64,000 nucleotides of DNA. It comes from Candidatus Latescibacterota bacterium (GTDB lineage Bacteria > Latescibacterota > UBA2968 > GCA-2709665). Numbering within the stretch: position 1 is the stretch's first letter; the number at the start of each line of letters is the position of its first letter. Below the pieces are notes generated by a model that made no database searches, had not been told where the DNA came from, and was given only the letters and a program-made list of their open reading frames with translations. This document shows, in pieces, positions 1 to 64,000 of the stretch. The stretch covers positions 3,488,001 to 3,552,000 of the forward strand of contig OZ220733.1 of assembly GCA_965116875.1 (NCBI GenBank), read 5' to 3'. A program made the translations under genes and the position numbers.

Positions 1-98
1 CGTTATGTGACAACTATCGGAAACCTTACGCGACGAGTATATCGATATTTTCTTACACCGCGCTAAGGGATGTCTTCGCGCGATCTGGTGTTTAGAGA

Positions 99-3000
99 AT
101 GCGTTTCCTTGTCTTTAGACATTCGCTCTCATGGCTACTGCAAACCGTTCGATTCACGCTCGGCGCCTCGGTAATGTTTTGCCTGTTGTTATTCGTTCTA
201 CCGTGGTCGCCGTCCACGCAGCCCAGCGGGTTTTTCCTCACGCTGGACCTGGACGATGCCGCAGCCGACCAGGCTGTTTCCTCGCTCGACCTCCTTCGCG
301 ATCAGCCCTTCTCCATCCAGATCTTCGGTAAGGATATTCAGAATGCCACCGGCATTTTCGTGCGCTTGCGTTTCGATGCATCCGAGGTCCTATACGTGGG
401 CTTCGATCCGGGTGATGTGCTGCCCAGCGTCCAGGCCGCCGTACAGCAGGATTCCACGTCCCTTACCATCGCCGTCTATTCCTCGAGTGGTTCCGCATCG
501 GTGAACGCGGGTCGGATCGGCACGTTTCGCTTCCGTACGACGGACGCGTTTTCGGACACGGAGGTGTGGTTGGTGGACGCGGGACTTTCCCGCGGCGGGC
601 AGATCGAGACGATCTCACCTGACATTGGCGTGGCGCTGCACGTGGCCGCGGCTCCATCTCCGGACTTCGACGGCGACGGCGTGGTGGGCTTCTCGGACTT
701 CGTGGCCTTCGCCGGTGTATTCGGGACAGAGCGTGGCGACAACAGGTACGTGGCGGCGTACGATCTGAACGGCAACGGCGGCATCGGCTTCGATGACTTT
801 GTGGTCTTCGCCAGCAACTTCGGCAAGAATCCCAATCGCGCTCCCACTTTCGGCGCGGCGCCGCGGGTGACACGTACCTTGGAAGAAAATACGGCTGCCG
901 GTGAGCCCATCGGGAACCCGGTCACGGCCACGGATGCCGACGGCAATTCCCTGACGTACCGCCTGCGTGGCGTGCACGCGGACAGCTTTGCGATTAAACC
1001 GGGCACGGGTCAGCTTCTCACGAAGGCAGGGATTGCGTACGACCACGAGGCCATGGACAGGTATTCCGTGACGGTACGCGCCAGCGACGCGCAGGGCGGT
1101 CGCGCCACGGTTGTGGTGGGCATCACGGTCACGGATGTGGACGAACCCCCTTCCGCGGCGCCAGATAGCGTGCGGGTCGCTACCCTCGAGGGCGCGCTTG
1201 CCGTGACGTGGACGCCGTCGCTGGACGAGATCGGCAAGCCCACCGTGAGCGGGTACGAGGTGGGGCATAGGCCGGCAGAGGCCCAAGTATGGCGGGAGGG
1301 GCTGCTGGTGGAAGGCCGCACGGATACTGGCGTCACATTGTCAGGTCTGACCAATGATCAGGCGTATCACGTGCGCGTGCGGGCATTGAACGACGAGGGT
1401 GCAAGCCCCTGGTCGGCGCCCGTTGCGGGTGCTCCCACGGCGGGTCCGCGCCCCCGTGGCGTGGTCCGCGACCTGACGGTAAACGTAGACAGCGTCGCGC
1501 AGGTGAACCTCGCCAGCCTGTTCACACGGCCCGCCCTCGGGGCGCTGACCTACGGCGCGACGTCGTCGGACGAGGGGGTTGCCACAGTCACCGTGGCGGA
1601 TACGATGGCGACAGTGTTCGGCGTGGCCACGGGGCGTGCGACCCTCACCGCCACGGCCAGGGACGTGTACGGCGACAGCGCACAGACGAAGTTAGGCGTG
1701 GTCGTAACGACATCGTCAGCGCCACCGCAAAACAACAGGCCACCGTCCTTCGACGACGGATCGGCCACGTCGCGCACCTTGGCGGAGAACACGCCCGCAC
1801 GCCGGCCCATCCAGCATCCGGTGCGCGCCACCGACCCGGACGATGACCTCGTGACGTACAGACTGTCGGGGCCGGACTCCGCCAGTTTCGCCGTTGACAC
1901 AGGTACAGGGCAACTGCGCACGTTGTCGGGCATCACATATGACTTCGAGGACAACGACCGGTATTCCATAATTCTGGAAGGCAGCGATCCTTACGGCGAA
2001 TCCGCCACGATCGGCGTCACGGTACACGTGTCCGACGTGGACGAGCCGCCCGAGATTCCCGCGGCGCCGGTGGTCCAGCCCGCGTCGACGACCAGCCTGG
2101 CGGTCACGTGGGACGCGCCGGACAACACGGGTCCGGATATCACCGACTACGACGTGCAATATCGGAAGAGCGGCAGCTTCATCCCCCATTCACACATAGG
2201 GCCAGGGACGAGTGCGACCATCATCGACCTCGACGTCAACACCCGCTACGAGGTGCAGGTGCGGGCAACGAACGACGAAGGGAACTCCCAATATTCCCGC
2301 TCCGGCTTCGGCGTCACCAGTTCCAACCTCCCGCCGGTGTTCGACGAGGGACAAAGCGCCACGCGCGAGGTGGCAGAAAATACCAGCGGTGTGCAGGACC
2401 TGGGCACGCCCCTGCGCGCGAACGACCCGGAAAACACAGCAGTGACGTACAGCCTTTCCCGCGGCGACACCGGGAGCTTCGACATCGATGAGAATACGGG
2501 GCAGCTGCAGACGAAAACCGGCGTGACCTACGACTTCGAGGCGAAGGACCGCTATTCCGTGACGGTGCAAGCTCAGGACGAACAGAACGGCCGCGCCACC
2601 ATCTCCGTGACCGTCAACGTGACCGACGACGACAGCGAGACGCCGGAGACGCCCGATAAGCCCACGATCACCGCACAGACGCTGAACAGCCTTTCCATAC
2701 GCTGGACGGCGCCTGCCAACACCGGGCCTGCCATCAACGACTACGACGTGCAGTACCGGGAGGGAAGCAGCGGCGCTTTCACCGACTGGCCGCACACGGG
2801 GCCCGGGACGACCACGACCGTCACCGGCCTGAACCCGAACACAGCGTACCAGGTGCAGGTGCTGGCCCGTTCGCCCGAAGGGGAGAGCTCCTGGTCCGCG
2901 TCGGCAGATGCCAGGACCGTGGCCAACCGTGCGCCCACGTTCAACGAGGGCACGAGCACCACGCGCTCATTGGCTGAAAACACCATGGGTACACACGACA

Positions 3001-6000
3001 TCGGCAATCCGCTCACCGCGACGGATACCGACGGAGGCACGCTCACCTACGCCCTCGAAGGCACAGACCGGGCCGCCTTCGCGCACGACGGCAACCAGCT
3101 TCAGACGCTATCGGGACAGACTTACGACTTCGAGGCGAAGCCCCGCTATAAGGTGAAGGTACGCGTCGAAGACGGGCAGGGCGGCAGCAACACGATCGAA
3201 GTTGCCATCAACCTGACGGACCAGCAGGAAACACCCGATACCCCAGACGCGCCCGACGTCTCGGCGGCCTCGTCCACCAGCCTGGAGGTGACGTGGGAAG
3301 AGCCGGAAAACACGGGCCCGGACATCAACGACTACGACGTGCAGTACCGGGAGGGGGACAGCGGCGGCTTCAGCACATGGACACATAACAGCGCACAGCG
3401 CAGTGCAACCATCACGGGCAGGACGCCGGGCACAAGCTACCAGGTGCAGGTGCTGGCGCGGTCTCCCGAAGGCGCCAGCGACTGGTCGGAACCGGGCACG
3501 GGAAGCACGGATGCCAACGCTTTACCCGTGTTTAGCGACGGAGGCAGCGCTACCCGCGCTCTTGATGAGAACACGACGGGCGTGAAGGACGTCGGCGCCC
3601 CGGTCAGTGCGACCGACGCTGAGAAGACCACGCTGACGTACGCGCTTGAAGGCACGCACGCGGACTCCTTCTCCATCGACACCCGCAGCGGCCAGCTCAA
3701 GACCAAGACGGGCAGGACCTACGACTTCGAGGCTCTGTCCCGCTATTCCGTGAACGTGAAGGCCACGGACGGCCACGGCGGCGAGAGTACGATCCCGGTA
3801 TCCATCGACCTGAACGACCTCAACGAGGCCCCGGTCTTCACCAGCGGCAGGGCCTTCGAGGCGGCGGAGAACCAGTCCTTCGCCGGGACGGTCGCCGCCG
3901 CCGACCCGGACCAGGGCGATGCCGTCACAGCCTACACCCTGACCGGCGGCAGCGACCAGGGTCTGTTCGAGATCAACAGCGCCGGGACGCTGTCTTTCAA
4001 GGAGAACCCCGACTTTGAGAGTCCTGCGGACGCGGACAGGAACCGACAGTACAACGTGGCCGTGACCGCAACCGCCGGCGCCGGAGGCCGCGCCTTGACC
4101 GCCCGTCAGTCGATCGCCATCACCCTCACCGACGAGAACGAGCCGCCGGTTTTCACCATTGAAGACACCTTCGAGGTCACCGAGAACACCCGGTTCGTCG
4201 GACGAATGGTGGCCCAGGACGTCGATGCCGGTGATGCCATTACCGGCTACGCTGTCACGGGCGCCGCCGACGGAGACCTGTTCGGGATCGCCAGCACAAA
4301 CCAGCTGCGCTTCAAGGAGGATCCCGACTTCGAGACGCCCGCGGATGCAGGAAGCAACAACGTCTACAGCGTGGTGGTGGAGGCGACCGGCGGCAGCGGC
4401 GCCCGCGAACTGACGGGCGCCAAGAAGGTCGTCGTCCTCGTGAAGGATGACGTGGAACCGCCGGGCAAGCCGGACCCGCCTGCGGTAAGTGAAGAGACCG
4501 AGAGCAGCCTGACCGTGACATGGACGGCGCCGGAAAACACCGGTCCCGTCATAACCAACTACCACGTGCAATACAGGCAAGGCGTCAGCGGGGCCTTCAC
4601 GGATTGGCCCGAGTCCGGCCCGTCCCTGTCTCGCACGATTACCGACGTGAGTTCGGGCAGAGTCTACCGGATCCAGGTACAGGCGCAGAACGACGAAGGG
4701 AAGGGTCCGTGGTCCGACGTGGCCTACGGCCTGATCCTCCCGGCGCCGGTGGTTTCTTCCCCGACCCCGGTCTTCACGCCCGCTCCGGACGAGGACCATG
4801 TCTTCGATCAGCCGGTGACCCATTCCTATAGAGGCGACTACACGAGTAAGCTGGATCCCGGCGACCACACCCGCACCCACGTGAAGTACGACGACGGCAC
4901 GCTCGAGCCGGCAACCGGTACTGCCGGGATCGACATCACCAACAAGAACGCGGGTACCGAATACCACGCGATCACGATAGGCGACAGCGCCGCGATCAAT
5001 GCAAGTGGAAGCGTCGCGGCCAACATCACAGCCGAGGGCAACTCCGGGAACCTTCGGATCCTGAACCGGGGCTCCGTTACTCTCGATAGCGCGGGAATTG
5101 GCATCCGCGCGGTAATGAAGGCCTCCCCCGCCAACATACGCCTCGTGAATGACGGAGACATCACGCTGAACGGTCTCACCGCCGCGCCCGATTCGGCTCA
5201 ATCCAACCATCGTCTTGTGGTCGGGAGCCTCAACAAGGCGGCGGAGCCCCACGACTTTTCAAACTACAGCCACAAGGTCGAGTTGTTCAACATGCCCGGC
5301 GGCCAACTCATTGCCACCGGTCCCTACAACGAACGGGTTGACGGCCTGAAGGCCGAGACCGGGAGCGGACACCTCACACGACTGGTCAACTACGCGGAAG
5401 GCGTGATCCGGATCGAAGGAGAGGGCGCGCGCGGGATCTCGGCTCAGAGTCTCTGGGGAGCGTCACAGGGTCTCAACTTCGGCTCAATCGAAATCAACGG
5501 TTTGTTTGCGATAGGCCTGCACACGGGTAACTGCTCGCCGTGGCCGTTCACGGACAACGGTTGCCATGGGGCCCTGGATGAGATCGTCCCCGACCGGACC
5601 AGCTACGTGCCGGGCGACGTCTACGCGAGGAACTACAGCAATGCCTCCATCACCACGAGGCCGACCACACGCACGGACGACACGCGCCCGCAGCGCCACG
5701 GATACGGAATCAGCGCGAGGACTCAAAATGCCGGCCGGATCTTCGCGATCAACGAAGGGACGATCGACACCGAGGGTAAATGGAGCCATGGTATATATGC
5801 ATACGGTTACCATAATCGCAGAGATCTCGATGACGATAAGTACCCCGATATTCCGGACTACCCTGACACGTGGGAGCACGACGGCGTCTATGTGGTGAAC
5901 ACCGGCACGGTCACCACGGACGGAGAGGCAGCCCACGGTATTCGTGCCGAGCATCACCGAGGCGGCGAGATCAAGGTATTCAACACCGGGAATATCTCAG

Positions 6001-6419
6001 CGACGAGTAAGCACTCGACGAATGCGGAATCTACGTGGTCGGCGGGAATCTCGATTGCGGCGATGGGTGCGGACGTTCCCGGACCGGGATGCGAGACCGC
6101 GGCGGGAGGTCCGGCCGACCCGGACATCGATTGCGCGTCCGTCTACCGTGTGGGCAACGTCCTGGTCCGGAACAGCAGTGACATTGGCGCCCCCGAGGGG
6201 GTCGCGGAGGCTCCCAGCATCGGTATCGACGTGGTGAGCGAGGGCGGGGATATCACGATTATCCACGACGGGAGCATCACGGCCGCCAGGATCGGGATTC
6301 GCGTGAAGACCTCGGGGCAAGGCATGATCACCCTGTACGTAAACGGCGCATTGAACGCGCCGAGGAAGCACCAGGTCATTGGCGGAACGAACAATGACAT
6401 TGTCGTCAACGAGCTTTAG
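99..6419 (+). CDS. Giant secreted surface protein/adhesin: cohesin-like domain, dockerin-like double EF-hand, alternating cadherin and fibronectin-III domains, C-terminal beta-helix-like region
   Basis: 2106-aa ORF with N-terminal hydrophobic signal; PDFDGDGVVGFSDF...YDLNGNGGIGFDDF paired Ca-binding loops; repeated ENT...PVxATDxD...YDFE (cadherin) and W.AP.NTGP.I.DYDVQYR (FnIII) motifs; C-terminal N.G.I.T.G..A.GI repeats. Start could be 99 or 174. Confidence 0.85.
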   Translation: MRFLVFRHSLSWLLQTVRFTLGASVMFCLLLFVLPWSPSTQPSGFFLTLDLDDAAADQAVSSLDLLRDQPFSIQIFGKDIQNATGIFVRLRFDASEVLYVGFDPGDVLPSVQAAVQQDSTSLTIAVYSSSGSASVNAGRIGTFRFRTTDAFSDTEVWLVDAGLSRGGQIETISPDIGVALHVAAAPSPDFDGDGVVGFSDFVAFAGVFGTERGDNRYVAAYDLNGNGGIGFDDFVVFASNFGKNPNRAPTFGAAPRVTRTLEENTAAGEPIGNPVTATDADGNSLTYRLRGVHADSFAIKPGTGQLLTKAGIAYDHEAMDRYSVTVRASDAQGGRATVVVGITVTDVDEPPSAAPDSVRVATLEGALAVTWTPSLDEIGKPTVSGYEVGHRPAEAQVWREGLLVEGRTDTGVTLSGLTNDQAYHVRVRALNDEGASPWSAPVAGAPTAGPRPRGVVRDLTVNVDSVAQVNLASLFTRPALGALTYGATSSDEGVATVTVADTMATVFGVATGRATLTATARDVYGDSAQTKLGVVVTTSSAPPQNNRPPSFDDGSATSRTLAENTPARRPIQHPVRATDPDDDLVTYRLSGPDSASFAVDTGTGQLRTLSGITYDFEDNDRYSIILEGSDPYGESATIGVTVHVSDVDEPPEIPAAPVVQPASTTSLAVTWDAPDNTGPDITDYDVQYRKSGSFIPHSHIGPGTSATIIDLDVNTRYEVQVRATNDEGNSQYSRSGFGVTSSNLPPVFDEGQSATREVAENTSGVQDLGTPLRANDPENTAVTYSLSRGDTGSFDIDENTGQLQTKTGVTYDFEAKDRYSVTVQAQDEQNGRATISVTVNVTDDDSETPETPDKPTITAQTLNSLSIRWTAPANTGPAINDYDVQYREGSSGAFTDWPHTGPGTTTTVTGLNPNTAYQVQVLARSPEGESSWSASADARTVANRAPTFNEGTSTTRSLAENTMGTHDIGNPLTATDTDGGTLTYALEGTDRAAFAHDGNQLQTLSGQTYDFEAKPRYKVKVRVEDGQGGSNTIEVAINLTDQQETPDTPDAPDVSAASSTSLEVTWEEPENTGPDINDYDVQYREGDSGGFSTWTHNSAQRSATITGRTPGTSYQVQVLARSPEGASDWSEPGTGSTDANALPVFSDGGSATRALDENTTGVKDVGAPVSATDAEKTTLTYALEGTHADSFSIDTRSGQLKTKTGRTYDFEALSRYSVNVKATDGHGGESTIPVSIDLNDLNEAPVFTSGRAFEAAENQSFAGTVAAADPDQGDAVTAYTLTGGSDQGLFEINSAGTLSFKENPDFESPADADRNRQYNVAVTATAGAGGRALTARQSIAITLTDENEPPVFTIEDTFEVTENTRFVGRMVAQDVDAGDAITGYAVTGAADGDLFGIASTNQLRFKEDPDFETPADAGSNNVYSVVVEATGGSGARELTGAKKVVVLVKDDVEPPGKPDPPAVSEETESSLTVTWTAPENTGPVITNYHVQYRQGVSGAFTDWPESGPSLSRTITDVSSGRVYRIQVQAQNDEGKGPWSDVAYGLILPAPVVSSPTPVFTPAPDEDHVFDQPVTHSYRGDYTSKLDPGDHTRTHVKYDDGTLEPATGTAGIDITNKNAGTEYHAITIGDSAAINASGSVAANITAEGNSGNLRILNRGSVTLDSAGIGIRAVMKASPANIRLVNDGDITLNGLTAAPDSAQSNHRLVVGSLNKAAEPHDFSNYSHKVELFNMPGGQLIATGPYNERVDGLKAETGSGHLTRLVNYAEGVIRIEGEGARGISAQSLWGASQGLNFGSIEINGLFAIGLHTGNCSPWPFTDNGCHGALDEIVPDRTSYVPGDVYARNYSNASITTRPTTRTDDTRPQRHGYGISARTQNAGRIFAINEGTIDTEGKWSHGIYAYGYHNRRDLDDDKYPDIPDYPDTWEHDGVYVVNTGTVTTDGEAAHGIRAEHHRGGEIKVFNTGNISATSKHSTNAESTWSAGISIAAMGADVPGPGCETAAGGPADPDIDCASVYRVGNVLVRNSSDIGAPEGVAEAPSIGIDVVSEGGDITIIHDGSITAARIGIRVKTSGQGMITLYVNGALNAPRKHQVIGGTNNDIVVNEL

Positions 6420-6564
6420 TCTGGTGTTCGCGGGCGGTGGGAGGTGCCTTCTAGATCGTGTCTGCGCAGGGCGTGTTCAGTTGCCAGGACGGAGACATCA
6501 GCGAATAATTCCGCAGGATGCACTTATCACCATCCACAACATCTGCCGACATCTCTCGTCCGGA

Positions 6565-6622
6565 ACGCTGACCTACGGCGCGACGTCGTCCAGCGAGGGG
6601 GTTGCCACGGTCACCGTGGCGG
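6565..6622 (+). repeat. ~57-bp copy of an internal segment (approx. 1543-1599) of the giant adhesin gene
   Basis: cgctgacctacggcgcgacgtcgtc..cgagggggttgccac.gtcaccgtggcgg occurs at both places. Confidence 0.85.
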
Positions 6623-6836
6623 TTACAATCCCTCGGACGTGCTGCACACAGCGCAGAGTCAGTACCACGACCACGTACCCGCGAGGAAATTCGGGCTGGT
6701 CACCGCCTGGATCGACCGGCAGCGGCTTTCGGAGGGCGGGTGCTGGGGCGCAACCGATCGGGTGGAAGAGATGCCGAAGACCGACTATGTCTTCTTTTCG
6801 CTTGGCGAGATGGCGGAGGCTGTGGAGGGGGTTTGA
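6621..6836 (+). pseudogene. 3' fragment of a HAD-superfamily (haloacid dehalogenase-like) hydrolase, copy 1
   Basis: Translates to DVLHTAQSQYHDHVPARKFGLVTAWIDR...DYVFFSLGEMAEAV*, matching the C-terminal motif of HAD hydrolases; no N-terminal part present. Confidence 0.65.
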
Positions 6837-7156
6837 AGCCAATGACCCGGCGTATACCACTGGCAGGGCGGCTTCCAGTCTGGAAAGCCCTCCCGATTAC
6901 GCTTTTTCCGTCCTGATTGGTTCCATCCGGAATATAGCATTCTCATCTAAAATGTGCTTCATGGTCCGAACGGCAACGCCAGTTGGGCCGGTATACCTGG
7001 AGGTTTACAGACAAACCCACTTGCAATCCTTCGCGTCTCAGAAAATCTCATTAGGTTTCTTAATGGATGCGTGTTATCGTAGGTTTACGGTAACATCGCA
7101 TCAAATCTCGGTCTCCGCTGCACGCATCTGGTATCAATCAATCCAGGAGATAGGGC

Positions 7157-10108
7157 ATGAGACAACTAGCTCGTTCGTTCATCCTGATTTTTGTCTTCCT
7201 GCAACCGCTTTTCGCTCAGGATTTTAGCGATCCCAACAGTAATCAGATGCGGCAAGTGCCCGACGGAGCGATTGCACGCCTTGGTAAGGGCGCAATTGGT
7301 GAGAGCGACCGGGCGATCGCTTTTACTCCGGACGGCAGGCTTGTCGCGGTGGCAAGCGGTATTGGCGTATGGCTGTACAATGTGGAGGACCCGGAACAGG
7401 CCACACTGTTTCCCTCCGGCGTTGTCCATTCATTGTCGTTTTCCTCCGATGGCAGCAAGCTTGTCACGGCAAGCGGCCAGTGGAGTGATGGACAGATCAA
7501 GTTATGGGACATGGCGACGGGGACAGGTATTCGCACAGTGCAGGGGTGGACCTTTGGCAGTGCCGCATTTTCTCCTGACGGCAGTACCGTCGCCTACCGC
7601 GCAAGAGATGGCGTGTCTCTTGAACTACGGGATGTAGCCTCATGGATTCCCGCGTCCACCCGTGTCCGCGATGGCGCCAGTTTTCTCCATTGTCTGACGT
7701 TTTCCCCGGATGGCGCGCTCATTGCTACAGGGCACAGTGACGGCACGGTCATTCTGTGGGACGTGGCGACGCGCACCCTTGCCGCCACACTTGCTGGCCA
7801 CAATGGGGAGGTCTACTCCGTAGCTTTCTCACCGGACGGTAGTACCCTTGCCACAGGTGCATCTGACGAAACCGTCAAGCTGTGGGACACTGCAACGCGC
7901 AACAACTTCACGACGCTCGAGGTAAACCAACTTGCGACAACCGTCGCGTTTTCTGCTGACGGATCCCTCATCGCCGCCGGAACATGGTTTCTCAGAGTCA
8001 AACTCTGGAATGCAGCGACAGGTCAAGAATTAAATACATTCAGCGACCATCGCTCTCGGATCCGTGCGGTTTCGTTCTCTCCTGACGGAACGACGCTTGC
8101 CTCTGCTTCCGTCGATGGCACAGTTGTGCTTAGAAATCTGGCTGCTGGAAACACCACCGCCATTGACGGTCATTCGGGGCCGGTTCTGGGTTTAGCATCG
8201 TCACCGGACGGCGGCACACTTGCGTCCTATAACATGTCGTATGGGTCGGGGGTCAAAATATGGGACACGGCAACGCAACGCAAGATCACGACGCTTCGCG
8301 GTCATTATGGTTTACCAATCAAATCGATATCCATTTCACACGACGGAACGACGCTTGCTTCGGCATCCGGCAATAGTGTTATCCTTTGGGACCTGGACAC
8401 ATTTACGGATTTCGCACATCTGAATCACGAGGATCTACCGTATGAGGTCTCGTTTTCACCCGATGGCACTGTTCTGGCCACCGGAGGCTGGCCCGGATGG
8501 GTCAACCTTTGGAATGTGCGAACGCAAGAACAGACCACCCGTGTTACCGGACTGAGCGATGAGGTCAAGGAGCTGGAATTCTCGCCGGACGGAGAATACC
8601 TGGCTTCGGGTCTGAACAACGGTGAGATTAGAACCTGGGACCTGTCCACGGGTGAGACCGCAGCCGTCCTTCAAGGGCTTACCCGTTACGTACTTTCAGT
8701 TGCCTTTTCTTCCGACGTCACAAAGCTGTATGCCGGTTCGTTCAGTGAATCGGTGATGGTATGGGACCTGAAGACAGGCTCGACGATTGAGACACGAAAG
8801 CCAGAGACGTTCGAAAGGGTCGCGTTCTCGCCGGACAGGTCGATGTTTGCCACCGGCTCGCAGGACGGAAACGTAAGGCTCTTCGACATGTCGACGGGAG
8901 AGATCCTATTCACCTTCGAAGGTCATGCGCACTGGGTCAGCAGCCTGTTGTTTTCCACGGACGGTAAGACCCTCGTGTCGGGATCTTATGACGGCACGAT
9001 TCTGTTTTGGGACCTGCAACGCCTTCAATCCGTCCCCTTTGTTTTGAAGGGGGTCTCCGGCATTGAGCAGAAGGCTCCCGCAGGGGCGGTGTTAGCCCAG
9101 CCGTTTGTGGTCTCGGTGAGGGACAAAAATGGGGAACCTCGCGCCGGCGTCGTTGTCACGTTCGAGGTTACCGCCGGCGGCGGCACGCTTTCGGTAACCA
9201 CCGTCACGACCGATGCCAGCGGAAACGCCGCCACGACCCTGACATTGGGGACCCGGCCGGGGACAAACACGGTCGTCGCAACGGTCGCTAATCTCGAGCC
9301 GGTGGCCTTTACTGCCATCGGACAGGCCGTACCCCATGTTTTGCAAGGGGTCTCCGGCATCGAACAGAAAGCGCCGGCAGGGACGGCGTTGGCCCAGCCG
9401 TTCGTGGTCTCGGTGCGGGACAGGAATGGGGAACCCTCCGCCGGTGTCGTTGTCACGTTCGAGGTTACCGCTGGCGGCGGCACGCTTTCGGTAACCACCG
9501 TCACGACCGATGCCAGTGGAAACGCCGCCACGACCCTGACATTGGGGACCCGGCCGGGGACAAACACGGTCGTCGCAACGGTCGCTAATCTCGAGCCGGT
9601 GGCCTTTACTGCCATCGGACAGGCCGTACCCCATGTTTTGCAAGGGGTCTCCGGCATCGAACAGAAAGCGCCGGCAGGGACGGCGTTGGCCCAGCCGTTC
9701 GTGGTCTCGGTGCGGGACAGGAATGGGGAACCCTCCGCCGGTGTCGTTGTCACGTTCGAGGTTACCGCTGGCGGCGGCACGCTTTCGGTAACCACGGACA
9801 CCACCGATGCCAGTGGAAACGCCGCCACGACCATGACATTGGGGCCCCAGCCGGGGACAAACACCGTTGTCGCAACGGTCGCTGATCTCAAGCCAGTGAC
9901 ATTTACTGTCATTGGCGAGGCCAACCCTGACTTTGATGGCGACGGTAAGGTTGGCTTCGGCGATTTTCTACTATTTGTGGAGAGGTTCGGTCTCAGTCAG
10001 GACGACGACGGATATGAAGTTCGGTACGATCTGGACGGCAACGGCGCGGTGGGATTCTCGGACTTCCTGATATTCGCGGGTAATTTCGAGAAGACTGTAG
10101 GTAGTTAG
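7157..10108 (+). CDS. Secreted WD40 beta-propeller protein with three Big_1-like Ig domains and a C-terminal dockerin-like EF-hand domain
   Basis: Signal peptide ending LFA-Q; PDGAIARLGKG start motif; many GH..V.SVAFSPDG..LASGS.D.T..LWD repeats; three 100-aa Ig repeats; PDFDGDGKVGFGDF...YDLDGNGAVGFSDF tail. Confidence 0.9.
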   Translation: MRQLARSFILIFVFLQPLFAQDFSDPNSNQMRQVPDGAIARLGKGAIGESDRAIAFTPDGRLVAVASGIGVWLYNVEDPEQATLFPSGVVHSLSFSSDGSKLVTASGQWSDGQIKLWDMATGTGIRTVQGWTFGSAAFSPDGSTVAYRARDGVSLELRDVASWIPASTRVRDGASFLHCLTFSPDGALIATGHSDGTVILWDVATRTLAATLAGHNGEVYSVAFSPDGSTLATGASDETVKLWDTATRNNFTTLEVNQLATTVAFSADGSLIAAGTWFLRVKLWNAATGQELNTFSDHRSRIRAVSFSPDGTTLASASVDGTVVLRNLAAGNTTAIDGHSGPVLGLASSPDGGTLASYNMSYGSGVKIWDTATQRKITTLRGHYGLPIKSISISHDGTTLASASGNSVILWDLDTFTDFAHLNHEDLPYEVSFSPDGTVLATGGWPGWVNLWNVRTQEQTTRVTGLSDEVKELEFSPDGEYLASGLNNGEIRTWDLSTGETAAVLQGLTRYVLSVAFSSDVTKLYAGSFSESVMVWDLKTGSTIETRKPETFERVAFSPDRSMFATGSQDGNVRLFDMSTGEILFTFEGHAHWVSSLLFSTDGKTLVSGSYDGTILFWDLQRLQSVPFVLKGVSGIEQKAPAGAVLAQPFVVSVRDKNGEPRAGVVVTFEVTAGGGTLSVTTVTTDASGNAATTLTLGTRPGTNTVVATVANLEPVAFTAIGQAVPHVLQGVSGIEQKAPAGTALAQPFVVSVRDRNGEPSAGVVVTFEVTAGGGTLSVTTVTTDASGNAATTLTLGTRPGTNTVVATVANLEPVAFTAIGQAVPHVLQGVSGIEQKAPAGTALAQPFVVSVRDRNGEPSAGVVVTFEVTAGGGTLSVTTDTTDASGNAATTMTLGPQPGTNTVVATVADLKPVTFTVIGEANPDFDGDGKVGFGDFLLFVERFGLSQDDDGYEVRYDLDGNGAVGFSDFLIFAGNFEKTVGS
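9035..9925 (+). repeat. Three tandem 300-bp coding repeats (Big_1-like domains)
   Basis: ggggtctccggcat recurs at a 300-nt period; copies are nearly identical in DNA. Confidence 0.9.
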
Positions 10109-10149
10109 GCCAATTTTGGGTTGGAAATTACCATGTTGGCGGTGGGGTG

Positions 10150-10343
10150 GTTCGGACAGCGCAGAGTCTATACCACGACCACGTACCGGCGAGGAAATTC
10201 GGGCTGGCCACCGCCTGGATCGACCGGCAGCGGCTGTCGGAGGGCGGGAGTTGGGGGCGACCGAGCGGGTGGAAACGACGCCCGAAACGGACTACGTCTT
10301 CTTCTCCCTCGCCGAAATGGCGGACGCAGTAGCGACAGTCTGA
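10150..10343 (+). pseudogene. 3' fragment of a HAD-like hydrolase, copy 2 (frameshifted)
   Basis: TAQSLYHDHVPARKFGLATAWIDRQRLSEGGSW then a 1-nt shift into ATERVETTPETDYVFFSLAEMADAV*; homologous to 6621-6836. Confidence 0.65.
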
Positions 10344-10544
10344 AACCGGTCTGCGGCGACGCGCGCCTCCATTTCTCGCGATTTCGAGGAAAATTCGACA
10401 GAAATCCGTTCGAGAGCTTCCACGTTGTCAGTAATCTATTAGGTTTTTTAATAGCGGAATGTTATATTCGTCCTAAGGCAACCTCAAGGTAATCTACGTG
10501 TGCGTTCTTGCACGTCAGGCATCATCCACGAAAGGAGACTGGTG

Positions 10545-12644
10545 ATGAGGCATTTTACCTCCATCATCGTATTGACTGTTGTCTTCCTGCAACCGCTTTT
10601 TGCCCAGGACTTCAGCAATCCCAATGCGTATCGGACGCGGGATCTTCCTGAAGGAGCGATCGCCCGGCTCGGAAAGGGATCCATTGGCCAGGGAGACCGG
10701 TCGATTGCATTTTCGCCGGATGGTGAACTCGTTGCGGTGGCCAGTGGCATAGGTGCATGGCTGTACAATGTTAAGGACCCGGAAACATTCACCTGGTTTC
10801 CCGCCGACGTTGTCCACTCGGTGTCTTTTTCTCCCGACGGGACAAAGCTCGTTACGGCAGGAGGTATGTGGGGGAAGGGTGAGGTGATACTTTGGGACGT
10901 GGCAACGGGAACCCCCAGCCGAATTGAAAGTGGTGGGTCCATCGTCGATGTCTCGTTTTCGCCGGATGGCCGAACTCTCGCATACGCCGCACGTGGAGGG
11001 CCGGTGGTTAAACTCCGGGATGTGTCCTCTCGTACTGTTGTGACCACCGAAGGGAGATATGATTTCCGCGTGGCGTGTCTCGCGTATTCGCCGGATGGCG
11101 CCATCATCGCCACGGGACTTGGGAACGGCACGATCATGCTTTGGGACGTTGCAACGCGCACTCTCGCCGCCACACTTTCCGGCCACAATGGAGAGGTCTA
11201 CTCCGTAGCTTTCTCGCCGAACGGCAACACCCTGGCCTCAGGCGCTTCTGACGAAATCGTCAAACTATGGGACGTTGCATCACGTACGAACTTCGAGACG
11301 CTCGAGGTAAACTCCCCTGTGACGACCGTCGCGTTTTCTTCTGACGGTTCTCTTGTCGCCGCCGGTACATGGTTCCTGAGAGTCAAACTCTGGAACGCAA
11401 CCACGGGTCATGAAGTAGATGCATTCACCGACCATCGCGCTCTGGTCCGCGGGATTTCATTTTCTCCGGACGGGACGACGCTCGCTTCCGTTTCCGAAGA
11501 TGGAGCGGTTGTGCTGAGGGATCTCGCCGCAAAAACCGTGACGACCATTGACGGCCATTCGGCGTCGGTTTTGCGTCTGGCGTTTTCACCGGACGGCGCC
11601 ACGCTGGCGTCCTATAACAGTTCGTATGGGTCAGGAATCAAAATTTGGGATACGGCAACACGACGCAAGATCACGACGCTTCGCGGGCATTATGGCTTAC
11701 CGATCTCATCGATATCCATTTCACACGATGGAAATACCCTCGCTTCGGCATCCGGCAATAAAGTCATCCTTTGGGACCTGGACACGTATACAGATTTCGC
11801 ACATCTGGATCACGAGGATGGGCCATCTGCGGTGTCGTTTTCACCCGATGGCGCGGTTCTGGCCACCGGAGGCTGGCCGGGATGGGTAAGGCTTTGGAAC
11901 GTCCGAACACAAGAACAGACCACTCGTGTGACTGGACTGAGCGACGCTGTCAAGGAGTTGGAATTCTCGTCGGACGGAAAACTTCTGGCTTCGGGTCTGG
12001 ACAACGGTGAGATAAGGACCTGGGACCTGTCCACGGGCAAGACCGCGGCCGTCCTGAACGGGCTTACGAGTTACGTACTCTCAGTTGCCTTCTCTTCCGA
12101 CGTCACAAAGCTTTATGCCGGTTCGTACAGTGAATCGGTGAAGGTATGGAACCTGGAGACTGGCTCGACGATCGTGACGCGAAGCCCGGAGTTGTTTGAA
12201 AGAGTCGCGTTCTCACCGGACAGGACCATGTTCGCCACCGGTTCGCAGGATGGCAATGTAAGGCTCTTCGACATGTCGACGGGGGAGATCGTCTCCACCT
12301 TCGAAGGGCATGCGCACTGGGTCAGCAGCGTGTCGTTCTCCCAGGACGGCGAGACCCTCGCGTCCGGATCTTATGATGGGACGATTCTGTTTTGGGATCT
12401 GACTCAGGTCGACGGGTCTCAAACACCCGGTCCCGATATCGACGGGGCCCGCTTTGGTCCCGATTTCGATGGCGATGGCACCGTTGGCTTTACCGACTTC
12501 GTTCAATTTGCGGCGAATTTCGGGTTAAGTCAGGGCGATCTGGGCTACGACGAACGGTACGATCTGGATGACGACGGGCAGGTAGGTCTTTCGGACTATC
12601 TGATATTTGCGAAGAACTTCGGCCGACAGACGGAATCCAACTAA
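10545..12644 (+). CDS. Secreted WD40 repeat protein with C-terminal dockerin-like EF-hand domain (paralog 2)
   Basis: AAGGAG RBS before ATG 10545; MRHFTSII...LFAQ signal; WD40 repeats; PDFDGDGTVGFTDF tail. Confidence 0.9.
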   Translation: MRHFTSIIVLTVVFLQPLFAQDFSNPNAYRTRDLPEGAIARLGKGSIGQGDRSIAFSPDGELVAVASGIGAWLYNVKDPETFTWFPADVVHSVSFSPDGTKLVTAGGMWGKGEVILWDVATGTPSRIESGGSIVDVSFSPDGRTLAYAARGGPVVKLRDVSSRTVVTTEGRYDFRVACLAYSPDGAIIATGLGNGTIMLWDVATRTLAATLSGHNGEVYSVAFSPNGNTLASGASDEIVKLWDVASRTNFETLEVNSPVTTVAFSSDGSLVAAGTWFLRVKLWNATTGHEVDAFTDHRALVRGISFSPDGTTLASVSEDGAVVLRDLAAKTVTTIDGHSASVLRLAFSPDGATLASYNSSYGSGIKIWDTATRRKITTLRGHYGLPISSISISHDGNTLASASGNKVILWDLDTYTDFAHLDHEDGPSAVSFSPDGAVLATGGWPGWVRLWNVRTQEQTTRVTGLSDAVKELEFSSDGKLLASGLDNGEIRTWDLSTGKTAAVLNGLTSYVLSVAFSSDVTKLYAGSYSESVKVWNLETGSTIVTRSPELFERVAFSPDRTMFATGSQDGNVRLFDMSTGEIVSTFEGHAHWVSSVSFSQDGETLASGSYDGTILFWDLTQVDGSQTPGPDIDGARFGPDFDGDGTVGFTDFVQFAANFGLSQGDLGYDERYDLDDDGQVGLSDYLIFAKNFGRQTESN

Positions 12645-12747
12645 AGCAAGATCGAAGGCATAGGATGCTATACACGTCCTGGACGTCCATGTCATACCGT
12701 GTTTCGCAGGCATACGTTCTTTAAGCAATATCGGAAGGAAACCGGGG

Positions 12748-14844
12748 ATGAAGCATTTTACCACCGTCATCGTGCTGACAGTTGTCTTCCTGCAACCGCT
12801 TTTCGCCCAGGACTTCAGTAATCCCAATGCGTATCGGACGCGGGATCTTCCTGAAGGAGCGATCGCCCGACTTGGAAGGGGGGCCATTGGCCACGGAGAC
12901 CGGGCTGTTGCATTTTCACCGGACGGCGAGCTTGTTGCGGTGGCCAGCGGCATTGGCGTCTGGCTGTACAATGTTAAGGACCCGGAAACAGCCACCCGGT
13001 TTCCCGCCGACGTTGTCCATTCGGTGTCTTTTTCGCCCGACGGGACAAAGCTTGTCTCGGCAGGAGGTATGTGGGGGAAGGGCGAGGTGATACTATGGGA
13101 TGTGGCAACGGGGGCCCCCAGCCGGATTGAGAGTGGCGGAGACATTGTCGATGTCTCGTTTTCGCCGGACGGCAGAACCATCGCATACAGTGCACGTGGA
13201 GGGCCGATGGTTAAACTCCGGGATGTGTCCTCGCGGACTGTTGCGACCACCCAGGGGCGGTACGATTTCGGCTTTACCAGTCTGTCGTTTTCACCGGATG
13301 GCGCCCTCATCGCAACGGGACATGAGAACGGCACGGTCATGCTGTGGGATGTGGCAACACGCACGCTTGCCGCCACGCTTGCCGGCCACAGTGGAGAGGT
13401 CTATACCATAGCTTTCTCACCGGACGGCAGTACCCTTGCCTCCGGTGCTTCTGACCAAACCGCCAAACTATGGGACGTTGCAACGCGCACGAATATCTCG
13501 ACGCTCGCGGTAAACAGGCTTGTGACGACCGTGGCGTTTTCTTCCGATGGTTCCCTCATCGCCACAGGAACAAGCTTCCTCAATGTCAAACTCTGGAACG
13601 CAACAACGGGTCGAAATCTGGATACGTTCAACGACCATCGAGCCCTGGTTCGCGCGGTTGCGTTCTCTCCGGACGGAACGACGCTCGCCTCTATTGCCGA
13701 CGATGGCTCGGCTGTGTTGAGGGATCTGACGGCAGGGAACATTACACCCATTGCCGGCCACTGGGGAACGGTTACGGGTATGGCATTTTCACCGGATGGC
13801 GCCACAGTGGCGTTCACTAACGGTTCATATGGGTCGGGGGTCAAAATATGGGACACTGCAACGCGACGCAAGGTCACGACGCTTCGCGGACATTATGGCT
13901 TACCGATCTCATCGATATCCATTTCACACGATGGAACGACCCTTGCGTCGGCGTCCGGCAATAAAGTTATCCTTTGGGACCTGGACACGAATACGGATTT
14001 TGCGCATCTGGATCACGAGGATCTACCATCTGAGGTGTCGTTTTCACCCGATGGCGCTGTTCTGGCCACCGGAGGCTGGCCGGGATGGGTGAACCTCTGG
14101 AACGTCCGAACGCAAGAACAGACCACTCGTGTGACGGAACTGAGCGACGCTGTCAAGGAGTTGGAATTCTCGTCGGACGGAAAACTCCTGGCTTCGGGTC
14201 TGAACAACGGTGAGATAAGGACCTGGGACCTGTCCACGGGCAAGACCGCGGCCGTCCTGAACGGGTTTACGAGTTACGTACTCTCAGTTGCCTTCTCTTC
14301 CGACGTCACAAAGCTATATGCCGGTTCGTACAGAGAATCGGTGAAGGTATGGAACCTGGAGACCGGGACGACAATCACGACACGAAAACCAGAGAGATTC
14401 GCAAAGGTCGCGTTCTCACCGGACAGGACGATGTTCGCTACAGACTCGTGGGAAGGCAACGTAAGGCTCTTCGACATGTCGACGGGAGAGATCCTCTCCA
14501 CCTTCGAAGGGCATGCGCACATCGTCACCAGCCTGATATTCCTACCTGACGGCAAGACCCTCGCGTCGGGATCTGCTGACGGCACGATCCTGTTTTGGGA
14601 TCTGACTCAGGTCGACGGGTCTCAAACACCCGGTCCCGATATCGACGGGGCCCGCTTTGGTCCCGATTTCGATGGCGATGGCACCGTTGGCTTTACCGAC
14701 TTCGTTCAATTTGCGGCGAATTTCGGGTTGAGTCAGGGCGATCTGGGCTACGACGAACGGTACGATCTGGATGACGACGGCCTGGTGGGACTTTCGGACT
14801 ATCTGATATTCGCGAAGAACTTCGGGAAGACCGCTGGGGACTAG
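12748..14844 (+). CDS. Secreted WD40 repeat protein with C-terminal dockerin-like EF-hand domain (paralog 3)
   Basis: Near-identical architecture and long near-identical DNA stretches with 10545-12644. Confidence 0.9.
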   Translation: MKHFTTVIVLTVVFLQPLFAQDFSNPNAYRTRDLPEGAIARLGRGAIGHGDRAVAFSPDGELVAVASGIGVWLYNVKDPETATRFPADVVHSVSFSPDGTKLVSAGGMWGKGEVILWDVATGAPSRIESGGDIVDVSFSPDGRTIAYSARGGPMVKLRDVSSRTVATTQGRYDFGFTSLSFSPDGALIATGHENGTVMLWDVATRTLAATLAGHSGEVYTIAFSPDGSTLASGASDQTAKLWDVATRTNISTLAVNRLVTTVAFSSDGSLIATGTSFLNVKLWNATTGRNLDTFNDHRALVRAVAFSPDGTTLASIADDGSAVLRDLTAGNITPIAGHWGTVTGMAFSPDGATVAFTNGSYGSGVKIWDTATRRKVTTLRGHYGLPISSISISHDGTTLASASGNKVILWDLDTNTDFAHLDHEDLPSEVSFSPDGAVLATGGWPGWVNLWNVRTQEQTTRVTELSDAVKELEFSSDGKLLASGLNNGEIRTWDLSTGKTAAVLNGFTSYVLSVAFSSDVTKLYAGSYRESVKVWNLETGTTITTRKPERFAKVAFSPDRTMFATDSWEGNVRLFDMSTGEILSTFEGHAHIVTSLIFLPDGKTLASGSADGTILFWDLTQVDGSQTPGPDIDGARFGPDFDGDGTVGFTDFVQFAANFGLSQGDLGYDERYDLDDDGLVGLSDYLIFAKNFGKTAGD

Positions 14845-14954
14845 AAAATTGTGAGGAAGGGAATTGCGATACTTGTGGAGGGGTGTTGCGGACTGCTCAG
14901 GCAGGTCTCTGACGGATCTCGTTTCAGATTGAAAATCCAGTCGGGCACGCGTGA

Positions 14955-15941
14955 TCACGCACACACGGGATCATCCACCTTCCAGCGATTGTACGTGGGA
15001 TCCGCGCTTCTGGCCAGCGTGCTTCTCGCCTCGTGCCACAGCCTCGCCCATTCTTCAGGGTCGTGCAGTTCGCTTTCCGGATTCGAGCGGCTGCGCGCGA
15101 TGAATCCCGGAAATGACCCGCGTCCCGTGGGCTGGCCGATGGGGTTGTAGCGCAGGTCGAAACTCCAGCGGATGTTGTCGCTCTTGTTTGGAAGCGACGA
15201 GTGGCAGTTCAGACGGTGGAAGAACAACACGTCGCCGCGTTTCATGGGAAGCACCACCCCGTCTCCCTGTCGCAGCAACCGGTCCGGAATCTGCAGGCCG
15301 AATCCCCGGGACATCGTCGCGGTTGCGTGGCAGTGATGAAGCAGTCCCTCCCGGTGGCTCCGCGGAATGACCTCCAGGCAGCCGTTCTCGACGGTCGCGT
15401 CCCACAGGCCGAACCACACGGTCAGCATATTCGTCTCATCGGCTTCCGGCCTCACAACGCCCGTATCCTGGTGCCAGGGCGTGGCGCCCAGTTGAACGCG
15501 TCCCGCATCGTTGACGGGACACAGGTGCTCCGGCGGTTTGAGGCGGACGTGCTGCACGGGATTGGAATAGATCTCGGGACCGATCAGGGATTCTACGGCA
15601 TCCAGCAGCTTCTCATTCCGCAATAGCCGGAACACCTCCGGTCCCACCCACATCGGCGTATCCGCACAAACGTTCTTCTGCGGAAGCGAAAAGTCGAAAT
15701 ACTGGGCGTGAACCTTGCCCGACTCCGCGTAAACCTTCGTCAGCCGGTCACCGAACGGAAGATCGTCGTACGTCGAAGCAATGTCTCCGTTTTCGTACAG
15801 TTCGCAGACAAGCCGGTCCAGAACGCCCGCGTACTCCTCGATCACCGGATCCAGGTCCTCTTCAGGGTCAAACAGACCTCTCACGACCAGATACCCCTGC
15901 GCCTCGAACTCCGCGACCTGCGCTTCGGTTAGATGTGCCAT
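14955..15941 (-). CDS. Phytanoyl-CoA dioxygenase (PhyH) family Fe(II)/2-oxoglutarate dioxygenase
   Basis: MAHLTEAQVAEFEAQGYLVV start; TPWHQD, ATVENGCLEVIPRSH, H.SLPN.S..IRWSFDLRY motifs. Confidence 0.88.
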   Translation of the reverse strand: MAHLTEAQVAEFEAQGYLVVRGLFDPEEDLDPVIEEYAGVLDRLVCELYENGDIASTYDDLPFGDRLTKVYAESGKVHAQYFDFSLPQKNVCADTPMWVGPEVFRLLRNEKLLDAVESLIGPEIYSNPVQHVRLKPPEHLCPVNDAGRVQLGATPWHQDTGVVRPEADETNMLTVWFGLWDATVENGCLEVIPRSHREGLLHHCHATATMSRGFGLQIPDRLLRQGDGVVLPMKRGDVLFFHRLNCHSSLPNKSDNIRWSFDLRYNPIGQPTGRGSFPGFIARSRSNPESELHDPEEWARLWHEARSTLARSADPTYNRWKVDDPVCA

Positions 15942-16169
15942 CTCTGCAAATCCCTTCAATTCGCTGAACGGCGAACAAATCTCCGCACGTACCCCAACGG
16001 ATACCCCCACCCATTCCGCTATCGAATATACGCCCGTGTCCGTCTTTTGGGAAGATGGAAAATCGACGTACCCGTCGCAAATACCCATTCCATATCTTCG
16101 TCGACCGTCGCGACGTGCGAACGAACGCCTTTCGACATTCTCAGAAACCATTGCTCGAAATCTGAGCCG

Positions 16170-16366
16170 CTCCCTGAGCTTGTGGTCCCTGAGCCTGTCG
16201 AAGGGTCGGCGAAGGTCATTGATGAGGCCCAAACAGGGAGAAAAGGACTATGGCGTACGATCTAAACGCGAAGCCGTCTCAATCACTCCCCCCTTGAGGG
16301 GGAGTCGCAGAAGCCGAGCCGTTCCCTGAGCTTGTGATCCCTGAGCCTGTCGAAGGGTCGAAGGGC
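16170..16366. repeat. Palindromic REP-like cluster: two ccctgagcttgtg.tccctgagcctgtcgaaggg units and an actcccccttgagggggagt hairpin
   Basis: Direct duplication at ~16171 and ~16323; related ctgagcctgtcgaag/cttgtcgaagcaagcctg units at ~51371 and ~55030. Confidence 0.7.
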
Positions 16367-16550
16367 CGGCGATAGCTGATGCGGTGGGGGGTGCTGTTGC
16401 TTGCTCCGGCGCGACAGCATTGGAAATTGATGATAGGGCCAAGCTACGAATTCATCGGATCGGTTTGGCATCCGCGTCCAGGTCTATGAGGTCCACAGAC
16501 CGTGCGAGTTACAGTACCTGCTCGTCCACCCGGATGCCTACGTCATGGCA

Positions 16551-16863
16551 GGGCACCCACAAGGGACGCCCCTACAATCTCAATTAATCATCCGACCACA
16601 TAGCGAATTGTTCGCTCGGTACCGTGTAGGGGCGTCCCTTGTGGGCGCCCTGCTTTTCGCCTCTGCTTGCCTGTCCGTTTCCGACATTACGTATTCGTGG
16701 GTCCACGTCTCCCGATACGTCACCGCCTCCCGCCATGGGGCGTTGTAGATCAGTTTCTTCAGTGGCGGCGTGATGCTTGCTGATCCTGGGTCGATAGCTG
16801 GCGGCGATTCATTTCCTGGAACGTCACCCGTTATCAATGTAGGGGCAACCCTTGTGGGCGCCC
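16551..16863. repeat. GTAG-type REP elements: an inverted pair (REPIN-like) plus a third copy
   Basis: gggcacccacaagggacgcccctaca (16551-16576) is inverted relative to tgtaggggcgtcccttgtgggcgccc (16625-16650); third copy at 16838-16863. Confidence 0.8.
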
Positions 16864-16944
16864 ATTGTTTTCATCGCTCCACCCTCAAGAGCTTCGGTTT
16901 CTCGAATCACGCTCTGCGCCGGGTGAGGTCGCATTCCAAAACCA

Positions 16945-16978
16945 AAACAGGCTTGCGCGGTGTCGCGCAAGCCTGTTT
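16945..16978 (-). terminator. Intrinsic terminator hairpin downstream of tRNA-Ala
   Basis: aaacaggcttgcgcg-gtgt-cgcgcaagcctgttt perfect stem, T-run on the minus strand. Confidence 0.8.
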
Positions 16979-16988
16979 CCGTATTCAT

Positions 16989-17064
16989 TGGTGGAGCTGA
17001 TCGGGATCGAACCGACGACCTCATGACTGCCAGTCATGCGCTCTCCCAGCTGAGCTACAGCCCC
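16989..17064 (-). tRNA. tRNA-Ala(GGC)
   Basis: Reverse complement GGGGCTGTAGCTCAGCTGGGAGAGCGCATGACT-GGC-AGTCATGAGGTCGTCGGTTCGATCCCGATCAGCTCCACCA; 76 nt, G3:U70 pair, CCA end. Confidence 0.97.
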
Positions 17065-17085
17065 ACCGCTGGGCAATGTGGAGGA

Positions 17086-17114
17086 AGTGTAACAAAGCGC
17101 CGGTTTTCTGTCAA
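17086..17114 (-). promoter_or_regulatory. Sigma70 promoter of tRNA-Ala
   Basis: TTGACA-17 nt-TACACT on the minus strand. Confidence 0.75.
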
Positions 17115-17207
17115 GCGAAAAGGCTTGAATCGGGCGCGTCGGGAAGGGGAAACCGAGCGCGAGGGTGCACGATTGTTATGCAGGAAAGGCTTCGCGTCAG
17201 GTAGGTG

Positions 17208-19295
<2,088 letters not shown>

Positions 19296-19306
19296 CTAAA
19301 GTGCGC

Positions 19307-19337
19307 TTATCTTAAGATAATCAATGAGTTGGGTCAA
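19307..19337 (-). promoter_or_regulatory. Putative ligA promoter with a 14-bp palindrome over the -10 box
   Basis: TTGACC-17 nt-TAAGAT on the minus strand; TTATCTTAAGATAA perfect palindrome at 19307-19320. Confidence 0.5.
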
Positions 19338-19378
19338 GCGTTAACACGCTTGCGCCGGACTGATTCCGCGAGGAAACA

Positions 19379-20254
19379 TCAAAGCGTACCCGCGAGGATG
19401 GCCAGCAGCCCCAGCATCATTCCCGCCTTCAGAAACCGGTTGCCCCTGCGGAGGCGGTGTGTGTCCGGAACGCGCAGGACAAAGAACACGATACACGCCA
19501 GCATGACGTCGAGCAGGGAAACGAGGATGAGGTAGGGGAGGCCGTAGAGGCCCATGATGTACGGAACCGGGGTGAGCAGGACCAGAAACGCGTAGATCCC
19601 GGCGGCCAGGCGGCAGGAACTGCGCGGCCCCCAGCGAAGGGGCAGGGTTCCGCCGGGCGCGATGCGGTCCCCAGGGATATCCTGAGCGTCTTTGAGGATT
19701 TCCCTCCCAAGATGGTAGACGGTCGCAAACAGGGCGGGTACGGCGGCGGGTACCGGGGCGCCCACGGCGAACCCGCCGTAGACAAAAGCCATGCCGCACA
19801 GGAGACTCACCGCGAGATTGCCGGCAAGTGGAACGTGTTTCAGCCGTCGATTGTATACCACGAGACATCCGCACGCGAAGACCGCGGTCGCGATGGCTTC
19901 GGGCGGCAGAAACAGGCTCAGGCCGAGGCCGAACGCCATGAGGACAACGCATTCAGCGGCGGCGGCTTGGGGGGAAAGGCGGTTGGAAGGAAGGGGCCTG
20001 CGCGGATGGTTGACGCGATCCGTTTCCAGGTCCCACAGGTCGTTGAGCGCGTTGCCTCCGGCCATGACGGCCGCCGCGGAGAACGCGGCGATCCAGAGAT
20101 GCGCGGGCAGCGCGTGTACGCCCAGCCACCCGCCCATCAGCACGGAAGCCAGGGTGATCAGGCAGTTCTGCGGGCGCGTGATCTGAAATACCGCGCGGAA
20201 GGCGTCGGCTACGGAAAGGTCAGACCGGAGCGGCGCCGGATTCCTCGAAGACAT
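19379..20254 (-). CDS. UbiA-family prenyltransferase, DGGGP-synthase-like
   Basis: ITRPQN, GGNALNDLWDLETDRVNHPRRPLPS, REILKDAQDIPGD Asp-rich motifs; multiple TM helices. Confidence 0.85.
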   Translation of the reverse strand: MSSRNPAPLRSDLSVADAFRAVFQITRPQNCLITLASVLMGGWLGVHALPAHLWIAAFSAAAVMAGGNALNDLWDLETDRVNHPRRPLPSNRLSPQAAAAECVVLMAFGLGLSLFLPPEAIATAVFACGCLVVYNRRLKHVPLAGNLAVSLLCGMAFVYGGFAVGAPVPAAVPALFATVYHLGREILKDAQDIPGDRIAPGGTLPLRWGPRSSCRLAAGIYAFLVLLTPVPYIMGLYGLPYLILVSLLDVMLACIVFFVLRVPDTHRLRRGNRFLKAGMMLGLLAILAGTL

Positions 20255-21923
20255 CGGCGGCGTCCCGAATGGAATACCGGTAACCCTGTTCGGTAAGAAA
20301 CATCTGGCGCTTGCGGGCGAATTCCAGTTCCCGGGTATCTCGCGTTACCAGGGTGTAGAAGTGGGCCAGGCTGCCATTGGTCTTGGGTCTGAGAATGCGC
20401 CCCAGCCGCTGGGCTTCTTCCTGCCGGGAACCGAAAGTCCCCGAAATTTGGATGGCGACGTTCGCGTCCGGCAGGTCGACGGCGAAGTTGGCCACCTTGG
20501 AGACGACCATCAGCCGGATATCGCCCTGCCGGAAGCGCGCGTACAACACGTCGCGTTCCTCACTCGGGGTCTTGCCGGTGATGACGGGCGCGTTCAGTTC
20601 TCTGGCGAACGCCTCGACCTGGCTGACGTACTTGCCGATGACCAGGATCTGGTCCTGGTCGTGTTTCCGGATGAGTTGTCTGGCCAGTGGAATTTTGGAC
20701 GGGTTTTCCGAGGCGATCCTGAACTTCCCGCGGCCGCCGGCAACGGCGTAGTCCAGGCGCAGGTGCTGGGGTAGCGGGAGGCGGATCTCACGGCACTCCG
20801 CCGTGGCGATCCAGCCCTTGGACTCCAGGTCGCGCCAGGGCACGTCGAAGCGTTTGGGACCGATGAGACTGAAGACGTCCGCTTCCATGCCGTCTTCGCG
20901 CACGAGCGTGGCCGTGAGGCCAAGCCTGCGTCTGGCCTGGAGCTCGGCGGTAAAGCGAAACACGGGCGCGGGCAGCAGGTGCACTTCGTCGTAGATGATG
21001 ATGCCCCAGTTCCCCTGATTGAAAATTGCGAAATGGGGAAACGGGTCGCCCTTTTTCTTTCTGTACGTGAGGATATTGTAGGTGGCGACGGTGATGGGGC
21101 GGATCTCCTTGACCTCTCCCGAATATTCGCCGATCTGGTCCGCCCTCAGGTCCGTCTTGTCCAGGAGTTCAGCCTTCCATTGGCGCGAGGCGGTGATATT
21201 GGTGGTGAGGATGAGCGCCTGCGTCTGCAGACGTTCGATCGCGGCGATACCCACGATGGTCTTGCCTGCGCCGCAGGGCAGAACCACCACCCCGCTGCCG
21301 CCTTCCGGTCCCCCGCCCGCGTGGAAGATCTCCGCGGCCTCCCGCTGGTAGTCGCGCAGCCGGAAGGGCGGGCCGGAGCGGGTGTTCGGAAGCCGCCGAA
21401 GCGTCAGCCGCCGGCCGGGCACGTATCCGGCGAGGTCCTTGACAGGAAAGCCGATTCGGGTGAGCGCCTGCTTCAGGTGGCCGCGGTACAGCAGGTCGAC
21501 TTTGAGGCGCCGCGCGTCAATCCGGCTATTCAAAAATGGCCGCACCGACTTGTGCCGTGAGATTTCCGTGATGAGCAGCGGGTCGTCGGCGGAGAGGATG
21601 AGGTCGTTCCCGGATCGTTCCAGTCGAATTCGACCGTACCGCCCGAGGGTCTCCCGGATTTCAACCGAGACGTTCTGGGGGACGTCGTATTTGCTGAAGG
21701 TTTCGAGAGCGCCGGTAATTTCGTCCGCCGTGATACCCGCGGCTGCGGCGTTCCAGAGCGACAGCGGGCTGATACGGTAGGTATGGATGTATTCCGGGCT
21801 CTTTTCCAGTTCGGCGAAACGTGCCAGTACGTCCCGGGCGGCTTCATAGCGCGGTCCGCCGACCTCCACCAGAACGGTCATGTCGCTCTGCACGATGAGG
21901 GGATTTTGGGAATCGTATGACAT
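20220..21923 (-). CDS. XPB/Rad25-type DNA repair helicase (SF2)
   Basis: NPLIVQSD.T..., SPE.IHTYRI.PLSLWNAAAAG N-domain; LPCGAGKT, DEVH, LGLTAT, QRLGRILR. Confidence 0.93.
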   Translation of the reverse strand: MSYDSQNPLIVQSDMTVLVEVGGPRYEAARDVLARFAELEKSPEYIHTYRISPLSLWNAAAAGITADEITGALETFSKYDVPQNVSVEIRETLGRYGRIRLERSGNDLILSADDPLLITEISRHKSVRPFLNSRIDARRLKVDLLYRGHLKQALTRIGFPVKDLAGYVPGRRLTLRRLPNTRSGPPFRLRDYQREAAEIFHAGGGPEGGSGVVVLPCGAGKTIVGIAAIERLQTQALILTTNITASRQWKAELLDKTDLRADQIGEYSGEVKEIRPITVATYNILTYRKKKGDPFPHFAIFNQGNWGIIIYDEVHLLPAPVFRFTAELQARRRLGLTATLVREDGMEADVFSLIGPKRFDVPWRDLESKGWIATAECREIRLPLPQHLRLDYAVAGGRGKFRIASENPSKIPLARQLIRKHDQDQILVIGKYVSQVEAFARELNAPVITGKTPSEERDVLYARFRQGDIRLMVVSKVANFAVDLPDANVAIQISGTFGSRQEEAQRLGRILRPKTNGSLAHFYTLVTRDTRELEFARKRQMFLTEQGYRYSIRDAADVFEESGAAPV

Positions 21924-22181
21924 AGAGGCTGGAGACGGGCGTGCAGTCTCCGGGAGAAAGCCGGGAAGGTTGGAACGCTGTTCAGGAAGATCTGCGCAAA
22001 CGGGATCGACCGTCCGAAACCGGCGTCCGATCCGCCACCGGACCCGTCCGGATGGAGGTCTTCAGCGACCGGACGTGAACCGGGTCTGCGCCGTGCAAGA
22101 CATACAAGGATACATAGGGGAGGCAAAATTGTCAATTGGTTTCCCGCAGGCCGGAACCACGAGCAGATTAAAGAAAATAAT

Positions 22182-22227
22182 TTGACTTTAAACGCGGGTT
22201 TACATAAAATTAAATGTCTGATAATAT
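22182..22227 (+). promoter_or_regulatory. Tandem sigma70 promoters
   Basis: TTGACT-17-TAAAAT (22182-22210) and TTTACA-17-TAATAT (22199-22227) in an AT-rich intergenic region. Confidence 0.65.
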
Positions 22228-22362
22228 AAAGTGGGCCAGTGGTTTCCGGCGTCCGTGTTTCGCATGGCCATTGGGTGTCGTCGACCTGTGGAGCAAGGTG
22301 GCGTCGGGTACTTGCAGCGCATTTCGGGAGGAGCCACAATTCCAGTGGAGGGGAGGGTCCGG

Positions 22363-22554
22363 ATGGAGAGTCAATTTCCACAGTGTCTGAAGTGTGATAA
22401 GGGTATTCTGCTTCCTTTGTCAGACTACGGGCGTGACGGCGCGCCCATACATTATAAGGCCTGGGTTTGCAGCAATCCAGACTGCGGGTTCAACCTGCGA
22501 ATCGACAATGGCGAAATCAGCATGGGAAGAAACATCGCCGAGTCGTACAAATAA
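22363..22554 (+). CDS. Small zinc-ribbon protein (63 aa)
   Basis: GGAGG RBS; CLKC...WVCSNPDC Cys pairs. Confidence 0.75.
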   Translation: MESQFPQCLKCDKGILLPLSDYGRDGAPIHYKAWVCSNPDCGFNLRIDNGEISMGRNIAESYK

Positions 22555-22880
22555 CCCTGTAACAGCACGCTGATAAACACGCTCGGCTGGCGAGGTATCG
22601 TGTCCCGTCCCTGATTACGGGCCGGCCGGGGTTCACACCCTGGATCAGAATCGCGCCAGCCGTGCCCCCGCCGGGTATCGATGCAGCCGGTTTCCGTGTG
22701 GTGACCGGAGTCCTTCGCGGCGCCAGACGGTTTCACCCATCGGGTCTCGTATCCTGATTTTGAACGTTTTTTTCAACCGGTCTTGAATTTCTTTCCCGCC
22801 TCGCCCTGGGCCATCCCCTGATCAACGGGGGTGGCGCTTTATTTCCGGCGTCCGCTCCCCTCCGCCTATTAAGCGTCCAT

Positions 22881-23936
22881 ATGTCTCTTCAATCCAGGGA
22901 ATCCGTTCAGCCCGTATGGGATCGTCCTGTACTGGGCATCGAAACGTCGTGCGACGAAACGGCCGCCGCGGTGGTGGCGGGCAACCGTATTCTGTCGAAC
23001 GTGATATTTTCCCAGACGGAGCACAGTCTCTACGGCGGCGTGGTTCCCGAACTGGCGTCGCGGAACCATGTGCGCAAAATCGTGCCGGTGGTGCGAGAGG
23101 CGCTGTCCGGGGCAGGAGTCGGGCTGGATGAACTCGGGGGAATCGCGGTCACCAGCGGTCCCGGCCTTGTCGGGTGCCTGCTCGTGGGTATTTCAACCGC
23201 GAAGGGGCTGGCGTTGGGCAGCGGCCGTCCGCTGATTGGCGTACATCATATCGAGGGACATCTCTTCGCGGGACTGCTTGGCGACGCCAACCTGTGCCCG
23301 CCATTTCTGGCTCTCGTGATTTCCGGCGGCCATACCCAGCTGATCCACGTGCGCCGGTGGGGCCTGTACGAGGTCTGCGGCGAAACACGGGACGACGCGG
23401 CCGGGGAAGCCTTCGACAAGGTGGCGAAGATGCTGGGCGTGCTGAGGAAGGGTGAAACGACCATGGGCGGGCCGGTTATTTCCCGTCTGGCGGAAGACGG
23501 CGACGACCGCGCATTTGCATTTCCGCGGGGACTCCGGCATCAGGACGGGTTCGAATTCAGCTTCAGTGGGATCAAGACAGCGGTCCTGTACCATCTCAAG
23601 AGCCGGTCCGAAGCCGACGTCGCGGAGGAACAGGCGGATATCGCCGCCAGCTTCCAGGCAGCGGTTGTGGATGTGCTTGTGGAAAAGACGATTCAAGCGG
23701 CGGACGCTCTCAACCTGAATCGGATACTGTTGACGGGCGGCGTGGCGGCGAACCGGCGTCTGCGGGAAGAGATGCACGGCGCCGCCGCCGATTCAGGGGT
23801 GGAGGTCTGTTTTCCGCCGCCGGTCCTGTGTACCGACAACGCGGCGATGATCGCGTGCGCCGGGGGCTTCCGGCTTGGCAGGGGTGAGCGATCGGGGCGG
23901 GATCTGGATGCCGATCCGAGAATGAAACTGGCGTGA
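22881..23936 (+). CDS. tsaD: tRNA N6-adenosine threonylcarbamoyltransferase
   Basis: VLGIETSCDETAAAVV, GGVVPELASR.H, HHIEGH, SGGHT, DDAAGEAFDK, CTDNAAMIA. Confidence 0.97.
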   Translation: MSLQSRESVQPVWDRPVLGIETSCDETAAAVVAGNRILSNVIFSQTEHSLYGGVVPELASRNHVRKIVPVVREALSGAGVGLDELGGIAVTSGPGLVGCLLVGISTAKGLALGSGRPLIGVHHIEGHLFAGLLGDANLCPPFLALVISGGHTQLIHVRRWGLYEVCGETRDDAAGEAFDKVAKMLGVLRKGETTMGGPVISRLAEDGDDRAFAFPRGLRHQDGFEFSFSGIKTAVLYHLKSRSEADVAEEQADIAASFQAAVVDVLVEKTIQAADALNLNRILLTGGVAANRRLREEMHGAAADSGVEVCFPPPVLCTDNAAMIACAGGFRLGRGERSGRDLDADPRMKLA

Positions 23937-23938
23937 TC

Positions 23939-24105
23939 TAGTGTTCTGTCCCGGAAATAAGTTGCCTAAATTCGGCCGCTGAGTCGCCCGTCTCGCAAGG
24001 CGCCGGAGCGCAGGCGACCTGGGTATGGTCGGCGAGCGAGGGGAACGTAGCGAGACGGGATGAATCGGCGGCCGAATGGTGAGGAATTTTTGGGACAGAA
24101 CACTA
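23939..24105. mobile_element. MITE (~167 bp) with 14-bp terminal inverted repeats, TA-flanked
   Basis: TAGTGTTCTGTCCC...GGGACAGAACACTA; internal long stem attcggccgc..cccgtctcgc / gcgagacggg..gcggccgaat; no ORF of its own. Confidence 0.8.
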
Positions 24106-26273
24106 TGTTCGAGTTGTCAGATCTGGATCTGAGTTTGCGCGACGGATTGTGGCTGGGTCTGCTCGCGCCGGTCTGCGTTTACCTGGCCTTGCAGGTGTAC
24201 CGTACGCGCAGACACGGATTCCGGTTGGCACGTTGGTTGCTTGTATTCCGGTGCACCGCGTTTCTTTTCTTGCTGGCGCTGATGATGGAGCCCGTCCTGG
24301 CGCTCACGTTGCGCCGTGAGCGGAAGCCGCTCGTGGCCGTCCTGGTGGACGACAGCGAGAGCATGCGCATCGAGGATGACGGGCGGAGACGCGGCGATCT
24401 CGCGATCGACCTCCTCAGGAGCGGCGGATTCGAAGCGCTGGAGTCGCGCGCGCGGATTGCCTGGTATCGCTTCTCCGAGTGGCTGGCGCCCATCCCGGAG
24501 GCGGGCGCGGATTCACTCCGCTTCGACGGGCGGGCCACGGACGTGGCCGCGGCGCTCGATCTGCTCAGGGAGGAAACGGCCGGCGAGGGGCTGGTCGCGG
24601 CGGTGCTGATTTCGGACGGGGCGCACAACCTCGGCGCGAGGCCGGAACGGGCCGCGCTCGCGCTGGGTGCGCCCGTGATTGCGGTCGGCGTGGGAAACCC
24701 GGACGAGCCGAAGGACGTGGCGATCCTTTCGGCCGTATGCGATCCCATGGGGTACGTCGGGCGTCCGCTGTCGATTTCGGTGGGCCTGAAGTCCAGCGGT
24801 TATGGAGGCGCAAGTTCCCTTCTGGTTGTCGAAGAGGAGGGACGCCGGGTGGCGGAGGCGCCGGTGACGCTGACGGACGGCGAGCAGGAGGTCCGGTTTG
24901 CGATGGCTCCGGATCGACCGGGCCGGCGTGTCTATCGGATTCATCTCGCGGCCCGGCCGGGAGAACGTTCTACAGCCAACAATACCGCCGTCGTTTCAAC
25001 GGAGGTTATCGAGAACCGCCTGCGCGTGAGGATTGCAGCGGGCTCCCCGAGTGCGGATCTTGCCTATCTGCGCAGGGTGCTGGATGCCAACGAGAATCTT
25101 CAGGTGGAACTGTTCGTCGCAGGAAAGACGGTCGACTGGCCGAACCGGATGCGGGCCGCACTGGCCGATCCCGACACATCCGGGCTTCTTGTTCTGTTCG
25201 ATCTGCCCGGAGAGATCATTTCAGGGCAATCCGGACGCCGTTTGGTCGAATACGTGGAATCGGGCGGCGCAATGCTCGTCGTTGGCGGTCCGGCTGGATT
25301 CAACGGGGCTTACGCCCGGTCGCCGGTCGCGCGCGTGCTGCCGGTTGCGTGTACCCAGGACGCCGATACATACCGGGAGGCGTCGTTCCGGCTTGAATTG
25401 TCACGGTCGGGACCCGTGCATCCCATTCTTCGGGTCTCGGACGATCCGCTGGCGGACCGGCAGGCCTGGAGCGATCTGCCGCCGCTGCTGGCCTGCAATG
25501 TAAACCGTGGGCTTCAAGGCGATGCGGAAACCCTCATCTATCATCCCGTCGAGCGTGCGGGCGGGGAGAAGATGCCGCTGGTTGCGGTGCGCCGCGTGGG
25601 GACGGGCAAGGTGATGGCCGTGGCGGCAAGGACGTTCTGGCGGCTCGGCCTCATGATGTGGGGTGTGGGTGGGAACGACGAAGTCTCGAATGCATTCTGG
25701 GCAAATTCGGTTCAGTGGCTGGTCAAGCGTGAGGACGTCGGCCGGATTCAGGTGGAGGTGGACAAACCCGTCTATCGCAGCGGCGCGCCGGTAACGTTCC
25801 ACGCCCGTGTCTTCAACGAGTTGCTCCAGCCGCAGGAGGGCGCCCGCGTGGCGGTTTCCGTGGTGGACGAGGGCCGCACGCGCCAGACGATTCTGGACGA
25901 TGAAGGCCAGGGACGTTACCGGGGTCAACTGAAGGCAGGCGCGCAGGGAGAGTACGTGTATGAGGTTCGGGCCCTGGCCGGCGGCGTCGATCTGGGGAGC
26001 GCGACAGGCCGATTCACCGTGGGCCGGTACAGTCTGGAGTTCGAAGACATGCGGCTGAACAGAGAACTTCTTGAATCCGTTGGCGCACAAAGCGGAGGCG
26101 CCTACACGCCGCCCGAACGCCTGCGCGAGGTCCTGGGCGACCTCAACCTGGCGCCACAGGCGGTGGCGGAGTCGCACCGGGCGCGGTTGTGGGGAAAACC
26201 GTGGCCGCTTTTCGTTCTCATCGTACTCCTCGGTGTGGAATGGACCGTCAGGCGCAGGCTGGGAATGATATGA
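24105..26273 (+). CDS. Membrane-anchored VWA-domain protein with glutamine-amidotransferase-like domain
   Basis: N-terminal TMs, VLVDDSESM MIDAS motif, VLISDG, GGAMLVVGGP, C-terminal EWTVRRRLG signature. Confidence 0.8.
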   Translation: MFELSDLDLSLRDGLWLGLLAPVCVYLALQVYRTRRHGFRLARWLLVFRCTAFLFLLALMMEPVLALTLRRERKPLVAVLVDDSESMRIEDDGRRRGDLAIDLLRSGGFEALESRARIAWYRFSEWLAPIPEAGADSLRFDGRATDVAAALDLLREETAGEGLVAAVLISDGAHNLGARPERAALALGAPVIAVGVGNPDEPKDVAILSAVCDPMGYVGRPLSISVGLKSSGYGGASSLLVVEEEGRRVAEAPVTLTDGEQEVRFAMAPDRPGRRVYRIHLAARPGERSTANNTAVVSTEVIENRLRVRIAAGSPSADLAYLRRVLDANENLQVELFVAGKTVDWPNRMRAALADPDTSGLLVLFDLPGEIISGQSGRRLVEYVESGGAMLVVGGPAGFNGAYARSPVARVLPVACTQDADTYREASFRLELSRSGPVHPILRVSDDPLADRQAWSDLPPLLACNVNRGLQGDAETLIYHPVERAGGEKMPLVAVRRVGTGKVMAVAARTFWRLGLMMWGVGGNDEVSNAFWANSVQWLVKREDVGRIQVEVDKPVYRSGAPVTFHARVFNELLQPQEGARVAVSVVDEGRTRQTILDDEGQGRYRGQLKAGAQGEYVYEVRALAGGVDLGSATGRFTVGRYSLEFEDMRLNRELLESVGAQSGGAYTPPERLREVLGDLNLAPQAVAESHRARLWGKPWPLFVLIVLLGVEWTVRRRLGMI

Positions 26274-27964
26274 GCGGGCTCTCGACCGGTCGGAGTATCA
26301 GGAAACGGGGCAGTGGCGCCAGGCTGGTCGTTGGGGGCGCTGCCTTGCTCCTCGCCGTCATGACGTCCTGTGTCGGGGCGGAGGGGCGCGTGGTGATCAG
26401 CGAGGTCATGTTCGACCCGTCCGGCAGCGAGTTTTACGACGAGTATATAGAGATTCAGAATACGGGCAGCGAACCCGTGGATCTCGCCGGCTGGCTGGCT
26501 GGAGACGGCGACGAAGCGGATGAACTGGTGTTCGAGAACGAGACCGTGCTGCAGCCGGGGGCGTTCGGGCTGATTCTGGATTCCGGGTATTTCGCTCATT
26601 CGACCCGGTACGATCCGCTGCCGCCGTCCGCATTGATCCTCACCGTGGCGGACGCCACAATCGGGAACTCGGGTCTGAGCAATTCAGCCCCGGAACGGAT
26701 TGTACTGGTTTCATCGACCGGCGACACCGTGGGCGCGATGGTCTACACGACGGGAAACAAGCCGGGGTATTCCGAGGAGAAAGTGGACCCTGCCGGGGAC
26801 GACGGACCGGATAACTGGATGGACTCGCGTTGGGAGGGGGGGACGCCGGGACGCGTCAACAGCGTCAGCCCCAAAGACTTCGACCTGGCTCTGGAAAGGG
26901 TTTCGGAGTCGCCGTTTCCGGTTCCGGCGGGCGTCGTGCGTGACTTTGTCCTGCAGGCGGTTAACCGGGGGCGTCGGCCGGCGACGGCGTTTTTCGTGAA
27001 TGTGAAGGGAATTACCGAGTGGCATCGGGATTTCCCGGTCCTCGAGCCCGCCGGGCGTCTCCGGATCGAGGCGCCCATCGGAATCGTACCTGCGGGTCAG
27101 CACGAATACGTGGCCAGGTTGGGCTTCGACGCCGATGAGGACACTTCCAACAATCAGGTCACCTGGACCGTACTCGGCGGCGTCGGGCCCCGGGCGGTAA
27201 TCGTAAACGAAGTCATGTATGCTCCCGATGAGGGTGAGGCGGAGTGGGTGGAACTCCACAACCGTTCCGGGCGGGCGCTGGACGTGATCGCGTGGCGGAT
27301 CCAGGACTCGAAGTCTCCGGGAGATCCGTTCGGAGGCGAGCCCCTGCGACTGCAGAGCGATGGGTACCTGGTGGTTGCCGAGGACGAGGAGCGGTTTTAC
27401 AGCCGGTTCCCCGACCGCACCGTTCAGGTCGTTGCGCCCGGGAAATGGGCCCGTTTGAACAACAGCGGCGACGCCGTCGTCTTGCGCGACGCATCCGGCG
27501 CCGTTGTGGACAGTATGGTTTACGAACCCGTGGCTTTCACCGGGCAGTCGCTCGAACGAATCTCGGGTTCCGGACCGAGCGGCGATCTGCTGAACTGGCT
27601 GGCGAGTACAGACGAGGACGGCGCGACGCCGGGGCGTGAAAACAGCGTGTCGCTGCAACCCGGCATCGATGCCGTTCGCCTGGTGGCCGAGCCCAATCCC
27701 TTCTACGACCGGGTGGAAATCCGCTATCTGCTTCCGGAGCCCCGCGCCCACGTGAACCTGTGGGTGTACGACAGGTCCGGCCATCCGGTAAAGGCGCTCC
27801 TCAATGCCGCTGCCGGAGGCAGCCGGAGACGGGTGGCCTGGGACGGGTCGGATGAAGAAGGCGCACCGTTGAAGCCCGGCATTTATATCTTATTTTTGGA
27901 GACTTCGCTCAAAGGCCGTATCTTTAGGACCAAAGCCCCTGTCGTACTGGCGAGAGGTCTGTAA
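26270..27964 (+). CDS. Secreted protein with two lamin-tail domains, a CARDB-like domain and a C-terminal FlgD-Ig-type domain
   Basis: ATGA overlap with the upstream gene; VVISEVMFDP...EYIEI.N and VIVNEVMYAP...EWVEL.N; PNPF...WDG.D..G..L.PGIY tail. Confidence 0.82.
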   Translation: MSGLSTGRSIRKRGSGARLVVGGAALLLAVMTSCVGAEGRVVISEVMFDPSGSEFYDEYIEIQNTGSEPVDLAGWLAGDGDEADELVFENETVLQPGAFGLILDSGYFAHSTRYDPLPPSALILTVADATIGNSGLSNSAPERIVLVSSTGDTVGAMVYTTGNKPGYSEEKVDPAGDDGPDNWMDSRWEGGTPGRVNSVSPKDFDLALERVSESPFPVPAGVVRDFVLQAVNRGRRPATAFFVNVKGITEWHRDFPVLEPAGRLRIEAPIGIVPAGQHEYVARLGFDADEDTSNNQVTWTVLGGVGPRAVIVNEVMYAPDEGEAEWVELHNRSGRALDVIAWRIQDSKSPGDPFGGEPLRLQSDGYLVVAEDEERFYSRFPDRTVQVVAPGKWARLNNSGDAVVLRDASGAVVDSMVYEPVAFTGQSLERISGSGPSGDLLNWLASTDEDGATPGRENSVSLQPGIDAVRLVAEPNPFYDRVEIRYLLPEPRAHVNLWVYDRSGHPVKALLNAAAGGSRRRVAWDGSDEEGAPLKPGIYILFLETSLKGRIFRTKAPVVLARGL

Positions 27965-28059
27965 CCCGCAGCGCCGGCGCGTCCCCTGCGCCGGAGATAC
28001 CGTAGAGACCCACGCGTGTACTCTCCCCTTGTATGCATCAAGACAAGGGTGGCTCACTT

Positions 28060-30414
28060 ATGGCAAAGGAACCGCACGAGGCAATAGAGGAACCGCAGAG
28101 CAGACCGGATCTGATCAATCAGGTCTGCGGTGTGTTTTTGTTCGCGGTTGCGCTGTTCATGGCGGTAAGCCTGGTCTCGCATTCTCCGCAGGATCCACCG
28201 AATTCGGGTCGCGCGCCTGAATTGACGGAAAACATGGCGGGGTGGATCGGCAGCCACGTCTCCTACTATCTCCTGTTCTCGGTCGGCCACGGCGCCTACG
28301 TCCTTACGGCCATCGTTCTGATGTGGGGCTGGAATCGCTTCAGAGAACGTCCGGCCCTGCCTCTTGTCTCGCAAAGCCTGGCGTTGCTGGCCCTGGTGGT
28401 GGTGTATAGCGCCGCGGCGTGCGTGCCGTCCCGGGGAGAGACCCATCTGTCGTTTCTGATGGGCGGGTGGCTGGGGGTTACCCTTGCGGGCAGGGTTCTG
28501 GTTCCGTATCTGGGGTTCGTCGGGTCGTACATCCTGTTGTGCGCCCTGTTTGTGGTGTTTTTTATGGTCCTCACCAGCCTGTCTTTTTCACGAATTCCGG
28601 AACTGTGGGCGTCGAGGGCAAAGCGAAATCCGACACCCGTCTCCGGCGCCGCCGCGACCGGGCTTCCGGATCCACCGCGGACCGTGGAGACGCCAGTGCC
28701 GGCGTACACGGAAACGGAACCGCCGGAGGACGAGACGGAATCCGGAAACCACGTCGAGCCGGTTCTTCCGGCTGAACCTGAGGATGCAGTCCCCGAGCCC
28801 TTTCCACTGTACGAAGACGACGCGGACGAGACGGAGGATCAACCGCCGGTTTCGCTCGACCCCGACATCGTGGCGGATCCCGTGGAGATTTCCAGGTCGA
28901 CCGGACGGAAGCCGAACGCGCATGCGCCGGGCGGCGAGGACGTCCGGTACCGGTTGCCGGATCTGGAATTGCTCAATGAGCCCGCACAGAGGGAAGAAGG
29001 GCCGGACCGGTCGGTCCTGCTGGATGGAGCGCAGACCCTTGAGCACAGTCTCAGCAGCTTTGGCATCGAAGGCAAGGTAGTACAGGTCAATCCGGGGCCT
29101 GTCATTACCGGATACGAGGTGCAGCCGCCCCGCGGGGTCAAGGTGAACCGCATCGTCAATCTTTCGGACGACCTCGCTCTGGTGATGAAGGCGAGAAGCA
29201 TCCGCATCCAGGCGCCGATTCCGGGCAAAGCGGCCGTGGGCATCGAAGTGCCGAACGCCAACCCCTCAACCGTCTTCCTGCGGGAGATTCTCGAATCCGA
29301 CGCCTTTCAGGAGGCCGACGACAAGCTGATGCTGGCGCTGGGCAAGTCCGCTACCGGAGAATCCGTCTGCACGAGCCTGGCGTCCATGCCGCACCTGTTG
29401 ATCGCCGGCGCGACGGGGAGCGGGAAATCCGTATGCGTCAATGGGTTGATTACCAGCATCCTGATGCGGTGCGGTCCCGAAGAGGTGCGTTTCATCATGG
29501 TGGACCCGAAAATGCTGGAACTGTCCATCTACAACAGCATTCCGCACCTGCTGGCGCCGGTGGTCACGGAACCGCAGAAGGCCTCGGAAGCGTTGAGGTG
29601 GGCGGTAGCGGAGATGGAAGACCGCTATCGAAACCTGGCGCAGTACAGCGTGAGGAACATCACGGACTTCAACAACAAGCTCGAGAAGATGCGCACGGAG
29701 GCGGAGTCGGAGGACGACCGCGGCGAAGTTCCCCCTCTCCTGCCCTACATCGTGGTTGTGGTCGACGAGCTCGCGGACCTGATGATGACGGCGCCGGCGG
29801 ACATCGAGGATTCGCTGGCGCGGCTTGCGCAGATGGCGCGTGCGGTGGGCATCCATCTGATACTGGCGACCCAGCGGCCGTCGGTGAACGTGATCACGGG
29901 CACGATCAAGGCGAACTTTCCGTCCCGAATCGCGTTTCGTGTGGCGTCGAAAGTGGATTCACGCACAATTCTGGATTGTAACGGCGCCGAGAAGCTTCTG
30001 GGCCGCGGCGATATGCTGTTCATGCCGGCCGGCAAGCCGGAGCCGGTGCGCGTTCACGGTGCGAATATGACAACCGAGGAGACCGAGCGACTGGTGGAAT
30101 GGGTGAGCGGCCAGGGCGTGGAACTGGCGCAGCTGGACCTGGGTGTGGACGAAAACGAACTGATGCTTGCCGAGGGGAACCGCGACCAACGTTTCGATGA
30201 AGCGCTTCGGCTGGTGATTACCCACCAGCAGGGGTCGGCATCGCTGCTTCAGCGCCGCATGAAGGTGGGATATGCCCGTGCCGCGCGCCTCGTGGACGAA
30301 CTGGAACAGGCCGGAATCGTCGGTCCGTCAGACGGGAGCAGCAAGGGCCGCGAGGTGCTTGTCGGCGTCGAGTACCTCGACCGGCACGGAGAGGACGAAC
30401 CGGATGCGTTGTGA
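28060..30414 (+). CDS. ftsK: DNA translocase FtsK/SpoIIIE
   Basis: 4TM N-domain, MPHLLIAGATGSGKS, VDELADLMM, ATQRPSV, gamma domain SLLQRRMKVGYARAARLVD. Confidence 0.97.
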   Translation: MAKEPHEAIEEPQSRPDLINQVCGVFLFAVALFMAVSLVSHSPQDPPNSGRAPELTENMAGWIGSHVSYYLLFSVGHGAYVLTAIVLMWGWNRFRERPALPLVSQSLALLALVVVYSAAACVPSRGETHLSFLMGGWLGVTLAGRVLVPYLGFVGSYILLCALFVVFFMVLTSLSFSRIPELWASRAKRNPTPVSGAAATGLPDPPRTVETPVPAYTETEPPEDETESGNHVEPVLPAEPEDAVPEPFPLYEDDADETEDQPPVSLDPDIVADPVEISRSTGRKPNAHAPGGEDVRYRLPDLELLNEPAQREEGPDRSVLLDGAQTLEHSLSSFGIEGKVVQVNPGPVITGYEVQPPRGVKVNRIVNLSDDLALVMKARSIRIQAPIPGKAAVGIEVPNANPSTVFLREILESDAFQEADDKLMLALGKSATGESVCTSLASMPHLLIAGATGSGKSVCVNGLITSILMRCGPEEVRFIMVDPKMLELSIYNSIPHLLAPVVTEPQKASEALRWAVAEMEDRYRNLAQYSVRNITDFNNKLEKMRTEAESEDDRGEVPPLLPYIVVVVDELADLMMTAPADIEDSLARLAQMARAVGIHLILATQRPSVNVITGTIKANFPSRIAFRVASKVDSRTILDCNGAEKLLGRGDMLFMPAGKPEPVRVHGANMTTEETERLVEWVSGQGVELAQLDLGVDENELMLAEGNRDQRFDEALRLVITHQQGSASLLQRRMKVGYARAARLVDELEQAGIVGPSDGSSKGREVLVGVEYLDRHGEDEPDAL

Positions 30415-30495
30415 GTACGGGAAAGACAACGGAGACCGGCGCAATGCGGCCCCGTCGCGGGCGCCCGGGCGACCTTCGCCGGCGGATGACAAGGG

Positions 30496-31164
30496 GTGAG
30501 GCGCATGGCAGCGGGACGACTTTCATTTCTGTTGTTGGCGTGCGGTGTCCTGATACCGGCGGACGTGCCGGGCATCGACGGGCGCGAGGTGATTCGCCGT
30601 CAGCAGCAGCGATATGAAAAGCTCACCAGTATATCCGCCCGGTTCACGAAATCCCACTACTGGAAACTCGTGGACCAGAAGACGCAACTGAGCGGAAACC
30701 TGTACGTGGAGAAACCGAACCGGTTTCGCTTCGAATCACGGGTCCAGACGGTGGTGTCGGACGGAGAAAGCGCATGGAACTACACGCCCGAGAATGAGCA
30801 GGTTCTGCTGAGCGGATACGAGCGAGCGAAGGGAGACCGGAGTTACGAAAAGCTGCTTTTCGACCTCATTCTGCTGGGAGGGTACGAAGACCGCTACGAC
30901 CCCCGGCTCGCCGGAGAGGAAAGAGTGGACGGCAGGCGCTGTTACCGGGTGGAATTGACGGCCCGGCAGGAGGAGAGCTATATCTCCCGGGTCAGGTTGT
31001 GGGTGGACCGAAAGCTCTGGCTGGTCCGGCGTGCGGAATATCTCAATCTGAACGAGGACGTAACCACCTACGATATTTCACGACTGAAAGTGGACGGGAA
31101 ACTGAAACCGGATCTGTTCACTTTCGTGCCGCCGGACGGCGTCGAGGTGATTGACCTCAGGTGA
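30496..31164 (+). CDS. lolA: Outer-membrane lipoprotein carrier protein LolA family
   Basis: Signal peptide, SG.LYVEKPNRFRF, VSDGE..W.Y.PE.EQV, FTFVPPDGVEVID end; follows ftsK. Confidence 0.85.
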   Translation: MRRMAAGRLSFLLLACGVLIPADVPGIDGREVIRRQQQRYEKLTSISARFTKSHYWKLVDQKTQLSGNLYVEKPNRFRFESRVQTVVSDGESAWNYTPENEQVLLSGYERAKGDRSYEKLLFDLILLGGYEDRYDPRLAGEERVDGRRCYRVELTARQEESYISRVRLWVDRKLWLVRRAEYLNLNEDVTTYDISRLKVDGKLKPDLFTFVPPDGVEVIDLR

Positions 31165-31242
31165 TCCGGGTCCGGGGAGTCTCAACACAGTTGTCATGCC
31201 GCTTTTGGCAACTGATCTCAGCCACCGAATCTTCTCCGTCTC

Positions 31243-31309
31243 TTCGTAGTCTCGTTTCTTCGTAGTCTCGTATTCTCGTAGTTTCGCCTATTTGTAGTTT
31301 CGCATTCTC
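31243..31309 (+). repeat. Degenerate octamer tandem repeat (TCGTAGTY-like) upstream of prfB
   Basis: ttcgtagt ctcgtttc ttcgtagt ctcgtatt ctcgtagt ttcgccta tttgtagt ttcgcatt. Confidence 0.75.
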
Positions 31310-31324
31310 AAGGAGTTGGCGTCA

Positions 31325-32432
31325 ATGGCAGTGGATATGCAGTATACGGACCTGAAATCCGGAATGGCGGGGTGTCGCGATCGGCTGGGGAATCTCCGGA
31401 GGTATCTTTGACCTGGAATCCCGGGAAACCCGGATTGCCGAACTTCAGGGATTGATGGAGCGTCCCGGATTCTGGGACGACAGGGCCCGGGCAAGGCAGA
31501 TCATCGATGAATTGAATGGGCACAAGGATTGGGTTACCGGATGGCAGGACCTGGACGAACGCCTTACGGAACTGGAGGAGTTGTACGAACTTGCCCGGGA
31601 AGAGCAGGACGACGAGACGCTGCAGGATCTCCAGCGGGAACAGCGGGCGCTGGGCGGGTCGCTCGAGGAGCTCGAGTTCCGGCACATGATGGCCGACAAG
31701 GAGGACCGTCTTGATGCGATTCTGACGATTCATCCCGGCGCGGGCGGTACGGAGTCGGCCGACTGGGCGCAGATGCTGATGAGGATGTACACCCGATGGG
31801 CCGAGCGCCGCGGTTTCCAGGCGGACGTGCTGGACCTTCTTCCGGGGGAGACGGCGGGTATCAAGAGCGTGGCCATAGAAATGAAGGGAGAATACGCTTA
31901 CGGTTATCTCAAGTCCGAAATGGGCGTGCATCGGCTGGTCCGGCTGTCTCCGTTCGATTCCGGTCGCAGGCGTCACACGTCGTTCGCGTCGGTCTCAGTG
32001 TATCCCGAAGCGGAGGGCGATATCGAGGTGGAAATCCAGCCGGAGGATATCCGCGTGGATACCTACCGGTCCAGTGGCGCGGGCGGTCAGCACGTGAACA
32101 AGACCGACTCGGCCGTGCGGATTACGCACCATCCCACAGGCATCGTGGTTCAGTGCCAGAACGAACGGTCACAGCACAAGAACCGAAACTCGGCAATGAA
32201 GATCCTCAAGGCCAGGCTGTACCAGCTCTACAAGGAGGAGGAAGAGAAGGCCCGCGCGAAGCTCGAAAAGGACAAGAAGAAGATCGAGTTCGGCAGCCAG
32301 GTCCGCAACTATGTTTTCCATCCCTATCAGCTCGTCAAGGACCTTCGGACGGAGCACGAAACATCCGGCGTTCAGGACGTAATGGATGGGGATCTGGACG
32401 GTTTCATGCGGGCCTTTCTGGAACAGAAATGA
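31325..32432 (+). CDS. prfB: Peptide chain release factor 2 with programmed +1 frameshift
   Basis: ATG 31325 in frame with CTT-TGA-C at 31406-31412, preceded by internal SD GGAGG; +1 frame contains SPF and GGQ motifs. Confidence 0.96.
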
Positions 32433-32457
32433 GAGGCCTGGTTGCGGGGCAAAGGGC

Positions 32458-32486
32458 TTGACTTCACTTTTTGTATTGATTATACT
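32458..32486 (+). promoter_or_regulatory. Sigma70 promoter upstream of lysS
   Basis: TTGACT-17 nt-TATACT. Confidence 0.7.
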
Positions 32487-32586
32487 ATTTTTATTGGTTC
32501 ACCCGGTCGCTGGCGGTAACGAATCAACCGGTTATTTTTTTCAGGTGTTTTAAAATTACCGGCTGGAATCTTAAGACAGCTTTCTT

Positions 32587-34149
32587 ATGTCGGGAGGAAT
32601 CCGATTGGCTCAGGAAGGGGCGTCTTCCGCCCCGGAATCGCAACTGGTCGCCCAGCGTCTGCAGAAGCTGGACTCGATTCGTGAAATGGGCGTGGAGCCG
32701 TTTCCGTATCGGTTCGAAGTGACCCATCGTTCCGGGGATATCACGGAGGCGTTTGAGACGCTGGAGGCGGACGGGCGGGACGTGTCGGTGGCGGGGCGTC
32801 TCATGGCCAGAAGGGACCACGGCAAGTCGGCCTTTGCCGATCTGCTGGATGAAACGGGCCGAATTCAGATCTACGTGAGACGGGACGCGGTGGGTGAGAA
32901 GGCGTTCGATCTTTGGAAATTGCTCGACATTGGAGATTTCGTAGGGATCGGTGGTCCGGTTTTCCGAACCCGAACGGGTGAGATGACGGTGAAAGCGCAC
33001 GCTTTGGAAATGCTCTCGAAAGCCGTGCGGCCGCTGCCGGTACCCAAGGAAGAGGTGAAAGACGGTCAGCGGGTTGTCCACGACGCCTTTACCGACCCCG
33101 AACTCCGATACCGGCGCCGATACCTTGACCTGACGCTGAACCCGGAAGTGAAGGACGTGTTTCGCAAGCGGACGGCGACTTTTTCCGCCATTCGCGATTT
33201 TTTTAACGCCCGGGGATTTCTGGAGGCCGACACGCCGGTGTTGCAGCCGCTCTATGGCGGCGCTTCAGCCCGGCCCTTTACCACCCATCACAACGCGCTG
33301 GATATGAAGCTCTATCTGCGGATCTCGAATGAGCTGTATCTGAAGCGTCTGATTGTGGGCGGGTTCGAAAAGGTCTACGAATTCAGCAGGGATTTCCGAA
33401 ACGAAGGAATCGACCGCACGCACAATCCCGAATTCACCATGCTGGAGGCCTATCAGGCATACGCCGACTATACCGACATGATGGAACTGACCGAGTCGCT
33501 GTTCGCCTCGGTCGCCGAATCGGTTACGGGGGCCAGCACGGTTGTCTATCAGGGGACGGAGATCGATCTTGGTCCGCCCTGGCGGCGGTTGACGCTTCTG
33601 GATGCCATAGAGGCTTACGGCGGCTTCAACGTCGCCGGCGCTTCCGTGGAAAAACTGAGAGAAATCTGCCGGCAACTGGATCTCGAGGTGGACGGCAGCG
33701 CGCGGCGCGGGCATCTGATGGATGAGATATTCGAGGCGGTCGTACAGCCCCACCTGATTCAACCCACGTTCATAACGGATTACCCCGTGGAGATGTCGCC
33801 ACTGGCCAAGCGGCACCGGGACAGCCCGAAACTCACGGAAAGGTTCGAGCCGTTCATCTGCGGATGGGAGGCGGCAAACGCATTTTCCGAACTCAACGAC
33901 CCCATCGATCAGCGGGAACGCTTCGAATACCAGGCCTCCCTTAGAGAGAGCGGAGATGAAGAAGCGCAGGTCCTTGATGCCGATTTTCTGCGGGCTATGG
34001 AGTATGGCATGCCGCCAACGGGCGGGATGGGGTTCGGAGTGGACAGGCTTGTGATGCTGCTGACGGACGCGCGTTCGATCCGGGACGTCATTCTCTTTCC
34101 GCATATGAGGCCCGAGGAGGGCCGCCCGGAGACAGCCGGCGATGCGTAG
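32587..34149 (+). CDS. lysS: Lysine--tRNA ligase (class II)
   Basis: OB fold, YRRRYLDL, GGASARPF.THHNAL, FRNEGID.THNPEF, EYGMPPTGG.G.G.DRLVM. Confidence 0.98.
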   Translation: MSGGIRLAQEGASSAPESQLVAQRLQKLDSIREMGVEPFPYRFEVTHRSGDITEAFETLEADGRDVSVAGRLMARRDHGKSAFADLLDETGRIQIYVRRDAVGEKAFDLWKLLDIGDFVGIGGPVFRTRTGEMTVKAHALEMLSKAVRPLPVPKEEVKDGQRVVHDAFTDPELRYRRRYLDLTLNPEVKDVFRKRTATFSAIRDFFNARGFLEADTPVLQPLYGGASARPFTTHHNALDMKLYLRISNELYLKRLIVGGFEKVYEFSRDFRNEGIDRTHNPEFTMLEAYQAYADYTDMMELTESLFASVAESVTGASTVVYQGTEIDLGPPWRRLTLLDAIEAYGGFNVAGASVEKLREICRQLDLEVDGSARRGHLMDEIFEAVVQPHLIQPTFITDYPVEMSPLAKRHRDSPKLTERFEPFICGWEAANAFSELNDPIDQRERFEYQASLRESGDEEAQVLDADFLRAMEYGMPPTGGMGFGVDRLVMLLTDARSIRDVILFPHMRPEEGRPETAGDA

Positions 34150-34831
34150 CCTGCTCGAGGCTGCGGATCTGGTCAAGCGGTACCGCGTCGGCGGTTCCGA
34201 AATACAGGTGCTCAAAGGCGTTGCCCTTTCCGTTGCGCACGGCGAGGTGGTTGCGGTGGTTGGCCCTTCCGGCGTGGGAAAGAGCACCCTTCTGCACATA
34301 CTGGGCGGGCTGGATCGCCCTACCGGCGGAACGGTTCGAGTCGACGGCAACGACGTCTTCGCGCTTTCGGATACGGAGCGGGCGCGGTTCAGGAACGAAT
34401 CGGTTGGCTTTGTCTTTCAGTTTCACCATTTGCTCAATGATTTTACCGCGGAAGAAAATGTGATGTTGCCCCTCATGATTCAGGGGCGTCCCGTTTCCGA
34501 GGCGCAGGCTGCCGCCGGGGAACTGCTGAATGCGGTGGGGCTCTTCCAGCGCCGGGCTCATCTGCCCTCGGAATTGTCGGGCGGAGAATCCCAGCGCGTT
34601 GCGGTTGCCAGGGCGCTCGTCGGTCGGCCGAGGCTGGTTCTGGCGGACGAACCTTCCGGCAACCTGGACGCGGAACACAGCCGGGAGTTGCACGATCTGA
34701 TCTGGAGACTCGCGGGCAGCCTGAAACAGACGTTCGTCATCGCCACGCACGATCAGGCGCTGGCCGCACGGGCGGATCGGGTTGTACGGATGGAAGACGG
34801 AAGAATCGTCCGCGACGTACGCCGCGGCTGA
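34142..34831 (+). CDS. lolD: LolD-like ABC transporter ATP-binding protein
   Basis: GPSGVGKSTLLHILGGLD, GFVFQFHHLL..F.A.ENV, LSGGE.QRVAVARAL, ADEPSGNLD. Confidence 0.8.
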   Translation: MRSLLEAADLVKRYRVGGSEIQVLKGVALSVAHGEVVAVVGPSGVGKSTLLHILGGLDRPTGGTVRVDGNDVFALSDTERARFRNESVGFVFQFHHLLNDFTAEENVMLPLMIQGRPVSEAQAAAGELLNAVGLFQRRAHLPSELSGGESQRVAVARALVGRPRLVLADEPSGNLDAEHSRELHDLIWRLAGSLKQTFVIATHDQALAARADRVVRMEDGRIVRDVRRG

Positions 34832-34923
34832 CGCCCGGCCCGGCGGTTGGAATGTGAAGCCCTGGCGGGCAGCTGAGCGATGGCTTGCCGGCCGGGCGAG
34901 AAGGACCAGAGGAGATACGTCTT

Positions 34924-37389
34924 ATGAACAGCAGGTTCTCGGATCGGGTGAAGCGGGTGATGCGGCTGGTCCGTGAGGAGGCGGCCCGGCTCGGCAACAA
35001 CCATATCAGCAGCGAGCACCTCTTGCTCGGTATCATCCGGGAGGGAAAGGGTTCGGCCGTCAACGTGATGTTGAATCTGGGGTTGAACCTGGACAAGATC
35101 AAACAGTCGATCGACGACTACGTCGCGTATTCCGGCGGGTCGATGACGATGGGAGACGTGCCTTTCACGCCACGGGCAAAGCAGATTCTGGAAATAGCGG
35201 CCTCCGAAGCCAAAGAGATGAAGAGCCAATATGTGCGGACCTGCCATCTGCTGGTGGCGCTGGTTAAGGACAAGGAGACGATCGCCGCGCAGATTCTCGT
35301 GGGGTTTGGGGTCGACTACAAGACCGTGAAGGAGGAGGTGATTGCTGTTTTGCAAGGGAAACCGACGGGCAAACGGGAAAAGAAGAAAAGCAAGACCCCC
35401 TATCTGGATCACTTCGGCCGTGACCTGACGGAATTGGCGCGCGGGGGCAAGCTCGACCCGGTGATTGGCAGGGAGCGGGAGATTGAACGGGTATCCCAGG
35501 TGCTCAGCCGGCGGAAGAAGAACAACCCGGTACTGATCGGCGAACCCGGTGTGGGGAAAACAGCGATCGTCGAAGGACTCGCGCAGCGCATCGTGGAGCG
35601 GCGGGTGCCGCAGTTGCTGGCAGACAAGCGCATGGTCACGCTGGATATGGGCGGCATGGTCGCGGGCACCAAATACCGCGGTCAGTTTGAGGAGCGCATC
35701 AAGGCGGTCATGAACGAACTCCAGCAAAGCCAGGACGTCATCATTTTCATCGACGAACTGCACACGATCGTGGGCGCCGGTAGCGCCGAGGGAACGCTCG
35801 ACGCCTCCAATATGTTCAAGCCGGCGTTTTCGAGGGGCGAACTTCAGTGCATCGGCGCGACAACGCTTGACGAATACCGCAAATACATCGAAAAAGACGG
35901 CGCGCTGGAACGGCGTTTTCAGACCATACTGGTGGATTCGCCGTCGGTCGACGACGCAATAGATATCCTGAAGGGACTGAAGGAGAAATTCGAGGCCCAC
36001 CATCTGGTCACCTATACAGAGGCCGCCGTCGACAGCGCCGTCCGCATGGCAGACCGGTATATCAGCGAACGGCACCTGCCGGACAAGGCAATAGACGTGA
36101 TCGACGAAACGGGTTCCCGCGTCCGCCTGGGCCGGCTGAATCCGCCTGAGGAAATCAAGACGCTCGAACTCGAAATAGAGGAAATCACGCGGAAGAAGAA
36201 TGCGGCCGCAAACAGCCAGCAGTTCGAGGAAGCGGCCAAGCTCAGAGACCAGGAACGGAAGCTGAAGGAACAGGTCGACGAAATGCGTCAGGAGTGGGAG
36301 CAGAAGGTCCGTGACGAAGTGGTGGAGGTGACCGAGCAGGATATCGCGGAAGTGGTCTCCAGCATGACGGGTATTCCGGCGTTCCGGCTTGCGCAGGAGG
36401 AATCTGAGAAGCTGCTCCGCATGGGCGAGAAGGTGAAGGACCGCGTGGTCGGCCAGGACGATGCGGTCGACACGGTCTGTCGCTCCATACGCCGAACGCG
36501 GGCGGGATTGAAAGACCCCAATCGTCCCATTGGAACGTTTCTGTTTCTGGGCCCCACCGGCGTGGGCAAGACCTATCTGGCGCGGGCGCTGGCCGGGTAC
36601 CTTTTCGATGACGAGGATGCGCTCATCACGGTGGACATGTCGGAGTACATGGAAAAGTTCGCGGTTTCCAGGCTCGTCGGCGCGCCGCCCGGATACGTGG
36701 GTTACGACGAGGGGGGCCAGCTAACCGAAAAGGTGCGCAGGAAGCCCTATTCGGTGGTTCTGCTCGATGAGATTGAAAAAGCCCATCCGGACGTGTTCAA
36801 CCTGCTTTTGCAGGTTCTGGACGAGGGTCGTCTGACCGACAGTTTCGGCCGGAAAGTCAGTTTCAAGAATACCATATTGATCATGACTTCCAACCTGGGC
36901 ACGCGCGACCTGGCGAAGGCCGGAGGGCTCGGCTTCAACCGGTCCGACAAGAAGAGCATTCGCGAAAAAATGGTGGAGCGCGTCGAGGAGGAACTGAAGA
37001 AGACGTTCAATCCCGAGTTCCTGAACAGGCTGGACGAGACGGTGGTCTTCAATCCCCTCGAACGGAAGGAGATTATCCGGATTGTCGATCTCGAGATTGC
37101 CGAAATATGCGATCGACTCAAAGAGCGGGATATCTCGATCAGTCTGACGCCGGGCGCCAAGGCGCTTCTGGCGGAAAAGGGATACGACCCCACGTACGGC
37201 GCGCGTCAGCTGAAGCGCACCATACAGAAACTGGTGGAAGATCCAATGGCGGAAGAGATTCTGCAGGGCAAATACACCGCCGGGAGCGAAGTGCGCATCA
37301 GCAAGAAGGGTGACGGTCTCCAATTCGTGGATGCCAATGCGGTTGCCGCAGCCGAACAGGAAGTGGTGAACCGTGTTTCGGAGGAATGA
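34924..37389 (+). CDS. clpC: ATP-dependent Clp protease ATPase subunit ClpC
   Basis: Clp-N repeats, two AAA+ modules ([16 protein letters not shown]), UVR coiled coil, GLGF ClpP-binding-like loop. Confidence 0.95.
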
Positions 37390-37564
37390 AACAGCGCCAG
37401 GCGCGCGGGCGGTCTGTCGGTTTTTGCCCTCGATGCACTGCGATGATGACCAGTTGGGCCCGGACGTACGGCCGGGCCCAATTTTGTCGTACAGGGGATA
37501 GCAGGAACTTTTGTTGTTACGGAGCGTTTGTTCGATTGTGACGGTTGATTTCATCCTGGGATTT

Positions 37565-37633
37565 TTCGTACTTTCGTATTCTCGTCTTTTCGTCTTCTCG
37601 CAGTCTCGTAGTTTCGTATTCTCGTAGTCTCGC
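37565..37633 (+). repeat. Degenerate octamer tandem repeat upstream of bamA
   Basis: tcgtactt tcgtattc tcgtcttt tcgtcttc tcgcagtc tcgtagtt tcgtattc tcgtagtc. Confidence 0.75.
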
Positions 37634-37644
37634 TCTTCACACGG

Positions 37645-39959
37645 GTGTCGCGGAGGCGAAAAGCTTTGTTGCGAATCTTTTTCGGATGCTTTCTGTTGCT
37701 GTTGAACTTCGCGTCTCCCCGGACGGCGAAGGCGCAGGAGGCGCCCCTCATTACCGAGATCAGAGTCTCCGGAAACCGGATCACCGAAGCGTCGCTGATC
37801 AGGTTCTCCTCCGGACTGGCGGAAGGACAACGCCTAATCCTTCCGGACGATCCGCCGCGCGTCATCCGCAATCTCCATCGATTGAACATCTTTTCGGATA
37901 TCCAGGTCTTCCTCGATTCGGACGTGGACGAAGGGTGGCCGTTCTGATTGTCGTAAAAGAATATCCCAAGCTGGACGACGTACTTTTCGAGGGCAACAAG
38001 GGGATCAAATCCAAGAAACTGAAGAAGACGCTGGCTTTCGTAGAGAAACAATGGCTGTCGCCGCACGAAGTCAGGCGCGCGGAAAACAAGATCGTGGACC
38101 TGTACAAGGAAGAGGGATACCTCCTGGCCGGCGTCAAGGGGACGCAGGGCGACCCGAATGAAGAGGGTCAGGTCAGCCTCACGTTCAAAGTCAGCGAGGG
38201 GCGGAAGGTAAAGCTGCGCCGGATCCAGTTCTTCGGAAATCAGTCATTCGAAGGCAAAAAGCTTCGAAAGGCGATGAAGGAGACCAAGCAGGTCGGGGGC
38301 ATACTGCGCCGGAATCAGTTTGCGGAAGATACCTATCAGGAAGACAAGCAGGCGCTGCTGGCGTTTTACCAGGCGAACGGGTATCGGAACGCGGAGATTC
38401 TTCGCGACAGCCTGTATTACGACGATGCGAAGGCGAATCTGTTTATCGATCTGTACCTGGAAGAAGGGCCCCTTTACACCTTCGGCAAGATTACCTGGGA
38501 GGGAAACGAGCGCGTCAAGGACGCGGGGATCGAGAGGATGATCGTCGCCAGGGCAGGGGAGGTCTACAGCGCCGAACTCAAGAACAAATCCCACGAGGAA
38601 ATCCAGAATCTGTACAGCGATATCGGCTATATCACGGCTTCGGTGGCGGTCCAGGAACGACTGGCCGAGACGCCGCATACGATCAACGTGCACTTCGACA
38701 TCGTGGAGAACAAGCCGTGGAAGATCCGGCAGATTACCATTTCGGGCAATACCAAGACGAAGGACAGGGTGATCCGAAGGGAGCTCTGGATACGGCCGGG
38801 TCAGACCTTTCGAAGGTCGGGCATCGAACGCAGCGTCAGGAACATTCAACAGCTGAACTATTTCAGCAACGTGGCGCCGGAACTGAAACCCGTAGAGGAG
38901 GCGTCCGAACTCGACGTGATCTTTGCTGTTGAGGAGAAGTCCACCGGCACGGCGTCCGTAGGCGCGGGCTACAGTCAGTACGACGGCCTGCTTGGAACCA
39001 TCGCGTTACAGGTTCCTAACTTTATGGGCAACGGACAGCAACTGGAATTTCAGCTGGAGTTCGGAGACAGGCGCCAGTCCTTCAGGGCCGGGTTTACGGA
39101 GCCCTGGTTTCTAAACACGCCAACGAGTCTGCAGGGCTTGATCTTCAGGACCAACCGCCGGTATTACAGCGGCTTCGACGAACGCAGGCAGGGCGCCCTG
39201 GCCAGCGTTGGGCGCCGTCTGGTCTGGCCCGACTTCTCCAGGGTCTCCGTTGGGTACCGCATCGAGCAGGTTGAATTCCGGAATTTCGCCGAGGATTTCG
39301 ACGAGGCCGCGGAGACTTCCTTTCGCGACAATGTGACCAGCAGCGTCAATTTTAACTTTACGCGCAACAGCCGGGATCTGCCGGTCTTTCCAACCAGCGG
39401 CTCCGTGTTTTCCTACTCGCCCACGTTTGCCGGCGGCCCCCTGGGCGGCAATACGGATTTCTTCAAGCACGACGTCATAACCAGTTTCTATTTTCCGGTT
39501 GCATGGCGGGTTGCGCTGAATCTGAAGACGACCCTCGGCCTCGTGAAGCCGTATAACAATTCCCAGGTGCCGTTCAACGAGCGCTACGTTCCGGGAGGCG
39601 TGAACATATTCGAGGGCACCATGGTGCGCGGGTACCCCGAGCAATCGCTGGGGCCGCGCATCAACGGCGTTCCGGACGGCGGAAACTCGCAGCTGCTCTT
39701 CAATCTGGAATTCACGCTACCCATTGTGCGGCAGCAGTTTTACGCCCTTGCCTTTGCGGACGCCGGCAATGCGTGGGACGGTGTCTCCGAAGCGAGTATT
39801 TTCGATTTGAGGCGGTCGGTTGGCGTTGGGTTTCGCATGATCGCTCCGGTCGTGGGCATTATGGGATTTGACTTTGCGTGGGGTTTCGACAGGCGGCGCG
39901 TTGACGGCCAGCAACCGCAGATGGTAACCCATTTCCAGTTCGGTCCGCAGTTCTTTTAA
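37645..39959 (+). CDS. bamA: Outer-membrane protein assembly factor BamA, split by an apparent 1-nt deletion near 37935
   Basis: 37645-37947 encodes signal peptide + POTRA1 (ITEIRVSGN); the other frame continues VLIVVKEYP with further POTRAs, GNTKTKD.VIRRE, VRGY barrel motif and C-terminal Phe. Confidence 0.9.
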
Positions 39960-40177
39960 CCTCAATTCGTAAAAAGACATCAGTCAAATTGGCCACAAAA
40001 AGCACAAAAGGCACAGAAGGTACCGGTGCAAAACGGTGTATTGTGGTCGTTCGGAAGGACATTTTTTCCGTTCACGTACAGTGACTTGGTTTATCATTGT
40101 AATCCGCCTTTTAATCGCCTTTATTAACCAGCACTTATTCGAATTAACGTCCACGAAAACTCACGAATCAAGGTTAA
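39956..40177. mobile_element. TTAA-ended MITE-like element, copy A
   Basis: Ends TTAACCTCAATTCG / CGAATCAAGGTTAA; internal ccacaaaaagcacaaaaggcacagaagg shared (inverted) with copies at 49012 and 53924. Confidence 0.7.
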
Positions 40178-40197
40178 ACGTTGGGGGGAGATTCAAA

Positions 40198-40770
40198 ATG
40201 AACTTCAGAACTTTCTACCTGGTTTCGGTGTGCGGCCTGATGGCGTGCCTTGTCGCGGCGTCCACCGCGCGAGCGCAGGCGAAGATCGCCTTTTTTGATC
40301 CGAACGAGATTCGAACCAAGTACAAGCCGTTCCAGGAGGCAGAGAGAGAGTACAACCAGTACGAAGGAGAACTGCAGAAGGAGCTCAAAAAACTCGAGAG
40401 CGAGTTGAGGAAGAAGCAGACCACCTTCGAGCGGCAGAAGGTGATGTACATGGAGAATCGCAGGCGGGAAGAGGAGCAGGCCCTGAAGAGGCAGGAGGAG
40501 GAGTTGCAGCGGTTTCTTGCCCAGATTACCGATCCCGAGCGGGGTAAACTCGCGCTCAAGCAGCAGGAACTGCTCACGCCGCTGCTGAAACGCGTCAACG
40601 AGGTGATTAACCGGGTGGCCAGGGAGGAGGGGTACGACTTCGTTCTGAACGCGGCCTCCGTGGTCTATTTCAACGAAGAATACAACCTGACCGAGAAGGT
40701 ACTGGAAGAATTGAATAAAGACCTGGAGGCCGGAGACGAAAAGAGGGCCAGGCCGGGCCCGATTCGCTAG
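40198..40770 (+). CDS. skp: Periplasmic chaperone Skp/OmpH
   Basis: Signal peptide ARA-Q, KIAFFD, coiled coil, [11 protein letters not shown]...NLTEKVL; follows bamA. Confidence 0.9.
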
Positions 40771-40780
40771 CGGCCAGGAG

Positions 40781-41230
40781 TTGACAGGAGAGCCGGCTGT
40801 GCTGGACGTCGAAGCAATTCAGAAAATCCTGCCGCATCGATACCCGTTCCTCCTGGTGGACCGGGTTCTGGAGTTGGAGCCGGAACGCAGGGTGGTGGGG
40901 CTGAAGAACGTTTCCGCCAACGAGCCCTTCTTCGCCGGCCACTTCCCTGGGCGTCCCGTAATGCCGGGTGTGTTGATCGTGGAAGCGCTTGCGCAGACCG
41001 CGGCCGTTCTGATGGGCGACGAGTCCGGAATGATCCCGATGTTCATGGGTATCGACAAAGCCCGGTTCAGAAGTCCAGTAACGCCGGGGGATCAGTTGCG
41101 GCTCGAGGTGGAGGTGTTGAGAAGAAGGCGCAACATATGCCGCGTTGCCGGCAGGGCGTTCGTGGGCGACAACGTCGTCGCGGAAGCGGAGATGATGGCC
41201 GCGCTTGTCCCGGCGGACAGCGTGACCTGA
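40781..41230 (+). CDS. fabZ: 3-hydroxyacyl-ACP dehydratase
   Basis: [33 protein letters not shown]. Confidence 0.96.
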
Positions 41231-41295
41231 GAAAACCGAAGCGAATACCACTTCAAGATCGTGAACCGGCGGCTCATTCGAGCCGCCGGTTCTGT

Positions 41296-42075
41296 CTATT
41301 GAGACAGAATCTGGCTGAGGAACAGCCGGGTCCGGTCATTCTGTGGATTGTCGAAAAACGCGTCCGGATTATTCTCTTCGACAATTCGCCCCTCGTCCAT
41401 GAAGATAACGCGATTGGCAACCGTTTTCGCGAACCCCATTTCGTGCGTGACCACCAGCATCGTCATGCCGCTTTGTGCGAGCTCAACCATAACGTCAAGC
41501 ACTTCCTTGATCATCTCCGGGTCCAGCGCTGACGTCGGTTCGTCAAAAAGCATGATCTTCGGGTTCATGCACAAACTGCGGGCGATTGCGACGCGTTGCT
41601 GTTGACCGCCCGACAGTTGACCCGGATACTTCGATGCCTGTTCCGGGATTCGTACCCGCTTCAGATACCGCATTGCGATTTCTTCAGCTTCCTGTTTCGG
41701 CAGCTTTCTCGCCCAGATTGGCGCCAGCGTGCAGTTTTCCAGGACCGTCAGGTGAGGAAACAGATTGAACTGCTGGAACACCATGCCAACTTCCCGCCGG
41801 ATGTCCGCGATATTCTTCAGATTGTCGGTCAGCGATATGCCATCAACCGTGATGTGCCCGCGCTGATGTTCCTCCAGGTGGTTGATACAGCGGATCAGCG
41901 TTGATTTGCCGGAACCCGAGGGACCGCAAATGACGATTATTTCGCCGCGCTCTACGGTGAGATTGACGTCGTTCAGGACGTGGAACTTGCCGAACCACTT
42001 GTGCATGCCTGTAATTTCGATCGCAATCCCGTCATCGGGTTCGCTGACGGCCGGGTCTGTGGTGTCATCAGTCAT
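41296..42075 (-). CDS. aapP: General L-amino acid ABC transporter ATP-binding protein
   Basis: [59 protein letters not shown]. Confidence 0.88.
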
Positions 42076-42086
42076 TCGAGAATCCT

Positions 42087-43205
42087 CTATTCGTTCTTGT
42101 GGCCGGTATCCAGCTTTCGTTCAAGGTAGAGCGAATATCGCGACATGGCAAAGCACGATACGAAGAAACCCATCGCAACGAAGATGTACAGTTCAGTCGA
42201 TAATCCCTGCCATTTCGAGTCGGCAAGCGCTGCACGGCCGATTCCAAGAGGATCGAGGAGGCCGACGACGATGACCAGGGTCGTATCTTTATACAGTCCG
42301 ATAAAGGTATTCACGATACCGGGAATGGATATTTTCAACGCTTGCGGCAATATGATCAACCGGATGCTCTTTGCATAATTCAGACCCAGCGCATCGGCCG
42401 CTTCGAACTGTCCCTGCGGAATTGACGCCAGACCGCCACGAATGACTTCGGCGATGTATGCCGCCGAAAAAATGATCACGATAATGATGACGCGAAGTAA
42501 CATATCGAAGTATGTACCAGGCGGCATGAAATAGTTCAAGAGCGTTGAGGCGACGAACAGCAATGTGATCAGCGGAACGCCGCGTATGAATTCGATGTAC
42601 CAGATGCTGAGCGTCCGGACAACCGGCATTGACGAAAAACGACCCAGCGCCAGGGCAATGCCGAGTGGGAGAGAAACGGAGATTCCAGTCACGCCGATCA
42701 GCATTGTCAGCAGGAAACCGCCGAATCTGGATGACTCGACGTGTTCCAGCCCAAACCACCCGCCCCATAGCATGCAGAACGCGAAGACCGGATAGACGAA
42801 TGTAAACCAGAGCCAATATTTCCGCCCTCTGACGCGGTCGTACAGCAGCGGAATCACGGCGACGAAAAGCAACACGAACGTCAGGTTGACTCGCCAGCGC
42901 AATTGCTCCGGATAGAATCCGTATATAAACTGATCGAATCGTATCCGCACAACGGACCAGCAGGCGCCCCCGGCGATCTCCCGGCATTCTCTGCGGTGTG
43001 CGACTTCCGCAAATACCGCGTCGAAGAACATCCAGTTGGCAATGGGCGGGATGATCTCGTACAACAGATAGACCGACAACGCCGTCAGTACGATATCGAT
43101 CGGGCTTGAAAACAGATTCCTGCGAATCCAGCCGGCGACGCCAACCTGGGTCCTCGGCGGAGGCAGTTCCTGATGCATCTCCTGCCCGGGTGAACGCTCG
43201 GTCAT
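42087..43205 (-). CDS. aapM: Amino acid ABC transporter permease
   Basis: GACW, YGFYP...[30 protein letters not shown]. Confidence 0.85.
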
Positions 43206-43209
43206 CCGT

Positions 43210-44367
43210 TCATCGCTCCACCAGTGAAATTCTCTTGTTATACCAGTTCATGAACGCGGATATGGACAGGGAGATGGAAAGATAGACGGCCAGTACAATG
43301 GACATGCATTCCAATGCGCGGCCGGTCTGGTTGAGCGAAATGCCCCCAATGGTCGCCACGACGTCCATATACCCCACCGCGATGGCAAGGGATGAGTTCT
43401 TGGTCAGATTGAGATACTGGCTGATCAAAGGAGGGACAATGGTCCGCAGCGCCTGCGGCAAAATGATCAGCCGCATGGTAAGATTCGGTCTGATACCCAA
43501 AGCGTAAGCGGCTTCGGTCTGTCCGTAACTGACGGCCAGAATTCCCGCTCTGACAATTTCAGCGATGAACGCCCCCGTATACACCCCGAGCGCAAGCGTC
43601 AATGCGAGAAACTCCGGACTCAGGACCAACCCGCCTTTGAAGTTAAACCTTTCAAACACGGGAAATTCGAATTCAATTGGAAACCCGAGAAGCCAGAACG
43701 CCAGCAGCGGAAGCGCAAGGATCACGGAGACGTTCGTCCAGTACACCGGATACCGTTGTCCGGTCAGTTCCTGTTTCTGTTTTGCAAACCGGTAAAAGCA
43801 ACAGGCGCCGCCAATTGCGATCATCAGCGCGGCAAGAACACCCCAGAATGCAGGTTCGAAAATCGGTTTCGGCGAATAGGCGCCGCGATTGGTCAGAAAA
43901 AACACACCGGCGGCCGATACGGCCTGCCTGGGGTGAGGCAGGTTGTGGACAATCACTCCATGGCACAATAATATCCACAGCAGAACCGGGACATTACGGC
44001 TGAATTCAACGAAACCGTAGGAAATCCTGTTGACCAGGAAGTTCGAGGACAGGCGCGCGACACCCGCGGCGAATCCAATCAGGGTCGCGAGCAGGATGCC
44101 GAAAAACGCGACCAGGGCCGTATTGATGACACCGACAACAGTCGCGCGAAGATGCGTGCTGCGCGAATCGTATTCGATCAGATGCTGGTTGATGTCGTAG
44201 TTGGAGGGCGTGAACAGAAAGCCGTAACTGACGTCTCTGCCAATCAGTTCGAGATTGTTGAGCATATTCCGAACGAAGAAACCGAGCAGCGACAGTACGA
44301 CGATGATCGCAACGATCTGAATGATCAGTTGCCGAGGCTTTTTTTCACTCCAGAGGCTTCCCAGCAT
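43210..44367 (-). CDS. aapQ: Amino acid ABC transporter permease
   Basis: GVARLS.N, RNVP.LL, PEFLAL..AL..YT.AFIAEIVRAGI..V..GQTEAA, SQYLNLTKNSSLA. Confidence 0.85.
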   Translation of the reverse strand: MLGSLWSEKKPRQLIIQIVAIIVVLSLLGFFVRNMLNNLELIGRDVSYGFLFTPSNYDINQHLIEYDSRSTHLRATVVGVINTALVAFFGILLATLIGFAAGVARLSSNFLVNRISYGFVEFSRNVPVLLWILLCHGVIVHNLPHPRQAVSAAGVFFLTNRGAYSPKPIFEPAFWGVLAALMIAIGGACCFYRFAKQKQELTGQRYPVYWTNVSVILALPLLAFWLLGFPIEFEFPVFERFNFKGGLVLSPEFLALTLALGVYTGAFIAEIVRAGILAVSYGQTEAAYALGIRPNLTMRLIILPQALRTIVPPLISQYLNLTKNSSLAIAVGYMDVVATIGGISLNQTGRALECMSIVLAVYLSISLSISAFMNWYNKRISLVER

Positions 44368-44462
44368 AGCTCACACGGAAAGACAGTCGATGGATTGATT
44401 CTGTGCGGGGCTCGAACGATGACGGCGCATGCAGATTGCGTGCGCCATCTTCATCCGTTAAT

Positions 44463-45488
44463 TTACCGGTACGGAGGCGCGTATAACAGGCCGCCCCCGG
44501 TCCACAGCGCATTGACACCTCTTTCGAGTCCGATGTCGGTATTCACGCCAAGGTTTTTTTCGAATATTTCGCCGTAGTTGCCAACCGAGGAAATGACGCT
44601 GACAACCCAGTCGGCCCTCAATCCGAGCATTGCGCCGTATTCGCCTTCGGAACCCAGCATTCTGTTGATTTCAGCGTCTTTGCTCGTCTGACCGGCCATT
44701 TCAGCGACATTTGCTGACGTTATCCCCTTTTCCTCGGCAATGATCAGAACGTTCAGTACCCAGCGAACCACGTCACCCCATTCATCGTCGCCGTGTCGAA
44801 CGAGCGGCCCCAGGGGTTCCTTGGATATGACTTCCGGAAGAACGACGTGGTCAGCCGGATTGTCCAGTGTTGCACGCGTTGCGGCAAGTCCCGAACGGTC
44901 CGTCGTATAGACGTCGCATCGTCCGCTGAGGTAATTCTGACGTGCTTCTTCATTGGATTCGATTGGAACAGGTTCGTAACTCATTCCGTTTCGACGGAAA
45001 AAATCCGCCAGATTCAGCTCCGTCGTCGTGCCGGTCTGAATGCACACCGAAGCGCCATCGAGTTCGGTTGCACTGGACACACCCAACGATGCGGGAACCA
45101 TAAACCCCTGGCCGTCGTAGAAGCTCACGCCCAGAAAAGTCAGTTTGAGATCAACGTCTCGACTGTACGTCCACGTCGTGTTCCTGGAAAGGATGTCAAT
45201 TTCACCTGCTTTCAGCGCCTCGAAGCGGGTCTTTCCGGTCAGGGTGGTGTATTTGACCTTTGATGCGTCACCGAATACCGCTGCTGCAACGGCATCGCAA
45301 AGTGCAACGTCGAATCCTCTCCAGTTGCCTTTGTCGTCAGTAAAAGCAAACCCGGCCAATCCTGTATTGATACCGCATTGAAGGTGGCCTCTTGCCCGTA
45401 CGTCATCGAGGGTACCTGCATGACTCAGCCCGGTGACTGCAAATCCGGCCAGAGCAAGTATCAGCGAACCGATCCTGATCGGTGTCAT
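44463..45488 (-). CDS. aapJ: Amino acid ABC transporter substrate-binding protein
   Basis: TLD.V.ARG.L.CG, RNTTWT.SRD, YDGQGF, ISKEPLGP.VR.GD, VGNYGEIFE.N.G, N.LW..GGL.YAPP.R. Confidence 0.88.
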   Translation of the reverse strand: MTPIRIGSLILALAGFAVTGLSHAGTLDDVRARGHLQCGINTGLAGFAFTDDKGNWRGFDVALCDAVAAAVFGDASKVKYTTLTGKTRFEALKAGEIDILSRNTTWTYSRDVDLKLTFLGVSFYDGQGFMVPASLGVSSATELDGASVCIQTGTTTELNLADFFRRNGMSYEPVPIESNEEARQNYLSGRCDVYTTDRSGLAATRATLDNPADHVVLPEVISKEPLGPLVRHGDDEWGDVVRWVLNVLIIAEEKGITSANVAEMAGQTSKDAEINRMLGSEGEYGAMLGLRADWVVSVISSVGNYGEIFEKNLGVNTDIGLERGVNALWTGGGLLYAPPYR

Positions 45489-45668
45489 CGACAATCTCCC
45501 TGTTTGAGGTTTACTTCCATAACAGTCCGTTGACCCCTAAAATACGCCGGGCGCCTTCCAAGTATTATACGAAGGCGAGTCCTCTTTCCCAAGAGGTTGT
45601 TTCGGCAGTCGTGCCGCCTTTCATGAAACGCGCCGGGACCCCTGATCCACAGCCACAGGAGAGACAAA

Positions 45669-47033
45669 GTGAAACGCGAGCATATTTTCGCCCACTACGA
45701 ACAGGACGCGACCCGGTACTGGAAGCTCAGGGAGGGCGGGTACGCCAGTCCCATGAGCGTTTTCCAGGGGGACGAAATCACATTTCATATCTCGAATTCC
45801 AGATCGTACTATGACGTGTTCGTATATCACGAAGGGGCCGGACGGCGTCTCGTAAAAGAGATACGAAATCTGCGCGGCGCGCTTCCACGGATCCCCGAGT
45901 TCGGATACCGCGACGGATTCGACTGGCCCGCGACGGTGGGATTCCGGGTGCCTGATGACTGGAAGAGCGGTGTCTACATCGCGAGTTTTCCCACCGCGCA
46001 GGGGATCCGGGAGATCCTGTTCGTCGTTCGCCCGCGGGTTCCCGCCGCGCCTGTCCTTCTCACGATAGAGACCAATACCTACGCCGCCTACAACCCGGTG
46101 GGAGGAAAAAGCCTCTTTCACTACCTGTCCACCGATCGGACCCACAGCGACCTGGTGACGTTCGAGCGGCCTCTACAGCCGGACATGATGGGCGGATTCT
46201 ACGCGTGGGACCAGTTCATCACTTCGTGGCTGGACGCCGAAGGTTATTCCGTGGACTACTGCGTCAACGCGGACCACGACCGGGAACCGGACATTCTCGA
46301 CAGCTACCCCGCACATCTCAGGATCGGCCATGGAGAGTATACCAGCCGCGAAGAGTGTGAACAGCTTCAGCGCTTCGTCGCCCGCGGCGGGAACCTGATC
46401 GTGCTGGCGGGGAACTCGTTCTCGCACCTGGTGGAGACTCGGCACAACGGACGTCAGCTCTATTGCGCCAAGACCCGGTACAAGAAGCATCCGCTGGGCA
46501 CCCCGGAGGACCCGCACACGTCCCTGCTGCGCGGAATCGACAACCTTCGCCAGCGCACCATCGGGGTCTCATATTCGGCCGCCGTCCACGCGAAGACGGC
46601 TACGCCCGGTGTGTTCATTGCGCCGACAACCGAAGAGTACGGGTTCTTCCGCGTGAGCCGCCCGGAACACTGGGCGTTCGAGGGGACCGGGTTGGCGGAA
46701 GGGGACGAATTCGGACGCGAGGACTCGATCGTGGGCGTGGAATGCGACGGCGGCGACGTCGAGTTCAGAGACGGCAAGCCATACTTCACGGGCAGCGACG
46801 GCATCAGCCCGCATTACCGGATCATCGCGATCGGTGACGCGGAAGACCACGGATTCAACGCGGACCTCGGCATTCACTACAACCGGTTCTACGCCACCAT
46901 TGCCGTGAACGAGACGGAGTTCGAGGGGACGGTCTTCACGGCGGCAACCATGGAATGGTCGCACGGACTGTACAGGAATGACGGCCCCGTGGCGCGAATC
47001 ACCCGCAACGTCCTGGATCGTCTGGGTGGATAG
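45669..47033 (+). CDS. N,N-dimethylformamidase beta-subunit-like domain protein
   Basis: EGYA..MSV..G..I.F, VP.DWKSGVY, TNTYAAYN..GG.SL, GH.EY.S, G.E.DG, GTVF.AATM.W...L. Confidence 0.75.
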   Translation: MKREHIFAHYEQDATRYWKLREGGYASPMSVFQGDEITFHISNSRSYYDVFVYHEGAGRRLVKEIRNLRGALPRIPEFGYRDGFDWPATVGFRVPDDWKSGVYIASFPTAQGIREILFVVRPRVPAAPVLLTIETNTYAAYNPVGGKSLFHYLSTDRTHSDLVTFERPLQPDMMGGFYAWDQFITSWLDAEGYSVDYCVNADHDREPDILDSYPAHLRIGHGEYTSREECEQLQRFVARGGNLIVLAGNSFSHLVETRHNGRQLYCAKTRYKKHPLGTPEDPHTSLLRGIDNLRQRTIGVSYSAAVHAKTATPGVFIAPTTEEYGFFRVSRPEHWAFEGTGLAEGDEFGREDSIVGVECDGGDVEFRDGKPYFTGSDGISPHYRIIAIGDAEDHGFNADLGIHYNRFYATIAVNETEFEGTVFTAATMEWSHGLYRNDGPVARITRNVLDRLGG

Positions 47034-47044
47034 GCGAGAGCAGT

Positions 47045-48380
47045 AGGGCAGGCCGACGAAGGATCGACTGCGGCATGGGATCATCCCCGAGCGATTTTCA
47101 CGTTTCGATACCTGAGAGGCGGCACGTCCGCCTTCTGCATTGACGGCGTCAAATGGCATTGTGACCGAACGTCGTGTGCAAAACCACACGGTAGAAATTC
47201 TCGTGAATCGTCGCGTCAACATCTAAAGTCGTTCACCAATCCTTGGACAAGTCTCCCATGGCCGGATTGGTACAACTGATCAGATTGAGCTTTTTCTGGC
47301 GGCTCCAACCCTTCAGTTGCATTTCCCGCGAAATCGCTACGTGAATATCGGATGTCTGTTCAAAGTATAACAGTCGATTCAAACCGTATTTGCGTGTGAA
47401 TCCTGCAAAGTGCTTGTGTTTGTGCTCATAGACCCGTCGTCTGAGATCATTCGTGACGCCAATATAGAGGGTTCCAGTTCGATTTGTCATAATGTAGACG
47501 AAGTATTGGTTCATGGGAGTTTTGGACTGCCCGAACTTCTGACCAGGCGTCGATATGCGCTCTTTACCCCGCTCAGAATGACATGCTGGCCTATTGCCAG
47601 GCACAACGCTTCCCGCTGTCATCCAGAGGAGGCTTGGGTGCAACGTCCAGGAAACACATCCGTTACACGTGAGACCAGAATGTCATGTAGAGAAAGCCCC
47701 AGGCCGACGAAGGATCTACTGCGGCATGGGATGATTACAAAGCGTCAGGCATTCGATCCGCCAACAAATGCAGCACAATACCGCTCCTGATTCGACTCCA
47801 CTCAGATTGACATACTTTGCAGTAATTGCTGGCGAAATCTGTCGGTCAGGTGTCGGTACAAACTGTCATCCTGGCGATGCTCGTGTGAGGGTGGGGCGGA
47901 CATTCCTGTCTGCCCTCGTCATAGCATTCTGTCGCCATGGATAAAGTTTGACGAAGCCGCCAAAATGACGAAGCGTCCGCGCACAAGTTCATCTACAAAG
48001 ACGATGAACTACACGTACAATCGAGAAGACGGGAGATTCTTCGCTGCGCTCTGAATGACACGACTTGCAAAAAAACCATCGGCGAAATGTATCTGTTAGA
48101 TCTTCGCTCCGCTCTGAATGACATGCTGACCGATCGGCAAGCACGATGCTCCCCACTGTCATCCAGAGGAGGCCTGGGTGCAACGTCCGCGAAGTGCATC
48201 GGTTTCACTGGACACCAGACTATCATCTTGGGCCGGCACCCAGGCCGACGAAGGATCTACTGCAGCATCGTATCGTCTCTGCGCGAATTGCACGTGGCGG
48301 TCCCTGAGAGGCAGCACGTCCGCCTCCACCGCGGGACGGCAGCGGCGAACGATGCTTCGACTCCGCTCAGAATGACATGC
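47045..48380. repeat. Dense cluster of palindromic REP-like repeats around the GIY-YIG gene
   Basis: caggccgacgaaggatc.actgc at ~47049, 47700, 48241; cgctc(a/t)gaatgaca at ~47569, 48045, 48110, 48364; tgtcatccagaggaggc.tgggtgcaacgtcc at ~47617 and 48157; ggtggggcggacattcctgtctgccc at ~47890. Confidence 0.8.
47233..47514 (-). CDS. Small GIY-YIG nuclease (YhbQ/UPF0213-like)
   Basis: YFVYIMTNRTGTLYIGVTNDLRRRVYEHK...FT.KY...L.YFE....AI.RE.QLKGWSR.KK..LI. Confidence 0.9.
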   Translation of the reverse strand: MNQYFVYIMTNRTGTLYIGVTNDLRRRVYEHKHKHFAGFTRKYGLNRLLYFEQTSDIHVAISREMQLKGWSRQKKLNLISCTNPAMGDLSKDW

Positions 48381-48589
48381 GTCGCAACAAACACAAACGA
48401 ATGGCAACCTGGTTTTCGTTATCCGGGCTACACCCGTACAAGTTCGCGAATTGGAGCCAATTTACGATCGTCTTCTCAGAGAATCCCACGGTTCCTCAAC
48501 AGCAGTGATGGTCATTCACGGCCTTGCAGTGTTCAGCCGCAACCAGATAGATGGAAGTGAACATACGATCCCATCTGCCGGCCCAATCA

Positions 48590-48844
48590 CTATTCTTCCA
48601 AATACTTCGACCACAAGTTCAGTGCCACCAGCGCAGTCATAAATATCACAAGAATACCTACGACTGCGGATTTCAATATCTGTCGTATCGTCAACAGTGA
48701 CGGAGGAAAAGTCAAAGCAAAACACACCACACCCAGGAATAAGAACACCCAGGCCATCACGCGCAACCGATGAAGGGCTTTCGGTAAGTTTCTTCTAAAG
48801 AGAATGGAAATTCCATCAAATACAAGGTGGAGAAGATAATCCAT
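48590..48844 (-). CDS. Small 2-TM membrane protein (84 aa), copy 1
   Basis: GAGGA RBS; closely similar paralog at 51734-51988 with identical length. Confidence 0.7.
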   Translation of the reverse strand: MDYLLHLVFDGISILFRRNLPKALHRLRVMAWVFLFLGVVCFALTFPPSLLTIRQILKSAVVGILVIFMTALVALNLWSKYLEE

Positions 48845-49011
48845 GAATTAAGATTCCTCTTCAACTAACGAGAGGTCATTTCAACACCGCCGGTTTTGTC
48901 TTTGACAAAAGCACCGGTTTAAAATTGGACACGGAAGACCGGATGGTGAGTGGAGGTGGCATCCACTCGGCAATATTCGAATTAACGTCCCGCAAAAATG
49001 ACGAATCGTGG

Positions 49012-49237
49012 TTAACCTTGATTCGCAATTATCCGGGGTCCTGAATGTCGAATATATACAGAAGAACAGAGGCGAATTGATGTCAAAGATCCCGGATACT
49101 TGAGGTCACTGGACGTGAACGGGAATTTCATCCATTTGTACGACCTCGATGCCGCGCTCTTGCGCTGATTCCTTCTGTGCCTTTTGTGCTTTCTGTGGTA
49201 AGTTTTGGCGTTGCCCTTTTTTTCGAATCAAGGATAA
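49012..49237. mobile_element. TTAA-ended MITE-like element, copy B
   Basis: TTAACCTTGATTCG ... CGAATCAAGGATAA; ~190 bp colinear with the 53924 copy. Confidence 0.75.
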
Positions 49238-49247
49238 AAGGCGGTGA

Positions 49248-50093
49248 ATGATGGAGTCCTGGAGAATAATACTCTGGTTGATAACGATCGGTTTTGTGAT
49301 TATCGTCCTGGCTTTCTTGGTCGTTCCGCCGATTGTCTGGTGGGTCTATAGACGCTATATAGCTCCCCTTGAAGATCGGTATCGAACTTTCTGGCCCCGA
49401 CTGTGGGCGAGTTGGATTGATTGTGTGGTGCTATTTCCATTCGCCATTGTCTTTGGGATTCTATTTCACCCGGAAGTTGCAGGTGCATTGTGGGAAGAGG
49501 CGCGTTGGATGTTGATCGTTGTCTCTCTGATAAATCACGCATATTTGTGGTTCTATTCGATTTATATGCATGGTCGATGGGGGCGGACAGTTGGGAAAAT
49601 GACCACACGGGTCAAGGTTGTTGATGCTGTTACTGAAGAACCCATCACTTACAAGAAAGCATTCCTTCGAGACAGTGTCCCTATTCTGATTCTGTTCCCG
49701 TTAAAAATCTACTCGCTCTATCGTCTGTTAACCGGGTCAGGATACAATATACTTCAGGCAAGTTCAGATTATTCTGCGCTGGCCAATATTGTCGATTGGA
49801 CAGATTTTATCGCAGGACTCTGGTGGTTCGCCGAGATTGTCACGATGCTCACGAATGAAAAGCGACGGGCCGTACACGACTTTATCGCGGGGACGGTTGT
49901 CGTGAGAATGAATGTGGACGAAGATAACGAAAAGATTGGTGGGTGTCTTCATTACGCCAGGGAGAGTATTTACAGCACTCCGCGCGGAAACCCGACAAGA
50001 GGATTGGTGGGTCCCAATACTTATAGTGACTATCGTCGTTTTTATTCAAGGATCTTTGTTGTTTCCAAATGCTTTAGAAAAATCAGTATCTGA
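49248..50093 (+). CDS. RDD family membrane protein (C-terminus probably read-through into the next gene)
   Basis: RY.TFWPRLWA..ID, G.T.GK....VKVV, RRAVHDFIAGTVVV. Confidence 0.85.
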   Translation: MMESWRIILWLITIGFVIIVLAFLVVPPIVWWVYRRYIAPLEDRYRTFWPRLWASWIDCVVLFPFAIVFGILFHPEVAGALWEEARWMLIVVSLINHAYLWFYSIYMHGRWGRTVGKMTTRVKVVDAVTEEPITYKKAFLRDSVPILILFPLKIYSLYRLLTGSGYNILQASSDYSALANIVDWTDFIAGLWWFAEIVTMLTNEKRRAVHDFIAGTVVVRMNVDEDNEKIGGCLHYARESIYSTPRGNPTRGLVGPNTYSDYRRFYSRIFVVSKCFRKISI

Positions 50094-50607
50094 TCAACTT
50101 CAGCATATTGAAAGCATCGACAGGAAGAACTGGTCCTTGTATCTTGACAATGCCCGTTTGACGGGTTTGAATTCTGCCTATACCACATCGATTGCTGGAG
50201 CAATTGGTATTTTTCTTGTGGCTGTCATTTATTGGGTAATAATTCGTGTTATATTTCGAAGCAACGTTACTTACAAAATGGTCTTGGCAGTGACAAGTTG
50301 TAGCTTTCTCATTCAAGTCCTCGAGGCGGTGGTTACAATACCACTTGCCATGGATGCCAGGTTGACTCGAGTCCAGATCCGCCTGGGGTCATTGGTGCCC
50401 GAATCTTTAGATGGAGTTCTTTTCTTTGATTTTCTGTCCTTAATCTCGGTATTTGATCTCTGGAAATATGCACTAATGGGGTTCGGTTTGGTAATCGTAA
50501 GCGGAATTGAATCGAAAATAGCGAAGTACTGTTTATTCGTACTTTGTCTCGCCAGTGCCCTGGGTGTGGCTGGCCAGGAGTGGGGGCCGTCAATTAGATT
50601 CAAGTAA
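49912..50607 (+). CDS. Yip1-domain membrane protein
   Basis: GVFITPGRVF..L...WWVP start typical of Yip1-like proteins; about five TM segments; SVFDLW...L...GL. Confidence 0.7.
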   Translation: MWTKITKRLVGVFITPGRVFTALRAETRQEDWWVPILIVTIVVFIQGSLLFPNALEKSVSDQLQHIESIDRKNWSLYLDNARLTGLNSAYTTSIAGAIGIFLVAVIYWVIIRVIFRSNVTYKMVLAVTSCSFLIQVLEAVVTIPLAMDARLTRVQIRLGSLVPESLDGVLFFDFLSLISVFDLWKYALMGFGLVIVSGIESKIAKYCLFVLCLASALGVAGQEWGPSIRFK

Positions 50608-50719
50608 ATGCACGCGAACGCCGGGATCTAATCTCGTCGCCACACGCTACATCACATGACCGAGGGCTAATTCCCTACACGAGGTTTGTAGTCCACGTTT
50701 TCGGAGGGGGGAACCAAGA

Positions 50720-50938
50720 TTGAAGTATACGTCTATTCTACTTGGTTGTATAATCGGACTCTCTATAGGACTGTCGTTTAGATGGGTGAGTATAATCAGC
50801 AAGTTAGGACTATCTCGATTCAGGAAGACTATCGAGTTAATATTGGCAATAATTGGGCTCGTATCACTCCCGATTTTGACATGGTATCATGGATTTCTGA
50901 CCGCATTCGAGGGTTTGACTGATCTTTTTGTTGATTAA
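50720..50938 (+). CDS. Small hydrophobic 2-TM protein (72 aa)
   Basis: GGAGG RBS upstream, two hydrophobic segments, AT-rich coding. Confidence 0.5.
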   Translation: MKYTSILLGCIIGLSIGLSFRWVSIISKLGLSRFRKTIELILAIIGLVSLPILTWYHGFLTAFEGLTDLFVD

Positions 50939-51108
50939 CCAGATTATCCATCGGAAATAATCAATCGCCCTGGCACACAGCCCAGGGCGATTCGCTTTGG
51001 GTATTTGAATTCAATAGCCAAGGAATCAGGGGTCATATGGCATTTTATCAGGGAGTTCCCCTTCGTTCTCATCTTCTTTTTATAATCACCAAAATGCGAC
51101 CTTTGCAT

Positions 51109-51250
51109 GATCGGCCTGATCAGGCCACCTGAGATGCGGTTAAGGTTTCGGACCTTCCGCCGACGTTTCGACGTGTCAATGATCGCCCATATGGAGCCAC
51201 GTGAAGATCGGCGTAATGGCGCCACCTGAGGTAAGCGGAAACGGGTCTCA
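51109..51250. repeat. 25-bp-period GATCG...GCCA repeat element, copy 1
   Basis: Colinear with 53553-53720. Confidence 0.75.
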
Positions 51251-51284
51251 AACTTTCCGGCGACGGTTCTACCTTCGCAGAACA

Positions 51285-51662
51285 TGTCATCTTGAGGAGG
51301 CCAGCGCGCTCAGAATGGCGTGTTTTACGATCGTCATGCACGTGGCTTCCCGCTGTTATTCAGAGGACTTGCACTGAGCCTGTCGAAGCAAGCCTGCCGA
51401 AGGATTGTCGAAGGGTCGAAGGGGCACCCGGGCCGACGAAGGATCTACTGCGGCATCGGAGGATCTCATAAGTTCCCTCATTCGTGTAACCTGACGAGCA
51501 GAATCTGGTTTGAAGGTGGGGCGGACATTCCTGTCTGCCCGGTCTCCGGTTTGGCCCCGAGGCTCACGATAGATGGCCAGGGGGCGCCGCAATACGGGCA
51601 TTTCGACAAGCTCAATGACCACGTGTTGATAAGGACTCTTCGACTCCGCTCAGAATGACATG
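51285..51662. repeat. REP-like repeat cluster
   Basis: gcactgagcctgtcgaag, ggccgacgaaggatctactgc, ggtggggcggacattcctgtctgccc, ttcgacaagctca, ttcgactccgctcagaatgaca units shared with 47-48 kb and 16.2 kb. Confidence 0.75.
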
Positions 51663-51733
51663 GCAATTGCGAGCCGAATAACGCCCAGTTGCGCCCCTGG
51701 GCTTGTTTCGAATAACACCGGTCCCGAATATCA

Positions 51734-51988
51734 CTATTCTTCCAAATACTTCGACCACAAGTTAAGTGCCACCAGCGCACTCATAAATATCACGAGAATT
51801 CCTACGACTGCGAATTTTAATATCTGTCGAATCGTCACCAACGACGTAGAAAGAGTCAAAGCAAAACAAACCACACCCAGAAACAAGAAAACCCAGGCCA
51901 TCACGCGCAACCGATGAAGGGCTTTCGGTAAGTGCCTTTTAAACAAAATGGATATACCATCAATCACAAGCCGGAGAAGCAGATCCAT
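51734..51988 (-). CDS. Small 2-TM membrane protein (84 aa), copy 2
   Basis: Paralog of 48590-48844 (LPKALHRLRVMAWVFLFLGVVCFALT and LVALNLWSKYLEE identical). Confidence 0.7.
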   Translation of the reverse strand: MDLLLRLVIDGISILFKRHLPKALHRLRVMAWVFLFLGVVCFALTLSTSLVTIRQILKFAVVGILVIFMSALVALNLWSKYLEE

Positions 51989-52123
51989 AAGTCAGGATTC
52001 CTCTATTACCAATTCATCGGCCATTCGTTCTATCGCCCGTACCAAAGACGTGTTAACAGAGACAACTGAAAAAAGAATACGGCACGCGAACTCCCAATTG
52101 CCCACGGCCGCACCTGGGCTTGC

Positions 52124-52768
52124 CTAATCTTCTTCCCCCTCGTCAATATTCGTCCTGACCACAACTGTTCCTGCGATAAAATCATGCACCGCTCGTCTCC
52201 TATCATTGGTAAGCATGGTGATGATCTCAACGAACCACCAGATCCCACGAATATATAGCGTCCAATTTGCAAGTTCATTTAATGCAGACGATCCGCGAAC
52301 CGGAGATTCAATTAGCAATAAATAAGAATTATAAATAAGCAGTGGAATGCTAAGCAATATTGGTACACAATCTCGAAGCAAGGCGTGCCGAAAGGTAATC
52401 GGTTCCTCGGTTAAAGCATTAACAACACGCACACGTGTAAACATCTTCCCCACGGTTTGACCGAAACGACCATGCAAATAAACTGAGTAGACCCACGATA
52501 TTACAGGATAACCCCAAACGATAACTATCACAGCCAGCCACAACGCCGTGTCCCAAACTGCAGGATAAAATGTCGCGAAATTTTGTGGAATATAGATCAA
52601 CACACTTAGCACCAAAGCATCAGTAATACTCGCCCATAATCGAGGCCAGAATGTCCGATACCGTTGGTCCGGATAAGCCGGGTGTTTTCTGTAGAACCAC
52701 CAGGTGATCGGCGGTATCGTAAGAAAAACCAGGACAATAATCACAATAATGACTATAAAGTCTATCAT
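52124..52768 (-). CDS. RDD family membrane protein, paralog 2
   Basis: RYRTFWPRLWAS.TD, GQTVGKM, RRAVHDFIAGTVVVR; GGAG RBS before MIDF. Confidence 0.85.
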   Translation of the reverse strand: MIDFIVIIVIIVLVFLTIPPITWWFYRKHPAYPDQRYRTFWPRLWASITDALVLSVLIYIPQNFATFYPAVWDTALWLAVIVIVWGYPVISWVYSVYLHGRFGQTVGKMFTRVRVVNALTEEPITFRHALLRDCVPILLSIPLLIYNSYLLLIESPVRGSSALNELANWTLYIRGIWWFVEIITMLTNDRRRAVHDFIAGTVVVRTNIDEGEED

Positions 52769-52996
52769 ATCAGGTTCTCTCCAGGATTCCCCTGGACTCC
52801 AATCGCCCTGGGGAATCGAATGAGGTAATTTTACCGCGTGCAGCACTGTGAGAACGTGAAATCGCAGTATCTCTGGATGCGTCTTTCGCCGGATTTGCTG
52901 ACCACAAACAGGACCTTTGAGCGAGTAGGGGTTGCTCAAGGAGCTTGATCCTGAGAACCAGGTGGTATTGAAGGACTGCCCCTGAAGTCTAACCGA

Positions 52997-53521
52997 CTAA
53001 AGGAGTTTCATGCCGAAAACCAAGGCATTGTGGAAACCGTGGGCAATGGCAGTGACCCAATAGGCCCTCCAATAACTTACCCGTTTCCAATGGACTAAAG
53101 AAAGGGCAAAAACGAAACCACATGAGATACCAACGACCCAATCCGTCATGCTTGAAGGCGGAGGCAGAATATGCATTCCAGCAAAAACGCAAAGTGACAG
53201 ATAGACCATCAGGGGAATTCTGTTGGTGACAAGCGTTACCAGTCGAATTGGGAGCCATTGGCCAACAAATGTCTCAATTAGAGGCGCAGCAATAGCCACG
53301 GTTACAAATGTCTCCAGATAACCATCTTTCATTCCATCAGTGGCATCGCCTTCTACTGCGCCTCCGATATTTTCTATAAAGCCATACCAGAAAACCGCAA
53401 CAACCATAGCTACAAGGAGTTTTAGAACGAAGAGATAACCGGTGATTACAAGTATAAACCCGGGTATTCGAAACCTTTCAAGCCACTCAATATGCCGTTC
53501 CACGAAAACGCTTAGGCTCAT
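52997..53521 (-). CDS. CPBP/CAAX-protease (Abi-like) intramembrane metalloprotease family protein
   Basis: APLIET (motif 1 variant), FAGMH, AIAHGFHNAL motifs in a multi-TM protein. Confidence 0.75.
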   Translation of the reverse strand: MSLSVFVERHIEWLERFRIPGFILVITGYLFVLKLLVAMVVAVFWYGFIENIGGAVEGDATDGMKDGYLETFVTVAIAAPLIETFVGQWLPIRLVTLVTNRIPLMVYLSLCVFAGMHILPPPSSMTDWVVGISCGFVFALSLVHWKRVSYWRAYWVTAIAHGFHNALVFGMKLL

Positions 53522-53527
53522 ATTAAT

Positions 53528-53720
53528 GATCGCTCATATACGGCCATTGCAGGATCGGCCTTATCAGGCCACCTGGGATGCGGTTGAGGTTTCGGACCTG
53601 CCGTCGACGTTTCGACGTGTAAGTGATCGGGCGCATGGAGCCATTTGAGGATCGCGATAATGGCGCCACGTGAAGATCGCCGTAATGGCGCCACGTGAGG
53701 TAACCGAAAAAGGGGTCTCG
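53528..53720. repeat. 25-bp-period GATCG...GCCA repeat element, copy 2
   Basis: Units such as gatcggccttatcaggccacctgg and gatcgccgtaatggcgccacgtga. Confidence 0.75.
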
Positions 53721-53889
53721 GGCATTCCGTTCATCGTTTTGTACCTTCTGACGGCACAGTAGATAACTTTTCGCACAAGTCAGGAGGGATACAGGATGGC
53801 AATCCGGAGGTTCGAGTGAATGAGCCTGTGCGCCGCCGCTGAAGACCGAGATTAAGGAGGGAAAGAATCCTTACAATAATGGACCAATT

Positions 53890-53918
53890 AGCCCCTGGAC
53901 TCTATCTGTCCAGGGGCT
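53890..53918. terminator. Stem-loop (possible terminator)
   Basis: agcccctggac-tctatct-gtccaggggct. Confidence 0.5.
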
Positions 53919-53923
53919 CGTTG

Positions 53924-54234
53924 TTAACCTTGATTCGAAATTATCCTGGGACCTGAATGTCGAATATATACAGAAGAACAAAGGCAAATTGATGTCAAAG
54001 TTGCCGGATACTTGAAGTCACTGGACGTGAACGGAAATTCCATCCACTTGTACGACCTCGATGCCCTGCCTATGTGCTGATACCTTCTGTGCCTTTTGTG
54101 CCTGCCTGCCGCGCTGCACTTGGCCTGTCTGCGTGCAGGTTTTCCCTGCCTGCGCCGCGGGCGCGGCAGGCAGGCGCACAGGCAGGCGCAGGCAGGCTTT
54201 TTGTGGTAAGTGCCTTTTTTCGGATTGAGGTTAA
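53924..54234. mobile_element. TTAA-ended MITE-like element, copy C, with a nested ~95-bp GCCTGC/GCAGGC insertion
   Basis: TTAACCTTGATTCG ... CGGATTGAGGTTAA; colinear with copy B except for the insertion at ~54100-54197. Confidence 0.75.
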
Positions 54235-54497
54235 AGAGATTTCGCACGAGTTATTATGTCATTCATATATCTCGTCGAAAACTCCTTACACAGCTCGATA
54301 AACCGACCATCAGGTCGATCTGCAACAACAGCAAGCAGATCTTCCTTGAGTTTTCGAGCAATTCTCACGGAATCTTCAGATGCATCGTTCAATACTCGAT
54401 CCATACAGATAACCTCGAGAACGGTGCTTATGACCTCAATCCTTGCGTTAAGGTATAGAATCTGCTCCTCCAATCCCAAATCCACGAAATCGTCCAT
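54231..54497 (-). CDS. Hypothetical protein (88 aa)
   Basis: AGGAGG RBS upstream, plausible helical protein; stop lies within the MITE TTAA end. Confidence 0.55.
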   Translation of the reverse strand: MDDFVDLGLEEQILYLNARIEVISTVLEVICMDRVLNDASEDSVRIARKLKEDLLAVVADRPDGRFIELCKEFSTRYMNDIITRAKSL

Positions 54498-54549
54498 TAC
54501 CCATTCCTCCTGAAAACGGTTAATGACCGCCTAGATGCGGTCATTACGG

Positions 54550-54670
54550 GATCGGCCTGATGCGGCCACTGCAGGATCGCCTTAATCAGGCCACTGTAGG
54601 ACCGCCTTATTCAGGCCGGTTGAAGATTGCCCTAGTCAGGCCACTTGGGATGCGATTGAAGTCTCGGACG
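54550..54670. repeat. 25-bp-period repeat element, copy 3 (four tandem units)
   Basis: gatcggcctgatgcggccactgcag / gatcgccttaatcaggccactgtag / gaccgccttattcaggccggttgaa / gattgccctagtcaggccacttgg. Confidence 0.75.
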
Positions 54671-55243
54671 CTCCGTCCACGTCTCTACCTTTTGAGTGTC
54701 TCCCCGACAGGCGTGAGGGGTGCACCCGGCGAACTTGAGGTTCGAGACGTATCAGTATCGCCAGGTAAACACGCGTATGCGGTTGGGCGGGTCGGATCGT
54801 GTGATCGGCGGATCACACGCAAAGTTCTGAACCGTCGGGGATAGTCGAGACCAGCAAGGCGGGGTAGTCCAAACGAATTGGAAGTTCATGGCGTTACGTA
54901 GAATCGATGAGGTAATTCAATACTTATGGTCTATGAGGCTTTGCTGTGTTCAGCCCTGTCTGCGTTCGCAGGTCAGCCATCCAGAAGCCGGTCCGGTCCC
55001 CTGTACGCTCGCCTTGCTTGTGCTGCTTGCACTGAGCTTGCCAAGTGACTTGTCGAAGCAAGCCTGCGGTCCCTGAGAATTGTCCTGAGCTTTTCGAAGT
55101 CTCGAAGGCGCTGCCATGAGCCCCGTCGAAGAGGCAGGCGACGTCAGATGTAAATTTCCGTGTCGGATACCTCCAAAGGACGCGCTCTCTACCATTCGCA
55201 GATTCAGACAATATCACGTTTTCCTATCTTCGGTCAAATTCGA

Positions 55244-57574
55244 TCATTCATGTCTGAGCGTATCCGCCGGATTCGCCGTTGCGGCCTTGTAAGTCTTGCA
55301 GCTGACCGTAAGCATTACGAAAGCGAACGTCAGCACGGCCCCCGCGATGATGGGTACGTTCAGGTCAATTCGATAGACGAAATTCTGAAGCCACTCTTTG
55401 AATAAAAAGTACGCGATGGGCCCTGCAATTATGGTGGCCAAGATAACGATCTTTATGAAGTCAAAGGAAAGGAGCGTCATCAGACGCGGTACAGATGTGC
55501 CGAAGACCTTTCGGATTCCGACCTCCTTTGTTCTTTGGGCTACTGTAAAAGAGGTTAACCCAAATGAACCGAGGCAAGCTAAGCCCAACGCAAGAATTGC
55601 CGAGAATTGCACGGCAAGCAACCATTTATTTTCGTCCTTATATTGGTTCTTCAGGTCATCTTCAAGAAACCTGGCCCGAAAGGGTTGAGACGGTGCTATC
55701 TTGTGCCATTCCTTCCGCAGGATACCGAGTGTGTGCCAATCCTCCTCGGAAATCGATATAACAAACAACTTGCGACAAATCTCAGGTTCGATGAAAATGA
55801 CAGCAGGCGCAACCTGACGGTGAAAGGATCTGAAGTGAAAATCTCTTACCACGCCGATAATCGGCGCGTCGTGACCACCGTTCCAATCGACAACTTTGTC
55901 TTTTGCACTTCGCCATCCAAACTGCCTCATGAGGGCTTGATTGATAATTACGCCGTTGCGGTCGGTGGAATACAAACTGGAAAAGTCCCTTCCCTCTAAC
56001 ATTTTAAACCCGAGTGTGTTCAAAAAGCCAAAATTCACCGCGATATTCTCCACATGTTCAACCTTTCTGCCCTCAGCTTCAACAAAGCCGGCGATTGTCT
56101 GCCTATTGCTAAGTGGATGGGAACCCCTCGCAACGCCAGCTATGTTGGGATATAATGCTAAATTCCTCTCATAGACATCGACCAGGGCTGGCGAAGTTTC
56201 CAAAAGCCGCCCGATTCCGACTTCAATTACGCCGTCCGTTCGGAATCCCGGATTCTTGTTAATAAGCAGATTCAGTTGTGCGACCATTGCAACGGTGCCC
56301 ATTATTAAAACCATTGACATAGCAAACTGAAGAACAAGCAACAATCTCATCAGAAAGCCGAGATTCACGCTCTTAGGTCGAGCACAAAGGACCTCAATCG
56401 GTTGTAGACGAGACAATGCCAGGGCAGGATAAATGCCTGCAACCACGCCTATGGCCACCGTGAGAAGAAGCACATAGAGTGATGTCGAGACGTTTAAATG
56501 TCCAAATAGGCTGATTTTTCTCCCGACAAGGGCGTTAAAGCTCGGTAAGGTCGCGGCCATCAATCCGAGCGCGATGATCAATGCCATAAGCGCCAACAAG
56601 ACAGACTCAACGAGGTATAGATTGACAAGCTGATGTCTTTGCGCGCCGAAGAGTCGACGAACGCCAGCCTCCTTTGTGCGCAAGAACGCACGACCGATGG
56701 CCATTGCCGAATAGTTGACGCTCGAGATCGTAATCACAGTGACCACGATTCCGAAAAATATGTAGATGTACGCAGGATCAGTCGAGCGTTCGACTCCGAG
56801 AGTGTGTCTGTCGTTATGCATTTCTTTGAAAGGCTGCAGCAACAGGCTTATCGTACTGATTTTTTCCTGCCCCAACTTTCTATGGACGATTTTGGTCAGT
56901 CTTTCCGAGACACTACGAGGCTCCAAATAATCGGGCAAGAGCACAAATGTCGTGGCGACCAGAAATTCCCATGAATTTAGGAACCTACCTGCAGCATCGC
57001 AGGGCAGCAAACAATCGAATACTATACTGGAATTGTCTGGAAGTCTTGACACGATGCCGGTAACTGTATAGACCTCCTTTTCATTTAAGGTCAAGACCTT
57101 GCCCACCGGGTTTGCGTCTGCAAATAGCCTTGTCGCAACGTTTTCCGTAATCACTATAGAACGCGTTGCACTAAGTGCCGTTGATGGATCTCCCATCAAC
57201 ATCGGAAAAGAAAACGCCTGGAGAAATGAGGGATCGACATAACTCATGCGAACTCTCATCGATTTTTCCGCATGAGCGATAGAAGCCCTGTCTCGGTAAA
57301 CCCTTACAACCGTTGCATCCTGAAATTCATTGGCGATGGTGGGCCCGAGTGGCAATGGTGTACTGCTCATCAATTGATCCCCCGATCGAACGCAAACTCG
57401 GTAAATACGATCCACATTAAGATGGAAGAGATCGTAGGTCCATTCGCTATGCGCGAATAGGACTGCAAGTAGTGCAAAGGCCAGAGAAATCGAAAAACCA
57501 CCGATATTGGCCAATGAAACTAGCTTGTGCTTGAGAAAACTTCTGAATGCCAAAGTAATGTAATTGGGTAACAT
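55244..57574 (-). CDS. ABC transporter permease, duplicated MacB/FtsX type
   Basis: NYI.LAFRS..K.K..S..NI.G, YD.FH.N.DRIYRV, R.KE.GVR..FGA, LLVLQFAMS, IIGVV.DFHF.S, RTKEVGIRKV.G, AA.ANP...LR.E. Confidence 0.9.
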   Translation of the reverse strand: MLPNYITLAFRSFLKHKLVSLANIGGFSISLAFALLAVLFAHSEWTYDLFHLNVDRIYRVCVRSGDQLMSSTPLPLGPTIANEFQDATVVRVYRDRASIAHAEKSMRVRMSYVDPSFLQAFSFPMLMGDPSTALSATRSIVITENVATRLFADANPVGKVLTLNEKEVYTVTGIVSRLPDNSSIVFDCLLPCDAAGRFLNSWEFLVATTFVLLPDYLEPRSVSERLTKIVHRKLGQEKISTISLLLQPFKEMHNDRHTLGVERSTDPAYIYIFFGIVVTVITISSVNYSAMAIGRAFLRTKEAGVRRLFGAQRHQLVNLYLVESVLLALMALIIALGLMAATLPSFNALVGRKISLFGHLNVSTSLYVLLLTVAIGVVAGIYPALALSRLQPIEVLCARPKSVNLGFLMRLLLVLQFAMSMVLIMGTVAMVAQLNLLINKNPGFRTDGVIEVGIGRLLETSPALVDVYERNLALYPNIAGVARGSHPLSNRQTIAGFVEAEGRKVEHVENIAVNFGFLNTLGFKMLEGRDFSSLYSTDRNGVIINQALMRQFGWRSAKDKVVDWNGGHDAPIIGVVRDFHFRSFHRQVAPAVIFIEPEICRKLFVISISEEDWHTLGILRKEWHKIAPSQPFRARFLEDDLKNQYKDENKWLLAVQFSAILALGLACLGSFGLTSFTVAQRTKEVGIRKVFGTSVPRLMTLLSFDFIKIVILATIIAGPIAYFLFKEWLQNFVYRIDLNVPIIAGAVLTFAFVMLTVSCKTYKAATANPADTLRHE

Positions 57575-57833
57575 CGTCGTCAGTCAGGGCCGGTTTGCAT
57601 AGCGGTTTTGCGCCACTTTCGTTCTGTATAAGGTATAAGGCTTGCGTGTCAAGCGCAAGCCCGTGGAACGTGGCAATAGGTTGACGATGGGTTAAACTTT
57701 CCCTTCTTTCGGAGGCAAACTCGTGAACACATAATAATGTCGGGGCCTTCGAAGAAACGAAAGCCCCAAGACTGTGGTTGAGTTTGCGTTTTGCCATTGG
57801 TGGATGGTTTAAATTCGAAGCAACACCCTGAGA

Positions 57834-58127
57834 CTATGGGCCATCAGCCTCAGGCGGCTTTTCGCCACATCCGTTCCACCAAATTGTACACGGATTATTG
57901 GATATACACCAGGCGCCGAGACAATCCGCGCCCCAGCATTCAATTCTGATCGTCCAACCGCAACACTTGACTACGCAAACATGGTCGTGCGCGTACGCCG
58001 GCTGGACATAAGTCCCAAACAATGTGACAACAGCTAAGAGTGCACAAATGCACCAAGTCCAGGCCAATCCCCGTCTTGGTGACGCAGAGCCCCTTTCGTC
58101 TCTCAGAAAAGACTTAATGGCAGACAT
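57834..58127 (-). CDS. Small secreted Cys/Trp-rich peptide precursor with a Flp-pilin-like leader
   Basis: Strong AAGGAG RBS; MSAIKSFLRDERG leader, hydrophobic segment, AYA cleavage motif, 51-aa C-terminal part with 8 Cys and 5 Trp. Confidence 0.8.
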   Translation of the reverse strand: MSAIKSFLRDERGSASPRRGLAWTWCICALLAVVTLFGTYVQPAYAHDHVCVVKCCGWTIRIECWGADCLGAWCISNNPCTIWWNGCGEKPPEADGP

Positions 58128-58379
58128 CCAATCGCTCCTTTTTGTTGGAGGTTTAATGCCAGAGAATTAATCTCCATATCCGCTTCAGCTGGACCAAAGT
58201 GGATCTTACTGGCGCAGTTTGCATAAGCCCAATCAGATCCACAGAGGTTGTTTTTTATTGCTTACGGAACGGTCCAAACGCGGGGCGATCGAAATCACGA
58301 CATTTGATCCTCCTTTGTTAACTGTTGTTGTTAACTCAATTGATCTCGCCAGGACGATTCTTATAGCATCACCTCCCTT

Positions 58380-59501
58380 CTATAGGCGTGTAGCAATCCC
58401 GCCGCTCATGATTTGTACAACCAGTCGGGTTATTGCACTGCCAATATTGTCCGCTACCAGGGCAGTCAGCACTGCCCCTGCCGTAATGAATGGAACAAAC
58501 GGGATGGTACGGTCCAAAGCAATCTGCCGATCCCTGGGCAACACACCCTCGCAAGTGAGTTGATTTAGACGATTCAAGGCTTGTCTTGTGAGCGGTCGCC
58601 CTCCCTTCAAGAGCATTCGCGCGACTTCATTTCTATCATCGCGACAGTTTTCCTGCTCCTCTGATTCGAGAAATACGGATTGGCTTGGGACATTCCCCGG
58701 CTGAAGAGATGAAATTGGCACTGAATGGGTGAAGGTCGTACCGTACATGTGACGTATTTGGATATACACTAATTCCATAACCCAAACGATCGACCCCACG
58801 CCCAGATAGGTCAAGATTCCGTCGGTCGTCAAACTCAAGTAGATGACGACAACACAACCTGTCCAGACGATCAGTGACCAGTGACGGGGTTGCAGGACAA
58901 AATCAATCAAACGGTATCCAATGACCAAAACAGCAATAGCCTCCAGATAACTGATGGGACGTCTCAACACCAGAACGGTCATTCCAAGGATGATTCCAAG
59001 GAGACCGAGATATTTAGCGGCGGATCGTAAGTAGAGATCGGTACTTTTCAATCCCTTAGCCAGAATCCCGTCGTTGGTTCGTGCGAAAAACATCGAACTC
59101 AAACCATACAGGAAAAAACATACAATCGTATTAATGACCAGAGCTGAACTGGCCGTATGAAGCGAAAGCGCACTATAGCTTGGACAGAGTGTAGGGGGCA
59201 GCGCTAAAGCGGTCCCCAAAAAGAGCTTGCCGTCACCCGGTCCCCAGACCCGCGCAATTGTCATTCCTGCGCTAATGGTAAGGCTGCTGGCGATCACGCC
59301 GACCACCTGATTGGCTGTGGTGATACCGCTGATCAACATGATCCCCTGACCAGTAAGGCCGACTCCCATCAAGCCGACTGTCCACACGTTCGGTACCGTT
59401 CGGGCATAAACGTCTGATAAGCAGATATATAGACCGCCCCCAAATACTGCCGACAGCATGAGCCATTCCACCCAGAAGATTCCATCGTTCAATATGCCCA
59501 A
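58380..59501 (-). CDS. A24-family prepilin peptidase (long form with C-terminal domain)
   Basis: Catalytic Asp motifs SDVYARTVPN and WGPGDGKL; C-terminal IPFVPFI.AG; many TMs; TTG start. Confidence 0.8.
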   Translation of the reverse strand: MGILNDGIFWVEWLMLSAVFGGGLYICLSDVYARTVPNVWTVGLMGVGLTGQGIMLISGITTANQVVGVIASSLTISAGMTIARVWGPGDGKLFLGTALALPPTLCPSYSALSLHTASSALVINTIVCFFLYGLSSMFFARTNDGILAKGLKSTDLYLRSAAKYLGLLGIILGMTVLVLRRPISYLEAIAVLVIGYRLIDFVLQPRHWSLIVWTGCVVVIYLSLTTDGILTYLGVGSIVWVMELVYIQIRHMYGTTFTHSVPISSLQPGNVPSQSVFLESEEQENCRDDRNEVARMLLKGGRPLTRQALNRLNQLTCEGVLPRDRQIALDRTIPFVPFITAGAVLTALVADNIGSAITRLVVQIMSGGIATRL

Positions 59502-59519
59502 GACTTAACCCCTTAAAAT

Positions 59520-60098
59520 TCACCGCAAATTTGCGAGACGATTTACAAGCTCGAGCGCTGGTCCAAATCCGACCGCGAAATCCACAATAACCCCCGCTTC
59601 AGATATCCAATACGCGCTTGGAACGCCATTTATTTTGTAAGCGCGAAATATCTCTCCTGTCGTATCCTGCACGACTGAGAAGCGGGATGTGAATCGGGCT
59701 TCCATCTCATCAGCCTCTGGCGAATTGTCGTTCTCGGCTGTCGTCCCACGACTTACAAAAAAGAGTTGATCAACGGGCAGTTCTATTTTTGTCTCAATCA
59801 ATTCACGCTTCAAGTCCTGGGAGTATTGGCAAGTCGGCGACATAAAGACGAGTCCAAGATTACTGCCGCGTAGTTCATTAAGTTCAACTGAATCGCCGGA
59901 TCCAGTATGGAACGTAATATTGGGCGCTTCAGCTCTCCAAGGCAGCTGTTCATTATACAAAGGCTGAATAATTGAAGACTGAGGCACTCCAATGGCGCCA
60001 AGTACGATCACCGCAACCATTCCCAGGCCAATCCCCAAGGCGTGGAATCGAACCGAAGAGAGATTCGACAATTTCAGCTTCAGAGTAGTGTAATCCAT
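59520..60098 (-). CDS. Membrane-anchored thioredoxin-fold (TlpA/redoxin-like) protein with CxxS motif
   Basis: N-terminal TM, APNI.F....G..V.L..LRG, FMSPTCQYS, Y.INGVPSAY.I...G.I. Confidence 0.75.
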   Translation of the reverse strand: MDYTTLKLKLSNLSSVRFHALGIGLGMVAVIVLGAIGVPQSSIIQPLYNEQLPWRAEAPNITFHTGSGDSVELNELRGSNLGLVFMSPTCQYSQDLKRELIETKIELPVDQLFFVSRGTTAENDNSPEADEMEARFTSRFSVVQDTTGEIFRAYKINGVPSAYWISEAGVIVDFAVGFGPALELVNRLANLR

Positions 60099-60226
60099 TG
60101 ATCCGCCTATCTTTACTTGGACCGCAAAAAGAATGTCATCCAATAATGGGCAACACATTTGCGCCAAGCCAAAAGACATACCGGCTCGTACCTTGCGACC
60201 TCGGTTTCTCGTTTAAGACGAAAGGG

Positions 60227-60778
60227 CTACTTGTTGTCAACATTAAACGAAGAAAACATCCGGAAGATGTTCCCCGGTCCGGTCGTCGCCTTGAGAATGA
60301 CCCCCGCTTCATCAACAAGCAGGGCGCTCGGGACTCCGAAGATGCCCATCGACCTGAGTGATGCTCTGGTGCTGTCGTAACCCACAACTGCCGTGATTCC
60401 GTGAGCCTCTATTACCTTTCCCAGATTAGCGCGCGAGCCGATTCCCACAATCAACAATGGAATCTTCGAATCGGCATTTTGCAGGATTGGGTAAACGGAA
60501 TCGCAAGCGTCGCAATCTGTAGACGTAAAATAGAGGACGTAAGTATCGCCCCTCATTGAATCAGGTGATACATTGCCGAAATCAAGTCCACTAATCTCAA
60601 AATGCGGAACCTCTTTTCCGACTAATCCATCGAGCGGGTCGACCCGTAATCCAGGCGGATGTCCGAAAAACCTTACCCCAAGGGAAACACACAAAGCGGC
60701 AAGTATGCCACAGGTGAGGGTCATTGCCATTTTGAGGTTTCCTTCGTTGACCTTGGCGAGCGGGCTCATTGGATTCAA
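60227..60778 (-). CDS. Membrane-anchored thioredoxin-fold (TlpA/ResA-like) protein with CxxC motif
   Basis: TM anchor, G..VP.F.I, LYFTSTDCDAC, GVPSALLVD..G.I. Confidence 0.8.
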   Translation of the reverse strand: MNPMSPLAKVNEGNLKMAMTLTCGILAALCVSLGVRFFGHPPGLRVDPLDGLVGKEVPHFEISGLDFGNVSPDSMRGDTYVLYFTSTDCDACDSVYPILQNADSKIPLLIVGIGSRANLGKVIEAHGITAVVGYDSTRASLRSMGIFGVPSALLVDEAGVILKATTGPGNIFRMFSSFNVDNK

Positions 60779-60782
60779 TGCC

Positions 60783-61358
60783 TCATTCTGTCAGCTTTCT
60801 CGATCCCGAATGAATCCATTTTTCAAGTTCACGCAACTGAAGCAGAGTAGCACGGACGGAATACGTGGCTCCCGAAACGCCGTCAATATCCCCGATACCC
60901 AGGCCTGGATTCTCGAGTGATCTGCCTGAAAACTGACGCAGGAATTTCATGGGATCGTATGGACCTGCCTCCAGGTGCCATGGCTCAAGTGGCAGGATCT
61001 CCATAATCTTGTAATTGGCAGGATCAAAAAGCACACCCAGGAGAAGATCCGTGCATGTCGAGCAGACAATATCGTGCCGGACTATCGCAAGTCTACCAAC
61101 TGGCTTGTCGCCATTAGAGACCGAATAGACTGCAAGTACACCGGATCGGGGCTCAGGACGCGCGTCAAAGAAGACTCTGATTTCAATGTCTTTCCATTCG
61201 GTGCGAAGAGCTGATATGTGAGAAACCAGCGCTTTTCTCTTAGGTGGGGCAGGGAGCCCTTCTGTTGAAGTCCCGTTAGTCTGATACACAACAATCAAGG
61301 TTACGGCGACAAGTGCAAGGGTGCCAATCAGTACAGCAAGTATCGACGTTACCCTCAT
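60783..61358 (-). CDS. Membrane-anchored FMN-binding domain protein (ApbE flavinylation substrate) with CxxC
   Basis: N-terminal TM; DIDGVSGATYS flavinylation motif; VCSTC; adjacent to apbE. Confidence 0.8.
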   Translation of the reverse strand: MRVTSILAVLIGTLALVAVTLIVVYQTNGTSTEGLPAPPKRKALVSHISALRTEWKDIEIRVFFDARPEPRSGVLAVYSVSNGDKPVGRLAIVRHDIVCSTCTDLLLGVLFDPANYKIMEILPLEPWHLEAGPYDPMKFLRQFSGRSLENPGLGIGDIDGVSGATYSVRATLLQLRELEKWIHSGSRKLTE

Positions 61359-61371
61359 TTTGAGATAACCA

Positions 61372-62427
61372 TTACTTAACCTGCCCAACAGCGCCGAGAG
61401 CTGACGGAATAAGTGCAACCCTTTCAAAGCCAGACGATGTAAATATCTCTCTGTTTTTTGTAATGATAAGTGCCTCTGTATTGGGAAGGCGCTCAATTAA
61501 CTCAACTCCTTGTGCTTGCCCGAGCACCATAACCGAGGTCGCCAGCGCGTCCGCATCCATCGCTCGATCTGCGACTACCGTCGCACTCATCAATCCGCCA
61601 GCGGATACCCCCGTCCTGGGATCGACAATGTGATGAGCTTTTCGGTCAGAGAAAAAGTACTGCGTGTAGTCGCCCGAAGTCGCAATTGCTTTATTGTTGA
61701 GGTGTACGATTGCGATGCGTTCGCTTTCGCCACGAGGATCTTGGAGAGCCACTTTCCAGGGTACATTGCGGGCACGCTCTCCAATTACGCGAACGTCTCC
61801 ACCGGCGTTTACGAATGCCCGAGAAATCCCAAACTGTAACAAAACGTCAATTGCCTTATCAATGATGTAGCCTTTTGCGATTCCATCTAAGGTGACACCC
61901 ATTCCTGGCTTCTCCAACACGATCTCTTGATCATGGATCCTGATTCCTTGATACCCAACAAGCTTGAAGGCATTTTCTAATTCTTCGAATGTCGGACGTC
62001 TACGCTCGTACATGTGGCAATTGTAAAGGAGATCCAGAATAGGTTTGACGGTGATGTCGAATGCGCCATTTGAAAGAAGAGAAAATCGACGGGATTCGAT
62101 TAGAACCTCCTTAAATTCCCGTATCTTTCCAGAGATTGCCCCATTCCGGTTCAGGTGTGACAATTGACTATCGTACCGGTAGCTACTCAATAGGCGTTCA
62201 AGCCTTTCGATTTCATTATAGACTGCGTCGAAAATCACCTCTTGTTTTCCAATGACGTCGGTACTCAAGATTATGGTTACCGACGTCCCCAGGGCTGATC
62301 TTGAGACCTTAACTTGGCGACCCTGCGCTTCTGGCGTACCGAATAACAACAACGAAAGCAACACAATCGCACATGAGGTACGACTATTCAATCGAACGGT
62401 ACTTGAATTTTCCTCTATAGAGCCCAT
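61372..62427 (-). CDS. apbE: FAD:protein FMN transferase
   Basis: LGT.V.I, LS.Y..DSQLS.LN, GAFDITV.P, LDGIAKGYIID, VNAGGD, AIATSGDY..., HIVDPRTG, ADALAT. Confidence 0.95.
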   Translation of the reverse strand: MGSIEENSSTVRLNSRTSCAIVLLSLLLFGTPEAQGRQVKVSRSALGTSVTIILSTDVIGKQEVIFDAVYNEIERLERLLSSYRYDSQLSHLNRNGAISGKIREFKEVLIESRRFSLLSNGAFDITVKPILDLLYNCHMYERRRPTFEELENAFKLVGYQGIRIHDQEIVLEKPGMGVTLDGIAKGYIIDKAIDVLLQFGISRAFVNAGGDVRVIGERARNVPWKVALQDPRGESERIAIVHLNNKAIATSGDYTQYFFSDRKAHHIVDPRTGVSAGGLMSATVVADRAMDADALATSVMVLGQAQGVELIERLPNTEALIITKNREIFTSSGFERVALIPSALGAVGQVK

Positions 62428-63403
62428 CCATGCCCCTTTGGTTTTTCTTCGCGAAATACACATATCCGTCTTTATCAGCCGCCACTATGACACCGTCGAT
62501 GTTGATATCTGTACTGATGGGTTTCAATTGTCTGTCGTAGACGTCTACATATACTCGAGAGATATCTGTATACAATCCTGATTCTCTTTGTGAGTAGCAG
62601 TAATAGACGAGTGAATCGTTAGTTGCGATACTGAGAGCACTGCCTGATGAAGAGATCTGAACCATAGCAGTGTTGGCCGATCTATCGAATTCGATTCTTG
62701 TTCCAAGATTTAGTTCCGGTCGGAGTCGAGTTTTTGTCACGTTACCTTCGTTCCCAAGTGCGACCAGCTCATAGGGCGTATTTGCACCGAATATGACGCC
62801 ACCTTCCCAGGCACGGACCATGCCGCCTGAAAGACTGCCGATTATCACACGCACATCCCGGTCACTGTGGCCGAGTAGGAGTTTTGCGGATCTCTCGACA
62901 TCATAACGATACAGAACGTACCCTTCGTTAAATCCCGCAACATAAGTGGTCCCGTCATGCGTTGCGGCAACTGATGTCGGATTTGCAATTTCGGTAACGA
63001 ATTTGTCCACTACTTGACCCTTGATATCGAATATCCAAACCTTGGCTTCTTCTGCAACGTACAACATTTCTTCCTTGTCGACGGCAATCGCGCGTGGGCG
63101 CCAGGATTGTTCTTTTCCAAGCGCCTTGGGCCTGATCACCGCGGCGTTGTTCGCTCGTGTGGAAACGCGAAAGACCTGACCACTCACTTTATCGCAGATA
63201 TACAGAGTTCCTCCGCGCCCCATCGCAACATCAGTAATTCTCATCGATCCTCGATTAGGCACGGCCTCGAGATTGATTTCCGACACTTCTAGAAATTCAC
63301 TTGCACTTGCTGAACCGTTTGTCCAGCAGCCACATAGTAGAATCATAGTCCACATAATCGGGACATAAGAGGAGCTTCTCAAGACCGAATTGGACAAATC
63401 CAT
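62384..63403 (-). CDS. Secreted 6-bladed beta-propeller (NHL-like) protein, possible lipoprotein
   Basis: Signal/possible lipobox LLCGC; ITDVA....GTLYICD, PRAIAVD.E.MLYVA, PTSVA...DGTTYVA repeats. Confidence 0.7.
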   Translation of the reverse strand: MDLSNSVLRSSSYVPIMWTMILLCGCWTNGSASASEFLEVSEINLEAVPNRGSMRITDVAMGRGGTLYICDKVSGQVFRVSTRANNAAVIRPKALGKEQSWRPRAIAVDKEEMLYVAEEAKVWIFDIKGQVVDKFVTEIANPTSVAATHDGTTYVAGFNEGYVLYRYDVERSAKLLLGHSDRDVRVIIGSLSGGMVRAWEGGVIFGANTPYELVALGNEGNVTKTRLRPELNLGTRIEFDRSANTAMVQISSSGSALSIATNDSLVYYCYSQRESGLYTDISRVYVDVYDRQLKPISTDINIDGVIVAADKDGYVYFAKKNQRGMDGLYRGKFKYRSIE

Positions 63404-63547
63404 TCTGCAATTGCCTCCGTCAAATCTGACCTAAATTGACCCGAACCTTTCGGATTCCGACAACACACAATTTCTGCGAAACCGTTTCCTCCTCGCCCAA
63501 CCGAACCTTCAGCATACCTCTGTTATTTCAACTCAGTCACTTCCTGT

Positions 63548-63949
63548 TCAGGCTTTCCTAATATTTCGCTTTCGATATTCCACCGGGGAAACGCCATGTA
63601 TCCGTCTGAACGCTTCGTAAAGGCGTTTTGACGAACGGAACCCACATTCGGCCGCGACTTCCTTCATAGACATTTGCGTTTCGGTGATCAGTCGTTCAGC
63701 CCGAGCGATCCTGATCTCTCTCAGTTTTTCCAGAAATGGCATTCCAAGATGTTGCTTGAACAGCCTGCAACCGTATGACCGCGAGAATCGCATTTTACGC
63801 ATGGCGTCATTGAAACTCAGGTCCGGGTTGCTGTAATTTGCCTCCAGAAACGACTCCAACCATGTCTTCCAAGGACTCTGTGAATTCGGAGACGTGCATG
63901 ATGTCTCCTGTATTTCCTCGTGCTGTTTCGCGTTATCCAATTTTCCCAC
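63548..63949 (-). CDS. AraC-family helix-turn-helix transcriptional regulator (stand-alone DNA-binding domain)
   Basis: NY.NPDLS, SRSY..RLFKQ..G, RI.RA..L..T..S.KEVA.ECGF.S...F.R..GVSP.EYRK; start uncertain near the window edge. Confidence 0.85.
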   Translation of the reverse strand: MGKLDNAKQHEEIQETSCTSPNSQSPWKTWLESFLEANYSNPDLSFNDAMRKMRFSRSYGCRLFKQHLGMPFLEKLREIRIARAERLITETQMSMKEVAAECGFRSSKRLYEAFRRIHGVSPVEYRKRNIRKA

Positions 63950-64000
63950 AAGTTCAAATTCGAGCGGTTCTTCTGTCAGATCGAGCGGCGCGGCTGGAGT

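Follow-up and report, generated by a model that had tools for sequence, protein, structure and literature searches.

A candidate redox cassette with a proposed A24-type leader peptidase for a small disulfide-rich exported protein in a Latescibacterota bacterium

A gene cassette of the uncultured marine Candidatus Latescibacterota bacterium (GCA_965116875.1, contig OZ220733.1) appears to have been acquired horizontally and to produce a small, disulfide-rich exported protein, which is probably bacteriocin-like and whose maturation would combine leader removal by an A24-type peptidase with folding by a flavin-thioredoxin system. We hold this reading, which is based on sequence comparison, with moderate confidence. 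The analysed window comprises 64,000 nucleotides (positions 3,488,001 to 3,552,000), and nine ORFs on its minus strand, the last of which continues beyond it, span positions 55244-64258 (Table 1). A sequence-only reading had described nine co-oriented genes in a block of lower GC content; all of them are present, and their positions could be confirmed. The GC content of the cluster is 0.488 (48.8%) compared with 0.596 (59.6%) for the genome, and a level that low is found in just 0.4% of the 9-kb windows of the genome. The low-GC block begins near 48000 and not at 55244. In RNA libraries, contigs of a relative at 90-96% span positions 59109-59626, 59747-59957 and 60234-60517, which is a weak hint of expression, as the contigs may be DNA-derived.

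The insertion site is a variable hot spot, which is empty in five sister genomes and filled with other cargo in further ones. Cassettes of an ABC exporter and HlyD are located there in G014, G012 and G008, and the exporter of G014 carries a C39 peptidase domain; a Rce1-like gene is also found at the hot spot in G014, G012 and G009. The export cassettes are of the bacteriocin type, and the cargos of the sister genomes resemble peptide export or immunity cassettes rather than known defence systems. In sister genomes, AraC homologues accompany other cargo at this chromosomal location, and a homologue of the permease occupies it in G009, in both cases without the peptide module.

Table 1. Features of the cassette (window coordinates)
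Feature	Position	Strand	Evidence or remark
AraC-family regulator, 236 aa in full	63548..64000, on to 64258 beyond the window	-	HTH_18 E 6e-22, HTH_AraC
Beta-propeller, 339 aa	62384..63403	-	Pfam SGL sub-threshold; N-terminal signal-like segment
ApbE FAD:protein FMN transferase	61372..62463	-	PF02424 E 1e-75
RnfG/NqrC-like FMN-binding-type protein, membrane-anchored, 191 aa	60783..61358 (listed ORF 60783-61496)	-	
TlpA/ResA-like thioredoxin, membrane-anchored, CDAC	60227..60778	-	AhpC-TSA (37.1 bits) and Redoxin, both above cutoff
Thioredoxin-like protein, membrane-anchored, monothiol CQYS	59520..60179	-	AhpC-TSA 24.9 bits, cutoff 26
Long A24 (GxGD) aspartyl peptidase, 373 aa	58380..59501	-	A24 Pfam borderline; invariant Asp motifs
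Cys-rich precursor ORF, 97 aa	57834..58127	-	Leader, helix and 8-Cys core
Precursor residues 1-13, Flp-like leader	58089..58127	-	F7-x5-G13
Precursor residues 14-46, hydrophobic helix with Trp25, ending in AYA	57990..58088	-	Invariant W
Precursor residues 47-97, 51-aa core, 8 Cys and 6 Trp	57837..57989	-	
Two long stem-loops, 10 and 12 pairs	57740..57854	-	At or just past the precursor stop codon
Duplicated MacB_PCD+FtsX permease, ADOP-like, 776 aa	55244..57574	-	Pfam

Comparison with related loci separates a conserved core from a variable periphery. In 23 related Latescibacterota loci, a long A24-type peptidase adjoins one to four small ORFs that share a conserved Flp-like leader in which F-x5-G never varies, a hydrophobic helix in which one Trp is invariant, and usually an AxA site, followed by hypervariable cores, usually with eight Cys; the leader of the FLxDExG type with variable Cys-rich cores, which had been predicted to occur beside such peptidases, is thus a recurrent arrangement. 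Among 20 wider loci, leader-bearing ORFs were found in 18 and at least one thioredoxin homologue also in 18, while the gene for the FMN-binding-type protein was detected in 11 and not found in nine (15 of 24 loci overall). The conserved core consists of the peptidase, the precursor or precursors and one or two TlpA-like thioredoxins; the whole core is present in all four close loci. ApbE, the propeller, the AraC regulator and the FtsX permease are peripheral to this module, and the idea that the nine genes form one unit did not hold: the four were found with the module in the closest loci only and were not detected near the 20 more distant loci with the window's proteins as queries. Propeller and permease are conserved in G006 and G039, and a fragment of the propeller is found in G033. 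The look-alikes of the propeller in the Atlas are 6-bladed NHL/DUF5128 clusters (score 0.94). The permease scores 251 bits against TIGR03434 and 122 bits against DarB, both below the cutoffs, and no ATPase gene lies beside it.

The precursor ORF starts with an ATG preceded by AAGGAG 7 nt upstream and encodes 10 Cys, eight of which lie within the last 51 residues. Phe and Gly of the leader, which ends at the invariant Gly13, are unchanged in 20/20 aligned precursors, the Trp of the helix is likewise invariant, and 24 of 29 precursors have a G-to-W spacing of 12. Ser/Glu at positions -1 to -3 is kept across loci whose peptidases share as little as 25% identity. Residue +5 is Arg in 16/29 precursors and Glu in just four, a pattern unlike that of Flp and type IV pilins. 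An A-x-A site follows the hydrophobic helix in 24 of the 29 precursors, and we infer that the AYA at the helix end is a signal-peptidase-I-type site; the A24 cut is therefore probably not the sole step in processing. The core is hypervariable, even among the tandem copies in which precursor genes occur, and in each of the eight groups compared the leaders are more alike than the cores (mean leader/core identities of 82/41, 87/53, 97/54, 100/38, 100/80, 75/47, 61/30 and 77/26). Eight Cys are present in 19 of 28 short cores. Some substrates are 260-340 aa long and carry a T9SS-type C-terminal domain, a tail that requires release from the membrane. Terminator-like sites are no more numerous in the region than in shuffled sequences, and the stem-loops at the precursor are a positional remark only.

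The adjacent long A24 protein is proposed to be the leader peptidase for this precursor. Its match to the A24 family is borderline (26.3 bits by hmmscan versus a cutoff of 26.5; 28.2 bits in the genome scan), but D30 and the G-x-G-D90 motif are invariant across 17 sequences with identities down to 25%. It carries additional helices and, at its C-terminus, an Arc_PepC-like domain, and its best fold match is FlaK (3s0x) with a probability of 0.99 but an E-value of 0.35. Among 168 Latescibacterota genomes, 32 carry the A24-like gene. The genome scan yielded a single A24 match in the organism itself, the cluster gene, which lies side by side with the only leader-bearing ORF of this genome. More distant relatives of the peptidase combine A24 and Arc_PepC and are located in His-Xaa-Ser radical-SAM cassettes, where, in 11 of the 12 loci scanned, HxsD, HxsB and an HxsA3/4-like ORF with a leader come after the peptidase; NCBIfam names these precursors HxsA3/HxsA4. 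The leader profile of the present family aligns in register with the Hxs-type leader profile (hhalign probability 91%, E 1e-6).

The redox genes would serve thiol chemistry on the periplasmic side. The FMN-binding-type protein scores 16.8 bits against Pfam FMN_bind (cutoff 22) and likely starts at 61358, giving 191 aa, instead of at 61496. Its AF2 model (pLDDT 81.8) finds RnfG (7zc6_G, E 1.2e-4) as the best PDB match, and both the flavinylation motif D-G-x-[ST]-G-A-T and the CxxC-containing motif R-H-D-I-x-C-x-x-C-x-D are invariant in 15/15 homologues. The CDAC thioredoxin shows a C-x-[AGS]-C pattern in 20 of 22 homologues. Among 22 homologous frames of the CQYS protein, eight, including that of the window, carry C-x-[YF]-S and a further 12 C-x-Y-C; of the other two, one gave no match, and the other is the half of an IS-split gene that lacks the motif. 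The ApbE of the cluster is an extra copy, as a second one is encoded elsewhere in the genome; the clusters of G039, G033 and G101 lack ApbE, each of these genomes having one elsewhere, and in two loci its position is taken by a GT4 glycosyltransferase. Neither DsbB nor VKOR was found in the genome, and the cluster encodes no protein that would supply the flavoprotein with electrons or accept them from it.

A24 peptidases normally serve filaments, and the Flp-like F-L-x-D-E-x-G leader followed by a hydrophobic helix would also suit a minor pilin or pseudopilin of a Tad or type IV filament encoded elsewhere. However, no pilus genes were found beyond the window, and a scan of the genome (a single contig, 97.7% complete) turned up no T2SSE ATPase over the cutoff, no T2SSF and no Flp_Fap, in line with the earlier remark that pilus assembly genes are missing from the window. 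With a single A24 gene and none of these components found, a pilin role is therefore very unlikely; furthermore, the precursor has no conserved Glu/Tyr at +5/+6, does not match the Flp_Fap Pfam at E up to 1 and continues past the helix with an AxA site, then a globular core rich in disulfides. Equally improbable is a small subunit of a propeller enzyme resembling methylamine dehydrogenase or quinohemoprotein amine dehydrogenase, in which a cross-linked Cys/Trp-rich peptide would sit in the beta-propeller and a MauD-like thioredoxin would act as maturase. The composition of the core, the propeller gene in the cluster, propeller-type proteins near precursors in other loci and weak NCBIfam matches to MauD and QhpR, far under the cutoffs, are consistent with such an enzyme, but hypervariable cores misfit a catalytic subunit, the window's propeller is not retained alongside the module, and MauG, radical SAM and haem genes are missing from the cluster.

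It is also conceivable, though unlikely, that the protein is secreted in the ordinary way, the first 46 residues forming one long Sec signal peptide that signal peptidase I would remove at AYA, with the thioredoxins still folding the core and the A24-like protein clearing remnant signal peptides or serving as a scaffold. The N-terminus has a basic n-region and a typical h-region, the A-x-A site means that a Sec/SPase I route could suffice, leaving an A24 cut unexplained, the large substrates that end in T9SS-type tails have to reach a soluble state, and GxGD proteases include signal-peptide peptidases. Plain signal peptides, however, keep no invariant F-x5-G with Ser/Glu at -1 to -3 across such distant loci; this motif agrees with how class III leaders are cut, the pairing of leader and peptidase recurs in Hxs-type cassettes, and the one A24 gene of the genome is paired with its one leader-bearing ORF. 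By analogy with the HXS antiphage system, the Cys-rich domain might instead stay in the envelope, helix-anchored or periplasmic after the A24 cut, and guard against phage entry or toxins rather than being released as a bacteriocin, to which we assign a similarly low probability. The shared peptidase clade and leader, the variable hot spot and the hypervariable cores would agree with this, and canonical HxsABCD is reported to act against phages, with a periplasmic effector (PMC13128918). On the other hand, the same paper has no mention of a peptidase (0 occurrences), none of the 18 island proteins has a PADLOC match, the sister cargos at the site point to peptide export or immunity, and some substrates bear secretion tails.

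For the favoured exported, disulfide-rich product, the precursor helix would insert with its N-terminus inside and its C-terminus outside, and the A24 peptidase would cut behind Gly13 on the cytoplasmic side and so remove the leader. The two membrane-anchored thioredoxins would then fold the core in the periplasm, exchanging electrons with the RnfG-like protein, which has a CxxC and would bear an ApbE-attached FMN. The resulting flavin-linked thiol-disulfide relay would most simply run in the oxidising direction, although TlpA-like proteins are usually reductants. Signal peptidase I could subsequently cleave at AYA, thereby freeing the core, and the FtsX/MacB-type permease may expel the product or protect the producer as an immunity pump. 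The earlier proposal of a dedicated A24 leader peptidase with thiol handling by thioredoxins and a flavoprotein, outside any pilus, fits the comparative evidence, except that the A24 cut would probably not stand alone. The combination had also not been recognised as a described cluster type, but it does have some kin: this cassette shares its peptidase clade with the Hxs-type cassettes, which also have a homologous leader. Since the kin of the peptidase occur there with a homologous leader, the cassette would be the redox version of a broader system that works independently of pili and combines a class-III-like leader with a leader peptidase.

We consider it reasonably probable that the nine-gene locus is a mobile cassette for an exported four-disulfide mini-protein, in which an A24 peptidase devoted to this task, and independent of any filament, would cut the class-III-like leader and a thioredoxin/flavoprotein relay would handle the thiols. 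With less confidence, the sequences suggest that the core might be released at an A-x-A motif and that the FtsX permease might serve export or immunity. In kind, the locus would be a leader-dependent peptide maturation cassette; its unexpected features are the peptidase family, the lack of filament genes and a CxxC protein with a flavinylation motif.

All nine minus-strand genes named by the sequence-only reading are present: an AraC regulator, a propeller, ApbE, an FMN-binding-like (FMN-like) protein, the thioredoxins TrxC (CxxC) and TrxS (CxxS), the A24 peptidase, a 97-aa precursor peptide and a permease. The families assigned to them held up clearly for ApbE, AraC, the CxxC redoxin and the MacB_PCD plus FtsX permease, whereas the A24 assignment was borderline, TrxS and FMN_bind remained below threshold and the propeller gave a weak SGL/NHL match. 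The AraC gene runs past the window edge. The genome (G000) is a single contig of 5.45 Mb with a completeness of 97.7%, on which the window is C1:3488001-3552000. The GC content of the cluster is indeed low (0.488 vs 0.596 for the genome), and 0.4% of the 9-kb genome windows are as low as this. Curated NCBIfam cutoffs were reached by none of the nine proteins; neither Pfam nor NCBIfam offers a family for the precursor peptide or the FMN-like protein, an Atlas search with the precursor gave no usable match, and PADLOC returned no match among 18 proteins. The Atlas look-alikes of the propeller are six-bladed NHL/DUF5128 clusters. The permease, compared with the ADOP subfamily of MacB/FtsX type VII ABC permeases, contains two MacB_PCD and two FtsX stretches, scores 251 bits against TIGR03434 (cutoff 622) and has no adjoining ATPase ORF. 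A promoter and terminator scan of the region gave nothing above shuffled sequences. Contigs of an RNA library (coded run X7) that are 90-96% like the window cover parts of the cluster, and one of them spans the junction of the TrxS and peptidase genes; since RNA libraries can contain DNA, they give a weak hint of expression, and they are uninformative for the peptide, permease, ApbE, propeller, AraC and FMN-like genes and most of the peptidase gene, which have no RNA cover. A contig from a DNA run of the same sample diverges from the window on the precursor side.

Coordinates of the cassette, its island and related features (window positions unless preceded by an L-number, which denotes a fetched locus; G-numbers denote genomes, f- and g-numbers families and genera within the phylum)
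Feature	Position	Description
Nine-gene cassette	55244-64258	minus strand; AraC gene end at window-equivalent 64258
TrxS gene	59520-60179	CxxS thioredoxin
TrxC gene	60227-60778	CxxC thioredoxin
FMN-like gene	60783-61358 (probable start at 61358)	RnfG-like protein
Window precursor	residues 1-13; 14-46; 47-97	leader; helix + AYA; core with 8 Cys and 6 Trp
RNA-library contigs (X7)	59109-59626; 59747-59957; 60234-60517
DNA-run contig, same sample	58333-61383
Low-GC block	~48000-64258
Island flanks and hot-spot loci	45669-47033 (DMFA2_C); L002:1788-3023; L141-L146	DMFA2_C gene and, past the window, DAO gene
Island ORF	47233-47643	GIY-YIG nuclease domain
Island ORFs	49248-50093; 49912-50607	two RDD-family membrane proteins
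Island ORF	52124-52939	Yip1-domain protein
Island ORF	52997-53521	174-aa membrane ORF
Hot-spot cargo, G014		C39-peptidase ABC exporter with two cNMP-binding domains + HlyD
Hot-spot cargo, G012 and G008		ABC exporter + HlyD
Hot-spot cargo, G014, G012 and G009		Rce1-like membrane proteases
Hot-spot cargo, G009		homologous FtsX permease
GT4 in the place of ApbE	L008:5463-6674; L009:14083-15327	G039 and G033 (both genus g6)
Split thioredoxin gene	L008:8115-9434	G039; second thioredoxin gene interrupted by Mutator-family transposase
IstB fragment	L007:7162-7695	G006; between precursor and permease
Doubled leader motif	L045:9062-9448; L046:9147-9539	two precursors; x-S-E-S-G in tandem ahead of the helix
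Long leader-bearing proteins	L056:7878-8717; L057:12310-13341	g25; 260-340 aa, same leader, Cys-rich repeats, T9SS-type (Por_Secre_tail/FlgD_ig) C-terminal domain
Unnamed f4 secreted family	L041:10484-11452; L047:7756-8700 and 5071-5973; L054:10862-11875; L051:6935-7822	~300-340 aa, beside precursor genes
Hxs-type cassettes, examples	L067:7393-10880; L070:8001-12085	order in L061-L140: peptidase, HxsD, HxsB radical SAM, HxsA3/4-like precursor
Hxs-type leader on Hint/intein-like proteins	L077:4443-5504; L101:13377-14234; L112:3721-5031	no His-Xaa-Ser repeats

The 97-aa ORF is a member of a family with a constant leader and a changing core. As a test, it had been proposed to look beside the peptidase for F-L-x-D-E-x-G leaders followed by variable Cys-rich cores, and the outcome was positive: 35 leader-bearing frames, spread over 23 loci, were detected with a leader profile derived from the collected loci. 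The following counts refer to the 29 frames with the strict motif and exclude six further frames without it. The invariant columns of 20 aligned precursors are a Phe, a Gly six residues on and a Trp. The leader Gly is preceded by Ser in 24/29 precursors and, one position earlier, by Glu (19/29) or Ser (10/29); the Trp sits 12 residues past the Gly in 24/29, A-x-A follows the hydrophobic stretch in 24/29, and the +5 residue is Arg in 16/29 and Glu in 4/29. The cores comprise 36 to 56 residues, and 19 of the 28 short ones contain eight Cys. Leader identity exceeds core identity in all eight paralogue or orthologue groups, with 82 vs 41% between the window and its congener G006, and 100 vs 38% for a pair of copies from a single genome. 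The sequence AAGGAG lies 7 nt upstream of the precursor ATG, and two long stem-loops are located just after the stop codon. A Tat signal was considered for the precursor and dismissed, since only the two closest precursors have the twin Arg, which is otherwise not conserved. Members of the unnamed secreted family found beside precursor genes in family f4 share 28-61% mutual identity and have no Pfam match at E<=1e-5. Genus g25 shows an alternation of precursor genes with genes for FG-GAP+FlgD_ig proteins of roughly 700 aa; sigma-54 activators that have Reg_prop sensors are encoded close by.

The peptidase retains the residues expected of its family: neither D30 nor G-x-G-D90 varies among 17 sequences whose identity goes down to 25%, and D-x3-R-x-V-P-N and G-P-G-D-G-K are invariant in four close homologues. 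Against Peptidase_A24 (PF01478), the window protein scored 26.3 bits with hmmscan (cutoff 26.5) and 28.2 bits, above the cutoff, in a six-frame scan of the genome; the homologue of G039 reached 27.5 bits. The top PDB match of its AlphaFold model (pLDDT 71) is FlaK (3s0x_B; probability 0.99, target TM 0.52, weak E-value of 0.35). A profile search of 1.84 billion representatives yielded 2055 matches at E<=1e-3, of which 698 remained at E<=1e-10 and 71 at E<=1e-30. The majority are 350-385 aa long and aligned end to end. Eight of 12 distant members scanned combine Peptidase_A24 with Arc_PepC, and one (P0087, 785 aa) carries a fused GT4 glycosyltransferase at its N-terminus. Protein names are uninformative, two of the 16 closest proteins being called 'hypothetical protein' and the single label among ten clusters being silent on function, and NCBIfam models matched none of 13 clade members (window protein at E<=0.01, 12 remote ones at E<=1e-5). 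Eighty metagenome loci of distant members were obtained with a seven-row alignment, while a single-protein query found none; profiles detected thioredoxin or FMN-like genes in none of these 80 loci. In a quick, unrooted maximum-likelihood tree of 85 full-length peptidases, for which a composition bias was flagged, 25 thioredoxin-linked sequences fall on one side of a branch with an SH-aLRT support of 100%.

A24-like homologues were detected in 3/40 near relatives; across the phylum, they occur in 32/168 genomes, with 28/76 in family f4, 1/21 in f1, 2/31 in f2 and 0/39 in eleven other families, and a genome can have up to five copies. G006 retains all nine genes at 56-84% identity. In the two g6 genomes, the FMN-like protein, both thioredoxins, the peptidase and small ORFs are kept; the propeller is intact in G039 and a fragment in G033, the permease is found in G039 and not in G033, and a GT4 glycosyltransferase occupies the place of ApbE in both. 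Precursor genes can be arranged in tandem, with three in G039 and four in one locus of G132. Among 20 wider loci of family f4, 18 have precursor ORFs, 17 a TrxC homologue, 16 a TrxS homologue, 15 both and 11 the FMN-like protein, and phmmer searches with the window proteins (E<=1e-4) found the propeller, ApbE, AraC and the permease in none. Two loci (L042 and L044) contain the peptidase without partner genes; they belong to G101, which has four near-identical peptidase copies (L041-L044) and transposase genes beside L041, the one locus scanned for them. IS elements interrupt or flank several cassette copies.

The FMN-like protein begins with a hydrophobic helix, and both R-H-D-I-x-C-x-x-C-x-D and the flavinylation motif D-G-x-[ST]-G-A-T are present in 15/15 homologues. 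Its Pfam FMN_bind scores are 16.8-21.1 bits (cutoff 22), and its structural model (pLDDT 81.8) is best matched by RnfG (E-value 1.2e-4, probability 1.0), followed by further RnfG chains and NqrC. In Rnf and Nqr, these two subunits have a single anchor and a covalently bound flavin. ApbE is encoded in all five genomes checked, with two copies in the own genome, one of which lies in the cluster, and one copy each outside the cluster in G039, G033 and G101. TrxC (AhpC-TSA 37.1 bits, Redoxin 30.8 bits) fits the TlpA/ResA type, with a thioredoxin fold, a C-x-x-C motif and a membrane anchor, and C-x-A-C is found in 20/22 homologues. TrxS is monothiol in the window (AhpC-TSA 24.9 bits, sub-threshold); C-x-[YF]-S occurs in 8/22 frames, including that of the window, and C-x-Y-C in 12/22. 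Neither DsbB nor VKOR was matched in the own genome, and a single DsbD_TM was found. The simplest reading of these motifs is a relay in which electrons would pass from peptide thiols to the thioredoxin CxxC, then to the CxxC of the flavoprotein and its FMN and finally to an acceptor, with the direction and the terminal partner not being encoded in the cluster. Such a relay would resemble the eukaryotic flavin sulfhydryl oxidases. The only candidate genes for covalent modification in the cassettes are thiol-redox genes plus GT4 in two loci. The latter, together with the GT4 fusion, gives a hint of glycosylation, either instead of another modification or in addition to it; if disulfides are the only modification, the product would be a bacteriocin-like protein rather than a RiPP under the strict definition.

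Many of the 80 distant loci encode a small ORF whose leader, made up of basic residues, F-L-x-x-E-E-G and a hydrophobic stretch, bears a striking resemblance to that of the precursors. All 15 such ORFs scanned match NCBIfam HxsA3/HxsA4, two of them above the curated cutoff and three with Hint domains, and in 11 of 12 distant loci scanned HxsD and a radical SAM maturase of the HxsB type (eight above the curated cutoff) come after the peptidase. HxsC4-like enzymes occur in the remaining locus. Home-made profiles found HxsB-like genes in 28, HxsD-like genes in 30 and leader ORFs in 24 of the 80 loci, many of which span only 1-3 kb. Archaeal markers (RNase P component 3) are present on some of these contigs, bacterial ones (Lnt, MepM-like) on others. 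The Latescibacterota and Hxs-type leader alignments match in register (hhalign probability 91%, E-value 1.1e-6), and the two kinds of cassette have in common the peptidase clade, as seen in profile search and tree, a homologous leader and the combination of peptidase, maturase(s) and variable precursor. The leader-peptidase logic is common to both, and so, apparently, is ancestry. However, HxsB and HxsD profiles gave no match in 24 Latescibacterota loci, the window included, no HxsB scored above cutoff in the own genome, and the HxsA models matched none of five Latescibacterota precursors at E<=0.1. HxsC and His-Xaa-Ser repeats are likewise lacking, and the maturation genes are thioredoxins and a flavoprotein; the cassette is therefore not an Hxs system. 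A recent report describes canonical HxsABCD as an antiphage system whose effector is periplasmic, and the words 'peptidase' and 'prepilin' are absent from the available text of that paper (PMC13128918).

A minor pilin was considered for the small leader-bearing ORF. As in Flp/Tad systems with TadV/CpaA, F-L-x-D/S-E-x-G is followed by a hydrophobic helix, and the gene for an A24 peptidase that has both Asp motifs adjoins that of its presumed substrate. However, the cassette gene is the sole Peptidase_A24 match in the own genome, and the adjoining 97-aa ORF is the sole frame matching the leader profile. No T2SSE ATPase scored above cutoff in this genome (best 19.2 bits within a 1080-aa frame), no T2SSF platform was found, and Flp_Fap (PF04964) matched neither the precursors at E<=1 nor the genome; the controls of these Pfam searches were positive in 12-13 of 14 reference genomes, that of Flp_Fap in Caulobacter only. 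The concern that pilus genes might continue past the window was not borne out either, as 15 ORFs scanned beyond AraC include none and divergent sugar-metabolism genes lie there instead. The precursors also lack Glu/Tyr at +5/+6, and the peptidase is twice as long as TadV/CpaA, with an Arc_PepC-like domain and a presumed substrate bearing A-x-A and a disulfide-rich core. The precursor is thus not of the Flp pilin family, and the minor pilin was rejected. The additional C-terminal domain (Arc_PepC or Arc_PepC_II matches) and the top, though weak, fold match (FlaK) recall archaeal PibD, FlaK and EppA. Archaeal class III peptidases do have non-pilin substrates, although small Cys-rich peptides are not known among them; the cassette differs in that it resides in a bacterium and in that its partners form a redox module rather than a filament or bindosome ATPase.

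Bacteriocin cassettes can encode their own thiol-disulfide oxidoreductases, as BdbA and BdbB in the sublancin operon, and use double-glycine leaders with C39-ABC transporters. The cassette shares with them a conserved leader, a variable core, dedicated thioredoxin-like genes, a membrane protein of the exporter type and a location in a mobile hot spot. It differs in its GxGD-type A24 peptidase instead of a C39 Cys protease, its leader family, the CxxC protein with the flavinylation motif and the FtsX/MacB-type permease without an adjoining ATPase. The small subunit of a quinoprotein was also considered: as in MauD/MauA, an anchored thioredoxin-like protein is devoted to a small multi-disulfide secreted polypeptide, and a propeller gene is near. 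This candidate was discarded, since the MauD score is 22 bits (cutoff 189), the cores are hypervariable and there are no MauG or TTQ genes. Hybrid flavin/thioredoxin clusters comprising ApbE, DUF3570, a thioredoxin-like protein and DUF4266, with or without DsbD, were described by Meheust et al. (2021, PMC8238504). As in the cassette, ApbE is clustered there with thioredoxin-like proteins and an extracytosolic protein that is flavinylated or, here, predicted to be, but the putative flavin carrier here is an RnfG-like FMN_bind protein with CxxC instead of DUF3570, and DsbD is not in the cluster. The main text of that paper ties no peptidase or precursor peptide to the hybrid clusters; 'peptidase' appears once, in a reference title. 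No paper linking an A24 peptidase to the maturation of Cys-rich peptides was found in the part of the literature covered by our searches.

The cassette is part of an island between the DMFA2_C and DAO genes. The gap between these genes is 17.8 kb here, 33-55 bp in G011, G013, G002, G001 and G007, and 3-16 kb in seven genomes; G006 and G004 were unresolved and are outside these counts. Among the sister genomes of the genus compared, only G006 has an A24 gene. The alternative cargos at this hot spot have a GC content of 0.48-0.52 and carry AraC homologues beside peptide-export genes, so that the site seems to gather secreted-peptide cassettes of the bacteriocin type. As AraC and the permease have homologues in sister cargos, they seem to belong to the wider hot-spot context rather than to the A24 module. 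The cargos also hold TPR proteins and IS elements, parts of the remaining island recur in them, and no tRNA was found at the island borders. The 174-aa membrane ORF was examined as an Rce1-like immunity protein and rejected, since it has no Pfam match and BLAST found no similarity between it and the Rce1-like genes in the cargos of sister genomes.

A bolder pair of linked proposals appears rather unlikely to hold as a whole: that the clade of A24 plus Arc_PepC peptidases represents a third way of using class III signal peptides, one that needs no filament, and that the FMN/CxxC protein and two thioredoxins form a self-contained periplasmic disulfide generator. The former would constitute a general route in which a leader peptidase serves matured effectors, be they secreted or in the envelope, and of which the Hxs-type and the redox cassettes would be two branches; the 698 representatives at E<=1e-10 indicate the size of the clade, and the contigs fetched carry bacterial marker genes in some cases and archaeal ones in others. 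The latter would be a bacterial counterpart, in split form, of the flavin sulfhydryl oxidases of eukaryotes, running from a thioredoxin CxxC via a second CxxC and a flavin to an acceptor, and would serve a genome without a detected DsbB or VKOR.

The textbook role of prepilin peptidases is in type IV filaments. A large peptidase clade that is apparently filament-free and provides leader peptidases for matured peptides would broaden the known uses of class III signal peptides. The F-x5-G leader beside a long A24 gene offers a handle for genome mining, which could uncover families of disulfide-rich mini-proteins in uncultured marine phyla, and the CxxC on an RnfG-like protein together with two thioredoxins provides a testable hypothesis of a flavin-driven periplasmic disulfide relay apart from DsbB and VKOR. 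The hypervariable cores, mostly with eight Cys, may furthermore represent a library of knotted scaffolds for bioactivity screens.

Follow-up and report, generated by a model that had tools for sequence, protein, structure and literature searches.

A Cys-rich precursor and an adjoining A24-like protease in Latescibacterota without detected pilus machinery point to a possible maturation route for secreted peptides

On its reverse strand, the 64,000-nt window (the whole stretch of DNA that was analysed) holds a small precursor gene adjoining a gene for a long A24-like protease, and this pairing in bacteria where no pilus machinery was detected points to an undescribed maturation route for secreted peptides. 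By our best reading the gene product is a precursor that would yield a small, disulfide-rich peptide outside the cytoplasm, with its N-terminal 46 residues forming one composite signal. On balance we favour a model in which the Sec-inserted precursor would be cut twice, by the A24 protease after Gly13 and by signal peptidase I after Ala46, with a thiol-disulfide module folding the core and a permease exporting it. In PMC10191384, prepilin (A24) peptidases figure as components of the machines that build type IV filaments, and here the A24 enzyme and the leader motif persist where no filament ATPase or platform was found, tied to Cys-rich peptides and a private redox module.

Results

The precursor gene, its parts and its neighbours are arranged as follows.

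55244..57574, (-): duplicated FtsX/MacB-type permease, 776 aa (MacB_PCD and FtsX)
57740..57769, (-): terminator-like hairpin of 12 pairs, 3' of the precursor stop (from a consensus scan only)
57834..58127, (-): precursor gene, 97 aa plus stop (ORF listing, 94 profile relatives, pN/pS < 1)
57837..57989, (-): core, residues 47-97, 51 aa with 8 Cys and 5 Trp
57990..58088, (-): residues 14-46, spacer, helix and c-region, with a proposed signal peptidase I cut after A46
58089..58127, (-): Flp-type, Gly-ended leader MSAIKSFLRDERG, residues 1-13, with a proposed A24 cut after G13
58135..58140, (-): Shine-Dalgarno AAGGAG, read from the sequence, 7 nt ahead of the ATG
58380..59501, (-): long A24-like GxGD aspartyl peptidase, 373 aa with a ~200-aa insert (PF01478)
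59520..60179, (-): thioredoxin-like protein, active site C-x-x-S (AhpC-TSA 24.9 bits, under the cut-off of 26; alignment A4)
60227..60778, (-): thioredoxin-like protein, active site C-D-A-C (AhpC-TSA 37.1 bits)
60783..61358, (-): membrane-anchored FMN-binding-like protein (flavinylation-type motif and CxxC)
61372..62463, (-): ApbE flavin transferase (PF02424, 255 bits)
62384..63403, (-): NHL/SGL-like beta-propeller protein (weak SGL and ScyE matches; orthologs match NHL)
63548..64000, (-): candidate AraC-type regulator, running off the window (its positional counterpart in genome G006 matches HTH_18)

The region 57834..58127 (-) is confirmed as a genuine protein-coding gene. Its ORF starts with ATG and, at 97 aa, reads exactly as an earlier sequence-only reading had quoted it, and a Shine-Dalgarno-like site lies ahead of every precursor gene, orthologs included. 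Judged from pN/pS against the same-genus ortholog in G006, which was 0.111/0.418 for residues 1-46 and 0.307/0.665 for the core, the frame is under purifying selection. Residues 14-46 run from a polar spacer (SASPRRG) through a hydrophobic helix (residues ~21-38) to a c-region (GTYVQPAYA), and the window copy has two extra Cys inside the helix besides the eight of the core. Two other kinds of signal were considered and rejected: a lipoprotein signal, as the window copy has no lipobox and the membrane-segment Cys are absent from other subfamilies, and a double-glycine leader served by a C39 exporter, as the leader ends in E-x-G rather than G-G and the transporter has no C39 domain. A 116-aa ORF at 57447-57797 is probably not a gene, because it has no family match and overlaps the hairpin.

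The combination of leader, TM stretch, AxA site and Cys exceeds chance. Among 60,701 stop-to-stop frames of at least 50 aa in the window's genome (G000), the motif M..[FILVM]xx[DSNT]ExG occurred in 386 and was followed by an uncharged TM-like stretch in four; two of these four had an AxA-like site and one had at least six Cys as well, this being the precursor ORF. The remaining three TM-like frames are multi-pass membrane proteins.

Single-sequence searches with the window precursor found one relative, P0001, which is its nearest homolog outside the genome collection; the family emerged via the neighbours of A24 genes, with 15 further precursor genes adjoining A24-like genes in other genomes. 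The profile made from the alignment of 16 precursors gathered in this way (A2) matched 94 proteins of the same three-part layout, none of them named, in a 5.8-billion-protein collection. HMM scans found no Pfam or NCBIfam model for the family, a literature search found no description of it, and so far it is confined to Latescibacterota-labelled genomes. The window precursor is the sole profile member in G000, and three tandem copies are present in G039.

The Flp leader consensus is ..F-[LIV]-x-[DSN]-E-x-G. E11, W25 and A46 never vary among the 16 aligned precursors and F7 and G13 hardly ever do, and all 94 profile matches display the [ED]-x(1-2)-[GAV]...W leader and helix, a permissive pattern, with G, A or V at the place of Gly-13 in 94/94; the Flp-type leader proposed from the sequence alone is therefore a feature that homologs keep. 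Between the Gly and a helix of ~18-21 residues lie 4-8 polar, often basic residues, with K/R in 84 of 106 precursors. At the second proposed site, position -1 is Ala throughout A2 and in the 93 database proteins with an assignable site, under an assignment rule that favoured Ala, and position -3 is A in 76, S in 13, V in two, I in one and G in one of these proteins and A/T/V/S in A2, which bears out the A-x-A signal peptidase I site that had been called on the window copy. A Pro or Gly 4-7 residues ahead of the A46-type site is likewise conserved in A2 and the database proteins, and the precursors are thereby predicted to carry the marks of a class I signal (small -1/-3 residues, a c-region helix breaker and an h-region).

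These same features could belong to an ordinary Sec signal with a long n-region, in which signal peptidase I alone cuts and ExG serves for recognition or retention instead of cleavage. In that case the A24-like protein would be a signal-peptide peptidase for the remnant, a scaffold or chaperone, or an enzyme acting on another substrate. The GxGD proteases do include signal-peptide peptidases, the frequent K/R ahead of the helix (84/106) resembles a Sec n-region, and the -3/-1 rule and the Pro/Gly helix breaker are conserved. The polar spacer after the Gly likewise departs from class III signals as described in the available part of PMC10191384, where a hydrophilic leader ending in Gly/Ala is directly followed by 20-25 mainly hydrophobic residues, although the hydrophilic Gly/Ala-ended leader itself is present in the precursors. 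However, E11 and G13 are conserved as well as the AxA site is, in a motif that matches the Flp leader consensus, basic residues are missing after the Gly of the g6 subfamily (G|FVAPWTAL), whose sole positive charge is in the leader, and the one A24 gene of the genome directly precedes its one motif-bearing ORF. We regard a Sec-only signal as unlikely.

Beyond A46 the picture changes, with the mean majority-residue fraction falling from 0.52 up to A46 to 0.31 beyond it, Cys columns excluded; conservation drops exactly at the AxA site, and the core is more variable than the leader. The 8-Cys core noted in the window copy holds as a class, with eight Cys in 62/93 and six in 13/93 database proteins, and the Cys framework is kept in the G006 ortholog and P0001. 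A conserved leader joined to a hypervariable, sometimes tandemly repeated core would fit an antagonistic or signalling peptide.

The better conservation of residues 14-46 than of the core might instead reflect a membrane-anchored, pilin-like 'lollipop', from which A24 would remove the leader while the AxA site stays uncut, leaving an 84-aa protein that keeps its helix. Its disulfide-rich head would remain tethered to the inner membrane, unless the MacB-type (LolCDE-like) permease drew the protein out; a leader, a helix and a small beta-rich head parallel the pilins, and extraction of moieties embedded in the membrane is within the reach of MacB-type proteins, LolCDE being an example (PMC5985334, in part). 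Yet signal peptidase I requires just such features as the invariant -1 Ala, the small -3 residue and the Pro/Gly breaker lying 4-7 residues ahead of the site, which pilins have no reason to keep, the fall in conservation coincides with the AxA site, and there is no Glu5 or Tyr6. In the model of the precursor (pLDDT 63.5), moreover, the helix spans residues 18-38 and is followed by coil, so that it does not continue into the head. We consider an anchored product improbable.

The core structure prediction suggested by the sequence-only reading, which had thought of a knottin-like effector or a metal-binding peptide, was this same precursor model, with a core pLDDT of ~62-70; a Foldseek search of the PDB with it, bearing on a knottin- or defensin-like fold, gave no match at E<=0.001. 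Comparison of the core with Pfam Cys-rich families reached E values of only 0.08-0.85, a PDB sequence-profile search gave one chance-level match (E 0.055), and a search of the ESM Atlas gave no usable match.

Against PF01478, the window A24 protein scores 26.3 bits by hmmscan (cut-off 26.5) and 28.2 bits, over the cut-off, in the genome scan, and its orthologs 25.3-32.2 bits. D30, D90 (in WG[PA]GDGK) and PFVPF are invariant in 12 long A24 sequences; the protein thus has the two Asp of A24 enzymes, the second within GxGD, and by analogy we take D30 and D90 to be the catalytic residues. An AlphaFold2 model (pLDDT 45.1) was too poor for a fold search. The long A24 is carried by 32/168 genomes of the phylum, and proteins of this cassette type score 23-45 bits, whereas canonical A24 proteins are a separate class in other families (57-83 bits; ORFs of ~255-295 aa and one 390-aa frame).

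The proposed link between the precursor and an A24-type peptidase gained support from genome content. The cassette gene is the single PF01478 match in G000, and the A24 beside precursor genes is the only one detected in 6/6 genomes checked. Within 1.5-kb flanks, a small precursor lies directly after the long A24 on the same strand at 13/30 A24 loci, a ~273-aa Cys-rich protein with a related leader is found at three more, and no precursor was detected at the other 14; G024 has an intact precursor gene, and no A24 was found in that genome. A contig scan with the A24 alignment returned only three loci, one being a 44-residue motif match in an Acidobacteriota-labelled record. C-terminal-domain proteins from loci L042, L043, L046, L047, L049 and L052 were rejected as family members, having only the tail domain in common with the protein of L040.

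A complex prediction for A24 and precursor residues 1-50 scored 0.51 and the best of three controls 0.10, with at least 95% contact agreement between runs and a partner pLDDT of at least 63. In calibration, the mark was reached by 58/80 solved complexes and 2/110 mismatched pairs, and at scores <=0.60 by only 7/80 solved complexes together with both passing mismatches; a score of 0.51 falls in a band where, according to the tool, wrong predictions outnumber right ones unless the pairing was probable from the start. The prediction lends weak support to such a complex. As 4-8 polar residues precede the hydrophobic stretch, Gly13 may sit too far from the A24 active site.

A leader motif and an A24 peptidase together would also be expected if the precursor were a genuine pilin, minor or major, and the genes that assemble its filament had diverged beyond detection. 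G000 is 97.7% complete and in one contig, and it gave no Flp_Fap match at E<=1 over the whole genome, no T2SSE match over the cut-off and no T2SSF match, although the T2SSE/T2SSF controls were detected in 13/14 reference genomes. T2SSE was not found over the cut-off in any of five other carrier genomes, where every A24 match is of the cassette type, nor at E<=1e-5 in 28/32 genomes carrying the long A24. One carrier genome, G148, does have a strong T2SSE match (457 bits), and because its sole A24 match is the long type, the enzyme may serve a filament there. The Flp_Fap HMM (PF04964) was silent on the precursors themselves (0/16, even at E<=10). Absence of the pilin Glu +5/Tyr +6 pair, first noticed in the window copy with its R-R, extends to the family, with E-Y in 0/106 precursors and E at +5 in 5/106, and a cut at the conserved AxA site would sever a pilin head from its helix. 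A true pilin is very improbable.

The sequence-only reading had gone further, with A24 cleavage unmasking a twin-arginine signal and the terminus HDH making the product an ATCUN-type Cu/Ni peptide. The window copy does have R18-R19 and H-D-H after A46, a terminus that would suit ATCUN if the predicted cut falls there, and TatC is present in G000. In the relatives, however, the residues after the Gly (+5/+6) are RQ, HK, RK, IR, WT, AI or QN (RQ in P0001), RR occurs in 4/106 precursors and the Tat-like pattern [ST]RRx[FLIVM][LIVMK] in 0/106; the x-x-His terminus is not a family feature, because His stands at core position 3 in only 3/106 predicted cores. Unmasking would also reverse the established order of events, since a prepilin reaches the membrane by SRP/Sec while it still carries its leader, which is removed later, after membrane insertion, at the cytoplasmic face (PMC10191384, in the part available). 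We give this version hardly any credence.

Upstream of the A24 gene lies a putative redox module. In each of the three taxonomic families (f1, f2 and f3) the A24 gene has thioredoxin-like genes beside it, and the first Cys of the C-D-A-C active site is invariant. The FMN-binding-like ORF reaches 61496 as listed, with M47 the likely start from its orthologs; a DIDG.[ST]GAT.SV flavinylation-type motif and C145-x-x-C148 are both invariant, and an ortholog matches PF04205 weakly (21.1 bits, cut-off 22). ApbE is replaced by a GT4 glycosyltransferase in g6 genomes. Neither DsbB nor VKOR was found in G000. A role for the NHL protein in C-terminal amidation was rejected, as the core C-termini have no terminal Gly.

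Downstream, the permease gene has ADOP and DarB-like matches under their cut-offs and a weak DUF7544 match. A MacB-type permease lies downstream of precursor genes in 5/6 f1/f2 loci and is not adjacent in the f3 loci examined, and no gene for an ABC ATPase, an adaptor or TolC was detected next to it.

Four sequencing runs were compared with the window as contigs, which carry no expression level or transcript end. X7, an RNA library ~95% like the window, has contigs at 59109-59626, at 59747-59957 and from 60234 onwards, covering the 5' part of the A24 gene and the thioredoxin-like genes, with none on the precursor gene; because DNA can be present in an RNA library, they are no evidence of transcription. 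A DNA contig from the same sample (X6, 88% likeness) has a match ending at 58333, just downstream of the A24 gene. The X2 contig bridges 57300-58491 with 25 substitutions and two single-base gaps (57735 and 58250), both outside the precursor ORF, and the X1 contig is identical to the window, for which that run may be the source.

Discussion

In the two-cut model that we favour, maturation would proceed in five steps. From established knowledge of such signals, SRP/Sec would insert the helix N-in/C-out, leaving the 13-residue leader and basic spacer in the cytoplasm. A dedicated, pilus-independent A24 protease, encoded just upstream, may then cut after Gly13 at the cytoplasmic face, and signal peptidase I would cut after Ala46 at the outer face and free the 51-aa core. 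Gene content suggests that disulfides, up to four of them, are made or rearranged by the two thioredoxin-like proteins, with the ApbE-flavinylated FMN/CxxC protein as a probable redox source or sink. Lastly, and in f1/f2 genomes only, the MacB-type permease would drive the peptide, once folded, out of the periplasm, as happens to the heat-stable enterotoxin STII through MacAB-TolC. What is gained from a second, cytoplasmic-side cut is unexplained in this scheme if signal peptidase I already frees the core.

More tentatively, and with less confidence than in the two cuts themselves, the prepilin-peptidase system could have been put to a pilus-independent use, with A24 and signal peptidase I cutting one signal from either side of the membrane and a self-contained flavin/CxxC and thioredoxin module making the disulfides, in what would be a new class of ribosomal, disulfide-rich secreted peptides from uncultured marine Latescibacterota whose cores are hypervariable. 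As part of this, the redox module would be a bacterial covalent-FMN analogue of the sulfhydryl oxidases. In Erv/QSOX enzymes, a flavin beside a CxxC passes disulfides to thioredoxin-fold carriers; the likeness is one of logic only, with no homology claimed, as the FMN here would be covalently held on an RnfG-like domain.

Among known systems, the Flp/Fap prepilins and TadV/CpaA come close, sharing a short F-[LIV]-x-[DSN]-E-x-G leader, one hydrophobic helix and, in the Tad system (components in PMC10191384, in part), a small A24 peptidase without a methyltransferase domain encoded nearby. Unlike Flp/Fap proteins, on whose HMM it does not register, the precursor lacks Glu5-Tyr6 and has a polar basic spacer, a conserved AxA site and a Cys-rich head; no TadA or TadB/C was found here, and the cassette peptidase differs from TadV/CpaA in its ~200-aa insert and its score near the Pfam cut-off. 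The bindosome system also uses a prepilin-type leader and peptidase for cargo other than classical pilins, but its proteins are large binding proteins that need pilus-biogenesis homologs, and the available part of the source describes no second signal peptidase I site in them (PMC3387779). In the present case the search for an assembly ATPase came up empty, and the cargo would be a ~40-50-aa peptide.

For the final step the closest parallel is STII. Once Sec has exported this enterotoxin and its signal is gone, its disulfides form in the periplasm by way of DsbA, and MacAB-TolC then expels it (PMC5985334, in part). Both involve a MacB-type transporter for a small peptide, in the window a permease encoded directly downstream. 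STII, however, uses an ordinary signal peptide and the general Dsb system and has no sequence relation to the window precursor, which has an extra cytoplasmic-side leader, its own protease and a dedicated thioredoxin/flavin module, and the ATPase, adaptor and TolC genes are not adjacent in the window.

The redox genes resemble ApbE-linked clusters (Meheust et al. 2021, PMC8238504), a source that, in the part available, defines the [ST]GA[ST] flavinylation motif and reports ApbE, an [ST]GA[ST] protein and thioredoxin-like proteins together, in one cluster type also with a small secreted Cys-motif protein, DUF4266. Compared with those clusters, the window's flavinylated protein has no DUF3570 and has an invariant CxxC, and there is no DsbD in the cluster. 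In the main text of that source 'peptidase' occurs once, in a reference title, and 'NHL' does not occur.

If the two-cut model is true, it would provide a new maturation route for secreted peptides, a function for a divergent A24 subfamily, and a leader/protease pair usable for genome mining of such peptides. The FMN/CxxC protein would likewise make testable how bacteria without DsbB or VKOR make periplasmic disulfides. In the more tentative reading, the 33-residue membrane segment that the two cuts would excise, or the 13-residue leader, might itself be a product.

A precursor gene with a leader, helix and cysteine-rich core

The precursor ORF, 97 aa with an ATG start, is identical to that quoted in the sequence-only reading and comprises a leader (residues 1–13), a spacer and helix (14–46) and a core which, past A46, contains eight Cys and five Trp. 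The surrounding features are:

57834..58127 (-), precursor ORF
58135-58140 (-), ribosome-binding site AAGGAG, read from the sequence
57740-57769 (-), 12-pair hairpin, 3' of the precursor stop
upstream of the precursor (-), A24-like protein, 373 aa
60783-61358 (-), FMN-binding-like protein, upstream of the precursor
upstream side (-), two thioredoxin-like proteins
upstream side (-), ApbE
upstream side (-), NHL-type propeller
upstream side (-), probable AraC-type regulator
downstream of the precursor, duplicated FtsX/MacB-type permease

The ORF has no match in Pfam or NCBIfam. Comparison with the same-genus ortholog from G006 gave a pN/pS of 0.111/0.418 for residues 1–46 and 0.307/0.665 for the core. 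The window's genome (G000) has 60,701 stop-to-stop frames that reach 50 aa, and in a scan of the full set 386 contained a leader-like motif, four of these also had an uncharged TM-like stretch, two of the four an AxA-like site, and one of these at least six Cys, this being the precursor ORF; the remaining three TM-like frames are multi-pass membrane proteins. The precursor ORF is a gene, and its combination of leader, TM segment, AxA site and Cys is beyond chance. Between precursor and permease there is also a 116 aa ORF (57447-57797 (-)), which is without a family match and overlaps the terminator-like hairpin, and is therefore probably not a gene. A tRNA at 16992-17064 (-) is the window's only Rfam match at gathering score.

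The precursor family

Single-sequence searches found a sole relative, P0001 (59% identity by BLASTP, 65% by phmmer against 1.84 billion representatives), in which the leader, helix and Cys framework are kept, RQ replaces RR, and HDH is absent. More copies adjoin the same long A24-like gene in the related genomes G006, G033 and G039 (three tandem genes); the copies of G023 and G024 are eroded or orphaned, and nine extra loci (L029-L037) belong to f3, a third taxonomic family. When 16 precursors were aligned (A2), E11, W25 and A46 were invariant and F7 and G13 near-invariant; used as a profile, A2 identified 94 proteins, none named by any source and none with a Pfam domain except for one apparent A24-peptide fusion. 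The leader motif and a Trp-marked helix are common to all 94. Residue -1 is Ala in 93/93 with an assignable site, a count that is partly circular because the assignment rule favoured Ala, with A-x-A visible in the sequences themselves and A/S/V/I/G seen at -3. Cores contain eight Cys in 62/93 and six in 13/93, their frameworks vary from subfamily to subfamily, and conservation falls from 0.52 upstream of the AxA site to 0.31 downstream (Cys columns left out). Such conserved leaders with variable cores, sometimes in tandem, are reminiscent of precursors of secreted bioactive peptides.

Two proposed features were not borne out across the family. A twin-arginine (Tat-like) signal had been suggested as one option, but RR occurs in 4/106 sequences and a Tat-like pattern in 0/106; TatC is present in G000, so absence of the pathway cannot exclude Tat, which is instead excluded because the motif is not conserved. 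Likewise, the HDH terminus, read as an ATCUN site, is not a family feature, with His at core position 3 in 3/106.

In two f3 precursors (L029:1034-1369 (-) and L031:1019-1369 (-)) the leader runs to 33 residues and carries two E-S-G motifs (..LLTSESG IVQPFLANESG|F..). In P0063 (194 aa), ~95 N-terminal residues of long A24 are fused to a complete precursor, which could reflect a deletion, or an artefact of assembly or of gene calling.

Cassette organisation

The cassette gene order is the same in G006 and also in g6 genomes, where ApbE is replaced by a GT4 glycosyltransferase, and the permease lies 3' of the peptide genes in 5/6 loci from families f1 and f2. The conserved core order in f3 is Trx-like gene(s), A24, precursor, with no adjoining permease. 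Three loci (L040:3294-4112 (-), L041, L044) form an f3 subtype encoding a ~273 aa Cys-rich protein whose leader is of a related type (..FI[GS]SSSG|LAP.RQ.LGW), in the order substrate, FMN-binding-like, A24, Trx, Trx; the C-terminal domain of this protein is common to unrelated neighbouring proteins.

The A24-like proteins keep both GxGD-protease-type Asp (D30, D90) and a C-terminal PFVPF, split by a ~200 aa insert. One Trx-like protein has a CxxC active site, and the other CxxS in f1/f2 and CPYC in f3. Alignment of the FMN-binding-like proteins (A3) showed the flavinylation-type motif DIDG.[ST]GAT.SV (as defined in PMC8238504) to be kept and a CxxC (C145, C148) to be invariant, which suggests that the 60783-61358 protein combines flavin and thiol redox functions.

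An A24 class mostly without detected pilus machinery

In G000 (one contig, 97.7% complete) the one PF01478 match is the cassette A24 gene, with no matches to Flp_Fap or T2SSF and none above cut-off to T2SSE, whereas most of 14 control genomes gave matches in these pilus-family searches. The profile detects one precursor in G000, giving one protease and one candidate substrate there. Five other carrier genomes have only cassette-type A24 genes and no T2SSE above cut-off (0/5). Across 168 genomes of the phylum, long A24 occurs in 32 and T2SSE in 52, with both in only four (G126, G129, G146, G148). Canonical A24 proteins (57-83 bits; ORFs of about 255-295 aa, with one 390 aa frame) are a separate class present in other families, the cassette type scoring 23-45 bits.

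A proposed two-cut maturation pathway

SRP/Sec targets class III signals while their leader is still attached; they take up an N-in orientation, with cleavage at the cytoplasmic face (PMC10191384). This order, insertion and then cleavage, contradicts the earlier suggestion that the A24 cut 'unmasks' a signal. The precursor has a like leader and also a signal peptidase I-type site beyond the helix, and we therefore propose two cuts, one on each membrane face. The peptide would next be oxidatively folded by the cassette Trx/flavin module and, in f1/f2 only, might last be expelled by the MacB-type permease, by analogy with STII (PMC5985334). Neither DsbB nor VKOR was found in G000; the DSBA family has two matches.

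The only direct computational test of protease-substrate pairing, prediction of the A24-precursor complex, scored 0.51 compared with 0.10 for the best of three controls, with contacts agreeing at least 95% between runs and partner pLDDT of at least 63. The mark for this score is attained by 58/80 solved complexes and 2/110 mismatched pairs, and at 0.60 or below by just 7 of the 80, as well as both passing mismatches; the prediction lends the pairing weak support. Counting against two cuts are the polar spacer of 4-8 residues after Gly, the silence of the Flp HMM on the precursors, 14/30 A24 loci with no precursor detected within 1.5-kb flanks, G024, where no A24 was found genome-wide although its precursor gene is intact, and G148, where a strong T2SSE ATPase match (457 bits) accompanies long cassette-type A24 as the sole A24. 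Signal peptidase I would by itself already free the core, leaving a cytoplasmic-side cut no evident benefit.

The system would be a variation on known components, on the one hand class III signals served by A24 peptidases and on the other disulfide-rich peptides exported by Sec; a bolder reading would be a new peptide-maturation class bringing its own disulfide-generating module. For the precursor family neither a model nor a name turned up, and literature searches at the level of abstracts gave no paper on it; supplementary cluster tables of PMC8238504 might list the cluster type.

Possible mobility and decay, and divergence

Transposase/IS genes (IstB, Mutator-type, IS66) lie in or next to the cassette in G006, G039, G023 and G105:

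L017:7162-7695, transposase/IS gene
L016:9115-10434, transposase/IS gene
L018:7183-8358, transposase/IS gene
L059:6121-7080, transposase/IS gene

Together with a patchy distribution (2/22 f1 and 2/31 f2 genomes), this suggests an accessory, possibly mobile locus. The G023 precursor (L010 about 1500-1746 (-)) has lost C-terminal Cys compared with P0068 and adjoins a transposase, and that of G024 (L019:8106-8354 (-)) is next to a truncated GT4 gene; both look like decaying cassettes. Finally, in the DNA contig of a ~94% identical relative (run X6), the match to the window ends at 58333, shortly past the 3' end of the A24 gene, so the intergenic and peptide region (58128-58379 and the precursor) diverges faster than the protease gene.
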